Shown here in pieces: positions 1 to 64,000 of a DNA stretch of 64,000 nt. Location: contig OZ076409.1 of the NCBI GenBank assembly GCA_964187785.1, positions 51,274,001 through 51,338,000 on the forward strand, read 5' to 3'. Position 1 is the stretch's first letter. Each line of letters starts with the position of its first letter. The notes beneath the pieces are model-generated. The model saw nothing but the letters and a program-made list of their open reading frames with translations. It searched no databases and had not been told where the DNA came from. The DNA comes from Amphiscolops sp. MND2022. Taxonomy: Eukaryota. Both the position numbers and the translations under genes were made by a program.

Positions 1-364
1 TTGAAGTAATTCTCACCCAAACTATTTGTCTAATAACCCTAACACAATCTTTTTTCTCTACTAACCTTACCGCAATAACCCTACCGCAAAACATTTCATT
101 TCTTTGTCAACATTTTCACTTCCTTTTCCTGCTGGAATTTACAATCGGATTGAATAAATTCATATTTTCCTATCAAGCACTATGTTTTCGCGCAAGAACA
201 ATGGGAAATAGAAGAAATGGAGATCAGGGCGGTTAGAAACACCGTCCCCTGAGATGGAGGTAAACAGAATTCAAACGGAAACATCGAATACAGGTAATAT
301 AACTTTGACTAGTGGTATTTCTTAAAATCCGGAGGACATAGGTAGATGTATCTCAGAATCTCAA

Positions 365-2110
365 TTGAACGAAGCCAGTTTGGTCAGCAATGAGATACAG
401 GTTTGGAACCAAATCTTAGAAAAGAACAAAGATAGAATTGCAAAGATGCAAGAGGGAATCGAAAACAAGTTTGAATCGATACTGAAGGAACTTATGTCTA
501 GTAAAAATAAGTCCACCATAACTAACCCCAAATCAGAAATCAATGATACCCATAATCCACAGCCGTCGGGATCAAAGGTCAATACGTCTACTGAACTTCA
601 CGCAACTAGTAATATACTCTTAGACTCGGATGAAGATGATCATCCTCTCAGAGCTTCAGATATAGCGAGTTGAGAAACCCTGCAAACCGTTTTGGCAAAA
701 TGGGTCAAATGTAGATAGATTCGGAAGAAGACTCCGAGGAGGATGATTATCACAGATCAAAAACAACAAAATTGTCTTTCAAGTTGAAAATGTTTGGGAA
801 GTTTTGTAGACGACTGCTAGTCCACATTTAGTTCGATAGTGGCGCTCCTGGCTGGTGGCAGGGGGTGTTGTTGTTTCCTGCTGGGTGATCGTAACGAGTA
901 ACATCGGAAGCAGTCGCATGAGGCACTCAAAAGAGAAGTTTTTCAAGTTTGCCCATTGAATTCAAAATATTCTGAAAAAAATCTATTGGGGAACAGTTTT
1001 CTAGAAAAACATTATTCAGAAGACGAACATCTTTTTGGTAGAACACAAACGTTCTTAAATATGGAACTAATTTAATCACCTCTACCATGAAGAAGGATGT
1101 CAAAAACCTAGAATCCAATGACAAAATATTCTTGCAATTGACCAAAAGACCTCTGCTCATGAATATTGATTTCTTGTCAGAAGAACAATACAGCTAGCCA
1201 GAATGTTGTTCGATGAGAAGGAGGCTTTCGATAACTTTTATAAAACGTTTGCGACGTCGAAATTTCTGGAAAATATGATAGTGGGTTTAAAATGTAATGT
1301 AAACATAGATTCATATGAAGATGATCATTCTCTCAGAGCTTCAGATATGAACGAGTTGAGATACCCTGTCAAACCGTTTTGCCAAACTAGGTTGAAATTA
1401 GACGAAACAATAGTTTCAGAAGAAGACTACGCGGAGGAGAGTATATTACATGGTGATAGGTCCCAATCTACAACTCCAAAGACAGAGCTCCCAAAACCCT
1501 CAGTCTTTAAATGACACAACAGGATCCCACGCTGACAAAATACGTCAACACTGACAAGAAACCCACTTGATTCAGTCAACATCCCAATAGCAATAGAAAA
1601 ACTGGCAAACAAAAATCCTCAAAAATTTCTTTTTCACCCGAAAATTACACAAACTTTCAATGGAGAAAACGAGAAAAACGAGAAAGCTGAGTGTTCCGAA
1701 GCTTTAATCCTTACAACACTTCGAATGCAACGAAACCTAACTGAGGAAGTGAAAACTAACCACTTTCATGCACACTTCAGGGGTTTGGCTTTTAAAACAT
1801 TCAAAAATATACAAAGAACTTTGGAAAACATCCTCACAGTTTTTCGCAGGAAATACGTAAAACCGGAGTCTAGTGCATCGGTTAAGCACAGCTTCTCAAT
1901 GAACTTTTCTTTGATCCTGAAAATCAAAAAATCCCTGACTTTGTAAAGGAATTTCAAGAAAGTGAAGTAAAAGTGTTTGGGGACAATGCAATTCAAATGA
2001 TACAGAACTTAGTCTATGCCAAAATGCGCCCACATCTCAAAAAGTCCATCAATCAAGCATACTTAGAAAATGGAACATATGACCATATCGAAAAACTGCA
2101 AAGAAAAGCA
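365..2110 (+). mobile_element. Degenerate retrotransposon gag-like region (fragmented ORFs 365-673, 1203-1514, 1725-1946)
   Basis: Broken frames read ...TFNGENEK...LTEEVKTNHFHAHFRGLAFKTFKNI..ILTVFRRKYVKP... and ...YAKMRPHLKKSINQAYLENGTYDHI, resembling retrotransposon gag/capsid patterns. Multiple stops and frameshifts; no termini identified. Confidence 0.4.
629..1445 (+). repeat. Diverged direct repeat of about 130 bp (copies near 629-760 and 1315-1445)
   Basis: GAAGATGATCAT(C/T)CTCTCAGAGCTTCAGATAT...GAGTTGAGA(A/T)ACCCTG..AAACCGTTTT occurs twice and encodes DDH(P/S)LRASD in both ORFs. Confidence 0.7.
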
Positions 2111-5100
2111 TTTTCACTAGCATTTGAGTTTTGAGGCGAAGAGAAGCCTTTTGCCATGCAACTTTCAGAGGCATATTCAACTTTTTTCTGCCAACAAGTG
2201 TAACTTTTTCAAATCAAATTTGACCCCTAATCTCTTGTCTCCTATGATGGGTTTGCGTTTGGTTTTTTCAAAAACAATTTGACACGGGTCTGGACTACCT
2301 TCGAACAAAGAAAGTGTTGTCGATGGATATTCCATTAAGGATTTTTCCTGTAAGGTATCTTGAAAGGTCGAATCTGAAAACAAGTTCCGCATCAGTTGGC
2401 TACTGGTATCTTCGAAGCCAACATTGAAAATTGTTGCTCGAAGCCGAGTGCGACAATCCGTCCCTCGCACCGATGTTTTTTTAACAGATTTCGTGACACA
2501 TGCCAACTTTTCCAAGTTATCCGGAAATTTTCTAAAAACCGAGAGCAGATACGGATACCTTTTATTTTTGAACTTTAATTTTTGAAACATAAGCTTCTAC
2601 GAGAACAATAGTCTCATTGAAAAACTGATGAAATAGTCCCTGGGCTGAAAGTTTGCTGAAAAGCTTTCGAAAAAATCTCGTTTTTTTTGCGAAAGTAACA
2701 TGAAAAAAATGCTTCTCATTTTTGGCTTCGAATTCCTATATCTCAGAATTGCAAACTCATACGATGGCCATATTCGCGTATGCAGTACAACAAGAACCCA
2801 AGCAAGTTTCTTGCAGAAAAACTGCCCTCATGATAATTTTTCAAAAATTATATTTTAAAATATCTTAAAATTCAGGAATTTTGGAAAGTTGTGTTCAAGT
2901 ATTTTTATATGAGACCGGATCTAATCCAAATATTTTCTAATCTGAACTGTGGTTTTCTAGCGCAACATCAGCAAAATTGACCGTGCCTGCCCAAAACCCA
3001 GAGGTTCGCTGCTTCGTTTTTTTGATGTTTCAGCTTGAAAAACGCGTTGCTCGAACTTGAAAAGTCTCGTCTTTGGGTATATAGGCAGTGTGCAACTTTT
3101 TCCGAGAAACTGACACAAAAAGTTACTAACCGACACAGCAGCATCTTTTGCGTACATTACTGATAATTTTGTTATTAAACGAAATTTTTCTACGGGAAAG
3201 AGGGGATCAAAAATCTGAAAATTTTTTGATTTTTCTGTATACAATTTCCGTATACAATAGATATGGATAATATGTTTTCGGTAATATTTGTGCAAGAACC
3301 CAGGCTACTTTTACGCCGAAAGTTTTTAAAAATCGACTTCTTGGTTTTTTGGGAAGGAGATTTGAAAAAAAAAACAATTTTTGAGTGTTTCCCATCTTTG
3401 ATCTCCTATATTTAAAAACAGAGACCAAATAAAGAGTACATGGTTTCGTAAATTGTACAAAGGATTTGTAGGCTTGTTTACTGTGAAAAGTGTCATCAAC
3501 ACGAAAGAATAACCATAGTGAACACACTTGAAAAAAATTCTGAAAACATCAAAAAATCTAATTCAAAAAAATTTGAAATCTTTTTTTCTCAAACAAATGT
3601 CGCACTCTGGCGAAGCAAAAACGTGAAAAAGGAACCCTTATGCCCTGGAAACGCTTTTTTTCGATTAAAAACATAAAAGGAAATCAAAGAAGGTTAAACT
3701 TTTTCAAAGAGTCGCACAGTTCCGGAAAACTCAAAAGGAGACAGACGCCTTGGTCCGCAAATTGATTTTCATTCTTCAAGAACACCAAAGAATTGAGAAA
3801 AGGATACTTTGATGAAACCAAAGTTTTTTCTAAACAAAAACCAATGGGTCACTGATGTTACTCATCTTTTCAGCCATTGAATATTTTAGTCCAGCGCTTG
3901 GTTCGAAACCACATATAAATCCTTTCAATATCCCGTCAATTCCCAATTAAATGCGCTAACCAATAGGCCAAGAAAGTATTTTTCTGCTTTCTATACTCTA
4001 GTAATTTGAGGCAGGAAATTTTGGGAAAGGAAAAAGATACTGTAAAACTGAAATTTATCTTACTTGCACACGAAACAGCTTCTTCAGTCCTCAGGGATAA
4101 AAACCCACTTACTAAAACGATCATGTAACTGTTGAAAGAACGATTTGTCACGCAAACTAGGAGTTTCACAGTAGTCTTAGAATTAGCATCGTGTGTTCCA
4201 AATCACCATTATGCAAACTCTCGACCGCTGAATGCTTCACAACTACATGGATCCCAACTGGACTGACCGTGGCCAAAGTTTTCGAAACACTACTAGAGGA
4301 ACTACTGAGGCAAAAAATCCCATCAAAGGAAAAGCAACTGGATGTTTAGTATCTTTATTGGAAATTCCGACAGAAAAAAAAGACTGAAAAGAGAGAAAAA
4401 GAAAGTGAGAGAAAGAGCGAGAGAGTACAATTGAGATGCGGGTGTCTCAGGTTCCTCGGAAAACCCACATCTTTCGTCTTTTTCAGTTAAGTCTGATTCG
4501 GCACATCTCGTTCTATCTTCTGATTTTCCTGAGCTTCTGTGGAAGCCTGATTTGTAAGCTCATAGCCGTATCTATAGACTGGGGATGGGTCGAGTGATAT
4601 ATTTTCTGATAAGGTGATACGCGGTGTCCACGGTGACAATTATCTGTACCTGGACAACTTGAAAAACTTTCAAAAACTGCACTTTTTCAAACTTTCCAGA
4701 TAATCTAACGCTTAATTTTAAGTTGTTTGCCGCATCCAGCAGATTACACCCGGTACTTTACATTTCGTACTGCATTCTCCAATTTTGGTCACCGCTTCTT
4801 AGACAAATTGCTTTTGTAAAGCGTTTCAAGCGGAGAAAATTTATTATTCAGCAGTTTTTGTTTCAAGTTCCAGTTACGTATTTTCACTGTTCTCATTTTG
4901 GATTATTGAACACAATTGGAAGGAATTGGAACGAATTAGAAAAACTTAGAGTCTGTGGGTAGAGATGTACTGTTTAGTTGAATGTAATGATCTCTGTAAA
5001 AGTACTTCTTATATTCTTTTTGAGCCTCAAACATGGCGCTAAGTTTGTCCTTTCCCGGGTTGTTGTCTGAAAAAATTTTCTCCAAGACTAAGGGATTCTG

Positions 5101-5690
5101 CTTTTGCGTTTCAACAGTGTGTTCGAAAATAATTCATCACAGTTTTTTGAGGTTTCAAGTTACCGAAAAGTCAAATTTTTGAGTAAGCCTTAAATCTGAT
5201 GGGGTATCCAAGAGCGAAAAAGAAATTTAACTTTTTACATATTCAACAAATATAAAAATTTCACCAAAACCAAAGTTTCCTTTACTTTTTGGGTGTTTTT
5301 CGGCACTTTGCGGCTACTTTCTAAAACTTTTTCATCACTAAGTTGTGCCGTTTGGTTTTTTGATGATTTTTTAATATCAAAATGAGTTCTTCAGTCTAAA
5401 GTGTCTCCTTTGAGGTAATCTTGGAAGTGTGATTTTCATCGAAGAGTAAGATTTTACTAAAAGGCCTTACCTTTGTTTTTAGAAATTTTTTGTTTAAAAA
5501 GTAATTTTCAGTTGGGATTTTTTTTGAAATCAAACCTAAAGTTTTTTTCTCGAACTGGAACGTTTTTCTCAAATGTGGAATGTAAAATTTCAGCCTATAG
5601 TAGAGTAGAATGGCAGAGCCGAATAGAGTAGTAGAATTTTTTAGACGAGCGAACTGGCACAATCCAAAAAAATTCTATAAAAAGTTAATA

Positions 5691-5780
5691 ACCTGCGCCC
5701 GCCATTTGGCCTAGCGGTTAACGCGGATTTGCCGGTAGGGAGGTGGCCTGCGAAGCAGGAGTTGGGTTCGAGTCGCGCTC
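5691..5780 (+). repeat. tRNA-derived SINE-like head
   Basis: A-box-like TGGCCTAGCGG at 5707 and B-box-like GGTTCGAGTC at 5765; no cloverleaf; a related inverted copy lies at about 37358-37450. Confidence 0.55.
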
Positions 5781-7471
5781 TAAACCATAACAAAATATGC
5801 TTGCAAAGGTTGTACAAGGACCAAAGGTTTTTTTGATTTTTTCGGCTTTGACATTTTTCTGATTTTTCAACCGGAACCCCTCCGTTTTTAGCAGAAGCAG
5901 TGTTTTACGAGCAAAGTCGGCCACCTTAGTTTTTTGGCGATTTTTTGAGGCTTTCTGTAAAGGAAAATTGTTTTCCGAGTATTAGGGATCACCTCTTGGC
6001 CATGTGAAACTGAAGAGCTTTCTCAATAATTGTTTCTCAAAAAAAAGACTTTCGACACTAAGTGAATTTTCTCGTAAAATATTCATTTAGTCATAGGGAA
6101 CCACTTCACTTTTGTGAATGTATACGGAAACTCAAAGCTCCTTTTTTGATATGAAACTTTATTCCGAAAAAAACCAAAGCAGCATGGTGCTGTAGAGTCG
6201 GAAATGAAAAGTAATGAAAAAGAAAGTACGTACTTTTTGTGGCAGGATTCTCTTCAGGAAGTTTGGACTAATTTTGACTGTTTCTCAGATCCAAGTCATA
6301 CTGTTTTGACTGATGTCATTGCGCACGCAGGAGCACCTTTGGGTGGGGGATGACTGTGATAATTTTATAAAAATGCAGTTTGAGAAATGTGAAACTTTCA
6401 TTAAAGGTCGGAAGAAAAAAGATGCGAGTGCATAAGTCGAAATTTTTCTCCGATTCCTAAAAGTAAAGTTTGGTTTGTCGATGCTTCGTTGAGGAAAAAG
6501 CGGGTTTCGAGTCTTATGGGTGTATTTTTCGGCACTGAATTATATAATTTCATAATGGTGAATAGTATCTCTTTGCATTTTTGAACCTTGAGCGGGGCGC
6601 GCCCACTTGGACTGTTCCCGCCGTGTTCTATTATAAATTTGATCAAAAATGTTTGGTGAAAATTGTTAAAATCTATTGAAAATTGGAAAATACTAGTAAG
6701 CACAATGAAATTCTAAGAAACTTTCACTTTTTAGCATAGTTGTATTCGATTACTACTGGGGAAATTGTGGGAAAAAATAAATTTAAATAAAAATTTTTGC
6801 AAGTAAGTCACATTCTCTTAGAACACAATTGCATCTAGTTAGCGATTTGAGAAGAATCTGTGCGAACAACTTACCAGGGCTAAGGTTTTCATTACTTCAA
6901 AAAACTTAGGTTTGATTATTTCTCCAGATTACACTGTAATAATGACATGTCTGGCATGACTAAAAAGAACACGGCAACTGCATAATTAGACATGTTTATT
7001 GCTGTTCACTGACAGTACTTCCGGACGAAACGGAAAATAGTCTAGGCTTAAAACGTGGTATGAATACGCAATGCTGTGTGCGACGAAATACGTTCAAGTT
7101 TTTTTCAATTGTTTTTTGATGTTGAAAAGAAATACTATTTCGGCAATTGATGTTGTTTTCCAATGATCAAAATTTTTGAAATTGAACTTGACCAAGCCTT
7201 TGAAATTCTAAAAAATTTCAACGGTTCAATTGATAAATTACAAATGCATCGAAATGCAATCAATCAAAAGCAATTCTATTCAAACACAATAACAAATTAA
7301 AGTGAAATTTACAAAATACAATCGATAGCAATCACTTAAGATTCATTAGGGCAAAAATTTCATAATGACAAAACACTTCAGTTGAAAAGCACAATTAAAT
7401 TGGCAAAAACAAACTAGCTAGTAAATTAACAACGACACTAAACCCCTGCTAGGGTTGGGTTGTCAGAGCTA

Positions 7472-9504
7472 TCAAAACCCTGAATTGTAGAAATATAGTC
7501 CATAGACATCCGGATGTTTGCTTTGCAAAGCCCTCAGCAGCTTGTTTTTCTGTCTGATACTCAAGCTCTTCTCATTGAGGACAAACTCCATCAACGAAAC
7601 CAATTCTTCAGTAGTGTTGACTCGCTTTTGCTCCACAAACTGTTGAGGACTGATGCGTCTGCAAAAAGTGCTTCTTTCCAGTTTTTTGTGTGACCCAGGT
7701 AAAACTACGTCATGGTAGCTATTGCAATACGTTGCCCAAGATACGAAAACCCTGTTTTGGTACTCGATCAAAAGGGCCAAAACAGCAGAACAGTCTCGCT
7801 TGTCTTCCAACAAACACGTAGAAAACTTCTCTATCACGAAAGATCGGTTGTCCAGTGGTGCAAACAGCTGAGTTTCGCAATCAGTCAGATGCTTCAGGAA
7901 TGCCACAATATTTCTCATTCTAATTCTATGCTCGTTTTGAAGTAAATTGATGAACAAGAACAGACAGTCCAAAATCTTACAGTGCTCGTTTGACATGGCA
8001 ACTGTGTTCACGGCCCAGAATAAGTCCCGCATTTTGGAAGGAATGACAGCGAACTCTTTACAGTTAGACAAAACGAGACTGACCAGAGATCGCTTTTGGT
8101 CAGCAGTGAGAAATTTGTTTTGAGGTACTAGAGCCGAAATTTGAGGGTGAAATTGTAGACACGGAGCAACTGCTTTGTTGAAACCGGAACGCAGATTTGA
8201 ATTAGCAGCGTTTCCTATGAGCGAATCATCGTCGTTTTTGCTATTCAGACTTTCATCGCTCAAACTGAGAGAATTCAATGAAAGGCTGAGATCGCTAAAA
8301 CAAAATAATTCGAAGTTCAAATTATAGCATTCATGCATACAGAAAATACAATTGAATTAAATTTGAAATGAAACTGATTTCAAAGTCGTAAATAACGGAA
8401 CAATAATTTCAACATAAGTAACATTTTTGATAACCATCTGATAATGCAACTCAGGGGTGCGTTTTTCCCGATATGTTCGAGGATGCTATGGACTAACCTT
8501 GAAGAGAAAAGGTGGGCATAACACTCGTGTTTTTTGTCGCATGACAAATATTCAATCACTTCGTCCAGAAACGACAACTCAACCAGTTGCAACAACCTGT
8601 CCAGCATTGCTTGTTGGGTCGCATCTACATCCAGAATGGCATCATCGTCATCATCCTGATCAACACTGTCGCAACTTCCGCTACTGGAGGATCCATTCGT
8701 TGTCATCAAGTCTTGTCCACCTACTCCACTGCCATTCTTCACGCTGAGACCCAAAAATTTTGAGATCATTCCATAAATGGCATTTTGCTGGTTCGAATCA
8801 TTGCTGTTGGCTTTCATGTTTTTATTAGTAGAGAGTTTTCTCAAAGTATCGCAGTTTGTGTAAGTAGTGTTATTCGTCAAAGCTGAGTAATTTTTTGTTG
8901 GTGTCGAACAGTTCATAGACACAGGAACAAAGTCACCACAGCCTGAGGGCGCAGAAGCTATCGATTCTTTCTCAATTCCAAGTCGCTTCGCAACAGGTGT
9001 CGATATTTTCACAGTGTTTCTATCACCTGCGACAATGGGCTCACTCGCTATACTGGACATGTCCATGTTCTTACAACTTGCTGTGTCGCTAGCATCCACG
9101 AACTTCTTCGGCGAAGACGGAACATTTTTACCAAATATGGGCAAATCATTCAGCGGGCTATCAACTTCTACAAACTTATAAAATATACTAGACGAATCAT
9201 GGAATGTAGTGATTTTAGTTTTTTTGAGACTGCTGTAATAAGGCTCGAATATTCCAGATATGAGGAAAAGCTGGCATAATTTCCGGACATTGTCGCGAGT
9301 AATTTCTTTGGAAAAGTGACCGGGATTCGAATGGCAGAATTGCAACGCTTGGGATATACAGTCAGCTCCTGAGAATACGAACTCTGATTTGCTGGCATCG
9401 TGTAAAGATCTTTTAGCCTTGTAGGATACATTGTAGTAAATATGTGATGCCACGTCATGCCATAGTTGAACATGTTTAAAACAAGTCAATCGGGTGGTTG
9501 TCAT
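7472..9504 (-). CDS. DEPDC7: DEP-domain protein, DEPDC7/DEPDC4-like; two exons (9504 to about 8435, and 8294-7472)
   Basis: The N-terminal LWHDVASHI...FSGADCI...VRKLCQLFL..GIFE...TFHDSSSIFYKF matches the DEPDC7-type DEP domain. The C-terminal RhoGAP-like part (DNRSFVIEKFS, FCRRI, TTEELVSL..LS.RQKNKLL....HPDVY) matches the family C-terminus. Acceptor TTTTAG at 8295 is phase 2; the donor is ambiguous among phase-compatible GTs at 8434, 8422 and 8413. Confidence 0.8.
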
Positions 9505-10307
9505 ATTAGCTGCTATCTAAAATCAATGATCTCAAGTTGAATACCACCAAGGGAACACCATCATCAGAAATAGATGGTGAAATAATGATTTATTGTTAAT
9601 CAATCACTCTTGATGAAACCAAAATTGAACTTTCTGGGAGAAAATTCGCAATCCAAAGAGCGCAGTACAGTCCTGTGGTAAAAGAATGGAATCTCTGTTT
9701 GGTAATTAAGTTTGGAACGGCTAATGAGTTTGCGAATTTCTCGAAAATAGTCAAATTTTCCAAAATATGATAGAAACAAAAGTTTCTTAGAATTTTGTCT
9801 TAGTTTACATTCGTCTAATTTTGGAAGCCTTAAAACTAATACAAGACAAGTTAGCAAATAAAACTTTTTAGATATAGAACTTAGGAAATTGAGTTGCAGT
9901 CTAAATAAGGAGCGGAAGCTGATCATTATTTACTTTTTCATATTGTGCAAGGTGCCAATCATTCACTAATTACACTCGAAAAGTTTTGGTACCCTAGAGT
10001 GTACATGTAAAAAGATAATCACCAATCTATAAGTCTTAAATCTACACCCAATCTTAATACATGTACCCGAATAATTTCAGTGGAGATTATCGATTTTCTT
10101 CGAACGTGTAAATACTAAGTGCCTCAAAGTTTGACAGTGCAATCAGTGGGCAGCTATGAACCGGTAGATAAACAAAAATTAATCGAAATTGTTGATAAAT
10201 TAGCCAAAAATTAAAAACTTGGTTTGCAAATCAAATATTACATAGAGAGGTATTGAGAGCTAATTTCCCCAATATTTGTCATAGAAGTTTCAAACAAACA
10301 CGAATGT

Positions 10308-10512
10308 GGATCTTTTCTGTTAATTCCCCCCCCCCCCACAGTAAGCGCGGAAATTTTAATTCCCCACCACTATCGGCGATGAGTTTCAGTTGCAGTTAGA
10401 GTTATAAAATACTGCAATTTGATTGGTTGATACTATTAATTCAATGATAATTTCACTTGACCGCTTAACTGGGGGGAATTAAATTGGTGGGGGGGATTAA
10501 CAGAAAAGATCC
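10308..10512. mobile_element. MITE of about 205 bp with 8-bp TSD
   Basis: TIRs GGATCTTTTCTGTTAAT.CCCCCC / GGGGGGATTAACAGAAAAGATCC, flanked by ACGAATGT at 10300-10307 and 10513-10520. Confidence 0.85.
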
Positions 10513-12491
10513 ACGAATGTAAACTAGATTAAATTTCGAGAAACTTTTATCAGAGGCGTTCCTCTTGAATATTAATAGTTTAAGATTTATGGGCAAAAAA
10601 ATCAGGTGTTTCAAACGTTATTACCAATCAGGCGTTCCATTCGTTTATCACAGCACTGTACCTTTGTCTCACAGGCATAGCGACAACTCAAATCAAGCGA
10701 CAAGTCATCAAGCGATAACTCATCAATTAGGAAAAAGCGACAACTCATATCAAGTTTGCCAATAGGTTACAAATAACTGAATTTTACCTCAAGAACAACT
10801 TATAATTAGCTGCAATCAGACATTCTTAAGTTACACTAACTAATACTTACCATGAAATCTTATTACTATTTTATATTTTCTAGCAATTAGTTATCAATTA
10901 CCTCAATTTTCTCTATCTCGTGAAATATTTGGAATAAATTTTCTGATGAGTTTTGATTGATATAAGTTGTCGCTTTTTCAAATTGATATGAGGTACCGTC
11001 ATCTATTTCCCACCCAAACTGCGGCGGGGGGATTGGGGTTTGGGAATAAGACAGAAGGTTCAAATACCATTATGTCGACATCATTCGCACTGAAATTTTG
11101 GACCAATAAATAAATTGATGTCGACAAAATCCTATCCATTACATTGACCGTCAGTTAAAAATTGCTCATTAGATTTTATAGCGGACAAAATTTGCGCTGA
11201 AATAGGGGCCATTTTATACGATTTTAGCTTGTTTCAAACGTAAATTTCTGCTATTTTGGACAATAATATCAAAAAATTATATTTTTTTGCCTGAAGTGTC
11301 CAAACAGTTGTAGAGACAATCCTCTAAGAATTTACATTCATATAATATTCTCTTATTAGTGAAATATTTTTGTTCAAGAACAAAATGTGGTTTCGTGTTG
11401 GGGTGGGGGTTGGAGTTGTCGCCGTACGGTCTCACAGTTGTCTCGTCAATACTGGAACAGTGAAATTCTCAACTAAACCTAAGTTGTTTCCTTTTAGCCA
11501 CCAATTTTTTTTTCAAAGAACTCACAATATCAGTCGGTGAGTGAGATGAGTCTCCAATTTCGAAAAGAGAACCAGTAAAAGCAGGGAAGCCTTTTTCTTA
11601 CGTTGTTTCCTTTGGCATTCAAAAAGTTTTTCGTTAACCTAATAAGCTATCAGATCAGTTTCAAGAAGTGTGACAATCAGTTGAAATTAAATTTCCAAAA
11701 AATTCTGCTTTTGTCGCCATAAAAACTGCGGGGGCTATTTTACATGAATTTCATTTAAACAGATTTAACTGGAGCCTTTGTTAAAATTGAGACTATCTAA
11801 TTGGTGTAAACTACGTTGGATTTGTACTTTACATATAAATGTACTCGTCGTACATGTACTAAATCGGTGTAAATATCAAACCTGGCAGAAAAATCAAAAT
11901 TAAAAATTAGAAACACAATTTAATTTCTACAAGTGTACAAAATGTACAAAAACATTTATTAACATATTTCACGTTTACAGCATTTTGGCCTTCAGTTAAC
12001 CTACATAAAGGCATCTGTTATTGCAATTAACATACGTCAACTTCACGAACATTTTGCTTTGAAACACGCAATTCAAGTTAAGATCGAATGGTATTGAGAA
12101 TCTACTTCAAACTAATTTAGTTTCATCCTCATTTCCATCATTTCGAAACTTTTTAGATCAAGGATTCTGAATAAGGAAGGATTTCAGATAATTTCGGTGA
12201 CCGGGTGGGATGGGAGTTTGACGGTTCTCCCTCCTCGGTCGAATTTTTCTCCCCCAAAAGAACCCGTTGATCAAGTAAATAGAAAAGCCAATGCTTCCAT
12301 TTTACTGGCGGCGCTTTTTCGTTAAAGATCAATGTAATCGAAACAACTTTCAGTAATGTTGCATACATAGTAATGAATAATTCTTTGACCCAATATATTT
12401 TTGGTGAAATCGCGGTCAAATTAATTGCTAATAATCGCGCATTATTTTCCAATCTCTGAGGAAATAAAGATGAAGTAAGCAATCATTTCAT

Positions 12492-15400
12492 TCAGTCCCA
12501 CTTCAAATCATCTCGACGCAATGAACTCTGGAGCTTTTGCATGTTTCTAATTAATTCTGTGCTGGTATCAAACTTTGGCAAGTTTCCGGATGGAGTTCCT
12601 TGAGTTTTATTAAGTTTGGCTGTCCCCGAGTTCCGCTTTATCCTTCGCCTCCATCCTGAATTGGACCCACTTCTTTTGGGCTGTTTTTCTCTCAGCGCAT
12701 CCAAATGAGATTCTATTTTATCAATCTGAACCTGCTTCGCTTCCATTTTCTTCCGTAGAATCATTTGCTCTCGGGATAATTCAACTGCAAGTTGCTGATC
12801 GTCGCATTTTTCTTCTCGTTCTAAAACTATGTCTTCGTACTGGATAGCTAAGTCTTCGAATTCATGGTAAAGATCGTACACAAGTTCTCGCATACTCGAT
12901 TCTGAGTTGAAGTCACACTTCTTAGCACGTCCAGCAGTGGTCACAGCTTGGGATTCCTCGGATGCAACACTGCAACAGCTGTTCGGTCTCGGCGTCGTGT
13001 ATTTTTTGTTTTTCTTCTTTTGTTTTGATGGTACCTTGAACAAATAACCATTTGGGAGACAATGGCTATAAGTTTCAACTTAGGCGTTTCAAATCCGATG
13101 ATGTGGACACTTTTACAGTACTACTTAACTACTGGACCAGCAAACGGAAACGCATCTAAGTTAGTGCAAAGGGTCCCCCCTTTCATTTACTACCTTTTTT
13201 ACGTGATACAAAACCGAACGAGACTATAGGGTCCCCCCTTTGAATTTTTTCATCACTGTGCGACCTTTCAAACTTTTTGTCGCCAAATGGTCCCCCCTTC
13301 AAATTTATATATTTCAAGTGATATTTTGCAGCAAACTGAAGTTTCAAAAAGCCCAAAGGGTTCCCCCTTTTAAGTTTTTCGGCACTATGAGACTTTCAAA
13401 ATTATCATTTTCCTTTTTCGAAAATTTCTTAATGTCTCCAAAAGGTCCCCCCTTGATATTTTGCAACAAATTGGATTTTCGAAAGGCCGAAAAGACTCCC
13501 TTTTCTTTTTACAAACTTTGCGCTTTTTGAGTCTTAAATATAGCGCCGACTTTAGACGTTCCGGCGGCCTGAATTTTTATAATGACAAGAAATGGCAAGC
13601 ATGAAGTCGATATGTGGATTACTTAAAGTTAATTCGACTTGAGGAAAATATGAGGGCAAAACAAAACAAAACCCATCATAAGTAAGTTGACTCGCACCTT
13701 TTTGCCAGAAGGTGGCTTCATATTATTCACCAATGTTCCGGTTACATTGGCACTTTGACAAGCAGATGAGTGCATCTTGAGAGCGGCAAGAACTCTTTGT
13801 AAGTTCACATTCACAGAATGGCTCTGATTGACCGACGTTCCGCACACGAAAGGTAGCTCAGAAAACTTCGCATGGTAATGTGCACAATTCACATGGCTTG
13901 CTTTGGCTACAGATATACTACGATCCAGACTTTTGCTTCTCGGTTGGCTCTTTCTTGGGTCCTTTTTATCAGGTTGAAAAGAGACGTGGCGGTTTTTTGA
14001 ATTGAGATCGGAATCGTCTCGGTACGTTTTACTCGTATTTCCGTTCTGACTTTTTTCTACTTTCGCAGACGATGTAGAGTCTCGCCTGGCGGATCCATCT
14101 CGTTTTGATTTGCCTCTTTCTGAAGGAGGCCTTGAAGAACTTCGTTGTGTAGCCGAAGCGTGGTTGGACTTATTACTAGAGGTTCGAACATCGGATCCAT
14201 TTTTCGCAGGCTTTTTATTAACCTCTTCGGAGAACTTCTTGTGCTCGTCGACAAGTTTCTGCATGGAATTCAACTGGATCTCGAGATTAGCACATCGATC
14301 TTCAGCTTGCCGAAACTGCATCTCCACAGCCTAAAAAAGTTTCGTTACTTTCTGAAGGTATTCCATTTCAATGTTTTCCCGTGATAATCTTGCATGATTT
14401 TGATATGGAGCTCACGGACGAGCTCCAACAAAGGTGATATGAAAACAAAATCATGCGTGATGTTTTGAATGGTCACAAAAACGCATGGCTGCACATATGC
14501 AACCAATGAAGGATTACTCACTTTATTTCAGGTATCTGTAAGACAAAATACATAGTTAAGGCATTTCCTCAAACATTCTCAATTTAAAAAATATATATGA
14601 CTGGAGTAATGACATTTGATAAGGAATACCAATTCAAAGGATGACGGCGCAATATTGCTTCTAACGATAGAACGTTACAACAAGCTCACCAAACCTAAAG
14701 CTTTTCAGAATTGCTATGATGCATGATCGCTTCGAAAAGTGGGCAATATACAATCAACAGCATGGTCAAAACTACCTCAGTACTGTTTTGCAGATCAGTA
14801 AACGACTTCTCCACGTCAATATCTGTCACTATCTCCCGGTCCTCCGCGCCATTTCTTGTCCCAATTTCATTATCGATATGATCATCTTCCTCAGAGAACG
14901 TTTCAAGAGGAGGCACAGTTATTGCAGTTCCAGAGGTCGGGTCAACTCGGTTACCGTTTCCAGTGACATTTCTACCCAACGTAGCATTCGACATTCCGAC
15001 TTTCGCAGTTGAAAAGCTGTAAGACTTGGCAGACTGAGGAAGGTCTTGCTCAGCGATAACTTTGCGCATGGGCAGTTCAATGTGCTGAGTTGAGCTTCCA
15101 AAGGGGTCACGATCAACCGTGAATGTTCTTCCTGTAGTATTGTAACCGTTCAATCTCCCAGGCGAACCCGTTTGACCGAAACTGCTTCGGCCATAACTTG
15201 ATATGAGAGTTGGCATTCATCAGATCAACGTTTCAGCTTTAAAGAGTGTGAAAAACGTGAAACTTACGAACGCCACATAATCTACACAACACTACTTCAG
15301 TCAAAATCTAATGTTCCATCAATTGTGGAGGAAAATCAGACAATTTTCAAAATATCGGAGCATAAATTATTCAATTATCCATAGTGCTCAAAGCCGTGAC

Positions 15401-18400
15401 TCCGTTTTTAGTCTGCACTTTTCCTTTAAGGAAAAAATGCCCGACTATAGCAGTGACCGTTTTTAGTCGGCGCTTTTCCATTAAGGGAAAAATGCCTGAC
15501 TATAGCAGTGACTGTTTTTAGTCGGCGCCTTTTCCTTAAGGAAAAAAGCCCGACTATTACAGTGGGTAGTTTTTAGTCGGCGCCTTTTCCCTTAAGGAAA
15601 AAAGCCCGACTCTTACAGTGAGTAGTTTTTTTTTGTTTTTTTTTCAGTTGACAATCTCACTCTGAGTGGTCCACTTTTCTTACAATTTTTGTTCATCTTT
15701 CATATTTGTTCATCTTCCATCTTCGACCCAGCCGGAGAGCGTGGGTTCGATTCTCGCAATAAACCATAAATTTTTTAATGCTTCCAAAAGTACAGGTGAG
15801 ACCAAAGGGTCCCCCTTTGGGTTTTTTTCGGCACTATGCGACTTTTTTCGAAAATTTTCGAAATTTATCAAAGGGTACCCCCTTAAATTTTTTTGAAGTT
15901 TTCGGTTTGTAGAAAACGTTGAATGAGCCTGAATGGCCTCTTTTTGAGTTTTTCGGCATTGTGCGACCTAAAAAATACTTTTTTCCGAAAAAAAATCAAA
16001 AAATTTTTTTGAAAAAAATAAAATTTTTCCAATAGTTGTTCCTTGAATATTTTTGAGCCTAAGATATGGCGCCGACTTGGGACGTTCCCGTCTTGTTTTT
16101 CTTTTTCAGCCTACAATGTCACTCTGAATGGTCCACTTTTCTTACAATCTTTGTTCAACTAATTTTCTGAGAAGCCGGAGATCGTGGGTTCGATTCTCGC
16201 ACTAAACCACAAATTTTTTATGCTTCCAAAAGTAGATGCGAGACCAAAGGTTTTCTTTCGTTTGATTTTTTTCGTTTTTTTCGGCACTATGCGACTTTTT
16301 TTTGAAAATTTTCGGATTCTATCAAAGGGTAACCCCTTGCATTTTTTTTAAGTTTTCGGTTTGTAAAAACGTTTAATGAGCCTGAATGGCCTCTTTTTGA
16401 GTTTTTCGGCATTGTACGACTTTCTAAAAAAATTTCTTTGAAAAAAAATTCAAAAAAATTTTTTGAAGAAAATTTTTCCAAATGTTTCCAATAGTTGTTC
16501 TTTGAATATTTTTGAGCCTTAGATATGGCGCCGACTTGAGACGATCCCGTCTTGTTTTTCTTCAGACTGCAATCCTCACACTGATCGGTCCACTTTTTAG
16601 AAACAATCCTGAAACCACCTAAGGCGCCCAGTCCGACAAAGGAGCCAAGGCAAACTTAGTGCAAAGGGTCCCCCCTTTCATTTTTCACTTTTTCAAGGTA
16701 ATCTACAAAACCGAACGGGACTAAAGAGTCCCCCCTTTCGAATTTTTTTCGGCACTGTGCGACTTTTTTTCGAATTTTTTTTGTCTCCAAAGGGTCCCCC
16801 CTTCCATTTCTTACTTTTTAAACGTAAACCTACAAAACCGGACGAGACTAAAAGGTCCCCCTTTTGATTTATTTCCGGCACTGTGTGACTTTTTTTCGAA
16901 AATTTTTTATGTCCCCAAAGGGTCCCCCTTTGAGTTTTTTGTTATTTTGCCACAGAATGCATGTTTATAAATCAAAAAGGGTCCCTGTTTTACATTTTTC
17001 GGCACTGTGCGACATTTTCCGAAAGAAAAAAATTTTCAAAAATTTCAAGTTTTGTTCTTGTTCAAAATTGTGTATGGTAAGCAAAATGTGTATATGGTAA
17101 GCAAAAGCTAGTATAAATGCCCTGTAAACCTCTCACCTTTATAGTAGTCATCGTACTGTGTAAGACGGGCCTAACCCAGCCTGCTCTGGACGGTGTCTGC
17201 TGGTTTCTCTGATGCTGGGTAGCCTTTCGTTCGAAGATCGTACAGTGCTGTACAATCTTTATTTTTGGGTTGAAAGGTTATTAGTAGTTGGATTTATTAC
17301 CGGACCGTGCTAAACACGGGGGGGGGGGGTTTGAAATTTTGCAAAATTTTAGGCAACTTTGTACAGTTGTATATGTATTTCTCTTCGCGTGACAAAAGTC
17401 GAACTGACCACTCTCATTTACGCGTGACAAAGTTCGAAAATGATTAACTTTCAGTTGCGCGTGACAAACTTCGAAAATGGTTAACTTTCAGTTGCGCGTG
17501 ACAAACTTCGAAAATGGTTAACTTTCAGTTGCGCGTGACAATCTTCGAAAATGATTGCGTGACAAAATTCGAAAATGATTAACTTTCAGTTGCGCGTGAC
17601 AAACTTCGAAAATGATTAACTTTCAGTTGCGCGTGACAAACTTCGATAGCGACCAATCTCCCATCTCCGCGTGACAAACTTCGAAAATGATTAACTTTCA
17701 GTTGCGCGTGACAAACTTCGATAGCGACCAATCTCCCATCTCCGCGTGACAAACTTCGAAAATTAGCTTAAATCAACGAACGCCTGCTTTTATTCAAAAC
17801 TTTCAAACAATATTAAAAATATGATTGTAAAAAGAAACCACTCGTTTTTATCTGGAACTTTAATTTGTTTCTCCAGAATTGTAAACAATCTGCAAAATGA
17901 ATGTTGCATATGATTTTGAAGCGGATTTTCACAACCATTCTTACCGGTTGTTTTGCTGATCAAAATGAAAGTATTTCCATTTGTTCCATACAACGCTTAT
18001 TTCTTTCGTTCAAAACCAGGTATCAGGATCTACTGTGATACATGTAAGAGTGTCTAGGAATTGTTAGTTTTGTAACCTAAGAGTGTAACTGTTAGTTCTT
18101 GACAGAAAGTAGAACAAATATTACGTCATCTCTTGCAGTTTCCTGCACAACACCTTGCAACAATTTTGCATGATCAAGCAGTAGTGAGTAAACAGCCCTG
18201 GTTACCAGCTAGTGAGTAGAGAACCTCATCAATTTGTGTTCAGTTTATGAATTCTAATTATGAGCGATGATTTCAAAGAAATATCAAATTTGTTGCATAA
18301 AATTTTTGAATTCATTCTTTAGAGGACTTCAATTCATTAATTCTGAATTTTGAATTTTTGGTTTAGCTGGTGGAATTGAATTTCCTCGGATTGAAAAATT

Positions 18401-21400
18401 TAAACACTTGCTGGAGATCAATTGCTAGTCTACTAGAAAAGCAATATTGTATATTGAATATTCAGAAATCATTGCTCATTTCTCCAGCTTTCATCTTAAC
18501 AATGTGTTCACGAGAAACCTTCACTGCCTTCAGAGGTGAGCTAGATTTTTTATCGGTCTTGAACGATAGATTTCACGAGAACATGAATGTAGCTTCAAAA
18601 GGACCAATTTAAAAACAATTTTTGTTCTGCGAAAGATGTGTGATGTGTGCCAAAGCTAGAATGAAACGTGCTGTGCAACCATTGATAAAAGTAATTGAAT
18701 AAACGTCCTTTTTATACTTTTTTCTTGGGAAAGTTTCAATCGTTTCCTGAAATAACTTCTGCGCTGCTAAATTGAAATTTTCTTCAGCGAACCGACAAAG
18801 CACATCGGAAGAACATCCGAAAATTGAACTTTTGAAGGAAATTCCGATGAAGAAAACTGAACACGATAAAAAAGTTCGTTGGAAATACTACGTCGCTGTC
18901 GGAACAGTTGGTGGAAAAATTGGGCTGGGGGTACGGTGCGGGAAAAACAAAGAGAAAACTTTCAAACTTGCAGTTGCGAATGCGAAAAAAGGAATGATCC
19001 GGATTCCAAAATCACATTATCGAGAGGATGATTCTGGGAATAAACATACTCTTCCACGGTCTGTGACCGGAAAATATGGGAAACTTAGAGCCAGCGCAGA
19101 TCCTGCTCCCCGTGGTACTGGAATTGCTCATCCATTAGCCCGGGTTTTCTTCAATCTAGCCGGGATTGAGGACTGCCTTTTGAAAATAAACTCAGATAGC
19201 GCGCCATTAGGCTCAATTGCTATGCTGTTGTTCTTTACATTGAAAACTTTGAAGCTGAATAAAAATGAAACCATATAATTTCTCTTTATACATTGGCTGC
19301 TGGAAATTGAAGCAATTCGTTTTGTGCCTTTTTGATTTCAACTGAATGAGGAATTGAGATGAGTAAAGAGCTAGCCTTGAGAATTGTAAGTCTGCGAAAG
19401 AGTCACCAACCCAACGGTGTTTGCAAGTAAACAGAACGGTATTATAGTGCATCCTGATGTTGGATCCTGCTGAAACCTTTTTGGTGGAATTGAGGATCCT
19501 AACACGGCAATGCGTGAACCCTAGTACGTTTCTTGCAAAACTTTCAAAGACGGACAGGTTGTAAGCAAGGAAATTTAGGACATTTAGAACATAATCTGGA
19601 ACACCTACTGTGACGCTCCTACCAATGAATTTCACCGATAACGAGCAAATGTGAAAGAAAAAGACATTTTGTATAGAATAAAACTGTGCGTAGGATTATG
19701 GAAAGATGTGGGCGTAGAATGAGTAGAACATTCCCCGAAACATTTCTGAAAATCATAGGGCTAGATTTCTAAACTTGTGAATGTTGCTTGAATAACATAG
19801 TACTGGGATGGACTGAATAAATGGTATAGAAATGAATAGTTTCGTTTAGGACTCTTCTCTATAGCCATGTATATCTGATGATAGCCTATTCAGGTCTATA
19901 GTATGCTACTGTATATTGAAAGATAGATCAAAAATACGTCCTATATAGCCATGTATAACGGATGATAGCCTATTCAGGTCTATAGTATGCTACTATATAT
20001 TGAAAGATAGATCAAAAATACGTCCTATATAGCCATGCATATCGGATGATAGCCTATTCAGGTCTATAGTATGCTACTGTATATTGAAAGATAGATCAAA
20101 TATACGTCCTATATAGCCATGCATATCGGATGATAGCCTATTCAGGTCTATAGTATGCTACTGTTTTTTGAAAGATAGATCAAATATACGTCCTATATAG
20201 CCATGCATATCGGATGATAGCCTATTCTGGTCTATAGTATGCTACTGTATATTGAAAGATAGATCAAATATACGTCCTATATTGCCATGCATATCGAATA
20301 ATAACCTATTCAGGTCTATAGTATGGTACTGTATATTGAAAGATAGATCAAATATACGTCCTATATAGCCATGCATATCGGATGATAGCCTATTCAGGTC
20401 TATAGTATGGTACTGTATATTGAAAGATAGATCAAAAATACGTCCTATATAGCCATGTATATCGGATGAGAGCCATTTTAGACCTATAGTATGGTACTGT
20501 ATATTGAAAGATAGATCGAATATGAGTCCTATACGACCGTGTATATCAGATGATAACCATTTTGAACCTATAGTATGGTACTGTATATTGAAAGATAGAT
20601 CGAATATGAGTCCCATACGACCGTGTATATCCAGTCTTAGCCATTTTAGACCTATAGTATGGTAGTGTATAATGAATGATAGATCAAAAATAAGTCCTAT
20701 AGGACAGTGTTCATCGAATCTTAGCTACATCAGACCTATAGTATGGTACTGTATATTAAAAGATAGATCAAATATACGTCATATACGACGGTGTACATCC
20801 AGTGCTAGTCGTTTTAGACCTATAGTATGGTACTGTATATTGAAAGATTGATCAGTAATACGTTCCATAGAACCGTTCATGTGATGTCTTACTACGCTTT
20901 TATTAGCTATCGCGCCGGCCAATAAAGTGGGAGCGAAACAAGACTGAATTCACAAAGTTATTGAACCACTCAAAACACTTGAAACTTTCTTCAACAAGTA
21001 CTTGAGAACAAAGAGTAAAACAATGATTACAGCACTATTTGTTTGAAGCTATCAGCATTTGCAATAACATAAGCTAAAGTTTTATTCGCTCTCACTGTCG
21101 CTCACAATTTCCATACGCCTTCTTTTTGCTCTTTTGATGCGGTTCACAAATTCATCATCACTGAACCAATTGTCAAAATCGATTAGGTATTCCAAGTCTT
21201 CGATGGCGTTTGCCTCATCTTCCGTTAGTGTCTCAACAATCACACAGTCATTTGGGTCTGATTCATCCTCTTCTTCTCCTTCGAGCTGGCCATCTGCATC
21301 GGAAACTTCGGTTGCCTCGTCGTCGATGAATGGGTTTCTGGGAGGGCTCTGCTCTTCTCGAGTTTCGTCCAAGTTTGTTTCGCCTTCCAGCTCGGAATCA

Positions 21401-24400
21401 CTGTACTCTCTTTGATGCATTCCCGGATCAGGTGGTGACCATGCTTCCATCAATTCTTGAGTGAGTGAGATTGACTCATCTTCAGGTAGTCGCAATGGTG
21501 ACGGAACACGGGCATTCCCCGGCATCGGAGCATCATCTGGAAAGACTTGGGAGATTGTGTTTTGGGGATCGATACCATTTAGTTCATCCCAAGTGGGACT
21601 TGTTGGCATTTCTTCATCTTCATTTCCCCATTCTGGTTCATCCAAAATGTCTTGCTCAACATGAACATCCCTGATCATGTAGTGACCATGGGGTAAGGTT
21701 GAGATGCCGTCTTCTAATACAAAGCGCTTATCATCAAAGGAGCTCAGTGACAGCTTGTTGGTCTTGATAGTTTGTAATTGATGTCGGGTTGATCCGATCC
21801 GCGTGTTTAAGGTCTTGAAAGAATCACCCGTCTGCAGAATTGTTTTGAAAAGCTCATGTGTTAGCTTTCGTTGAGCGAATCTGGTGACGCCCTTCGCTGA
21901 TAACTTTTGCTTCCCGCCTGCCAAGATGGAATACATTTTTGGCTTGAGGCCTACAAATTCTTCGATAGGTGTTCCTCCTAGCTCATCTTTGAACTTGAGA
22001 GTCACCATTTTGTTGTCGGCGTTGTAGAGTTTATGATCTGTGGGGTAATTTGACAAGTCAAAATATTGACGCAACTCTGCATTTCGGGCAAGTTCATCAT
22101 AGAAATCTGTATGTTTCACTTCGTATAGCAATGAGTCTGTGTCCGAGTACAACACAAAGCAATTGAGATGTTTCTTCATCACGTTGTAATGGAAATCAAA
22201 CATGATGTATTTTGCCAAGTCTAGTACAGCAGCCCCAACTATTGTGGGTTTGTTCCACGTGATGGATCTTTTTCTAGAAGATATAGCTGCTAGATTTTCG
22301 TGGAAAATCTTGAACTCATTGAAAAAGGGGGTGTCTGTCCTCCTCAATAGAGCTTCGCTGTTGGCGATAAGGTGTACACTCACGCGGTTGCGTTTACTCT
22401 CCAGAGTTTTACCGTAGCAAGAATTGTTCATGAGTTTGAAGAAACTCTCTTCGAACTTGTTTCGAGATTCTTTTCTCTTTGCGGTATTTAGCTCCATATA
22501 TGGTTTCAACCATTTTGTTTGTTTGAACTTCAACACTCGATGTACTTTCTTCACTTCCATGCCAAGGCTAACGTAGAGCTTCAGTGTTATATAATGGACA
22601 GTATAGTTCTTTTTGTCAGACAGTGATTGGATCAGCTTTTTACCTTGACTAAAAGGTCTAGTTTCACCCATCTTTTCCAACAACTCTTGTTGACTTTCTC
22701 CCAGACTTTTGTAGTAGATTCTTTCTTTGGTTGGAGCCAGTGGAAAATCTTCATGTCCATCATGAAGCTTATCGGGGTAATGAAGGTCCACTTCTAGAAG
22801 GTATCCTTCTTCAGAGTCGTTAGATGTTTCCAATATTTTGCTCAGATTAATGTTTTGAACTGTTTCAAAGCTGTTCAATGGCAGTGGCAGTTTTTCCATG
22901 ACACCGCCATACAAGTTGTTTGCGTCGAGTAATACACCATAAGTGTCATATTCTCCGGTGTTGTGGTCATCTAGGTATCTGTTGTTTGCCTTGAAAAGTC
23001 TCTTGTCAAACACTGAAGATACACCTCCTCTAATCATATTTTCAACCATTTCCAGGTGGGAGCGATCAGTTAAAAGTTCAATGTCTGCCCGACATATTTT
23101 CAAGAAAGCATCGCCAGATAAGTGGGAGCAAGTAAAATAGTGTGCACTGTCCAAGCCATAGGTCTTATAACAGAGGCTACGAAATTCTTCAACCACGCAT
23201 GCCAAGAGTAGAGTGTCAGTTAAAAGGTACAAATTGTGGTAATCACCCAAGTTTTCGCATTGGAACTGCTCGTAAACCTTTTCTGCGTGTTGCCATTGAG
23301 CCTCAGTAATCATAACTTCTCCATTGCGCAGCGAATCTTTCCATTGTTCTCTCGGTGGTAGCTTCTCTTCTTGAAACTTTTCAAAGTTGTCAAAGTAGGA
23401 GTATGGATAATAGCCCTTTTGATGTAAGAGGTTTCGTTCTTCTTTAGAATAATCAGGAAAGACTTTGTCAAGTATTTCAAACTTATCTTCCGGCAAGTAT
23501 GAAACTAACTTTTCCAGCGAAGCACCCATGAATCGGTATGAGTCTATAAATCGCAGATACTCGAATACCGTCTTTGTCACCCCATTTTTATCTTGGTATG
23601 TTCTAACAGGCACTCCGATTGACAAAGTTATGTATTTTTCATCTGTTGACGGTATTACATCAAGTTTGCAACCTGGTTTGAACTTGTGGATATACATACA
23701 AACATGATGCAAGTCATAGTTTGACGAGTTGTGAGCTATGACTGGAATGAAGTTTGTTGTTTTCCTGTTGATATTACATTCTGGGTGTGCGAAACCGAGA
23801 AACTTTCCCGAGTAGTGACAATGGTCGATGACTTTGTCGTCTTCTATGTCTCTATTCAACCCAAACTGACCTTCGCAGATCCAACAAAATTGTGCTTCTT
23901 GAGGTCTTTCTGGTAGTGCATCAGAAAAGTAACGATGGTTTTGCTTTCTTGTATTCATTTCGTGAGCAATTTTCTCAAGTGCTTCAATGAATTTTTCCAT
24001 GCAGTTTTCAGAACGTTCAAGCTGCATGAAAATTGGGGTAGGGTTACCATGTTCAATACCAACAAAGCAGAAACCGCTAGGTTTGTGTAGTTCACTGATG
24101 CTTGTTGATTCATTTTCTTTTTGGCAGCCGGCAAGTGGCTGAAGGATTGATTCGAGATCAAAGTAGATAACCACCGGGGCAAACCATCTCGCACCCAAGT
24201 TTTTAAATTTCAACCGGTTTTTTTCTGGCGGAGGCTTTTTCACAACTGCGGGCTTGTGATGCAGGCAACTAACTTGGTGACGTTTGTAAACCATTTCATC
24301 AGTGCAGATGTGAAAACAGTTTCTGCAGAGTACTCTCTGAAACAACGATGTTGTTCCTTTGATCAAGTTGACGAGTCTCAAAAGGTCCAGTATCAGAACG

Positions 24401-27400
24401 TAGTGATACTCCTGTCCATCATCCACTAACAATAAATCAACATTGAAAGTGTTGTCTTCACGGGAAACTCTCAGTGGAACTAGTTCGTTTTCAGTATAAC
24501 GGAAAACGTTAACGTTGCACTTGTTCAGTTTTTCAAATCGTAACATTTGTCCAAAGCCCATGGGCATTTCATAGTCACCCACTGCTTGATGGGCTAATTG
24601 ATTTCGTGACGAGTAGGTTTCAGGGCTCGTTCGTCTCCCAATTGAATCCCGGCTAGCCACATAGAGTAGAGGTCCATGTTTCAGGTGCCACGCAGCTGTA
24701 AAGCAGTACAAAAAGCAATTGTGATCTTGTCGGTTGCGAATGTTGAGCAGTAAATGCGGTGCCTCCAGTTCTGGTGGAGTAGGAAGGTAGGAGGATCCCC
24801 GAATTGGGTTGAAGGTGGCAAATTTAATGTCTAGCTCAGTTATTTTATCCAGTATCCACCCACTTCCGGAAGCAGTGAACGTAAACAAAGTGTTGATCAT
24901 TTTATCCACTGCTGCCAGGAAATCATCTTGCGGCAGGGTATTGCCGTAAACAGGTACCATGTGTGATCGAAGAAAAAGTTCAGTTTCTTCTCCCTTTGTC
25001 GGCTTTGAAAGCTCTGTTCTCAAAACGAGATGCATTTTCTGACTTGTGTGGTTTACATTTTCGCTAACCAGTTGATCAATTTGTGGTTTGACATCATTCA
25101 TGAACTGCATCAAGTCGTTTTCTCCTGATCCAATAATTTTGAATACTTTGAGAGCCCCATTGAAAGCGGATGAGATTGGTTTCGTTTTCTCCTTGATAGA
25201 ATCGATAGGTGGTGGTAGATCATGTTTCTCTAACAAGTGTTTGAAGAATTTTTGGGCGTCATCGAATGCGACTCCACAATACACGCACATCTTTTGTAAC
25301 TGGGTTCCGTGTTTCGCGCGAAAGTGTTGATCAGATAGGGCGACGGATAGTTCCATCTTGTGGCAAACATCGCATTCCATGGGAAAGAGATAAGCAGGAA
25401 TTTTGTGAACATTTCGTCGATGTTGGCGAAGATTGTTTTTGTTGGGAAATGTTTTCTGGCACTTGTCGCAGGTTCTCATTTTGACTAAAATATTTGATTG
25501 AAACTACTATATCAGATGAATTTGTTGCCGAAACATTATCTTGTTGTATGAGAAATGAAAATTTTTTACAAAAAGACTGGACAAATTCACTCTGAAATAC
25601 TATTTTCAATCAAATATTGCAGGTGATATTTGGTGATTTTCAACAAGATTTGCTTGTGAGGGTAACTGATTTGCAACAAAGTTGGAGATTTTTAATTTTA
25701 TTTTTGAGAAATTTCGTTTTAAATTTGAGCTATCGGGGGTTATTCGGGTTCGACGACAGACGCAAGCTGACGCACCCCACTTAGACAATCGCCGTTTAAT
25801 CTTGTTTCGACCGGTTTAAAAAAAGTAAGCTGACGCACCCCCTCTCAGACAACCGGCGGTTAATCTCGTTTGAACCGGCAAAACAAATGCAACCTGACGC
25901 ACCCCCTCCCAGACAATCGGCGGTTGATTTCGTTTGAACCGGCAAAATAACAAAGCGCAACTGTTGAAACACAACCCCTCCAGATACGCTACGCAGTAAA
26001 AGTTCCCCTAGAAAGTGGGTGGTTGTTTAATTTTCTCAGCACTCGATCGTAAAAATGCAAGCTGTTGCTCGCCGCCGCCGGACTTGTCTGGCCGCAGGCC
26101 AAAATCATTTGCTTCTTACCTGATTTTAAAAACAGCTTCATCTCTTTCAACCTCAACTTTCATTGCAATTTGCTTCTCAACAACAAACATCTAGCTCGTG
26201 TATATCTTAAACAATTTCCTGACCCTGACGGTCGTCGAAAAAAAAAATGTGTGAACTAACAGTATGGCCAATTAAATCTTGTCTCCGAATGGACGACGAG
26301 CTCGTCTCAAACTATGGACCTCCGCTGAGAAAGTCAGTAACTTTCAACGACATAGTTGAAACATTTGGAGATGTCGTCGCTCTGGAACCGTCTCCCGCAA
26401 CCTCAACAAGCTACCGAATCACCTTCAATGGACGAAATTCAACACCTTTCGAACTGCCAGCATCCCAACCGCAACGGAAACGACCCGTCAACCCGCAGCG
26501 AAAAAATCTGCGTGTGAGTTTCTCCCCCTTCTACTTGACGATTGAGCCATGTGGTAGGACTTACACATCCGTCACAGCTCTAGAGGAGGAGAGTGAGTAC
26601 TGGAAGCCCGGAGCTTTGGACGGCGAGCCATTTTATAAAATGAACTGCCAGAACTTGATTTGTTTTTGAACTTGTGTCTTGTTATTTGATCACTATTTTG
26701 AAATTGTCATTCAATTTTGTTCTTTTTGGTATTGTCATTCGATCCATCTTTTATCATCTGAATCCAATTAATTCTTCTTTGTTTTCTTTTTGAAAAATAG
26801 GCTTGAAGTAAGAAACATTAATTAGAAAAGATAACATTAAATGAAATGTTTTACAAATCGCATTAGTTCTTGTTCACTAATGTAAGGAATAATAGGAAAA
26901 TGAGCACCAAATACATAATGAGCTATATAAATGCAATAAAGTCCACACAAGTTTGAGTTTAAGTTTTGCAGAGGAGCTTGTATAATCTCTGTCACTCCCA
27001 AATCTGCAAAAGATAGTCGATCACGAACATGAGGGTAATTAGTGAGTGGAAGGCCAAGCGGGTCAGCGAATAAGTACTTGTTGTTTCTGTTGCAAAGCAA
27101 AAGCCAGTGTGTTCCCATTTGAGTAGCTTTGTCTGAATTGACAATGATAAAGTTGTCATTCCTTAAATTGAGGGGAAAATTATCTGCTGCATAAACACCT
27201 GCGAATTTGTACTTCAAGTGTTTACACTTGTTGATGAGAGTGCCCAACTGTAGTTCGTCAATCATTTTCTTGTTATTGCGGTATCGGGAGCAATGTAGTA
27301 GTTCTTTGAGACTTTTCTGCTGTTATTAATGTATATTGTTGAAGCGGTTTCTCCCAATAAAAGTACTTCTGTAATTTGTGCCAAGGCCGTATCGAACCGC

Positions 27401-30400
27401 AAACTGATTGAGATTGATGCACTTGTAAGTTCAGGATGTAAATAATCATGCGATGCTTGATGAGTACTGGTTAGATCGAAAACTAACAGATAATGATTTG
27501 CATATTCCTCGAATGAAATTCCATGACCATGCTCGTGAAACGCTAGAGCTCCCATTGAATTCAGATACATCTTTTTGTCGGTGTCCGTCTCTAAGGGTGT
27601 TCCAGCAATTGGATGACCATTACGATAGCCTGTTATGCTGCGCAAACCAAATTTTTGATAGTGGAATGGGTTCGTTGTTTTGGCTCCCACAAAGCCAGCA
27701 TTGGTTGACATGGCAAGTATAAATCGTCGAATTGGTTGACCGCTAAAGACATTTTCTTGATCCCAACTCTGTGAGTTTTGCCCGATGAGAAAAGTCCTTG
27801 GAATAATCTCAGTGTACCGATATCGAGCAGTAGCTTTCGCTAAAGTTGTTTCAATTGCGGAATAGGCATTCTCAGTAAGAGTCATTTTGCGAACGTACAA
27901 ATTGGCTTGAGTTATATTAACTTTATAGTCTTTGCCTGCGTCGTCATAAATCAAGCAAAATTCGGGTCTCGTTCGAAGGAAGGATATTCTCAGCTCAACT
28001 CCACTGACAAGATGTTTTTCGCACGAGAAAAAATCTGAGGCAACTCGTCCAATGAATGTTACAGTGGCTGAAGATCTTGTTTCAGCTTCTCTCTTTGTGA
28101 AAGCTCCCAAGGTGTGTGTACTAGGGTTGGATTCGTAGTTACAACCCTGACATTCCAGCCAAGTATTTTTTGCTTCCAGGTTGTGGGAAAATTCAGTTTC
28201 AATAAAGGCTTTGTGGGCGTAGAGTCCATTTGCAGAAGAGACTTTTACTCCTTGGGCCGTTACAGTGCAATCCGAGAATAATGAATGAAGTGTATTGTTG
28301 ACAAAAACTGGCGTGTCTTGTTGAGTTGCGTCTCCAGTCACATAATTTAAATTGGTGTTGTCTGTTTTTACAATTTTACACTTGACTTCCAAATAAATGT
28401 TTTGTAAATCGATAAAGTTGGTCCGGTCTCCCTTGACTTCAAACTCCAACGTTGGTCCATTTGGAGCATACAGCGGGCCAATTTTTTGCTCAAAAGACCC
28501 GTCAAAGTTGACTAGAAGCTGAGGCCTTTCGAAAATATCGAGTGAAGTGTGCGAGGTTTCGATTGGTAAAGCGTTACTGTTAATCAACATTTTTGACTCT
28601 AGAGAAAAAATCTGACCGACTTCTTCGTGTGAATTTTTTACGTCGAATGAATCGTTTGCCTCTTCTCCTTCTTTTAGATCCACCCAATTGTTTCTTTACA
28701 GTTTTGCGGACTGCTGATCGAACCGCTTGTTTTGGTGTCTTCTTTTTTGATGCCACTTCAAGCAACTCGGGTATGCTTTGTGATAAGAATTCTTTGCCAA
28801 TTGACTTGACAGCGGGAAGCAAAAACTTTTTGGCAAATGGTAAAGCTACTCGTCCAACACCAGCTGCTAATGACCTGAAACCACTTCCACGTTGTCTTGC
28901 AGGCCCTGAGAAATGGGGTAGTTGTGCCTGTTGGGCGTAGTATTGTTCCATTTATTGAAATTTCCTAAATTTGAGTGTGAGAGCTACTAGACCGGTACCA
29001 ACGAAAGGAACTTTTTGTCCAGTAATGGACATCAACTCAATTTGAATTTCTTCAATTGTACTAGTAATGAGCTTCTTGAACTGTAGCTCAGTGAAAACTC
29101 TATGGGCTGTTGTTGAAGTGTTTAAAAGTTTTCCGTCTTGAACTTGTTTTGTGTTTTCGATAATTCGCAAAAGAGGCGACTTTACTCCAGCAACATGTTG
29201 ATGTTCAATGATGTTGGTATTGACGAAAAACATGTTGGTTCCCACTGTGAGATCTGGTGGATAAGTGTTTTTGATTGGTTGTTTCATATTTGCGACTTTG
29301 TAGTTCGTTCCTATGTAATATCCTCCTCGATTTGTATCTGGCACCCCCTGGATACCCAAAACATCAAAGAGGCTGCGATCTCTGACACTTATTCCATATC
29401 GGCTTTTAAAACTAATTTCAATGTTATCTTCCACATAATCTGCAGAGTTTAATGGCTTTTTGGTTTCAGTTGCCTTGTCTAGTTGCTTCAGAATGCTGCT
29501 GATTGTCTGATACTCTCCAGCTTCAAATTTAGCATTATCTGACCAATCCTCTCGTTTGATAACTGCACCGCCTTCACTACTCGGGACAGGAGTGTTGTCA
29601 GATGGTGTTTTGGGTGTGTAAATGAAAAAGTCAGTTGTAGTAATGTTTTTGATGCTGGTAGGGAAAATGATTTCGGCAAGCGCTACCCGCCAGTCACCTT
29701 CCAAATGAATTGGGTGCGCCAAGAGGTTACGAAACGCTGCCATTGTGTTGCCGCTGTATATATTCATGGAACCTGCTGATTCCAGGTAAATGTCAAATTC
29801 GTCCATTGACCTTCACAAGTTCGGGTTCGTAAAATTTTCCGTTGATTGTATCACCACTCTCGTCTCTCAAATTGTATGTTGGAGGGTTGAACGTTGAAAT
29901 TTTTATTATTGGGAATATTTCGTCCGTGAAACTTTGTTTATATCCCTTTTTGAAGGGTAAATCTTGTTTGGCTATCCGAACTTTATCGCGGAGATTAAAC
30001 TTTGGTTTTTTGACAAATTTGCTCGACTGCTCTGCAGCTAGAGATCGTAAATGTGGCTCGTGCTTCTTTGTAACATTGTTTGGGGCCAACTTTGTAACAC
30101 GATTGACGCGTGAGTTGATTGTGTTGACAAATTGAGATAGCTTGCTGATGTAATGATATGTCCATTTGTTTTCCATGTGTTTGTACATGATATTTTTGAG
30201 TGAACGAATGTTTCTCTCTGCAAAAGCTGACTTTGTTTCGCTGGCAGTTGTATATGTTGCTATTCCTCTCTGATCGCAAAGATTTTTGAATGCTCCTTTG
30301 AATTCGGTTCCTTTGTCTGACCAAACTTTCTGCGGTTGCACTTTCTCAATCATCTTTTCGAATGCTTTAGCAGCGTCAGGAGCACTTTTTGATCGCATTG

Positions 30401-33400
30401 GTACAACACGTAAAAATCTTGATAACACATCCACTGCAACCAGTAAATACTTGACTCCATTGTTATATTTTGCCAACTTGTCCACATAGGCGACATCTAT
30501 TGACCAAATTTCGTTAATTTCGTAAGCAATTACTTTAAGGCGAGGGAATTTTCGTTGAATTTGTCTGTATTTTGTATGAGCATCTTTTTGTTGCAAAAAA
30601 GTGTCAATTTTTGCTTTTGGCATTTTGCTGGTTTCTTGCAAATTTTTCGCGCTCCCGTAAGCAGCAGGTCCACTCGTGTACATTTTTTCCAACTTTGCTT
30701 GTTCAGTTGTTGAAAGTCTCCCAATCCTTCGAGCCATCTTCTTGGTCTTCAAAACTTGGGCCAGGTTGCTGGTCATCTTTCTTGCGGGGTCTCTTTGGTG
30801 TCTTTCCGTTGCTTTTTGTCTTTGGTGTTGTGACAAACTTGGTCTTGACAACTTTTGGTTTTACAATCTCTTTAGCTTCCGAGTTTGGTACTAGATCTGG
30901 TGAAATTTTAATTTTGTCTAAAATTCGTTTGTAATCTGGGTGATAAAGTTTCTTTGTTGGTTGCTGCAACGTGAAAAGGAAATTTGACGCATCAATGGCT
31001 GTGGGAGTTTTGTCAATCTCAATAAGACCTTCGTCGTTTATCGAAACGTCAGAACTACTTTGCAATTCTTTCAAAATGGACTTGGATTTTTCAGTTTGAT
31101 GAGGATTGAGCATTGTGATTGAGCGAAGTACCCTCTTCTGGATATCTTCCCGTGTCTCTGGGGCTTTCACTTCTTGAGATGTTTTTTCCTTCTCGGGCTC
31201 CTTTTTTTCGGGAACTCGCTGTAATAACGTAAGTTGTTGACTTTTTGCTGTAATTGTTGGATCGTCCAGAATTTCGGACGCTTTTGGTTGATTCTTGATG
31301 TAATTTTCTTTTGGTATTAGTATAAATTCTTGAGCACTCATTCTGCTGATAAATAGCAAATGCAGGGACGACTGATCAGCTTCAATAGTTTATAGCCTTT
31401 GATGGATGACAAAATTTGTCGTCGTCTGCTGTCAGATGTTTGCGGTTGACATAAAATTTTTAATTGCTGTTCAAATGGGATCAATTTGTTTACATTCATT
31501 GGTATGTTTCCATTGATGATATTCAAGGCGCACTCACAGAGCAATTTGACTTGTTCCCTGTTGCAATCATGTATAACGCGAGAAATGTCTTTCCTCTTTT
31601 TGTTTTCTTGCCAGTGCTTCAGTATATGCAATTTTTTCTCGCTCATTTGTTAGAAGTGTTTCCTTTGCAGTTGATGATGGAATATAAAAGGTAGTCGGTT
31701 GAGGAGCAACAATATTCGAGCAAAAACGTAAGACGTCACTCGTTTTCGGATCGAAATCAATAAGTAAATGTCCGAATGGCCTCGTGGTGGCCCTCTGATA
31801 AGCTTCTCGAATAAAATCCAATTGTTTCAATTGTCTGCCGAAATGGTCAATTTGCTGTAAGTCTCGCGGTGATTTGAATAAAATAACATGTGTTGTGTTT
31901 AAATCAATTGTACGCGACCATTTGCTTTGATGGAATAAGTTGTGTTTGACGAAAATGCAATGGAGTTTCCTATGTCTACCGGCAACTGCAAGTTTGACAA
32001 ACGCTTGTTCTTGGTAAATCTCCTCACATGAATCGTCGAAAACTAACAAACAGTTTTCCAAGTTTTTGATCATTTCAAAGTCCAAGCATGGAATAAATTC
32101 AATGTTTAATCTTTCAGACATTTCTTGGAAAAGCGGTTGATATTCCTTGTAAAAGTAAAAAGTTTTTTCGATGGGTGGATAAAATGTTGTAGGCGAGGCA
32201 AGCATCGAATAAATGAGACGAGTTTTACCCGAGCCCCCAGGACCAACCAGAGCCATGAATAAACGATCATTAGTGAAAATGATCTTGTTCATAGTTTAGG
32301 ATTAGGTAGAATGTAACCAACTGCTCCAAATAATAGTGAAAACCACACTGACATTTCTTCGCACGGCGGTCTGTCTAGAGTAAGTTTCAACAAACTAGCA
32401 ATTACAAGAATGAAAATTAGTGTTGCCTGAGTAAAAAAGACAACCTCTGATCTTGGTAAAGTGATTGAATTGCAAAACTTCCACAATGACCTTACGCTTT
32501 CTTCTTCGTTTGATTCCATACTGCCTATGCCATCATCTTCATCGATAACTACCTCAGTCATACTTGAAAATTTTCTTGATTGTGAAAAATGAATTGATAT
32601 CAAACACGACTATTATGTAGCAGTATAAAATATGAAAATGTTAAATTCATCACTAGACTTGAGTTTTATTCGAAACTCGCCCTTGACTTTTGTTTGTGCT
32701 GGTGGAAAGTAGACAACCTCCAACACATCGTTGCGCTTGGCCAATTCCTCTGCAATTTGTCTTGGTACCTTTGGATCCTCGATGCCGTCAAGTTTGATGG
32801 GACGTGAATACTTTGGTGGTAGCTTGAGCGGTTTGATATTGTGGGCCTCCATCAGATGCTGTAGTCGTTTGCTTCGCATTTTGGTTTACAAACGTAATGA
32901 AACTGTCAATGGTTTCGAAACTAGTCTTCAATTGCGAATACTCGGATGCAGTTAACTGTATAACACCCTTTCTCAAAAGTTTGTGACTGCCAACCTGCTT
33001 GAATTCATCTTTGACTAATTTTATTTTGGCTTCAGCGTCACGTGTTACCTCCAAGGTTGTTGTAACTGAGAGGCTCAAATTCGGGGATAGGGATAGCTGT
33101 ATGTTGTGCTCTTTGGCTGTTGCATCGACTGCATTCATGATGGGAATTTTGAAAGTAATTGAACAACCAGTTGTAGAATAATGCCACTTTTTCTCGAGCA
33201 CAGTGATTCAGTTTGTAAGACTTTTGATGATTCGGACAAACTTTTGTTGAACAATAGCTAAACTGAGATGCTTTGGGGCAACCAAGAGTGTCCAAGTCGA
33301 CCACACTGAAGAAGAAATTTCTCAAGAAAGTGCACTTCTCGGTACCTTTTGAAAAAACGGTACTGTTTGGAAATCTAAGTTTGAGCGCGTTGAAGAAATT

Positions 33401-36400
33401 GAAAATGAATGTGTGATCGTAATTCCCAGCTTCCCAAACAATGCCGTGTAGGTTGTCTGTTAACCAGGCGTAAGTCTTTTTATTTTCTTCTGCTAGTAGA
33501 GAAAATTTCACCGGCGGTTGCAAAAGAATAGTGTCTTGATAGTTGGCTCCTCTAACAGAAATCTCTTTGGGTATAAATTGTTGAGATTTGTGACGGAAAC
33601 CTTCAAAGTCTATAACTAAGAAATCAGAATTTATCATTTGAGCGAGTGATCAGCGAGAAGTTTTATGGCAGAATGATTGATTCTTCAATGGTCTGATACA
33701 ATTTGATGGCAACCAATAAAAATTAATACTGTCGCATTTGCATGAATGCTGAAAAGAGATATTTGAGGATAATCAAGACAACCAGCAATTGGAGCAAGCT
33801 GTTGTTGTCATAATAAAGGCAAAATGCTTCCTGTTTCTTCTCTGTGTTCAAAACTGAAGGTAATTTGACTAGAGTAGTTTCGATGTTTGAAGAATTCCAG
33901 AAACGGTCCAGGATAAGAAGTGTCATTGTCAACTATTTTTTCCGAAACGGTTAATACAAAATGAAGTTAACATTTGAGGTAACTGAATTCATCAGCAAAT
34001 GATTGTTTGAATTTCAAAGCCAATAGGAAACATTGGATTCTGCTTAGATGATGATAGCTGTGAAGACAATCTTCGATAGCGCGACCTGCCCAGACTCGTT
34101 CATAATTTTCAGCAATCAACCGAGTAGATTCGTGGATAACCGTGGCTAGCCTGTATACTTTTGACTTTTTGTAGACTTGGTTGATCCGTGGTATGATAAT
34201 TTTTGGTTGGAGGTGATTAATCTTGCCTGAAGGTGCCATTTCGTGACATAATGCCAAAACGTAGTTCCGAAAAATTAATCTTTCATCTTTTGTATAAATT
34301 TTTGCTGAAAGTGAGCGTTGTTCTTCGAGTCTTTTCAAATGTTCAATTGAACATTTGATGTAAACATTTTCCACGTGCATTTTCAGGTATACCATAAAAA
34401 CTTTTCACACCTTTTTCCACCATAAAGTTCCGGACATTCACACGCGACTGTTTGTTGCTCTTCTAGGTAATAGCAGTAACCACCATTCATGCAATAACCT
34501 GTAAATTCTTCTGAACAAGAGTCTGTATTGTTCCCACTGTTATTGGTCGTTTCGTTTTGAGAATTAGTAATTAATAATATTGGAGTTGTAAGAATTGCAA
34601 CAATAAACGTGAAGGTCAAAAGTACTACCCAAATCAATTGAGTCCCGCTCATATTATTACTATAGGGTCAACCGTCTCAGATAACTTTTACGAAAAGAAT
34701 GAATGATTGTTATATATGGAACCTTTTTGTACTAGTTGAGAAGGTCTCGTGGCAGAGTGGATAGATACTCTGATTTTCATCCCTGAGGTCCCCGGTTCGA
34801 ATCCGGGACTTGACAAAATTTTTGTAAAATTTCAAACCCCCCCGTGTTTAGCACGGTCCGGTAATAAATCCAACTACTGTTATTTTCTGAGAACCCAGTA
34901 GATACCTGCTTGCTCAAATAACTTCCCAAAAGCTGGCCATTAGAGCAACGATTCTCAAGTCATTTCAAGTTTCTGTGTTTCAAAAATTTATCGGAAAATA
35001 GATCGAAACGTTTTGAACAAAAAACATACAATAGTTGCCACGCCTGCAATTTTTATTTTGAGTTAACCAGGCTCTCATTACGTGGGCTTCGGCCTTAAAG
35101 AGTTTGTTCCATTTCACGATGTGCCTTGGATACGGTTGTTGAATAATGAGTTTTCTACTTTGATTTAATATGTGATATGTTATTTTCATCGTGGAATGGA
35201 TAAATTCAATTATTATTATTAAAATATAGTTTTCAATCAAAGATGGCTCTCACTATTGAATTAACGACAACACACGTAGCACAGCTTTTGCTATTGAAAT
35301 TTCCCAAAATCTGGTGTATTAGAGAGTTAAAATACTTCTATCGATAAATTGATTTTTAACAAGACGAGAACGTCTAAAGTCGGCGCCATATCTAAGGCTC
35401 AAAAAGCGCAAAACATTTTTTTGAAAAAAAATTTCTTTCAAAAAAGTCGCATAGTGCCAAAAAATGTAGAAGGGGGGACCCTTTGGGATTGATTAACATA
35501 CATTCAGTTGCAAAATATGAGAAAACTCGAAGGGGGGACCCTTTTGAGACATTAAAAATTTTTTCGAAAAAGTCTCACCGAGCCGAAAATACTCTAAGGA
35601 GGGCGTACCCTTTGGTCCCTTTGAGTTTCTAAGATGATGTAAAAATACTACTTCGCAAGTATTTTAAATTTGCCAAGTCAGAATTGTAAGATTTGTAAGA
35701 ATTGTAAGAAAAGTGGACCGATCAGTGTGAGGATTGTAGTCTGAAGAAAAAAAAGGTCACTGCTATAGTCGGGCATTTTTCCTTAAAAGGAAAACGCGCC
35801 GACTAAAAAACGCTCGGTTTATTCTAGGGCGACTATCAAATAATTCAGGTATTTCAAACAGTGATTTGACCACTCAGCGTAACTCAGCTATCGCTACCGA
35901 TAATGATTACAAGCGATAACTAGCTGTAGTTTAATAAATTGAACAGCTAAACTTTTCATTCCATTTTCTAGCTTAAATATTTTTCTGGTGGTCCCCAAAA
36001 AATAGAAAGCGGTTCCTTAATGTCAGAATATTGAGAAATCCTCTTTGATAGCGGTGTTCAAAATTAAGAAGTTACTGCATGAGTTTTTTGTTTATCTTCT
36101 GAATGCCAGAAATGAACAAAGCAATAATTGTTTCAGGAAAAAGGACTTCGCGAAAAAAAATGAAGGCAACAGCGGTAGCAAGCGATAGCGTTAAACTTGA
36201 GTAGCGATCAAATAATTGATGTGAAAACAACTGAACATCAGGACCAAATGTTTGATATTTCAAGTTGTCAAGAAATTGATCAATTTTTGTTTTGGAATTT
36301 AGCATTTGCCAACCCTGTAGAACACAAAGATCCAGATCTACTTCCGCTAGTCAAAACCGGGTAGTTAGTGGTTGATCTGGAAACCATATTTGGGTTGTAG

Positions 36401-38793
36401 CCATAGTCTGACGTTGTTTGTTGATATGCTGAAATAGAAGATGACGAGTTGTTCTGAGTGTAGGGGTAGTTGGCAGATATTCCAGGGTAGGGAAAGTTCT
36501 GACTCTGACTAAGATGTGCAGGAGTGAACGGAATAGTGGAATCCCGGAAAAGATATCGTGAATCTTTTTCTGGGTTTCTATTAGGAAAAGAGGAATCAGA
36601 TAAATTGTAGTTCCAATCTTTCTCACTCGTGTTGCAAGCAGCTTCGTAAGTCATAGGTTTTTCAACACCTGCAAACCACAAGAGCCTTGTCAGGTTTAAA
36701 CAAACCAGGAACGGCCCAAGTCGGCTTCTCGTTCAAGGTTCAGAGTGAAGTGACATAACTATGCAAAGGGACACTATTGTAGAAATTTTTATCAAATTTA
36801 CAGTGCCCAAAATACCCGAAGGGATACCCATAAGACTCGAAAACCGCTTTTCCCTAACTCGTTATATTGAAAACAATTTTTGAGAAAAACGACAATTTTT
36901 TTCTCTGAAAAAAGTATCATAGTGCCGAAAAACCAAAAAGGTGACCAAGTTTGCAAACCGCCTTTTCCAAGTGGAAAACTTTTTCAGAAAAGAGTACCTT
37001 TGACCGAATGCAAATTTTTTCGAGAAAAGTAGCACAGTAGGACTTTTACACAGTTATTGAAAAAAACTCTCATCAGTCTCAAAGGACCAAAAGTAACCAA
37101 AGAGGTCACCCTTAAGACTAGGAAAACGGTTTTTCTGACAGAAAACCTCAAAAAACTTCAAACCTCAAAAATTGTATGGGAAGTTTTTCGAAATTTTTTC
37201 AAAAAAATTCTACGGTGAGTTGCAGAATGCCCAAAAATTCTCAGGGGTCCATTATGCTCGCAAAACGCTTTGTTTCTGCTAAGAATCGAAGGAATGGGCA
37301 TCGTCGCATAGTGCCAAGAACGACCGAAAGGGGGACCCAAATAAAATTTTTTATTTAATGCTGAATTCGAACCCTTGTACTTCTGCTTCTCAGGTCCCGT
37401 CACCAGGCCTCAAATCCGCGTTAACAGCTAGGTCAAAAGGCAGGAGCAAGTTAGTTATAAGTTTTAATATTTATAAAATGTGTCCGTTCACTGTTCTTAA
37501 AGCCACTACTATAATGTGCGTTTTCTATTAATTTACGGAAAAATATGTCATATATCAAACAAGCCGGGAACGGCCCAACTCCGCGCCATATCTAAGGCTC
37601 AAAAATGGCAAAAGGACTTCAAAGTGTCAAGTATTCTCTTCTACAGTACCCGCATGAGGAAAAAATTGATTTTTTTCGAAGTCTCCGGTAAGTCGCAGAG
37701 CGCCGAAAAATGTAAAAAGGGCGCCTTTGGAGTTTTTTGAACATCCATTCTTTTGCAAAATAGACAAAAATTGAAGGGGGGACCTTTTGGAGACATTAAA
37801 AAAATTTGCAAAAAAAAGTTTCACAAAGCCGAAAAAAACCTGGACAAGAACATTTTTGGTCATGGGCGGGACTCGAACACACGTCCTTCAAACCCACCTC
37901 AAAAAATCCTAATTTACCTCTATGTACAACTTACATTAGTGTGGCAGTTGAATAACGCTAGCTTATAAAGCTTATAAAATCTGTCACTTCGTTGGTCTTT
38001 AAAAAAAGGGAAAAAAGTCACTACTATACTCTGCGTTTTTCTACGAAAAGCGCCGTCTAAAAACTTAAAACTTTGGCAACAGCAGCCGTGACCCTGGAAA
38101 AACTTGAAATGTCACCTTTGACATCGCTACGAACTGTCGTTTGACGATACTGATTGTAACGTTACCGAGTACAACGCGATGCCAAATGGATATCAATTTT
38201 GAAAGCAAAGGTTATTCTCAAATAGAAACGTACTTCTAGAATCACTGGGACAGGAAAAGGCAGCCCATTGACGGTTTTTGTCCAACTTTTCGATTTCGTT
38301 TCGGGCCCGGTCTCTTTCTTGTTCCAAGTCCTTCAGTTTATCGAGTAATGTTCTAAGAGCTCCGAGCACCACCTCACTGTTGCTTTCGGGGAGAGAAATC
38401 TTGGAGACAGAGGAACGAGGCGAGTCCACGTCACAAGTTTGGAGAGTAGGGGGATCTAGTTTGGTGAAAGGGGGTACAGCTGTTGTTGCAACGTTGATTG
38501 GGTGAAACGAAGCATAAGGGTTTGAGGACCTGAAAAACTGTCGTGATTGCAAACAAACGAAACAAATTTTCTAGTAACTTCAGGACGAAGGGACTGCTGC
38601 ATTGTAACCTGGGAGATGTGATTGCATGGGGTCTACTGTGGGACTGTACTGAGGTAGAGATGGTGACGACTGGAGCAGTCTTAGTCGAGTTAGCGCCGCC
38701 TACACCATCGGCCGAGGCACTAACAATGACTACGCCATTTTGCTGTTGTTGCTGATTGGTTGACTCCAAAACATCCCCGTACCCCGTCATCAT
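12492..38793 (-). CDS. CEP57: CEP57/translokin-like centrosomal protein; predicted exons 38793-38609 (or 38579), 38529-38234, 36668-36314, 15196-14776, 14330-13698, 13034-12492 (about 810 aa)
   Basis: Family motifs: PESNSEVVLGALRTLLDKLKDLEQER (exon 2); QAEDRCANLEIQLNSMQKLV and HYHAKFSELPFVCGTSVNQSHSVNVNLQRVL (exon 5); KMEAKQVQIDKI and NMQKLQSSLRRDDLKWD (exon 6). All GT-AG junctions checked by hand are phase-compatible (2,1,2,0,0). Exons 3 and 4 are low-complexity and less certain. Confidence 0.8.
13150..13570. repeat. Abundant interspersed repeat family (GGGTCCCCCCTT motif body, end motif GGCGCCGACTT.GACGTT)
   Basis: The same motifs recur at 15780-16097, 16230-16556, 16660-17050, 35359-35620 and 37300-37850. 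Confidence 0.7.
15405..17060 (+). repeat. Cluster of composite non-autonomous repeats: about four 59-60-bp hairpin units (15405-15625) followed by tandem 450-bp units with a B-box-like GGGTTCGATTCTCGC
   Basis: Hairpin unit AGTCGGCGC(C)TTTTCC-TTAA-GGAAAAAAGCCCGACT; units end GACG(T/A)TCCCGTCTTGTT at about 16097 and 16556. Confidence 0.7.
17283..17350 (+). repeat. Polinton left TIR
   Basis: AGTAGTTGGATTTATTACCGGACCGTGCTAAACAC(G)12TTTGAAATTTTGCAAAATTTT; includes the mini-hairpin CCGTG-CTAAA-CACGG. Confidence 0.95.
17386..17762. repeat. Subterminal array of about 11 copies of core CGCGTGACAAA(C)TTCGA at mostly 35-38-bp spacing
   Basis: GTGACAA occurs at 17389, 17424, 17461, 17498, 17535, 17559, 17596, 17633, 17671, 17708 and 17746, with two recurring spacer types. 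Confidence 0.9.
18772..19278 (+). CDS. Divergent ribosomal protein uS5 (eukaryotic RPS2)-like ORF carried inside the Polinton
   Basis: ELLKEIPMKK...RWKYYVAVG..GGKIGLGVRCGK...AK...HTLPRSVTGKYG....PAPRGTGI....LAGIEDC aligns by eye with the RPS2 motifs EVLKIMPVQK, RFKAFVAIG, GHVGLGVKCSK, HTVPCKVTG, PAPRGTGIV and MAGIDDC. The frame is open from 18751 and the first ATG is at 18847; a splice-acceptor-like TTTTCTTCAG ends at 18787. Confidence 0.8.
   Translation: MKFSSANRQSTSEEHPKIELLKEIPMKKTEHDKKVRWKYYVAVGTVGGKIGLGVRCGKNKEKTFKLAVANAKKGMIRIPKSHYREDDSGNKHTLPRSVTGKYGKLRASADPAPRGTGIAHPLARVFFNLAGIEDCLLKINSDSAPLGSIAMLLFFTLKTLKLNKNETI
19213..19635 (-). CDS. Hypothetical 140-codon ORF convergent with the uS5-like ORF
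   Basis: Open frame inside the Polinton with a GTG start; no recognisable motif; may be non-coding. Confidence 0.2.
   Translation of the reverse strand: MKFIGRSVTVGVPDYVLNVLNFLAYNLSVFESFARNVLGFTHCRVRILNSTKKVSAGSNIRMHYNTVLFTCKHRWVGDSFADLQFSRLALYSSQFLIQLKSKRHKTNCFNFQQPMYKEKLYGFIFIQLQSFQCKEQQHSN
19859..20870. repeat. 84-bp tandem array, about 12 copies
   Basis: An anchor G in GAAAGATAG recurs at 19922, 20006, 20090 and so on to 20846, exactly every 84 bp. Left copies are near-identical and right copies progressively diverge. Confidence 0.95.
21082..25479 (-). CDS. Protein-primed family B DNA polymerase (pPolB), 1465 aa
   Basis: Exonuclease motifs YFDLES, HNSSNYDL and DTLLLA; polymerase motifs LDANNLYG, KLMNNSCYGK and YSDTDS; three N-terminal C2H2-like fingers; a CWIC..DHCH..G...HPECN zinc module; an acidic C-terminal tail. 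Confidence 0.97.
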   Translation of the reverse strand: MRTCDKCQKTFPNKNNLRQHRRNVHKIPAYLFPMECDVCHKMELSVALSDQHFRAKHGTQLQKMCVYCGVAFDDAQKFFKHLLEKHDLPPPIDSIKEKTKPISSAFNGALKVFKIIGSGENDLMQFMNDVKPQIDQLVSENVNHTSQKMHLVLRTELSKPTKGEETELFLRSHMVPVYGNTLPQDDFLAAVDKMINTLFTFTASGSGWILDKITELDIKFATFNPIRGSSYLPTPPELEAPHLLLNIRNRQDHNCFLYCFTAAWHLKHGPLLYVASRDSIGRRTSPETYSSRNQLAHQAVGDYEMPMGFGQMLRFEKLNKCNVNVFRYTENELVPLRVSREDNTFNVDLLLVDDGQEYHYVLILDLLRLVNLIKGTTSLFQRVLCRNCFHICTDEMVYKRHQVSCLHHKPAVVKKPPPEKNRLKFKNLGARWFAPVVIYFDLESILQPLAGCQKENESTSISELHKPSGFCFVGIEHGNPTPIFMQLERSENCMEKFIEALEKIAHEMNTRKQNHRYFSDALPERPQEAQFCWICEGQFGLNRDIEDDKVIDHCHYSGKFLGFAHPECNINRKTTNFIPVIAHNSSNYDLHHVCMYIHKFKPGCKLDVIPSTDEKYITLSIGVPVRTYQDKNGVTKTVFEYLRFIDSYRFMGASLEKLVSYLPEDKFEILDKVFPDYSKEERNLLHQKGYYPYSYFDNFEKFQEEKLPPREQWKDSLRNGEVMITEAQWQHAEKVYEQFQCENLGDYHNLYLLTDTLLLACVVEEFRSLCYKTYGLDSAHYFTCSHLSGDAFLKICRADIELLTDRSHLEMVENMIRGGVSSVFDKRLFKANNRYLDDHNTGEYDTYGVLLDANNLYGGVMEKLPLPLNSFETVQNINLSKILETSNDSEEGYLLEVDLHYPDKLHDGHEDFPLAPTKERIYYKSLGESQQELLEKMGETRPFSQGKKLIQSLSDKKNYTVHYITLKLYVSLGMEVKKVHRVLKFKQTKWLKPYMELNTAKRKESRNKFEESFFKLMNNSCYGKTLESKRNRVSVHLIANSEALLRRTDTPFFNEFKIFHENLAAISSRKRSITWNKPTIVGAAVLDLAKYIMFDFHYNVMKKHLNCFVLYSDTDSLLYEVKHTDFYDELARNAELRQYFDLSNYPTDHKLYNADNKMVTLKFKDELGGTPIEEFVGLKPKMYSILAGGKQKLSAKGVTRFAQRKLTHELFKTILQTGDSFKTLNTRIGSTRHQLQTIKTNKLSLSSFDDKRFVLEDGISTLPHGHYMIRDVHVEQDILDEPEWGNEDEEMPTSPTWDELNGIDPQNTISQVFPDDAPMPGNARVPSPLRLPEDESISLTQELMEAWSPPDPGMHQREYSDSELEGETNLDETREEQSPPRNPFIDDEATEVSDADGQLEGEEEDESDPNDCVIVETLTEDEANAIEDLEYLIDFDNWFSDDEFVNRIKRAKRRRMEIVSDSESE
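25767..25960. promoter_or_regulatory. Three 63-64-bp direct repeats in the divergent intergenic region upstream of pPolB
   Basis: CTGACGCACCCC...AGACAA.C.GC.GTT.AT.T.GTTT..ACCGG at 25767, 25830 and 25894; the regulatory role is inferred from position only. Confidence 0.55.
26247..26669 (+). CDS. Small Polinton ORF with three RVxF-type motifs; candidate PP1 regulatory subunit (GADD34/ICP34.5/DP71L-like)
   Basis: KSVTF (aa 29-33), RITF (57-60) and RVSFSP (89-94), followed 27 residues later by W-x3-A-x-D-G-x2-F (aa 119-129). The ORF is well supported; the function is inferred. Confidence 0.5.
   Translation: MCELTVWPIKSCLRMDDELVSNYGPPLRKSVTFNDIVETFGDVVALEPSPATSTSYRITFNGRNSTPFELPASQPQRKRPVNPQRKNLRVSFSPFYLTIEPCGRTYTSVTALEEESEYWKPGALDGEPFYKMNCQNLICF
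26837..27265 (-). CDS. Adenain-like cysteine maturation protease
   Basis: FAGVYAADNFP, GTHW (His), FADPLG (Asp) and QNLNSNLCGLYC (Gln and Cys); located directly downstream of the capsid gene. Confidence 0.92.
   Translation of the reverse strand: MIDELQLGTLINKCKHLKYKFAGVYAADNFPLNLRNDNFIIVNSDKATQMGTHWLLLCNRNNKYLFADPLGLPLTNYPHVRDRLSFADLGVTEIIQAPLQNLNSNLCGLYCIYIAHYVFGAHFPIIPYISEQELMRFVKHFI
27262..28590 (-). CDS. Major capsid protein (Polinton PY, double jelly-roll); likely ATG at 28590
   Basis: SLDIFERPQ, IGPL..PNGPTLEFEV.GD...FIDLQNIYLEVKCKI, NNTLHSLFSDC, YAHKAFIETEFS, NPFHYQKF and FDLT are typical PY blocks. Confidence 0.92.
   Translation of the reverse strand: MLINSNALPIETSHTSLDIFERPQLLVNFDGSFEQKIGPLYAPNGPTLEFEVKGDRTNFIDLQNIYLEVKCKIVKTDNTNLNYVTGDATQQDTPVFVNNTLHSLFSDCTVTAQGVKVSSANGLYAHKAFIETEFSHNLEAKNTWLECQGCNYESNPSTHTLGAFTKREAETRSSATVTFIGRVASDFFSCEKHLVSGVELRISFLRTRPEFCLIYDDAGKDYKVNITQANLYVRKMTLTENAYSAIETTLAKATARYRYTEIIPRTFLIGQNSQSWDQENVFSGQPIRRFILAMSTNAGFVGAKTTNPFHYQKFGLRSITGYRNGHPIAGTPLETDTDKKMYLNSMGALAFHEHGHGISFEEYANHYLLVFDLTSTHQASHDYLHPELTSASISISLRFDTALAQITEVLLLGETASTIYINNSRKVSKNYYIAPDTAITRK
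28580..28951 (-). CDS. Basic, amphipathic virion core-like protein
   Basis: RQRGSG motif, amphipathic LPFAKKFLLPAVKSIGKEFL and an Arg/Lys-rich C-terminus; sits between the minor and major capsid genes, as in other Polintons. Confidence 0.7.
   Translation of the reverse strand: MEQYYAQQAQLPHFSGPARQRGSGFRSLAAGVGRVALPFAKKFLLPAVKSIGKEFLSQSIPELLEVASKKKTPKQAVRSAVRKTVKKQLGGSKRRRRGKRFIRRKKFTRRSRSDFFSRVKNVD
28952..29806 (-). CDS. Minor capsid/penton protein (Polinton PX)
   Basis: IYLES.GSM..Y..NTMAAFRNLLAHPIHLEGDWRVALAEIIFP at the N-terminus; VNTNIIEHQHVAGVKSPLLR and LTLKFRK at the C-terminus. Confidence 0.9.
   Translation of the reverse strand: MDEFDIYLESAGSMNIYSGNTMAAFRNLLAHPIHLEGDWRVALAEIIFPTSIKNITTTDFFIYTPKTPSDNTPVPSSEGGAVIKREDWSDNAKFEAGEYQTISSILKQLDKATETKKPLNSADYVEDNIEISFKSRYGISVRDRSLFDVLGIQGVPDTNRGGYYIGTNYKVANMKQPIKNTYPPDLTVGTNMFFVNTNIIEHQHVAGVKSPLLRIIENTKQVQDGKLLNTSTTAHRVFTELQFKKLITSTIEEIQIELMSITGQKVPFVGTGLVALTLKFRKFQ
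29793..30737 (-). CDS. Retroviral-like (rve) DDE integrase; likely ATG at 30737
   Basis: WSIDV, LLVAVDVLSRF, SDKGTEF, AFAERNIRSLK and the C-terminal KPKF...DKVRI...FKKGY...FTDEIF; no chromodomain seen. Consistent with the 6-bp TSD. Confidence 0.95.
   Translation of the reverse strand: MARRIGRLSTTEQAKLEKMYTSGPAAYGSAKNLQETSKMPKAKIDTFLQQKDAHTKYRQIQRKFPRLKVIAYEINEIWSIDVAYVDKLAKYNNGVKYLLVAVDVLSRFLRVVPMRSKSAPDAAKAFEKMIEKVQPQKVWSDKGTEFKGAFKNLCDQRGIATYTTASETKSAFAERNIRSLKNIMYKHMENKWTYHYISKLSQFVNTINSRVNRVTKLAPNNVTKKHEPHLRSLAAEQSSKFVKKPKFNLRDKVRIAKQDLPFKKGYKQSFTDEIFPIIKISTFNPPTYNLRDESGDTINGKFYEPELVKVNGRI
30703..31341 (-). CDS. Polinton hypothetical protein (about 212 aa)
   Basis: Intact ORF between the ATPase block and the integrase; its ATG overlaps the upstream stop (ATGA at 31341-31338). 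Confidence 0.7.
   Translation of the reverse strand: MSAQEFILIPKENYIKNQPKASEILDDPTITAKSQQLTLLQRVPEKKEPEKEKTSQEVKAPETREDIQKRVLRSITMLNPHQTEKSKSILKELQSSSDVSINDEGLIEIDKTPTAIDASNFLFTLQQPTKKLYHPDYKRILDKIKISPDLVPNSEAKEIVKPKVVKTKFVTTPKTKSNGKTPKRPRKKDDQQPGPSFEDQEDGSKDWETFNN
31338..31646 (-). CDS. Conserved small Polinton protein
   Basis: The LLCECALNIINGNIP motif is typical of a small gene beside the ATPase in Polintons. Confidence 0.7.
   Translation of the reverse strand: MSEKKLHILKHWQENKKRKDISRVIHDCNREQVKLLCECALNIINGNIPMNVNKLIPFEQQLKILCQPQTSDSRRRQILSSIKGYKLLKLISRPCICYLSAE
31567..32292 (-). CDS. A32/FtsK-HerA-like genome packaging ATPase
   Basis: Walker A GPGGSGKT, Walker B LLVFDD, arginine-finger region AGRHRKL, and HNLFHQ. 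Confidence 0.95.
   Translation of the reverse strand: MNKIIFTNDRLFMALVGPGGSGKTRLIYSMLASPTTFYPPIEKTFYFYKEYQPLFQEMSERLNIEFIPCLDFEMIKNLENCLLVFDDSCEEIYQEQAFVKLAVAGRHRKLHCIFVKHNLFHQSKWSRTIDLNTTHVILFKSPRDLQQIDHFGRQLKQLDFIREAYQRATTRPFGHLLIDFDPKTSDVLRFCSNIVAPQPTTFYIPSSTAKETLLTNEREKIAYTEALARKQKEERHFSRYT
32289..32603 (-). CDS. Small two-transmembrane Polinton protein
   Basis: VVFFTQATLIFILVIASLLKLT and VWFSLLFGAVGYILPNP; its stop overlaps the ATPase ATG (ATGA). Confidence 0.7.
   Translation of the reverse strand: MISIHFSQSRKFSSMTEVVIDEDDGIGSMESNEEESVRSLWKFCNSITLPRSEVVFFTQATLIFILVIASLLKLTLDRPPCEEMSVWFSLLFGAVGYILPNPKL
32613..32879 (-). CDS. Polinton hypothetical protein (88 aa)
   Basis: ATG-started ORF tightly packed in the co-oriented block; no motif recognised. 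Confidence 0.5.
   Translation of the reverse strand: MRSKRLQHLMEAHNIKPLKLPPKYSRPIKLDGIEDPKVPRQIAEELAKRNDVLEVVYFPPAQTKVKGEFRIKLKSSDEFNIFIFYTAT
32788..33138 (-). CDS. PC4/Whirly-like ssDNA-binding protein candidate
   Basis: RKGVIQLTASEYSQLKTSFETIDSFI resembles the PC4 signature RKGISLxxEQWxQLKxxxxxID; likely ATG at 33138. Confidence 0.5.
   Translation of the reverse strand: MNAVDATAKEHNIQLSLSPNLSLSVTTTLEVTRDAEAKIKLVKDEFKQVGSHKLLRKGVIQLTASEYSQLKTSFETIDSFITFVNQNAKQTTTASDGGPQYQTAQATTKVFTSHQT
33038..33637 (-). CDS. DEDD/DnaQ-like 3'-5' exonuclease
   Basis: VIDFEG (ExoI), KEIS, HGIVW, KGTEK, DLDTLGCP and HCA. Confidence 0.7.
   Translation of the reverse strand: MINSDFLVIDFEGFRHKSQQFIPKEISVRGANYQDTILLQPPVKFSLLAEENKKTYAWLTDNLHGIVWEAGNYDHTFIFNFFNALKLRFPNSTVFSKGTEKCTFLRNFFFSVVDLDTLGCPKASQFSYCSTKVCPNHQKSYKLNHCAREKVALFYNWLFNYFQNSHHECSRCNSQRAQHTAIPIPEFEPLSYNNLGGNT
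33967..34395 (-). CDS. Polinton orphan protein (about 140 aa)
   Basis: Intact ORF immediately downstream of the EGF gene; no motif recognised. Confidence 0.5.
   Translation of the reverse strand: MVYLKMHVENVYIKCSIEHLKRLEEQRSLSAKIYTKDERLIFRNYVLALCHEMAPSGKINHLQPKIIIPRINQVYKKSKVYRLATVIHESTRLIAENYERVWAGRAIEDCLHSYHHLSRIQCFLLALKFKQSFADEFSYLKC
34383..34652 (-). CDS. EGF-family growth-factor-like protein (89 aa) with N-terminal signal/anchor
   Basis: Hydrophobic aa 5-28, N-glycosylation sequons (NET, NNS, NNT) and a C-x7-C-x5-C-x10-C-x-C-x8-C domain ending YGGKRC; TATA-like TATATAA on the minus strand at 34716-34710. Confidence 0.88.
   Translation of the reverse strand: MSGTQLIWVVLLTFTFIVAILTTPILLITNSQNETTNNSGNNTDSCSEEFTGYCMNGGYCYYLEEQQTVACECPELYGGKRCEKFLWYT
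34743..34823 (+). ncRNA. tRNA-derived Pol III small RNA unit at the right Polinton end
   Basis: A-box TGGCAGAGTGG, B-box GGTTCGAATCC in a perfect T-arm (CCCGG-TTCGAAT-CCGGG), a CAGAGT/ACTCTG hairpin, a 5-of-7 acceptor-like stem and a T5 terminator at 34819-34823; no pairable anticodon stem. Confidence 0.6.
34815..34878 (-). repeat. Polinton right TIR
   Basis: Reverse complement of the left TIR, differing mainly in homopolymer length (C7 versus G12). Confidence 0.95.
35359..35815 (-). repeat. Inverted copy of the composite repeat unit found at 15405-16560
   Basis: AACAAGACGAGAACGTCTAAAGTCGGCGCCATATC, AAAAGTGGACCGATCAGTGTGAGGATTGTAGTCTGAAG and the TTTTCC-TTAA-AAGGAAAA hairpin are reverse complements of the left cluster. 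Confidence 0.75.
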
Positions 38794-39014
38794 TACTACC
38801 ACTGTGAGTGATGATAAATAAGGGTCTCTAGGAAAATGTCACATTTGCTTTCTGAAAACAATTGCTTGAAAAACGTTACCCAGTTTCCGAGGACTGTGCA
38901 ATCACAAATCGCTGCGGATTTAATCATTCTGTTATCATGCCATTGGAGGCTCAGTACTCGACAAGCAAAAGTGGTCATCAGATATCAAGCCCAATAATTA
39001 TTAAACTTTAAAGG

Positions 39015-40212
39015 ACCCGTATTGAGATCCCATGGGTTCTCATGCATGGCCATCGATGGCCCACGCATGGTGCATCCCTGGAGTTATATCGGCGGCACAG
39101 ACCGCTCCCCATCGAGGTCCCATTGATGGCCCATCAATGGCAAAAAAATTGACATGTCTGAAAAATTCGAATTCGGCAAAATTTCGGTTATGAGTTTTAA
39201 ATGCTGTGTCATTCTGCTTTGGGTTTTTGGTTTCAAGGGTCATTACAGTGCACAGGCAAGCTATTTTGCTGCTTTTCGTGGAATCCGGGACACGAAAATT
39301 GAGAAGTCGTGGAATCCAGGACAAAATTTCTTTGATGTTAAGCGTGTCTTGGATTCCACGACAGTGCTTGTCCTGGATTCCACGCCAATACTGCTGCTAT
39401 AATGACACTATTGCCGCTCTCTGATTGGTCCGCTGATTTTGAGTAATCATTTTTGGAAAGGTAGAAAAATTTGAATTAATTCAATTTTATATCAATGGAA
39501 CTTGTTTTGATTGACACGAAAAGTCCCAAAGTACGAATAGAGATACTCATGACTGGTACCAAAATTAAAGCATGTCATCAAATAATGGTAGATTGTGATG
39601 ATCTGGCAGTTTGTTCAAAACTGGTACCAAACTTTGAAAAATACGAATATTTGTGTAATATAATATCCATTTTGCATAATCCTCATTGGAAAGGCAGAAG
39701 AACTTTTAATTAAATTAATTTTATATGAATGGAAATTGTGGAATCCGGGACACCGCTGCATGCCGACAGTGCGTACAGCTAAGCATTTCTTACTGGAATC
39801 CACGACGAAATCCGTGGAATCCGGGACAAATGACGTAATTTGCCAATTTTGCACGGTTAAAGGTATGGTCGTGGAATCCGAGATATTGAAAGCACAATGT
39901 TGCGCTTTGAGCACATAAGGCTTGCCTGTGCACTCTAATGGTTTCCTCAATGAACCTGGTAGCATTAAAGACGCTTTTCGGCACCGCATTTCAATCATTC
40001 TGAGCATTCTCACGAGCTTTTACTGTCATTCAAATTGATTTAATGCCCTAATATTATGAAAAAAGTCATTGGAAAGACGATTTTTGAACCCAGACCAACA
40101 GCACGATGGTCTATCGATGGGAGCTCAGCATGGTCTCATCGATGGCCCATGGGAAAATGGTCGGCGGCCATGTCAATGGCCCATGGATGGGCTGCCCTCG
40201 AATCCCAACCCG
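39015..40212. repeat. Possible non-autonomous element with CCATCGATGG-rich ends and internal GTGGAATCC repeats
   Basis: GC-rich ATGGCC/CATCGATGG clusters at 39030-39140 and 40100-40210; repeated GGATTCCAC/GTGGAATCC inside; termini not firmly resolved. Confidence 0.35.
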
Positions 40213-40274
40213 GGGAGTTAGTTAAGTCTGAATCAAATTTTTCCTCAATAGGTTTGCAAAATCATACTCAGATA

Positions 40275-40444
40275 CAGTGGAAGCCGCTCATATGGGACAC
40301 CTCGGGATCGGGTATTCTTGTCTACTATATCCGTTGTCTCATATCAGTATGTAGTACCGGGACAGGTAGGCCAAGAGACCGAAATATGCGTGCCAGTTAA
40401 GCATTGTCTCTCACACGCATGTCCCATTTAAGCGGCTTCCATTG
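40275..40444. mobile_element. Tc1/mariner (pogo/Tigger-like) MITE, 170 bp
   Basis: TIRs CAGTGGAAGCCGCTCATATGGGACA / TGTCCCATTTAAGCGGCTTCCATTG with flanking TA. Confidence 0.8.
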
Positions 40445-41220
40445 TATAATGAACGTCTCAATTTTGCCTCTCTCTGCAGCTTTTTGAATGATGCGAATGA
40501 AGTCGCTTCAATCTATATTTATTCTAATTAATAATAAAGTGTAATTATCAGTTCGATTATTCAGTAGATGATTCCCATCAAACCTAATAATCAAGCGCCC
40601 TTTGCTCTATAGGACAGCCAAAAACTACCATTTGTTAACATCTTTTCAAAAATTGAAAGCTGAAAAGTAGTTAACTATCGGCAAACAGGACCGTGCACAA
40701 TGAAGCCACAAATTAGTTTTGCTGGCTAGCTTTTATGTGCTCATAGCGCATGTTATTGAATATTCTAGGCTTCCTCGAAGAAACGCTCCAAAACAAGAAC
40801 CTCGCAGATAATATCTTCGAAGCAACTTATGAAAATCTGAATGAGAAGTACCTTATGAGAATCTAAGAATCATTAGAATCGGACATAGAGGAGTCGAAAT
40901 TTCAACGTCATCAATATATCAACCCACACGCGTTAAGTACTCAATTCAGATTTCCACCTTGTTTTGTTGAAGTCAACTTGAAAAAAAACTGAATTGAAAA
41001 TGAAGTAAAACTTATCTACGAGATTTATAAACTACCAACAATTTTGTGATGCTAAATTTTTCGAGGATTTCAATTCGACATCAAATGAGTCCCTCGCCAT
41101 TTTGACCACCTATCTGTTTGGCGAGAAACATCAAGAAATTCTTGCTATAATTTACCGACATTGCAACCTTCTCGGCTTGATTGCATTAATTCATCAGAAT
41201 CCATAATCTCTTCCAAATTA

Positions 41221-41472
41221 TCAATCTTTGATATCCCACGGCTGCCTGCACATGGGGCATTGTTGATTGGTCGATTCTTGGACCCATTTCAAGATACAAT
41301 GCATGTGGAAACAATGGGTGCATTTACCCCACACGATTGGACAATCTTCTCCGGGTACTTTGCACTCAGGGCAGCAACAGTCGAAAGCCATTCGACAGAT
41401 ACCGCAGTTATCGTCATTCGCAATCCACTTCCACACGGCTATCGCATGCCAGTTTTTAATCTTTAATTTCAT
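41221..41472 (-). CDS. ANAPC11: Anaphase-promoting complex subunit 11 (RING-H2), 83 aa, intronless CDS
   Basis: MKLKIKNWHAIAVWKW.ANDDNCGICRMAF..CCPECKVPGEDCPIVWGKCTHCFHMHCILKW...CPMCRQ.W. Confidence 0.95.
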   Translation of the reverse strand: MKLKIKNWHAIAVWKWIANDDNCGICRMAFDCCCPECKVPGEDCPIVWGKCTHCFHMHCILKWVQESTNQQCPMCRQPWDIKD

Positions 41473-41788
41473 TGCAACACTTCTGAAATACATTTTCTGA
41501 GTAATGCATTGGAGTGATGTTTATCACGCATGTGTGTATATTAGTCATATGTATGAATTAAACAAACCAGCTTGACCAAATATCAGTTAACTCGAAAATC
41601 ATCAGTACACTCAGTCCTTATTCAATAAGTCCACTTCTTGTTCAAAATTATTCAGATGTCAGCATGGTTAACTAATCAACTGGCTCAAATAAATAAAACT
41701 CAGCCCACTAGGAATGAAAATTACTCGAGGGCATGGTCAGTGGCAAAGTCAAATATTCATATAGCAAAAAGTGAAAAAAATTACAATT

Positions 41789-42641
41789 TCAATTTTTAGC
41801 AGGAGCTTTGCTACTGTTTTCAGCCTGTGTGATAATTTCTGGTGCATTGCCTGACCAACGCCAATAAGAAACTTTTGCTCTGTCTCTTAAAGCAGAAAAA
41901 GAGTCCAATGCGGGTCGCACGTCCAGTAAGGCCGCTTTTCCAGCTGCTATGTCCTCTTTATCGCTGTCATAGTAGTCAATCACATATCTCACCTGAGTTC
42001 CGCATCTATCCACAATCCAATCGTGACGATCGAAAGGCAACGTATACCCCATCAAAGATCTTATACGTGCGCGAGGGGTATATTTTTGAGCATTCCCTGA
42101 GAAACTTACTAGTTTAGGTGATTTACATTCATCGTGATGAAGAACTTCCCATTTCAGAATTTCTTTCCAAGACTCTTCGTTGTTGAAGTTATGCATCTAA
42201 AGAATAAGAAAATACAATTGTAAAACTGCTCGGTAACATATCAGACAAATACACGGGACATACTTTTATAATGGCAGACATAACACCCGAAGTAAGTTCA
42301 TCGTTTTCCACTTTCCAGCCTTTTCTGATCATAGCATTGTAGAACATCTGTTCCGATGGATAGACCCATTTATCTTCAGTTTCTGAAGCTCGGGGGATTG
42401 TAGAAACTTCCCGCTCTGTTGACAAATCAATATTTTGCCCAGGAGCGGGAAGCTGATTGGGAGGAGGCATCATGTTAGATGGGTCGACATTTCTCATTTG
42501 ACTCGTTGACCATGCAGCTGACATAGCAAGAACATTTTTTGGTGGTTGACCACCTTTCATCGGACATTCACTGACACTGCCATCGGTTTTTCCAATAACT
42601 GGGCACTGGCTGCCAGAATCTTTGGAAGTAGCGCTGCCCAT
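41789..42641 (-). CDS. HCCS: Holocytochrome c synthase (cytochrome c heme lyase); exons 42641-42264 and 42196-41789
   Basis: CPV and CPM heme motifs, [62 protein letters not shown] and YVIDYY; 67-nt GTATGT...TTTAG phase-0 intron. Confidence 0.96.
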
Positions 42642-43446
42642 GCTTTCCAGCAAAATTTATACTACATTTGCCAAACAAGAAGCATGAATGAGACTGAAAA
42701 TGAACTTAATTGACCGACGAGTCGATACCGGTCTTTACCGGTTGTAAAGGACTGAGGTTTTGTCTACAATTTGGGTAAAATGACGTTAAGGGTAATATCT
42801 CAATATCCACAAGGAATTTCGTTCCAAATTGTTGTATACATAAACACCTTCAAAAAGTTATCACTATGCAAGGTACACATAGTGAACTCGTAAATGAAAG
42901 GGCGTTTAATCGATTGCCCAAAAAATATAACTTTTGCTACTACTAGAAAACTTGAATTATGATAACCATTATTAAAATAATACATACCGAACTTTTACTT
43001 TGACAAGATGCCAGTTAAAATATACACCAAATTTTTACTTCAACAAGATTCCAAGAAACGAACCTAAGTATTTCGATCACAACAAAAGAAATACCTCCAA
43101 AACGAAAAAATCTTTTTGCGTCTCAGTATTGCGTCTCAGGTAGCCAAAAAAGCAACTCGATGGGGATATGTATAACTTTTCTAACAGACGTGATTCCTTG
43201 AGAATACATTAATCAAGTTCAAAAACCCTAAGCCTAAACCCCTTCAAAAATAATTGTTGATAGACTTGTTAAATAGCTTCAGAGATGGCAATGATTTGAA
43301 TTTGAGACAACTGGACATCTCCGACGCTGTTTCGGTTTGTCGCTGCACTTGGGCTCAAAGAACTATCACAACCCGGTGAGGTAATTCCTGTAAGGTGACC
43401 GGGAATAAGACCTAAATGTTCAAAAGGAATAAGACCTAAATCTCAA

Positions 43447-44456
43447 GGCTTCGGGCAATAAGTTCGATTTACTAAGTTCGAATTTGAACTAGTGCAATAA
43501 GTTCGAATGGAATAGTTTCGAGACACCAAGTTCGAATTTTCATATCGGGCATGGCTTCGGGCAATAAGTTCGATTTACTAAGTTCGAATTTGAACTAGTG
43601 CAATAAGTTCGAATGGATTAGTTTCGAGACACCAAGTTCGAATTTTCATATCGGGCATATCCGGTGTAAACTGGACATCCTTCACACAAGATCCTGAGAG
43701 CTCCACCACCTAGGATCTAAAGGAATTTAAAAACTGAAATGTGGGGCATATCGGTGAATGCACGCTCGCCCATCACCGTCGCAAAGATCAGCTCCCACTA
43801 CGATCGTTTCGCGATATCCGTTCCCGCTAGGTCTTTGCTCCTGTTCGACCTCGCTTAGCAAGATGGGAACATAAGCGGCCCCAAGGGGCCGCGGGGCACT
43901 AGATGAAATGGGGAAATATCGGAGGCACGTTTTATACTTAGTCCAAAATTCGACCACAGTGATTCGAACTTATTCCGGTTTTTGGGAAATTCGAACTTAG
44001 TCCATTCGAAATTAAAATTCGAACTTATGCGTTCGAACTTATTACCGTGCCCCTCGGGCATATCCGGTGTAAACTGGACATCCTTCATACAAGATCCTGA
44101 GAGCTCCACCGCCTAGGATCTAAAGGAATCTGAAACGGAAATGTGGGGCATATCCGGTGTATGCACGCTCACCCATCACCGTCGCAAAGATCAGCTCCCA
44201 CTACGATCGCTTCGCGATATCCGTTCCCGCTAGGTCTTTGCTCCTGTTCGACCTCGCTTAGCAAGATGGGAACATAAGCGGCCCCAAGTGGCCGCGGGGC
44301 ACTAGATGAAATGGGGTATTATCAGTGGCACGTTTTAAAGTTTGTTCAAAATTCGGACACAGTGATTCAAACCTGTTCCGGTTTTCGGAATAATCGAACT
44401 TAGTTCATTCGAAATTAAAATTCGAACTTATGGGTTCGAACTTATTACCGTGCCCC
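43447..44456. repeat. Tandem repeat complex: two 106-bp units, then two 403-bp units with a GC-rich core; inverted partial third core at about 44985-45170
   Basis: GGCTTCGGGCAATAAGTTCG at 43447 and 43553; GGGCATATCCGGTGTAAACTGG at 43653 and 44056; many AAGTTCGAA motifs. Confidence 0.85.
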
Positions 44457-44469
44457 GTTCCGTTCCCCC

Positions 44470-44655
44470 GGGGAACAGGAATAACGTCTAAGGAATAACG
44501 TCTAAAAGTCGACCGGGACTAACGTCTATGGAATAACATCTAAATCTGAAATGAACGGGAATAACGTCTAAACCATTAGACGTTATTCCTGAAAAATGAG
44601 TAAAATTTAGACGTTATTCCTTTAGACGTTATTCCTTAGACGCTATTCCCGCCCC
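44470..44655. mobile_element. Foldback-type MITE built from GGAATAACGTCTAA subrepeats
   Basis: Direct copies on the left and inverted copies (TTAGACGTTATTCC) on the right; a related copy lies at about 63490-63631. Confidence 0.7.
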
Positions 44656-44670
44656 TACGATCCCCCTTCC

Positions 44671-46039
44671 TGTTACGATCATAATTCCAAGAAACGAAAA
44701 TTTTGAATTTCAACTTTTATTCGAATTTTTGGAAGTTATGTTCATATGTTATGAAATAGCAAATATTTCACCAAAGGTGTCTGGCTACGTGGAATCAGGT
44801 CTAATGAAATAGATCTAAGAGAGGGGGCAAAACTGAGATCTAAATAAATTGATCTAAATAATCAGGTCTAAAAATCTCTTCGAATTTGATCTAATTTGAT
44901 AGCAAAAATAACAGAAAGTGGCGATAAAGTTTTGCCCCCTCTCTTAGCTCTATTTCATTAGACCTGATTCCACGTAGCCTCTCGGATATGTCCCCATTTC
45001 CTCAAGTGCCCCGCGGCCCCTTGGGACAGCTTATAATCCCATCTTGCTAAGCGAGGTCCAACGGGAGCAAAGACCTAGCGGGAACGGAGATCGCGAAGCG
45101 ATCGTAGTGGGAGCTGGTCTTTGCGACGGTGAGGACGAGCGTGCATACATCGCATATGCCCCACAATATATTTTCGCTTTCAGAACACATATTAGATCAT
45201 AAAGGGGTTGACCTAAGTGTTTTAGATAAAATTAAATCTGAAAGTTAGACCTAACAGTTAGATCTAATTCCATTAGACCCAAGCAATTAGATCAAAGGCG
45301 TACACTCCAGGTGTCTGAATATTCAATTTATCGCTGTTTTCTGATACAATATCGCAATTCCTTGTATTTCCTGGAATATGTGCCATCTGATATGTTGTTG
45401 ATGATTGCTTTTATTGCAAATTTAAGGGACCCTCTTTACGATTAGCCAATAAAGTTGCAGTACGTCTCTTTTGTGCCCAAATTTGACACGTCTACAGTCT
45501 CTTGATCTTTGGGCAAAATAGACTTACTGCAAAAAAGCTACCCCATTTCTTTACCCAACACCCAATTGTTGGAAATTCTTGAGAAATTAACTCTTAACTC
45601 TTTTCTTTGTAGAATTTTTCTCTAATCTCTGGAATGCTAGAGCATTGGACTGTTTGCATTATTTGTCAGGTGAATGAGTAAAAGCGTTCACAATGCTTAT
45701 GTCATCTACAGCTTGATCCAGCACTATATCAGATCAGCTTTTACATTTAACGGGTTTGGAAGGTATTGATTGATTGCCTCGTACTTCCTCATCGTTTGAT
45801 ATTTCGTCTACACCGGCATTGGATTCATCTGAATCAAACTTTTTCACAATCAACTCATTGAGGATCTACAACTTAACGTAGACCCAATAATCATTTGGAC
45901 TCCATTCACTTTCTAGCAATCTAAGACTGTTCAACAGCGCTTGCGAAAAATATTCCTTTGTTCATTGGAATGCCAGAGTGGTCCGCCAATTTCTTTCAAT
46001 GAATTGTTGACCAAGGGTCAAAGAGCATCGGCGAGAACA
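44671..46039 (+). repeat. BEL 5' LTR (interrupted by an insertion at 44783-45308)
   Basis: Starts TGTTACGA and ends GAGAACA; colinear with 56487-57293. Confidence 0.85.
44783..45308. mobile_element. Composite insertion in the 5' LTR, including a 197-bp hairpin element (44783-44979) with TIRs of about 52 bp
   Basis: Direct repeat AGGTGTCT at 44775-44782 and 45309-45316; GGCTACGTGGAATCAGGTCTAATGAAATAGA and its near-perfect reverse complement ending at 44979. Confidence 0.75.
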
Positions 46040-46044
46040 TTTTT

Positions 46045-46060
46045 TGGTCCGCCAACCCGG
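46045..46060 (+). promoter_or_regulatory. Primer-binding site of the BEL element
   Basis: TGGTCCGCCAACCCGG a few nt after the LTR end; complementary to a tRNA 3' end reading ...CCGGGTTGGCGGACCA. Confidence 0.7.
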
Positions 46061-49000
46061 ACATTCTGTCGGACGCGTGTGATAGTTTGGACGTTTGCGT
46101 CTGCCACACTTCACAGATACAAAAGCTTGGTTCTGTGGTAGTTTGGACGTTTGCGTCTGCCACATATTTCATTTTCCGATGGTCTATGTCATTGGAGCAA
46201 GCCCCTTGAGAAGAGCCATCGACAAAGCCCCAACTTCAATCCGCAAAAGCATTCAAGGTAAAGTCTTTGCAGTGCCCGGGTTGAGTTTCCACCCTACAGC
46301 CAAAAACCCAAACAAGCAATTTCAAAATTTACTCGAAAAAGGTCTGAAAAATTGTTAAAAAATTGTTATTTGGCACGATCTTGTGAATAAGTCCCTATCC
46401 TCGCATAGGAATAATGGCAATCGGAACTGCTCACCCGACGTCTTCATCAAAATTTTGGAGCCTTTTCGAGAACAAATCAATGCAATTATATACAATCAAA
46501 GAATTGGAGTCCCAAATATCCACAAAAAACTAGTTCAAGCCTCGTACTTCACAATCAGCCCGAAACAACATTTGCTATCTAATCGAAAAAAAAATCAGCG
46601 GAGTTCAGTCAAGAATTATCGAAATTGCATCCATTAGAACGCATTGAACTCCACATCCTACAAATCATTTTACATCATCAAAATAATCTTCCAAAGCTCT
46701 TGAGAAGAAATTGATCAAATTCCAAGAAGAATCTGTCACAAAGGCAACGGAAACGTCTCGCAAAGAAAAAATAGCGTTACTTTTTTGTCGTAAAGCCAAT
46801 AAAATCTTGTGAGATTGCACTTGGTGATGTGTGTTTTCTCGCCCGATTGTTGTCAAGCGCGATCTCAGTTTGTTCGATAGGGCTAACGTCGCGTCTTAGA
46901 ACGTGCGCTTCCAATTCTTTTTCTTTCTTGGTGACTTCTTGAGTGTTTATTCACTCGATTGTCGTCAAGTTAGAAGTGAAAGACCGCGTTCTCCTCTCAC
47001 CTACTCATCGGTACTACTTTTTAAAACCACGATTTCCCATTGTCATAAAGTTTTTTGTTTGGGGAAAAAGTTAAACAAAAGTCGCTAACAATGACAGAAT
47101 TCGAAACAAGTAGTTCTAACATCGAACCCAAAGCTGATGTTAAAAAATTTATTCGCATTTGTGGCGGGCATAAGGGTGCCTTCACTAAATCGGAGCCCAA
47201 AATCGATCGTATAATGTCGCAAGCGATAGTAAACGAGGAACAACTTTGTGAGGCAGAAGCTCTTTTAGCCAATATAAAAAATCGATGGAAGTTAGTACAT
47301 CGTTATGATGCCGAAATTGAAATTTTGATAGACGATGAGGACTAGTTGAGATCTGGAATTGATTCAAGTGCTATTTTTGACGAAAAAGCCAGGATTGCAA
47401 TTGCTCTTTTAGAGTCACTCAATAATACATACAAACTAAAAGCATTGTCACGTAGAACTTCGATATCTGACGTCACTTCAGGAACCACCACCATTTAAAT
47501 GAAGCTGCGAAAAGAACAACTGCCAAGTTTTACAGGCTCTTACACTTAATGGACTTCATTTATAGATCTTTTCAGAGCATCTGGAGATTCAAATATGCAA
47601 TTAGCCAATTCAAAAAAACTGAAATACCTCCGAGCGTGTCTCAAAGGAGACGCTGCAAAGCTGATAGGCTCGGTTATGATTACGGATGCTAATTGTGAAA
47701 TTGCCTTTACTCTCCTGCAAGATAGGTACGAAAACAAGCTTTGTATTGTACAGGCGCATTTGAAAGTGATATGGTCTGAACCTAGCATGAAGTGTAGCAT
47801 GAAGTGTAGCATGAAGTGTGGCATGAAGTGTAGCATGAAGTGTAGCATGAAGTGTGAATGTGGTCTAGGGTTGCGAAAAGTTCTGGAGACAACAAATGAA
47901 CAACTGAGAGCTTTAGAAGAACTAGGCGAACCAGCACATGTGTGGAACTCATTGCTGATATTTTGGATCACGGAAAAGTTAGATAATGAATCGAAAAAAC
48001 AATGGCAATTGGCCCATCCAGGCACGAATCTTCTACAGTGGCAAGATCTCGTGAGTTTTTCAGATTCACGAAGTCGAGCTCTCGAACATGGTAATGTTAA
48101 GGAATATTCCCAAGCCCAAACTATCGACGCTAACAATTCAAAGCAAGACCGTAGAATTCAATCGTACTCAACAATAAGTGTCTGTAACGAATCTTGTTCT
48201 GAGCCTCATGAAATACATGCGTGTCTGCTTTTTAAAATCCTGTCAGATTCTGATAGAACAAAACGCGTTATATCAAACAATTATGCAAGCAAACTCATTG
48301 ACTAAAAGAACGATTCAGTCGAATGCAGCTTGCGCTGAAAGAGGAATGAAAAACCACGAAACCATTGAAAATAGTCACTGCAACGCAACAACAGAATGCC
48401 AAAAGCATTCTTTTTGCTCCCATTCTTCGCCGTTCAACAATGTTTTGATGTCAACAGCCTACATGTCGCTTCGTAATAAGGCTGGCATTGAAATTTCGAT
48501 GCGCGCACTTCTAGATTCTGGCTCGAAAGCTAGTTTTATAACAGAGGCTAAGGCGAAGGCTCTTATGCTTCCAATTGAAAAAACCCAATTACCAATCACT
48601 TCTCTCGGAGCTGCAAAAACGCAGAAAACCCTGGGCTTGATTGCTATGAAACTCAACGATGTTGTTGAGACCAATCTCCATGTAATTCCAAAAAATACGA
48701 ACGAATACCTGCAAAACCAATTGATGTTTCACAATTGCGTTATGTCAACCATTTGCAGTTAGCAGAGCCCACGTTCAATGTGCCTGGTAAAATAGACATT
48801 CTTCTAGGTGCTGATGTGCTTGAAGAAGTTATGTTAGATAATCGAATTAAGGACAATGGTGTTGTCATACGTTAATCTCTTTTTGGATGGATTGTTTCTG
48901 GACCTGTCAAAAAATCAGAATCGGAAAACAGTTTTCCATTTTTAGCCAATACGTTACAGATTGCACCTTGAAGCTGCACTGAAGACCTAGTTTCAAAATT

Positions 49001-52000
49001 TTGGGATTTAGAAAGCGTTTCCGATAAGAAACATCTCTCAAATGAAGAGAAGAATGTGAAATTCAATTCGATCAAACCACAAAGCATAGAGACGATGGTC
49101 GATTCGTTGTTGAATTGCCTTTTAATAAGAACACAGAAAACTAAGGCCTTAGTAAAAATGTCGCAACGAAACGTTTCCTAAACGTAGAGAAAAAACTCTT
49201 GAGCAACAAAACCCTGCACGAAGAGCACAGTAACTTCGTGTGAGAAATCATTGATTTAGGTCATTTAGAAAAAGTGCCTGAAAAGAGTTAGAGACAAAAA
49301 ATTGCTATTACTTGCCACATCAATGTGTTCTAAAATCTGACAGCACCACCACAAAGTTGAGGGTAGTTTTTGACGCGAGTGTGAACACCACTACAGGAAT
49401 ATCTTTAAATGAGGGCCTCATGGTAGGTCCTAAACTCCAGTATGACAATTATGATATTCTGATTCAATTTCGCTTCAAAATTGAGATGAGTGAAGATGTA
49501 GCTAAAATGTATCGACAAGTCGAGCTCAACGAAAAACATCGCGATTACCATAGACTGCTTTGGCGGTTTAGTCCAAAAGAAGACGTTCAAGCATACAGTA
49601 TGACAAGAGTAACGTATGGCGTAGCTAGCTTTTCCTATCATTCAATCAGTTTACTATCAGAATGGGCAAAGGCTGATGACACCTCAAGCGAAACGTCAAA
49701 GGCAATCCTACGGGATTTTTATGTCGATGACATTCTAACAGGAGCACCTAGTGAACAGGAAGCTAAACAACTCTCGACAAGCCTGATTAACACTTTGAAA
49801 AAGGGATAATTCGATTTGAGGAAGTGGACGTGTAGCGAACCGCATGTCACTTTGTTTTTACCTCCAGAATATCGAGAGGCTAACGAAGACCTCGAATTCC
49901 TTCAGGACACACACACCATCGAAACATTGGGGATCATGTGAATCCAAAATTTGACGTAATCCATTTCAAAGTGAAACAAATTGACGAAACAATTCCAGCA
50001 AAGGCACTTACTAAACGGCAGGTGTTCAGTGACATAGCGAAGATTTTAGACCCACTGTGTTGACTGTCGCCAATAAGCATCAAGTTGAAAAGCTTGATGC
50101 AAGAAATTTGGGTTGCCCAGTTGGATTGGGATGACAATCTTCAGACGATTTAGCAGAAAACTCCTTGGAATGGAGTTCAATTCTGATTGATCTGAGAGAA
50201 ATAAAACTTAGCAGATTCGTTCTCAAGGAGAAGCAAACCGATTTGGTTGCAATGCATGTATTCTGTGACTAGTCGGAGACTAGTTATGGCGCTTGCATTT
50301 GTGTAGAAGCCGCAGGTGAAAAGGGCGGGCAGAGAGCAACTTTGTTATCTGCCAAAACAAAAGTGGCCCCTTTAAAAGCAGAGTCAATTCCTCGTTTGGA
50401 ACTTTGTGCATCACTACTAGGTTGTAAGTTAATGAGAGCAGTCTCAGAAAGTCTTTGCAAACTGAGTTTACACAATGAGCAGTTTAACGCTTGGACGGAC
50501 TCAACGATAGTGTTAAGCTGACTGGCGGCTGAAGCCAACTGCTGGTCAACGTTTGTAGCCAACCGAGTTGCAAAAATTCAAGAAATTGACTTCTTGCAAC
50601 CCAAAAATTCAAGAACCAAGCGATCACAGCGGTGATGTTATCAACTGACGCGAGCAAAACTCTTTCCGGAAAACGCTTCGACTAGTAGTACAAATCAGGC
50701 AATTCATTGGTAAGTGTAAAGCAAGAACGCAAATTGTAGCAACTTTCCAACGCCAACAGAGATGCAAGAAGCTTTAGAAACGTTTCTACGCCAGGAGCAG
50801 TACGAATTTTTCTCTACTGAAATTAAAACACTTGAGACAAAGACACAAGTAAAGCCACAGAGCAAACTGAGTAAACGTTATCCGTTCCTGCATGAAGGTA
50901 TTCTGTGTGTGGGTGGCCGCTAGCTCAAGCTGACCTTCCAGACAAAACTAAGTATCCAAGACTGAATCCTGAGAAGAAGGAATTAGCAAGACTGGTCATC
51001 TTAGACGCTCATCACTCCACTTTACACGGAGGAGCCACACAAACTATTGCGCAAACAGGAACTCGCTGCTGGATACCAGGTTGCAGAAATCAAGTGCAAA
51101 AAATGATTCTAGATTGCGTGAAAAGTTCGCGTTTTATTGGTAACAAGGAGGAACCGCTAATGGGTGACTTACAAAAAGAACGAGTAAGAGTACCGTCTAG
51201 AGCTTTTGAGGACGTAGGGTTAAATTTCGATGGTCCTTTTTACTTAAAAGTGTCGGGATTGGAAAACAACAAGGCCTATCTAGCGTTATTTGTCTGCTTT
51301 GCAAGTAAGGCCATACATTTGGAGCTTGTGCCAGGCTTTAGGAAAAAAGTTAAACAAAAGTTGCTAACAATGAAAGAATTCGAAACAAGTAGTTCTAACA
51401 TCGAACCCAAAGCTGATGTTAAAAAATTTATTCGCATTTGTGGCGGGCATAAAGTTGCCTTCACTAAATCGGAGCCCAAAATTGACCGTATAATGTCGCA
51501 AGCGATAGTAAACGAGGAACAACTTTGTGAGGCAGAAGCTCTTTTAGCCAATATAAAAAATCGATGGAAGTTAGTACATCGTTATGATGCCGAAATTGAA
51601 CTTTTGATAGACGATGAGGACTAGTTGAGATCTGAAATTGATTCAAGTGCTATTTTTGACGAAAAAGCCAGGATTGCAATTGCCCTTTTAGAGTCACTCA
51701 ATAATACATACAAACAAAAAGCATTGTCACGTAGAACTTCGACTTCTGACGTCACTTCAGGAACCACCACCATTTAAATGAAGCTGCGAAAAGAACAAAT
51801 GCCAAGTTTTACAGGCTCTTACACTTAATGGACTTCATTTATAGATCTTTTCAGAGCATCCGGAGATTCAAATATGCAATTAGTTAATTCAAAAAAGTTG
51901 AAATACCTCCGAGCGTGTCTCAAAAGAGACGCTGCAAAGCTGATAAGCTCGGTTATGATTACGGATGCTAATTGTGAAATTGCCTTGACTCTCCTGCAAG

Positions 52001-55000
52001 ATAGGTACGAAAACAAGCTTTGTATTGTACAGGCGCATTTGAAAGTGATATGGTCTCAACCTAGCATGACGTGTAGCATGAAGTGTAGCATGAAGTGTGG
52101 CATGAAGTGTAGCATGAAGTGTAGCATGAAGTGTGAATGTGGTCTAGGGTTGCGAAAAGTTCTGGAGACAACAAATGAACACCTGAGAGCTTTAGAAGAA
52201 CTAGGCGAACCAGCACATGTGTGGAACTCATTGCTGATATTTTGGATTACGGAAAAATTAGATAATGAATCGAAAAAACAAAAGCAATTGGCCCATCCAG
52301 GCACGAATCTTCTACAGTGGCAAGATCTCGTGAGTTTTTCAGATTCACGAAGTCGAGCTCTCGAACATGGTAATTTTAAGGAATATTCCCAAGCCCAAAC
52401 TATCGACGCTAACAATTCAAAGCAAGACCGTAGAATTCAATCGTACTCAACAATAAGTGTCTGTAACGAATCTTGTTCTGAGCCGCATGAAATACATGCG
52501 TGTCGGCATTTTAAAATCCTGTCAGTTAGTTTCTGATAGAAAAAAACGCGTTATATCAAACAATTACGCAAGCAAACTCATTGACTAAAAGAACGATTCA
52601 GTCGAATGCAGCTAGCGCTGAAACAGGAATGAAAAACCACGAAACCGTTGAAAATAGTCACTGCAACGCAACAACAGAATGCCAAAAGCAATCTCTTTGC
52701 TCCCATTCTTCGCCGTTCAACAATGTTTTAATGTCAACAGCCTACATGTCGCTTCGTAATAAGGCTGGCATTGAAATTTCGATGCGCGCACTTCTAGATT
52801 CTGGCTCGAAAGCTAGTTTTATAACAGATGCTAAGGCGAAGGCTCTTATGGTTCCAATTGAAAAAACACAATTACCAATCACTTCTCTCGGAGCTGCAAA
52901 AACGCAGAAAACCCTGGGCTTGATTGCTATGAAACTCAACGATGTTGTTGAGACCAATCTCCATGTAATTCCAAAAATACGAACGAATACCTGCAAAACC
53001 AATTGATGTTTCACAATTGCGTTATGTCAACCATTTGCAGTTAGCAGAGCCCACGTTCAATGTGCCTGGTAAAATAGACATTCTTCTAGGTGCTGATGTG
53101 CTTGAAGAAGTTATGTCAGATAATCGAATTAAGGACAATGGTGTTGTCATACGTTAATCTCTCTTTGGATGGATTGTTTGTGGACCTGTCAAAAAATCAG
53201 AATCGGAAAACAGTTTTCCATTTTTAGCCAATACGTTACAGATTGCACCTTGAAGCTGCACTGAAGATCTAGTTTCAAAATTATGGGAATTAGAAAGCGT
53301 TTCCGATAAGAAACATCTCTCAAATGAAGAGAAAGAAAGTGAAATTCAATTCGATCAAACCACAAAGCATAGAGACGATGGTCGATTCGTTGTTGAATTG
53401 CCTTTTAATAAGAACATAGAAAACTTACGCCTCAGTAAAAATGTCGCATCGAAACGTTTCCTAAACGTAGAGAAAAAACTCTTGAGCAACAAAACGCTGC
53501 ACGAAGAGCACAGTAACTTCGTGTGAGAAATCATTGAATTAGGTCATTTAGAAAAAGTGCCTGAAAAGAGTTAGAGACAAAAAATTGCTATTACTTGCCA
53601 CATCACTGTGTTCTAAAATCTGACAGCACCACCACGAAGTTGAGGGTAGTTTTTGACGCGAGTGTGAGCACCACTACAGGAATATCCTTAAATGAGGGCC
53701 TCATGGTAGGTCCTAAACTCCAGTATGACAATTATGATATTCTGATTCGATTTCGCTTCAAAATTGAGATGAGTGCAGATGTAGCTAAAATGTATCGACA
53801 AGTCGAGCTCAACGAAAAACATCGCGATTACCATGGACTGCTTTGGCGGTTTAGTCCAAAAGAAGACGTTCAAGCGTACAGTATGACGAGACTAACGTAT
53901 GGCGTAGCAAGCTTTTCCTATCATTCAATCAGTTTACTATCAGAATGGGCAAAGGCTGATGACACCTCAAGCGAAACGTCAAAGGCAATCCTACGGGATT
54001 TTTATGTCGATGACATTCTAACAGGAGCACCTAGTGAACAGGAAGCTAAACAACTCCCGACAAGCCTGATTAACACTTTGAAAAAGGGATAATTCGATTT
54101 GAGGAAGTGGACGTGTAGCGAACCGCATGTCACTTTGTTTTTACCTCCAGAATATCGAGAGGCGAACGAAGACCTCGAATTCCTTCAGGACACACACACC
54201 ATCGAAACATTGGGGATCATGTGAATCCGAAATTTGACGTAATCCATTTCAAAGTGAAACAAATTGACGAAACAATTCCAGCAAAGGCACTTACTAAACG
54301 GCAGGTGTTCAGTGACATAGCGAAGATTTTAGACCCACTGTGTTGACTGTCGACAATAAGCATCAAGTTGAAAAGCTTGATGCAAGAAATTTGGGTTCCC
54401 CAGTTGGATTGAGATGACAATCTTCAGACGATTTAGCAGAAAACTCCTTGGATTGGAGTTCAATTCTGATTGATCTGAGAGAAATAAAACTTAGCAGATT
54501 CGTTCTCAAATAGAAGCAAATCGATTTGGTTGCAATGCATGTATTCTGTGACTAGTCGGAGACTGGTTATGGCGCTTGCATTTGTGTAGAAGCCGCAGGT
54601 GAAAAGGGCGGGCGGAGAGCAACTTTGTTATCTGCCAAAACAGAAGTGGCCGCTTTAAAAGCACAGTCAATTCCTCGTTTGGAACTTTGTGCATCACTAC
54701 TAGGTTGTAAGTTAATGAAAGCAGTCTCAAAAAGTCTTTGCAAACTGAGTTTACACAATGAGCAGTTTAACGCTTGGACGGACTCAACGATATTGTTAAG
54801 CTGACTGGCGGCTGAAGCCAACTGCTGGTCAACGTTTGTAGCCAACCGAGTGCAAAAATTCAAGAAATTGACTTCTTGCAACCCAAAAATTCAAGAACCA
54901 AGCGATCACAGCGGTGATGTTATCAACTGACGCGAGCAAAACTCTTTCCGGAAAACGCTTCGGGTAGTAGTCCACATCAGGCAATTCATTGGTAAGTGTA

Positions 55001-56471
55001 AAGCAAGAACGCAAAATGTAGAAACTTTCCAACGCCAACAGAGATGCAAAAAGCTTTAGAAACTTTACTACGCCAGGAGCAGAACGAATTTTTCTCTACT
55101 GAAATTAAAACACATGAGACAAAGACACAATTAAAGCCACAGAGCAAACTGAGTAAACGTTATCCGTTGCTGCATGAAGGTATTCTGTGTGTGGGTGGCC
55201 GCTAGCTCAAGCTGACCTTCCAGACGAAACTAAGTATCCAAGACTGATTCCTGAGAATAGGGAATTAGCAAGACTGGTCATCTTAAACCCTCATCACTCC
55301 ACTTTACACGGAGGAGCCACACAAACTTTTGCGCAAACAGGAACTCGCTGCTGGATACCAGGTTGCAGAAATCAAGTGCGAAAAATGATTCTAGATTGCG
55401 TGAAAAGTTCGCGTTTTTTTGGTAACAAGGAGGAACCGCTATTGGGTGACTTACAAAAAGAACGAGTAAGAGTACCGTCTAGATCTTTTGAGGACGTAGG
55501 GTTAAATTTCGATGGTCCTTTTTACTTAAAAGTGTCGGGATTGGAAAACAACAAGGCCTATCTAGCGTTATTTGTCTGCTTTGCAAGTAAGGCCATACAT
55601 TTGAAGCTTGTGTCAGACCTAACAGCAAGTGCTTGTATTGCGGCATTATGACGTTTTACGTCACGAAGGTGTTGCCCTATGAAGTTGTACTCAGATAATG
55701 CCACAAACATTACTGGTTCCCAATCTGAACTTGAAAAATTGCAAAAAATCTTGAACGCAAAATACCAAGTTTCTCTGCAGGCAGCAGCAGCAGCTGGCCT
55801 TTTAATTGAGTGGAATTTTATAGCTCCTAATGCCCCTCATTTTGGTGGCTTGTGGGAGGTTGGTATAAAAAGCGCGAAACGTCATTTAAGGCGCACAATG
55901 TGAAATCACTTGCTAATTTTCGAAGAACTGACAACTTTATTTTGTCAAGTTGAGAGTATTTTGAATTCGCGTACGGTAGGTGTTATATCCGAAGATTCAA
56001 AAGACGGTGGAATTTTATTGCCTGCGCATTTAATATGCGGAACGAAAGTCGAAAATTTACCGACAATAGAAACCTCAAAGAAAAACGATATTGCCAATTG
56101 CACTTCAACAGCTAGATGGGCGCATATTCAAAACGTGCTCTTACATTTCTGGAAGGGTTGGCACAAAGAATACGTGACGTCTCTACAGGAGAAGAAAAAG
56201 TGGCGCAAGGAAGTTACCAATTTGAAAGTTGACGATGTTGTCTTCATCACAGACGACAATGAGGCGCCTTTACAGTGGCCGTTGGGATCCATATCATACG
56301 TATATGGTGGCCCTGATAATTTTGTGCAAGTTGTCAAAGTTCGAACTCAATCTGGAATCTTCAACAGGGCTGTACACAAACTCAAGAAACTGCTTCTACC
56401 TTCTGACTAGAACTAACTCCATATCTTGATCTGTTGCGTTTTTCACAAACTCATTTTGATTCGAATGAATC

Positions 56472-57293
56472 AAGGCGGGCGGTGAATGTTACGAACATAA
56501 TTCCAAGAAACGAAATTTTTGAATTTCAACTTTTTTCGAATTTTTGGAAATTTTGTTCAAATGTTATGAAACAGCTAATATTTCGCCAAAAGTGTCTCAA
56601 TATTCAGTTTTTTGCTGTTTTCTGATACAATATCGCAATTCCTTGTGTTTCCTGGAATATTTGCCATGTGATATGTTGTTGATGATTGCTTTCATTGCAA
56701 ATTTAAGGGAACTCTTTACGATTAGCCAATAAAGTTGCAGTACGTCAATTTTGTGCCCAAATTTGACACGACTACAGTATCTTGATCTTTGGGCAAAATA
56801 TCATTACTGCAAAAAGATACCCAATTGTTGGAAATTCTTGAGGAATTAACCCTTTCCTTTGTAGAATTTTTCTCTAGTCTCTGGAATGCTAGAGCATTGG
56901 ACTGTTTGCATTATTTGTCAGCTGAATCAGTAAAAGCGTTCACAATGCTTATGTCCTCTACAGCTTGATCCAGCACTATATCAGATCAGATTTTAAATTT
57001 AACGGGTTGGGAAGGTATTGATTGATTGCCTCGTACTTCCTCATCGTTTGATATTACGTCTACACAGGCATTGGATTCATCTGAATCAAACTTTTTCACA
57101 ATAAACTCATTGGGGATCTACAACTCAACGTAGACCCAATAAATATTTGGATTGCATTCACTTTCTAGCAATCTAAGACTGTTCAACAGAGCTTGTCGAG
57201 GAAAAATCCTTTGTTCTCTGGAATGCCAGAGTGGTCCGCTGATTTCTTTTGTCGAATTGTTGACCAAAGGGTCAAAGAGTTTCGGCGAGAACA
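56472..57293 (+). repeat. BEL polypurine tract (56472-56486) and 3' LTR (56487-57293)
   Basis: AAGGCGGGCGGTGAA followed by TGTTACGA...GAGAACA. Confidence 0.85.
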
Positions 57294-57669
57294 AATCCAT
57301 TTATATTTGATTTTATCAATTCAAGGTTTTGTTTCGTACACGGATTGCTTCACTGTCACGGTGGTGGTTGTTTTTTGAAGAGATTGGCACATCCCAAATG
57401 TGGTATTCCTGCAATTGGATAAAATTCGAGGTTGAGTTCTGATGAAAAACAACGAAACCTGTAACGCTCTGAAGTATCTGAAGCCCTCAGGGTTGATAGA
57501 CTGGGTGAACTATAGGCTTCGCAACGGATGGCTTCATATAAAAGGCGCCAATTTAACAAGTACTTGCCGAATTTGAATGATGTAGATGCTTTTCAGTGAA
57601 CACTATCCCTCTGCATCACGATGATAAATTTAAAGCATACACCCTTTTTATTTACATTCAAGCGTTTTT

Positions 57670-59930
57670 CATTTGAAAGGAGTTCCTAAGATTTCACGAA
57701 CACCCCAAGCTGAAAACTTGATACCCAAGATTAATGATATGTGTGAAACCTCGTCAACTCTCGCCTTGTGGTGCTTATTGCTCTTCTCTCTAAGCTCTTT
57801 TCTGGTAGAACCACCTCGAGGAAGTGAACGTCAGAGGTCATCACTTAATGCAGTTATCAACAAGCGTATTCGGGATGGAGTCATTGAGCAGAAACCGAAA
57901 CGCGACAGAAAACCGCAAAAGAAGCCAATTAGATCGACGACTTCAATGCATTCGCACTAAATTAGACGAAGGTAATGTTATGATTGGAATCAGAACTACT
58001 GTGGGCGACAACAAGATTGCCGATTTCACGGTCGTCAACTACGCGGCCCTCAAGCTGAAATACTCGCAGAGGGAAACTCTTTTTCGGACACCACATGTTT
58101 CGATTGTTTCCAATCTCAGAGTTCTTCGTCCACAAAGCTCTCATGTCCTTCCCCAACGGCTCTAGAACAAGTTTGGTTTCGCTTCAGTTTTTCAAATATT
58201 TGACTGCCAAGTCGAACTGGCAAACTGGACTGAATTTTCTGAGAGCCTCAACTAATCTTGTGAAAGTGATTCTCGAAGGAAAGTACTTTTCGAATTTCGA
58301 CATAACTCCTTTGGTTCGATATTAATTGAGATAAAAAAAGCCTGAAAAGACTTCGTTCCATAACTGTAGGCAATACTTTCCACCGGTTGTCCGCAAAATG
58401 TGCCGGGAACAATGTCTTCAAATCAATCACGTTAAGACAGATACGGAGATACGGAGTCGACAAGTAGATGTAGGCACCAAAACGGGCGCTGAATTTGCCT
58501 CACTTGTTTTCCGTTGTTTGATGAAAAACCCCCAGCCCCAAAAACGTACTTTTGAAAACTGACATTGAAAGTGCTTTCAATTCGATAAACGGACAATTCA
58601 TGATGGAGAAAACTTTGGAAATACATGCTGATGTTTATAAGTACTCACACGTGGCCTACAGTCTGCCAAATTTTCTATTTTACTGTGATTCAATACTGAA
58701 ATCTTGTGAACGGACCCAGCAACGAGATCGTGAGTCTTCAGCTTTATTTCCGGATTCCACTCAAGATCTGATTGACAGTTTGGAGTCAAAAATAAACATA
58801 TGGTACCTTGACAATGGAAATTCAAGTGATGATTACAGAACCGTTTTGAAAGATCTAAAAAAACTGTTAAAGCGGAAAAAACGCTGGGACTCAAAATCAA
58901 ACCCACGAAATGTGAAATGATTTCCTTGGTAACATCATTGAAAAGTGACAATCGACATAATCAGCATCTTTCCAAAAACTCTACACGGAATCTTTTAGTC
59001 CGAGTGACTTTCTCACGACGATTTTCTCGGAAACCTTTTACGATGCTTCGTTTACAAAAGCGCTTGAGGAATGATTGAAAAAGTCCTCTCAGTGGAATCC
59101 AGAAAATTTGGACACAACGTGTCTACGTCAAAACCGCCCAAGGTTTGATTTCTAGAATGGATGACACACATTCGAAAGTTTTAAAGGCTCATCCAGGCAT
59201 CATCGCGTCTCAATGACTGAACGTCGTTCGTTGCAAGAACCTAGGCCTAAAATGTGATGATTAACAGCTTCGGATTTCTATTGGTGTACGTGTCGGAGCC
59301 AACATTTGTGTTGAGCATTGGTTTCCACTGTGGTAAAAAAGTTGAACGGAACAGTTTACACAGTCTTTCTTGCAGCAGGAGTGCTGGTCGGTTCTCATAT
59401 TGACTACTATCGTTTCTATCATAAAGCAGACGTTGGGATCTCTCGACTATCCTTCAATGCATGAATCGCATGGATTGTACCGAAGTGATGGCAAAGTCCC
59501 AGACGGTGTTAGCATAGCATGATTCCTTGGGAAATGGGTAAACAGCTGGTGCAGGATGTCACGGTTGTGGATGCTCTTGCAACCAGTCGCCTGAATCAAG
59601 GCTCCTTATACAACTGGGGAACCACCACCGCCGAGGCTGAAGCGCGTAAACATGAAAAATCTCGTGAATTAATAGACAATGGATACATTTTTAAACCAGT
59701 CTCCATAGAACTCTAGAGTGTTTCAGGCATTACAGTGCTTAGGCAACCTTTTTCTGAGCGTTTTGCGGACATCAGGACACGAAATCTCGGAAACCGAGAC
59801 GCGTGCGCTGAATTCAATCCCCTTTGATGTGGACTGTCTTAACTTTTTTTGATTGCCACTTACGCCAGGCCTTAGTAGGGCCAATTATGTAGAGAGCAAA
59901 TAGTGCAATGTGTCTCAGACTCCAGAATTT
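57670..59930 (+). mobile_element. Degenerate CRE-clade (restriction-like endonuclease) non-LTR retrotransposon
   Basis: Broken frames give VGNTFHRL..KC, KTDIESAFNSIN, TQQRD.ES..LF, WYLDNGN (YLDD equivalent), HSLSCSRSAGRFS and DGKVPDG...IPWEMGKQLVQDVTVVD. Confidence 0.8.
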
Positions 59931-60166
59931 TATTCAGTAGAGTATTTCGTACACCTACATTCCGCGACATTCATAATCTGATTCCGCATTTTATCTTTAG
60001 AACTCAGATCAAAATTGCAAGAAGAGATAATGTTCGTTGCCAAACTTCTGTTAAATGAAGCTTCACGATTTGACCCACGATTGGAACCAAATTATCTCCA
60101 CACTAATTTTTCAAAAAAAAATTTCATTTTTAAATATTTCAATACAGTTGGTAGAAAAGTATCCCT

Positions 60167-60362
60167 GGATCTTTTCTGCTAATTCCCCCCACAGTAGGCG
60201 CGGAAAGTTTAATTCCCCACCACTATCAGCAATGATTTTCAGTTGCAGTCAGAGTTATAAAATACTGCTGTTTGATTGATTGTTAATATTAATTCACTGA
60301 TAGTTTTTCTTGACCGCCTAACAGGGGGGATAAATTAGTGGGGGGAATTACCAGAAAAGATC
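60167..60362. mobile_element. Second copy of the 10308-10512 MITE family
   Basis: GGATCTTTTCTGCTAATTCCCCCC...GGGGGGAATTACCAGAAAAGATC with a colinear interior; TSD not evident. Confidence 0.75.
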
Positions 60363-61759
60363 AGTAAATTTTTTTGCAGTTTTTTTAAAGAAAAAACTGA
60401 AGATTTCGGTATCTAGAAATTGGTTGGAAACACAGATCATTTTGATTAAGTTTGCAATCGTTGAATTGCATTTTGTTTCGACCCACGATTGGAACCATAT
60501 TTTTCAATTCCAATCAATGCAGTTTGATTAAATGTTTATATTGATTCAAGTTGAAACCAAGGAAAAAACAGATAATGGTATTTGCTGTAATGGTACGAAT
60601 TTGAGTCAGTAATTTTCCGTTGTTGTCCGCTGATATAATTTTGATTCAGTTTGCTATTGAATTTGTGCTTTCTTGTTTGTGAGGAAGGAGGCTGTGGGCG
60701 ACGAGGAATTAGCAACAAGGTGTCCCTGGGGGTTAGACATATTTCTCAAAAGTCTCAATTCCTTTCCAAGTAATTCAAAAAGTTTATTCCGGAAGAATTT
60801 ATTCCAGTTGAAAATTAAGGACTAAACAGAAAAAAGAATGTTGCAATGTTATCGATTCGGGATCTTTTTCGATCTTATCCCCCCCGTTAAACTTCGCAAG
60901 TTGACCGACAATTGAAACCAAAATGTCATCAAATCCACTCTAACTTTTCCAATAAAATCTTTTTTTTAAATCATTAGAGTTGGTAGAAATATATTGTTTC
61001 ACCATTGTATTTCACTATAGTCTAAGTATATTCCACCATGGTATAGTACAAAAATGAAAGAAACTCAGCCCCAATTTAAAGATGAAAAGAAGAAAAGCCG
61101 ACATCTTTACGGAAAATGAGATATTAATTGGGACCTGTTTGTGGTAATTGATTTTTATTTACTCTTTGGTGTCTTTTAAGTTTAAATTTGGCTGGTTAAA
61201 TGTAAGTGGAAACTGAGACGCTCAAATTTACAGTCATCTGATTGGTTATTATGCATTTTGTGGAAGCCAAGACACGCATTTGTCGGCTTCTTGGCGGCAT
61301 ATTCTTGGTCCCGGATTCCGCAAAATAAAACCGGCTAACGTAATAACCCATGCCCTCGAATTCCGAAAAACGCTGAATTTCGTTGCGTGGTTTCAGCAAA
61401 ATCTGTGCTAAATTGCCAATTGTACACGCTTTAGAACATGTCTGCGGAATCGGAGGGCCTACAGGCACAGAAATGTGTCTGTGGCGATTTAGCTTGTCCA
61501 TGCAATGTAATGGGCGAGAGCGGTGAAATTTTCATCATGTGTCTCTGAGAATTGCTCAATTTGAATATTTGAAAATTTGAATTGATTTGGTCAGATAAAT
61601 ATTATAGTATGAACTAAAACACATAACAGTTTCATATTTATTCATATGAGGACACATATCTGACCGGGACGCCAAAAGGAGCTTTACAGCTCCAGGGTAT
61701 ACGCCCCCAAACGCACGACGGCAACGAGCTGGCAGCTTTTTAAAGCAACGGATTTCAAT

Positions 61760-61845
61760 GGTTCTTCAGATCGACAATGCGGCCTGTGTTCTAGGAACTG
61801 TGAGCGACAGAGATGCGTTGGAAGAAATTTATCACGAATAATTTT
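61760..61845 (+). mobile_element. 3'-terminal fragment of a CRE-like retroelement
   Basis: Encodes VLQIDNAACVLGTVSDRDALEEIY, a typical end of such ORFs. Confidence 0.45.
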
Positions 61846-62039
61846 TTTAAACCTGTATTTGATTGCTGCTTTAAAAAAGTTTCTACCAGTGGACTGGGGT
61901 AGTGGCTGGTATGAGTGTTTGTTGGATGTTTTTTTGTTACTGGCCTACTGGGATAGTGGACTAGGAGTTCCCTACTTTCGTTCCAGATCACGGTTGTTTG
62001 TCTTCTTCTCCCGCCATGGTGATACACATTGCACTTAAT

Positions 62040-63300
62040 TGATGACGAAGATCCATAATACCTGATAGTGGTAAAACCATAATGAACAATGAACAGTCAT
62101 TTATAAGACATAGCATTTTACGGAGACGCGTTAAGACGGCTTCACTGCTTTCATCTAAGGTACCCTGTTTTTCAAGGTTAACCGCTGGAAATAAACACCC
62201 TCGACCAATTAGCGATTCTTCAACCGGTTGCGTAATTCAGCCTCGCAGTGGTTCCGAGGTTGCATAAGGAGTGTTGATTCATGCGACTGGTCGCAAAAAC
62301 ATCAACAACTGTGACATCCTGAACCAGTTGTTTACGCACTTCCAAAGGAGTCATCTTTATAGCAACGGAGCGTTCGGGAATTCCACGGGGTGCAAGTATT
62401 TAGGGCAAGTCGAGAAAACCCAGCGTCTGCTGCATGAGATAGTTGACAATCGCATGACGGGAGATTTTCCCGGCGCTTTGTTGGAAGAAATGCCGTGTAA
62501 ACAGCCCCGTTCGATAGTTCCGTTGGTTTCGCCGGTCATCAAGGTTTGGGCCTAGATCTTCGCAGAGATCGACGTTCAACAACTGCAACCTGAACTTACT
62601 GTGATGTTGTTGTTACTTTTGTTAAAAGTTTTCATCCATTGTGTAAATTATCGTTTTTGCTGCAGAATTGGGTTTGATCGATAACTATAAAAAAGAATGT
62701 GATTGATCTACACGTGAGCTTCCCGCAAACCCTACTTCATCAAAATATGCTACATCGTGTTGAATGCGGCTTCCTAAACTTCAAGTACCTACATCCACTG
62801 GATCATAACTGCATGGATGATTTTTTTCGACTCTTTCAAGGCCTCGATCGATTCTAACTCCCATTTTTCCATTTCGGAAAAGATAAGCTGTTTGTAAAAC
62901 TTATGTAAGGGGAAATACCGACACTAATTCGTTCAATCTCGGTAAGTGACGGAAACTACGAGACCAATTTGACGTTGGTAAAAGATTGTTATAAAACCAA
63001 AAAGCGCATCATTTAAGCTCATCTACATGAATTTTGGTCGCAGTTGGTTTCGGAAATTGATTCTGCGCTTGGATTGAAAAACCTTTTACAACTCACCAAT
63101 GAGAGTTTCTGAGAAATCCTAGAGGCTGCTGCATGAGATGAATGATTTTGGCATGACAAGAGAATCAGCCGGCGCTTTTGTTGAAAAAACACCTTTTGAA
63201 CAGTCCCATTCGATCGTTCCATTAGTCCAACTGGGCATCAAGTTTTGGGCCTGGAATTTCACAGAGAACGACGTTCAACAACTGCCACCTGAACTTACTG
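62040..63300 (-). mobile_element. Two minus-strand CRE-like 3' fragments (about 62040-62600 and 63080-63300)
   Basis: The reverse strand matches 59420-59700 (CAGACGTTGGG..TCTCGACT; AAACAACTGGTTCAGGATGTCACAGTTGTTGATG); it encodes SAGKISRHAIVNYLMQQTLGFLDLP. Confidence 0.7.
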
Positions 63301-64000
63301 TGATGAGTGTTTATTTCTTTTGCTGACAAGTTGTTTCTGTACTGAATATCGACTTGTTTGCCGCTCGGACCTATATAGATGAGCCTAGTTTTTTTGAGTT
63401 TCATCGGGTTGACTCCCTACGTCATTGCTCGCACTCGCCACTCTTCCTTCTACTTAAATGGCAGGGAATTTTTAGATGAACAGTAAAAACACGTCTAAGG
63501 ATTAACGTCTTAGGAATAACGTACAAAGCCACGTCATGCTTATTCCGAATTTCAATATAATGGATCTTAGAATTTTTTCCTATAGACGTTATTCCCAAAT
63601 CACTTTTAGACGTTATTCCCTAGACGTTATTGGCGCATCTAGAATTTCTGTTGTATAACAACAAGCTTCAACCGAGCTTGTCATTGCGAGCGAAATGAAT
63701 TCACATAGGATGTTTTTTTGTGCACGAAAAGGCTCGCATAGTTTGCCGTCGAAAATAGTATCTCTTCTTAAATGTCATTCACTGGGTCCCAGGATGTGAC
63801 TACTAGAAAGCGTTTTGTCCAACCTGAACGTTTGTTCAGATTGCCTTTGAGAGCCGAGCCAAAGAGGCTATTCAACTTTTGAAAAGTGTTCACATTGAAA
63901 TTTCATGTTCGATGACGATGAGTCAAAAAAAATTTATTCACAAATGTTTCTATTTTCCACACATTATGTTTGTTTAATTGTTGAACTAATATTTTCCGAA

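Follow-up and report, generated by a model that had tools for sequence, protein, structure and literature searches.

An intact Polinton of Amphiscolops sp. carries an RPS2-derived gene, likely acting outside the ribosome, in an exchangeable end cassette

Do the host-derived accessory genes of a Polinton serve one common purpose, or do they sit side by side as separate acquisitions? This question is raised by a 64,000-nt stretch of DNA from Amphiscolops sp. MND2022 (contig OZ076409.1, positions 51,274,001 to 51,338,000 of the forward strand; hereafter the window, to which all coordinates refer). An initial annotation had proposed that a uS5-like protein, an RVxF protein, a tRNA-like Pol III RNA and an EGF-like ligand converge there on host protein synthesis and proliferation. 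The closely joined account preferred here, given a probability of about 0.5, is that of an intact Polinton with separate accessory items, in which an RPS2-derived gene occupies an exchangeable cassette and its product has an extra-ribosomal role, binding RNA or acting as a decoy against host surveillance.

The element is an intact Polinton/Maverick of 17.6 kb with open core genes. It is bounded by terminal inverted repeats (TIRs) of 42 nt each with 100% complementarity, the left one (17283..17324, +) showing an AGTAGT end and a G-run and the right one lying at 34837..34878 (-), and it is flanked by the 6-bp target-site duplication GTTATT (17277..17282 and 34879..34884). AGT-repeat TIR ends and a 6-bp duplication are Polinton/Maverick features and, along with the integrase and the ATPase, they uphold the original assignment to this group. 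The retroviral-like integrase (29793..30776, -; PF00665, E 3e-12) and the A32-like packaging ATPase (31567..32292, -; PF04665) passed the Pfam cut-offs, and the adenain-like maturation protease (26837..27265, -; PF00770, E 0.0026) stayed below its cut-off. The pPolB-like ORF of 1465 aa (21082..25479, -), with C2H2 zinc fingers at its N-terminus and only weak zinc-finger matches in Pfam, is, by its PolB motifs, a putative protein-primed DNA polymerase B. The putative major capsid protein, an ORF of 442 aa (27262..28590, -), was named by its position, its size and the F54H12.2-like name of its relatives; the Pfam search gave no match for PolB or capsid, and both labels depend on motifs and gene order. 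A basic 123-aa ORF and a 284-aa ORF (28580..29806, -) are, by position, putative core and minor capsid proteins. Two conserved ORFs of 212 and 102 aa (30703..31646, -) belong to the morphogenesis block, and six small conserved ORFs of 90, 88, 116, 199, 67 and 142 aa (32289..34395, -) did not pass any Pfam cut-off. Long ORFs lie at the places expected for PolB and capsid, and the dN/dS of 0.06 for the putative capsid ORF is a constraint consistent with a virus life cycle.

At least 95 close copies of the element occur in the same genome. The 60 copies examined, out of the 95 listed, were selected by capsid similarity, which favours young, intact copies; a perfect target duplication was present in 41 of the 47 having both TIRs. 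From other Polinton families of this genome, 10 copies were read.

As the initial annotation stated, all four accessory items lie within the TIRs, between 17283 and 34878. Their co-retention, offered there as a check of functional coherence, held within the family and failed across families. All four were found together in 36 of 41 bounded copies, with EGF and RVxF frames intact in every one of the 41 and the uS5-like gene missing from three. In contrast, the copies read from other families carried uS5-like, RVxF and EGF genes, uS5-like and EGF genes, EGF alone, or none of them. Since sister families carry some or none of the items, the four do not constitute one module; they are distributed over three slots and probably have independent roles, and a single coherent toolkit was not supported. 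The tight co-retention within the family also fits a shared purpose of the items. Neutral evolution of the cargo was not borne out, as dN/dS values of 0.25 for EGF, 0.31 for RVxF and 0.44 for the uS5-like gene (16 pairs) indicate purifying selection.

The RPS2-derived uS5-like gene (18751..19278, +) has an open frame of 175 aa, within which the ATG-initiated ORF (18847-19278, +; 143 aa) passed both Pfam cut-offs, PF00333 and PF03719. This ATG falls within the domain. Position 18751 marks the limit of the open frame and not a fixed start, and it is closely preceded by a site resembling a splice acceptor. PF00333 was recognized in 30/30 and PF03719 in 26/30 uS5-like sequences, and sequence comparison identifies the gene as a derivative of eukaryotic RPS2. 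The predicted structure (pLDDT 89) superimposes on 40S uS5 with an rmsd of about 2 A; a search of BFVD viral structures with the protein returned no match at E<=0.001. In a phylogenetic tree, a branch with SH-aLRT 89 set the element copies apart, and their grouping with host RPS2 was not rejected (p-AU 0.30); long branches limit what the tree says on the donor and the number of captures. Host RPS2 pseudogenes inserted by chance were considered and rejected, since 53 of 61 copies have the gene in one common slot and in one direction, and it is under purifying selection.

The uS5-like proteins are 25-43% identical to host RPS2, whereas 115 cellular RPS2 proteins have a median identity of 75%. 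The FxxGFG motif and the RG tail (chaperone/methylation) are missing in 31/31 representatives, of which 0-19% retain the QKQT loop and 0-13% retain RRGYWG, and invariant RPS2 residues are retained, on average, at 23% for polar and 35% for K/R positions. Among the representatives, 87-97% still have basic residues at host positions 83, 98 and 186, and 30/31 have a basic pI of 9-11. By its surface residues, its lack of the N-terminal chaperone/RG tail and its identity to RPS2, the set does not conform to a ribosomal subunit. Placement of the protein at the 40S entry channel, as first suggested, does not agree with the loss of the hairpin loop, presumably the one facing the mRNA channel, and of most invariant surface residues. 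The protein likely works outside the ribosome, and the losses together with the three basic residues suggest that it may bind RNA or serve as a decoy.

The gene resides in a 3.6-kb left arm (17325..20900) that differs between copies whose capsid genes are 98-99% identical; the part at 18083-19682 could be aligned by blastn in only 0-4% of 60 other copies. This left arm is an exchangeable end cassette. It includes a 37-bp tandem array, GCGTGACAA (17386..17763, +), which occurs at left ends devoid of the tRNA-like element, and an 84-bp tandem array (19860..20854, +) that separates the uS5-like gene from the end of pPolB; no second conserved gene was seen in the arm. One genome holds at least 32 uS5-like types, 18-35% identical to each other, in about nine deep lineages. 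TIR type is tied to polymerase type among the copies, and 13 copies of one TIR and polymerase type carried nine uS5-like types; the swappable arm and this linkage show how such elements recombine. In another family, whose capsid shows 67% identity, the uS5-like genes match one of the present types at 64-66% identity, and some lineages are common to other families and other datasets. No close copy of the related proteins occurs in this genome, and the uS5-like alignment was too weakly conserved along its length to yield a stretch usable in a locus scan. In three copies, an unrelated 113-aa ORF fills the uS5-like slot. Synonymous sites are saturated between types (pN/pS 0.25 in 35 diverged pairs), and dN/dS is 0.39 at 80-95% identity and 0.69 in near-identical pairs. 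No positive selection was seen in pairwise dN/dS averages, so age and relaxed constraint could give this diversity without frequency-dependent selection.

The 140-aa RVxF protein (26247..26669, +) contains a SILK-like KSCLR, an RVxF motif KSVTF and a second motif, RVSF. In shuffled sequences a lone RVxF arose in 3414 of 20000 cases, and a SILK-like KSCLR followed by RVxF in 0 of 20000. The SILK and RVxF pair was found in 57/60 copies, and residues S11, C12, L13, K29, V31 and F33 are invariant over 22 alignment rows. Conserved RVxF and SILK motifs are those of protein phosphatase 1 (PP1) regulatory subunits, and the protein is likely a PP1-recruiting subunit. According to the accessible portion of one report, HSV gamma34.5 and ASFV DP71L bring PP1 to eIF2-alpha through RVxF, and KHVRF is one of the DP71L motifs (PMC10807198); KHVRF is the first RVxF in 20/60 copies here. 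The protein described here resembles these viral GADD34-like PF10488 proteins in its short length and its conserved RVxF, whereas it adds the SILK-like motif and a second RVxF and has neither PF10488 nor an eIF2-alpha bridge. No Pfam match to PF10488 was obtained, a W..RF or LSAVL-like bridging motif occurred in 0/58 RVxF proteins, and a PDB sequence search with the RVxF alignment found no match. An atlas comparison pointed to a viral PF10488 GADD34-type cluster with a score of 0.75, below trust level. These searches do not support membership in the GADD34/gamma34.5/DP71L family, nor the possible control of eIF2-alpha suggested in the initial annotation.

The tRNA-derived element (34744..34823, +) points outward, to the TIR, and contains a tRNA-like stretch (34744-34815, +) with an A box (34750-34760), a B box (34794-34804) and a T-run. 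ARAGORN with default settings and Rfam at E<=1 did not call it, a call being obtained only at a lowered threshold. Its folding is no better than that of shuffled sequences (z -0.90), and the acceptor and anticodon stems are unpaired, with 2/7 pairs in acceptor register in the window copy and 0-5/7 in others; a functional tRNA was rejected on these grounds. The A box, B box, tRNA spacing and T-run are those of a type 2 Pol III promoter, and both boxes form conserved columns, at a fixed position among copies, over 51 distinct sequences of several unrelated types. An outward B box occurs at 52/54 right ends and 41/52 left ends; the window copy lacks the left-end element that most copies have, and some left ends show the 37-bp array in its place. 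A piece that keeps the promoter boxes alone and is found immediately within both ends is probably a signal at the DNA level. The Pol III RNA of the earlier reading behaves instead as a terminal cis-element, likely promoter-like DNA and not a tRNA. The tRNA-like piece also resembles SINE heads in the flanks. Adenovirus VA RNA is transcribed by Pol III from tRNA-type internal A/B boxes. The likeness to VA RNA and to TFIIIC boundaries comprises such boxes and a linear, protein-primed DNA virus lineage. Unlike VA RNA, the present elements lack a conserved RNA fold and are found outward at both ends in several unrelated types, and in some copies they are swapped for a repeat array, which sets them apart from both systems. 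B boxes can serve as chromatin boundaries, as noted in the available parts of two studies (PMC2040200; PMC3395662).

The EGF protein (34383..34652, -; 89 aa) combines an N-terminal hydrophobic segment, a putative export signal, with an EGFR-ligand-type EGF domain that passed PF00008, and a TATA-like motif lies about 63 nt upstream of its ORF. The spacing CX7CX4-5CX10-13CXCX5GXRC, which we take to be that of EGFR ligands, is kept in 51/54 intact copies, and the best PDB matches were EGF, epiregulin and amphiregulin. Spacing and hydrophobic N-terminus are thus of EGFR-ligand type, and the proposal of a putative EGF-like ligand stands. The poxvirus growth factors VGF, MGF and SFGF push host cells into cycle. 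The protein shares with them and with cellular EGFR ligands the hydrophobic N-terminus, the EGF domain, the ligand-type spacing and G-x-R-C; in contrast to the poxvirus factors, it is encoded on a 17-kb integrating element, and its binding to a receptor is a prediction.

These items can be joined in a proposed mechanism. The EGF protein, displayed or secreted, would stimulate the host EGF receptor and lead to cell cycle entry, poxvirus-style; the SILK and RVxF protein would recruit host PP1; and the A/B boxes may bind TFIIIC inside each end, giving a boundary or open-chromatin signal to the integrated copy. The uS5-like protein, keeping its fold and one basic face, would bind RNA or a host factor that recognizes uS5, and its many old versions may persist because rare versions are favoured. 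An extension of this scheme, which we hold to be tentative and unlikely, is that one RPS2 capture gave rise to a polymorphic uS5 mimic, swapped between virus families as an end cassette, whose roughly nine ancient lineages persist through an arms race against RNA defence or the host's surveillance of ribosomes, and which forms with the PP1 adaptor and the EGF ligand a small kit for taking over the host. If true, a eukaryotic virus would for the first time be seen to have repurposed a core protein of the small ribosomal subunit, and a mobile virus would carry an MHC-like balanced polymorphism.

Other readings share part of this evidence. The four items as one translation-and-growth module, with the uS5-like protein entering the 40S subunit or docking there by the mRNA channel, eIF2-alpha dephosphorylated through the RVxF protein, the Pol III RNA resembling VA RNA and EGF driving proliferation, would agree with co-retention in most bounded copies, selection on three proteins, the intact predicted uS5 fold, the gamma34.5/DP71L precedent with its KHVRF motif, and the weak atlas lead to PF10488. 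It is unlikely in view of cargo varying between families, divergent uS5-like types that lost the invariant RPS2 surface residues and loop, RVxF proteins devoid of bridging pattern and PF10488, and a stemless tRNA-like element present at both ends or replaced by repeats. Alternatively, the uS5-like cassette could be an identity tag between competing Polintons, through superinfection exclusion or a toxin-antidote-like incompatibility in which types protect or recognize their own kind. Deep lineages that are kept under purifying selection and recur across families and datasets, an arm exchanged whole together with the repeats and the promoter-like piece that belong to it, and the 113-aa ORF in the same slot favour such a tag, which is nevertheless quite unlikely, as the arm lacks a second conserved gene as a possible partner and the coexistence of so many types in one genome makes no exclusion visible at the level of integration.

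A virus-internal role, in which the protein binds viral RNA, the origin region or the polymerase zinc fingers and its diversity is old, mostly neutral and kept by recombination between long-separated lineages, would account for the missing signal of positive selection and the conserved basic pI; moreover, the part of one study at hand describes C2H2 zinc-finger proteins that bind uS5 in cells (PMC10216425), and pPolB starts with such fingers. Yet families without a uS5-like gene share the zinc-finger polymerase start, nine uS5-like types stand beside one polymerase type, and some bounded copies do without the gene, so that this role appears very unlikely. That the items are functionless passengers, captured host fragments copied with the element, is highly improbable and largely refuted for the three proteins: a dN/dS near 0.7 among near-identical uS5-like copies, the internal ATG and the SINE-like heads are outweighed by open frames and a fold that persist over saturated synonymous divergence, by the conserved EGF spacing and SILK and RVxF motifs, and by the fixed position of the tRNA-like boxes.

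The preferred account, with its separate items and exchangeable RPS2-derived gene, adds to what is recorded of Polintons. Animal Polintons/Mavericks (adintoviruses), as far as covered by the sections at hand, share a size of about 17 kb, AGTAGT ends, TIRs and a 6-bp duplication, intronless polymerase, integrase, ATPase, protease and capsid genes, flanking accessory regions, and purifying selection on morphogenesis genes (PMC8097293). Accessory genes on record include Oncoid, Bcl2/IAP, gasdermin, PLA2 and venom-like proteins, and the accessible text of that survey makes no mention of ribosomal, growth-factor or phosphatase genes (PMC8502044). In contrast, the present element has RPS2-derived, EGF and SILK and RVxF genes, tRNA-derived boxes at both ends of its copies and a swappable left arm. 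No Polinton ribosomal-protein gene was found in the literature portions available, although the supplement tables of both papers could hold an S5 or EGF annotation (PMC8502044; PMC8097293). The eL40 of giant viruses was described in 2024 as the first ribosomal protein known from any eukaryotic virus, in a source whose available part does not mention uS5 (PMC11499249). Like giant-virus eL40, bS21, bL12 and others in phages, and the antisense eS30 of FBR murine sarcoma virus, the uS5-like gene is host-derived; it differs in being a core small-subunit protein, in its low host identity and in its dozens of versions. Ribosomal-protein genes being nearly unknown in eukaryotic viruses, a selected, fold-keeping RPS2 derivative offers a natural series from which to learn what a ribosomal protein can become and what factor of the host recognizes the surface of uS5. 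The EGFR-ligand-like gene and the PP1 adaptor would fit an infecting, cell-manipulating agent better than a purely germline transposon, and the cargo thus bears on the question whether animal Polintons are active viruses.

Searches for relatives elsewhere gave little. Capsid patterns had no match in IMG/VR, and a metagenome scan with the capsid ORF gave 14 loci, mostly short, in which no uS5, EGF or SILK and RVxF matches were seen; only L284 (16 kb) was near full length. In a phage collection, two weak matches at 31% identity were obtained, both in unannotated records.

The element at 17283-34878 of the window is bounded by perfect 42-nt inverted repeats (TIRs) and flanked by a 6-bp target duplication, GTTATT. 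It encodes an integrase (PF00665), an A32-like ATPase (PF04665) and an adenain-like protease (PF00770, below the cut-off), together with a 1465-aa and a 442-aa ORF which, from sequence motifs and gene order, we take to be a protein-primed DNA polymerase B (pPolB) and the major capsid protein, respectively. Inside the TIRs lie all four accessory items: a uS5-like ORF (18847-19278, +), an RVxF ORF (26247-26669, +), an EGF ORF (34383-34652, -) and a tRNA-like element (34744-34815, +), which confirms the observation made in the initial annotation. The host is an animal with an assembly of 1.07 Gb, and named capsid relatives were found only from an acoel worm (54% identity). Three 64-bp repeats (25762-25956), likely a promoter region, separate the divergent pPolB and RVxF genes, and host-exon-like ORFs flank the element on either side (13629-15216, -; 36280-36654, -).

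A search of the element's own genome gave 1846 candidates, including 95 capsid matches with 97-100% identity. Stretches of 20 kb around 60 of these 95 matches (self, small contigs, several identical copies and the last ten matches were omitted), plus the window, yielded 61 copies, a sampling by capsid biased to young, intact copies. Both TIRs were present in 47 of the 61 and a perfect duplication in 41; some pairs of copies inserted at different sites share >99% identity along most of their length, indicating recent mobility. All four items occur in 36 of the 41 copies with perfect duplication, the exceptions lacking the uS5-like gene (three) or, by the pattern used, the right-end box (two). 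Frames were intact in these 41 copies for RVxF (41), EGF (41), capsid (38), integrase (35), uS5-like (33) and pPolB (16). Pairwise dN/dS, restricted to pairs with 0.01<pS<0.5, was 0.06 for both capsid and ATPase, 0.11 for pPolB, 0.25 for EGF, 0.31 for RVxF and 0.44 for the uS5-like gene (16 of 1128 pairs qualifying). The items are thus co-retained and under selection inside the family.

The cargo differs in ten copies from other families (capsid identity 64-68%). Family L253-256 carries uS5-like, RVxF and EGF genes (2/2); L243-248 has EGF in 3/3 copies and uS5-like in 2/3, the left end of the third not being reached, with RVxF replaced by other genes; L249-252 has EGF only (2/2, both with full TIRs) and L257-262 none of the items (0/3). 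Of the four items, the EGF gene is shared most widely. An outward B box was not detected at the 12 located ends of L243-248, L249-252 and L257-262, and none of the items was seen in fourteen metagenome relatives, mostly fragments. The initial annotation had proposed a single translation-and-growth hijack module; co-retention and selection within the family agree with it, but the differing cargo of other families does not support one coherent four-item unit. Module mosaicism is already known in this virus group, according to one report (10.64898/2026.10.13.758929). Between pPolB and protease, the slot of RVxF, L243-L252 and L257-L262 contain three other conserved ORFs (~200-230, 113-131 and 193-208 aa) without a Pfam match.

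Of 60 RVxF protein sequences, 57 have a SILK-like motif with RVxF within the next 20 residues, and 58 have a second RVxF. None of 20000 shuffles gave the pair and 3414 gave a lone RVxF; PP1 binding is likely. Control of eIF2-alpha, also suggested earlier, is not supported: the protein gave no match to PF10488 in Pfam, and a W..RF pattern or LSAVL-like motif occurred in 0 of 58 RVxF proteins, although KHVRF is present in 20 copies and an atlas score of 0.75, weak on the tool's own scale, links the protein to a viral PF10488 cluster. The motifs of DP71L are those described in PMC10807198. In 51 of 54 intact copies, the EGF protein begins with a hydrophobic stretch, after which the cysteines are spaced as in EGF-type ligands. 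Its PDB matches are EGF, epiregulin, amphiregulin and neuregulin. In 52 of 54 copies the gene has a TATA-like motif 61-75 nt upstream.

A tRNA identity for 34744-34815 was rejected, with ARAGORN (default), Rfam and folding all negative. Immediately internal to the ends, a B box facing outward was present at 52 of 54 right and 41 of 52 left termini; in 17 of 20 loci of a genome-wide DNA search it is 84-93 nt from an element end. The pattern missed eleven left ends: three carry a variant box, and a GCGTGAC repeat array occurs at six of the remaining eight, including the one in the window, versus none of the 41 with a box. Among 51 distinct sequences the A and B boxes are conserved, and conservation does not extend to the acceptor or anticodon stems. 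The best reading of the element is a DNA signal at the termini rather than an RNA effector, perhaps a TFIIIC site, a boundary or end-repair homology; alternatively, it may give a VA-like RNA.

The uS5-like piece, found in 55 of 61 copies, falls into 32 types at 80% identity, and its median identity between copies is 28% vs 98% for the capsid. A PF00333 search gave 347 candidates, including two host RPS2 genes, and the 76 distinct unbroken domains from all fetched loci cluster into 39 groups at 80%, 20 at 60% and 9 at 40% identity. Thirteen copies with the same TIR and polymerase types hold nine of the uS5-like types, the arm from the TIR to ~20900 is unalignable between most copies while the rest to its right aligns, and TIR type is linked to polymerase type in 144/144 pairs; the left arm is hence exchanged as a cassette. 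Across the family, replication modules (TIR and polymerase, 17283-17324 and 21082-25479 in the window) are also swapped on one capsid block, the structural block staying >90% identical between types.

Selection on the uS5-like gene is purifying, not positive: for the 49 near-identical pairs dN/dS was 0.69, for the 15 at 80-95% identity 0.39 and for the window compared with its closest relative 0.40, and pN/pS was 0.25, with pS saturated, in 35 pairs at 65-80%. Its lineages are old, crossing family and dataset boundaries. The uS5-like copies of L253-256 (67% capsid identity) are 64-66% identical to one type of the present family. Among the best 150 matches in the 50% library, 34 resemble element copies more closely than they do host RPS2, and 25 of these are <90% identical to any fetched sequence; three library proteins checked, P0006, P0301 and P0436, have best matches in this genome of 65%, 53% and 45%. 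Indirectly, P0369 points to the same cargo in another genome: members of its cluster occur on contigs of two lengths, and the same two lengths recur for contigs holding members of a capsid cluster that this genome lacks.

The longer types keep RPS2-type N-terminal helices, the best PDB matches are 40S uS5, and the model (pLDDT 89) superposes on it with an rmsd of ~2 A; no viral structure matched at E<=0.001. Identity to host RPS2 is 25-43%, vs a median of 75% for 115 cellular RPS2. At positions invariant in cellular RPS2, retention is 53% for small structural residues, 35% for K/R and 23% for other polar ones. The QKQT loop, which presumably faces the mRNA channel, is retained in 0-19% and RRGYWG in 0-13%. 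Host positions 83, 98 and 186 still carry a basic residue in 87-97%. FxxGFG and the RG tail occur in none of 31 uS5-like representatives. PMC10216425 describes their use by PDCD2 and PRMT3, and places uS5 residues near mRNA positions 8-13. The trees are compatible with a single RPS2 capture and do not fix the donor.

We give a probability of about 0.5 to the reading that the accessory items occupy separate slots and that the uS5-like protein would act as a non-ribosomal uS5 mimic, with functional steps that we infer. One translation module in which this protein enters the ribosome is unlikely. Slightly less likely is an identity tag between elements; a virus-internal role with neutral diversity is a little more doubtful again. 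That the items are passengers is very improbable. Searches of the mostly non-subscription literature, supplements excluded, turned up no Polinton described as carrying a ribosomal-protein, EGF or PP1-adaptor gene; they included PMC8502044, PMC8097293, PMC11499249, PMC13712778 and PMC10807198. Novelty rests more on the polymorphic RPS2-derived cassette than on a four-part toolkit.

Several minor observations concern the uS5-like slot. In three loci (L146:7986-8324(-), L152 and L160) it holds an unrelated 113-aa ORF without a Pfam family. Tandem uS5-like left arms, with seven frames in L269-L271 (G000:C7:42165000-42194999) and five in L272-L273 (G000:C6:51318000-51337999), have no core Polinton gene beside them in the fetched stretches and are possibly amplified or host-kept fragments. 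The closest relative of the window's gene (88% aa; L267-L268, G000:C1:20368000-20387999) adjoins an 84-bp repeat array of >10 kb in a stretch without core genes. In the host itself, RPS2 is present as two near-identical genes (L231 and L232, G000:C5), each with an intron after ~codon 200, a position without an intron in the element copies. A splice-acceptor-like TTTCAG lies at 18778-18788 and upstream of or within many uS5-like frames, where the start may depend on splicing or trans-splicing.
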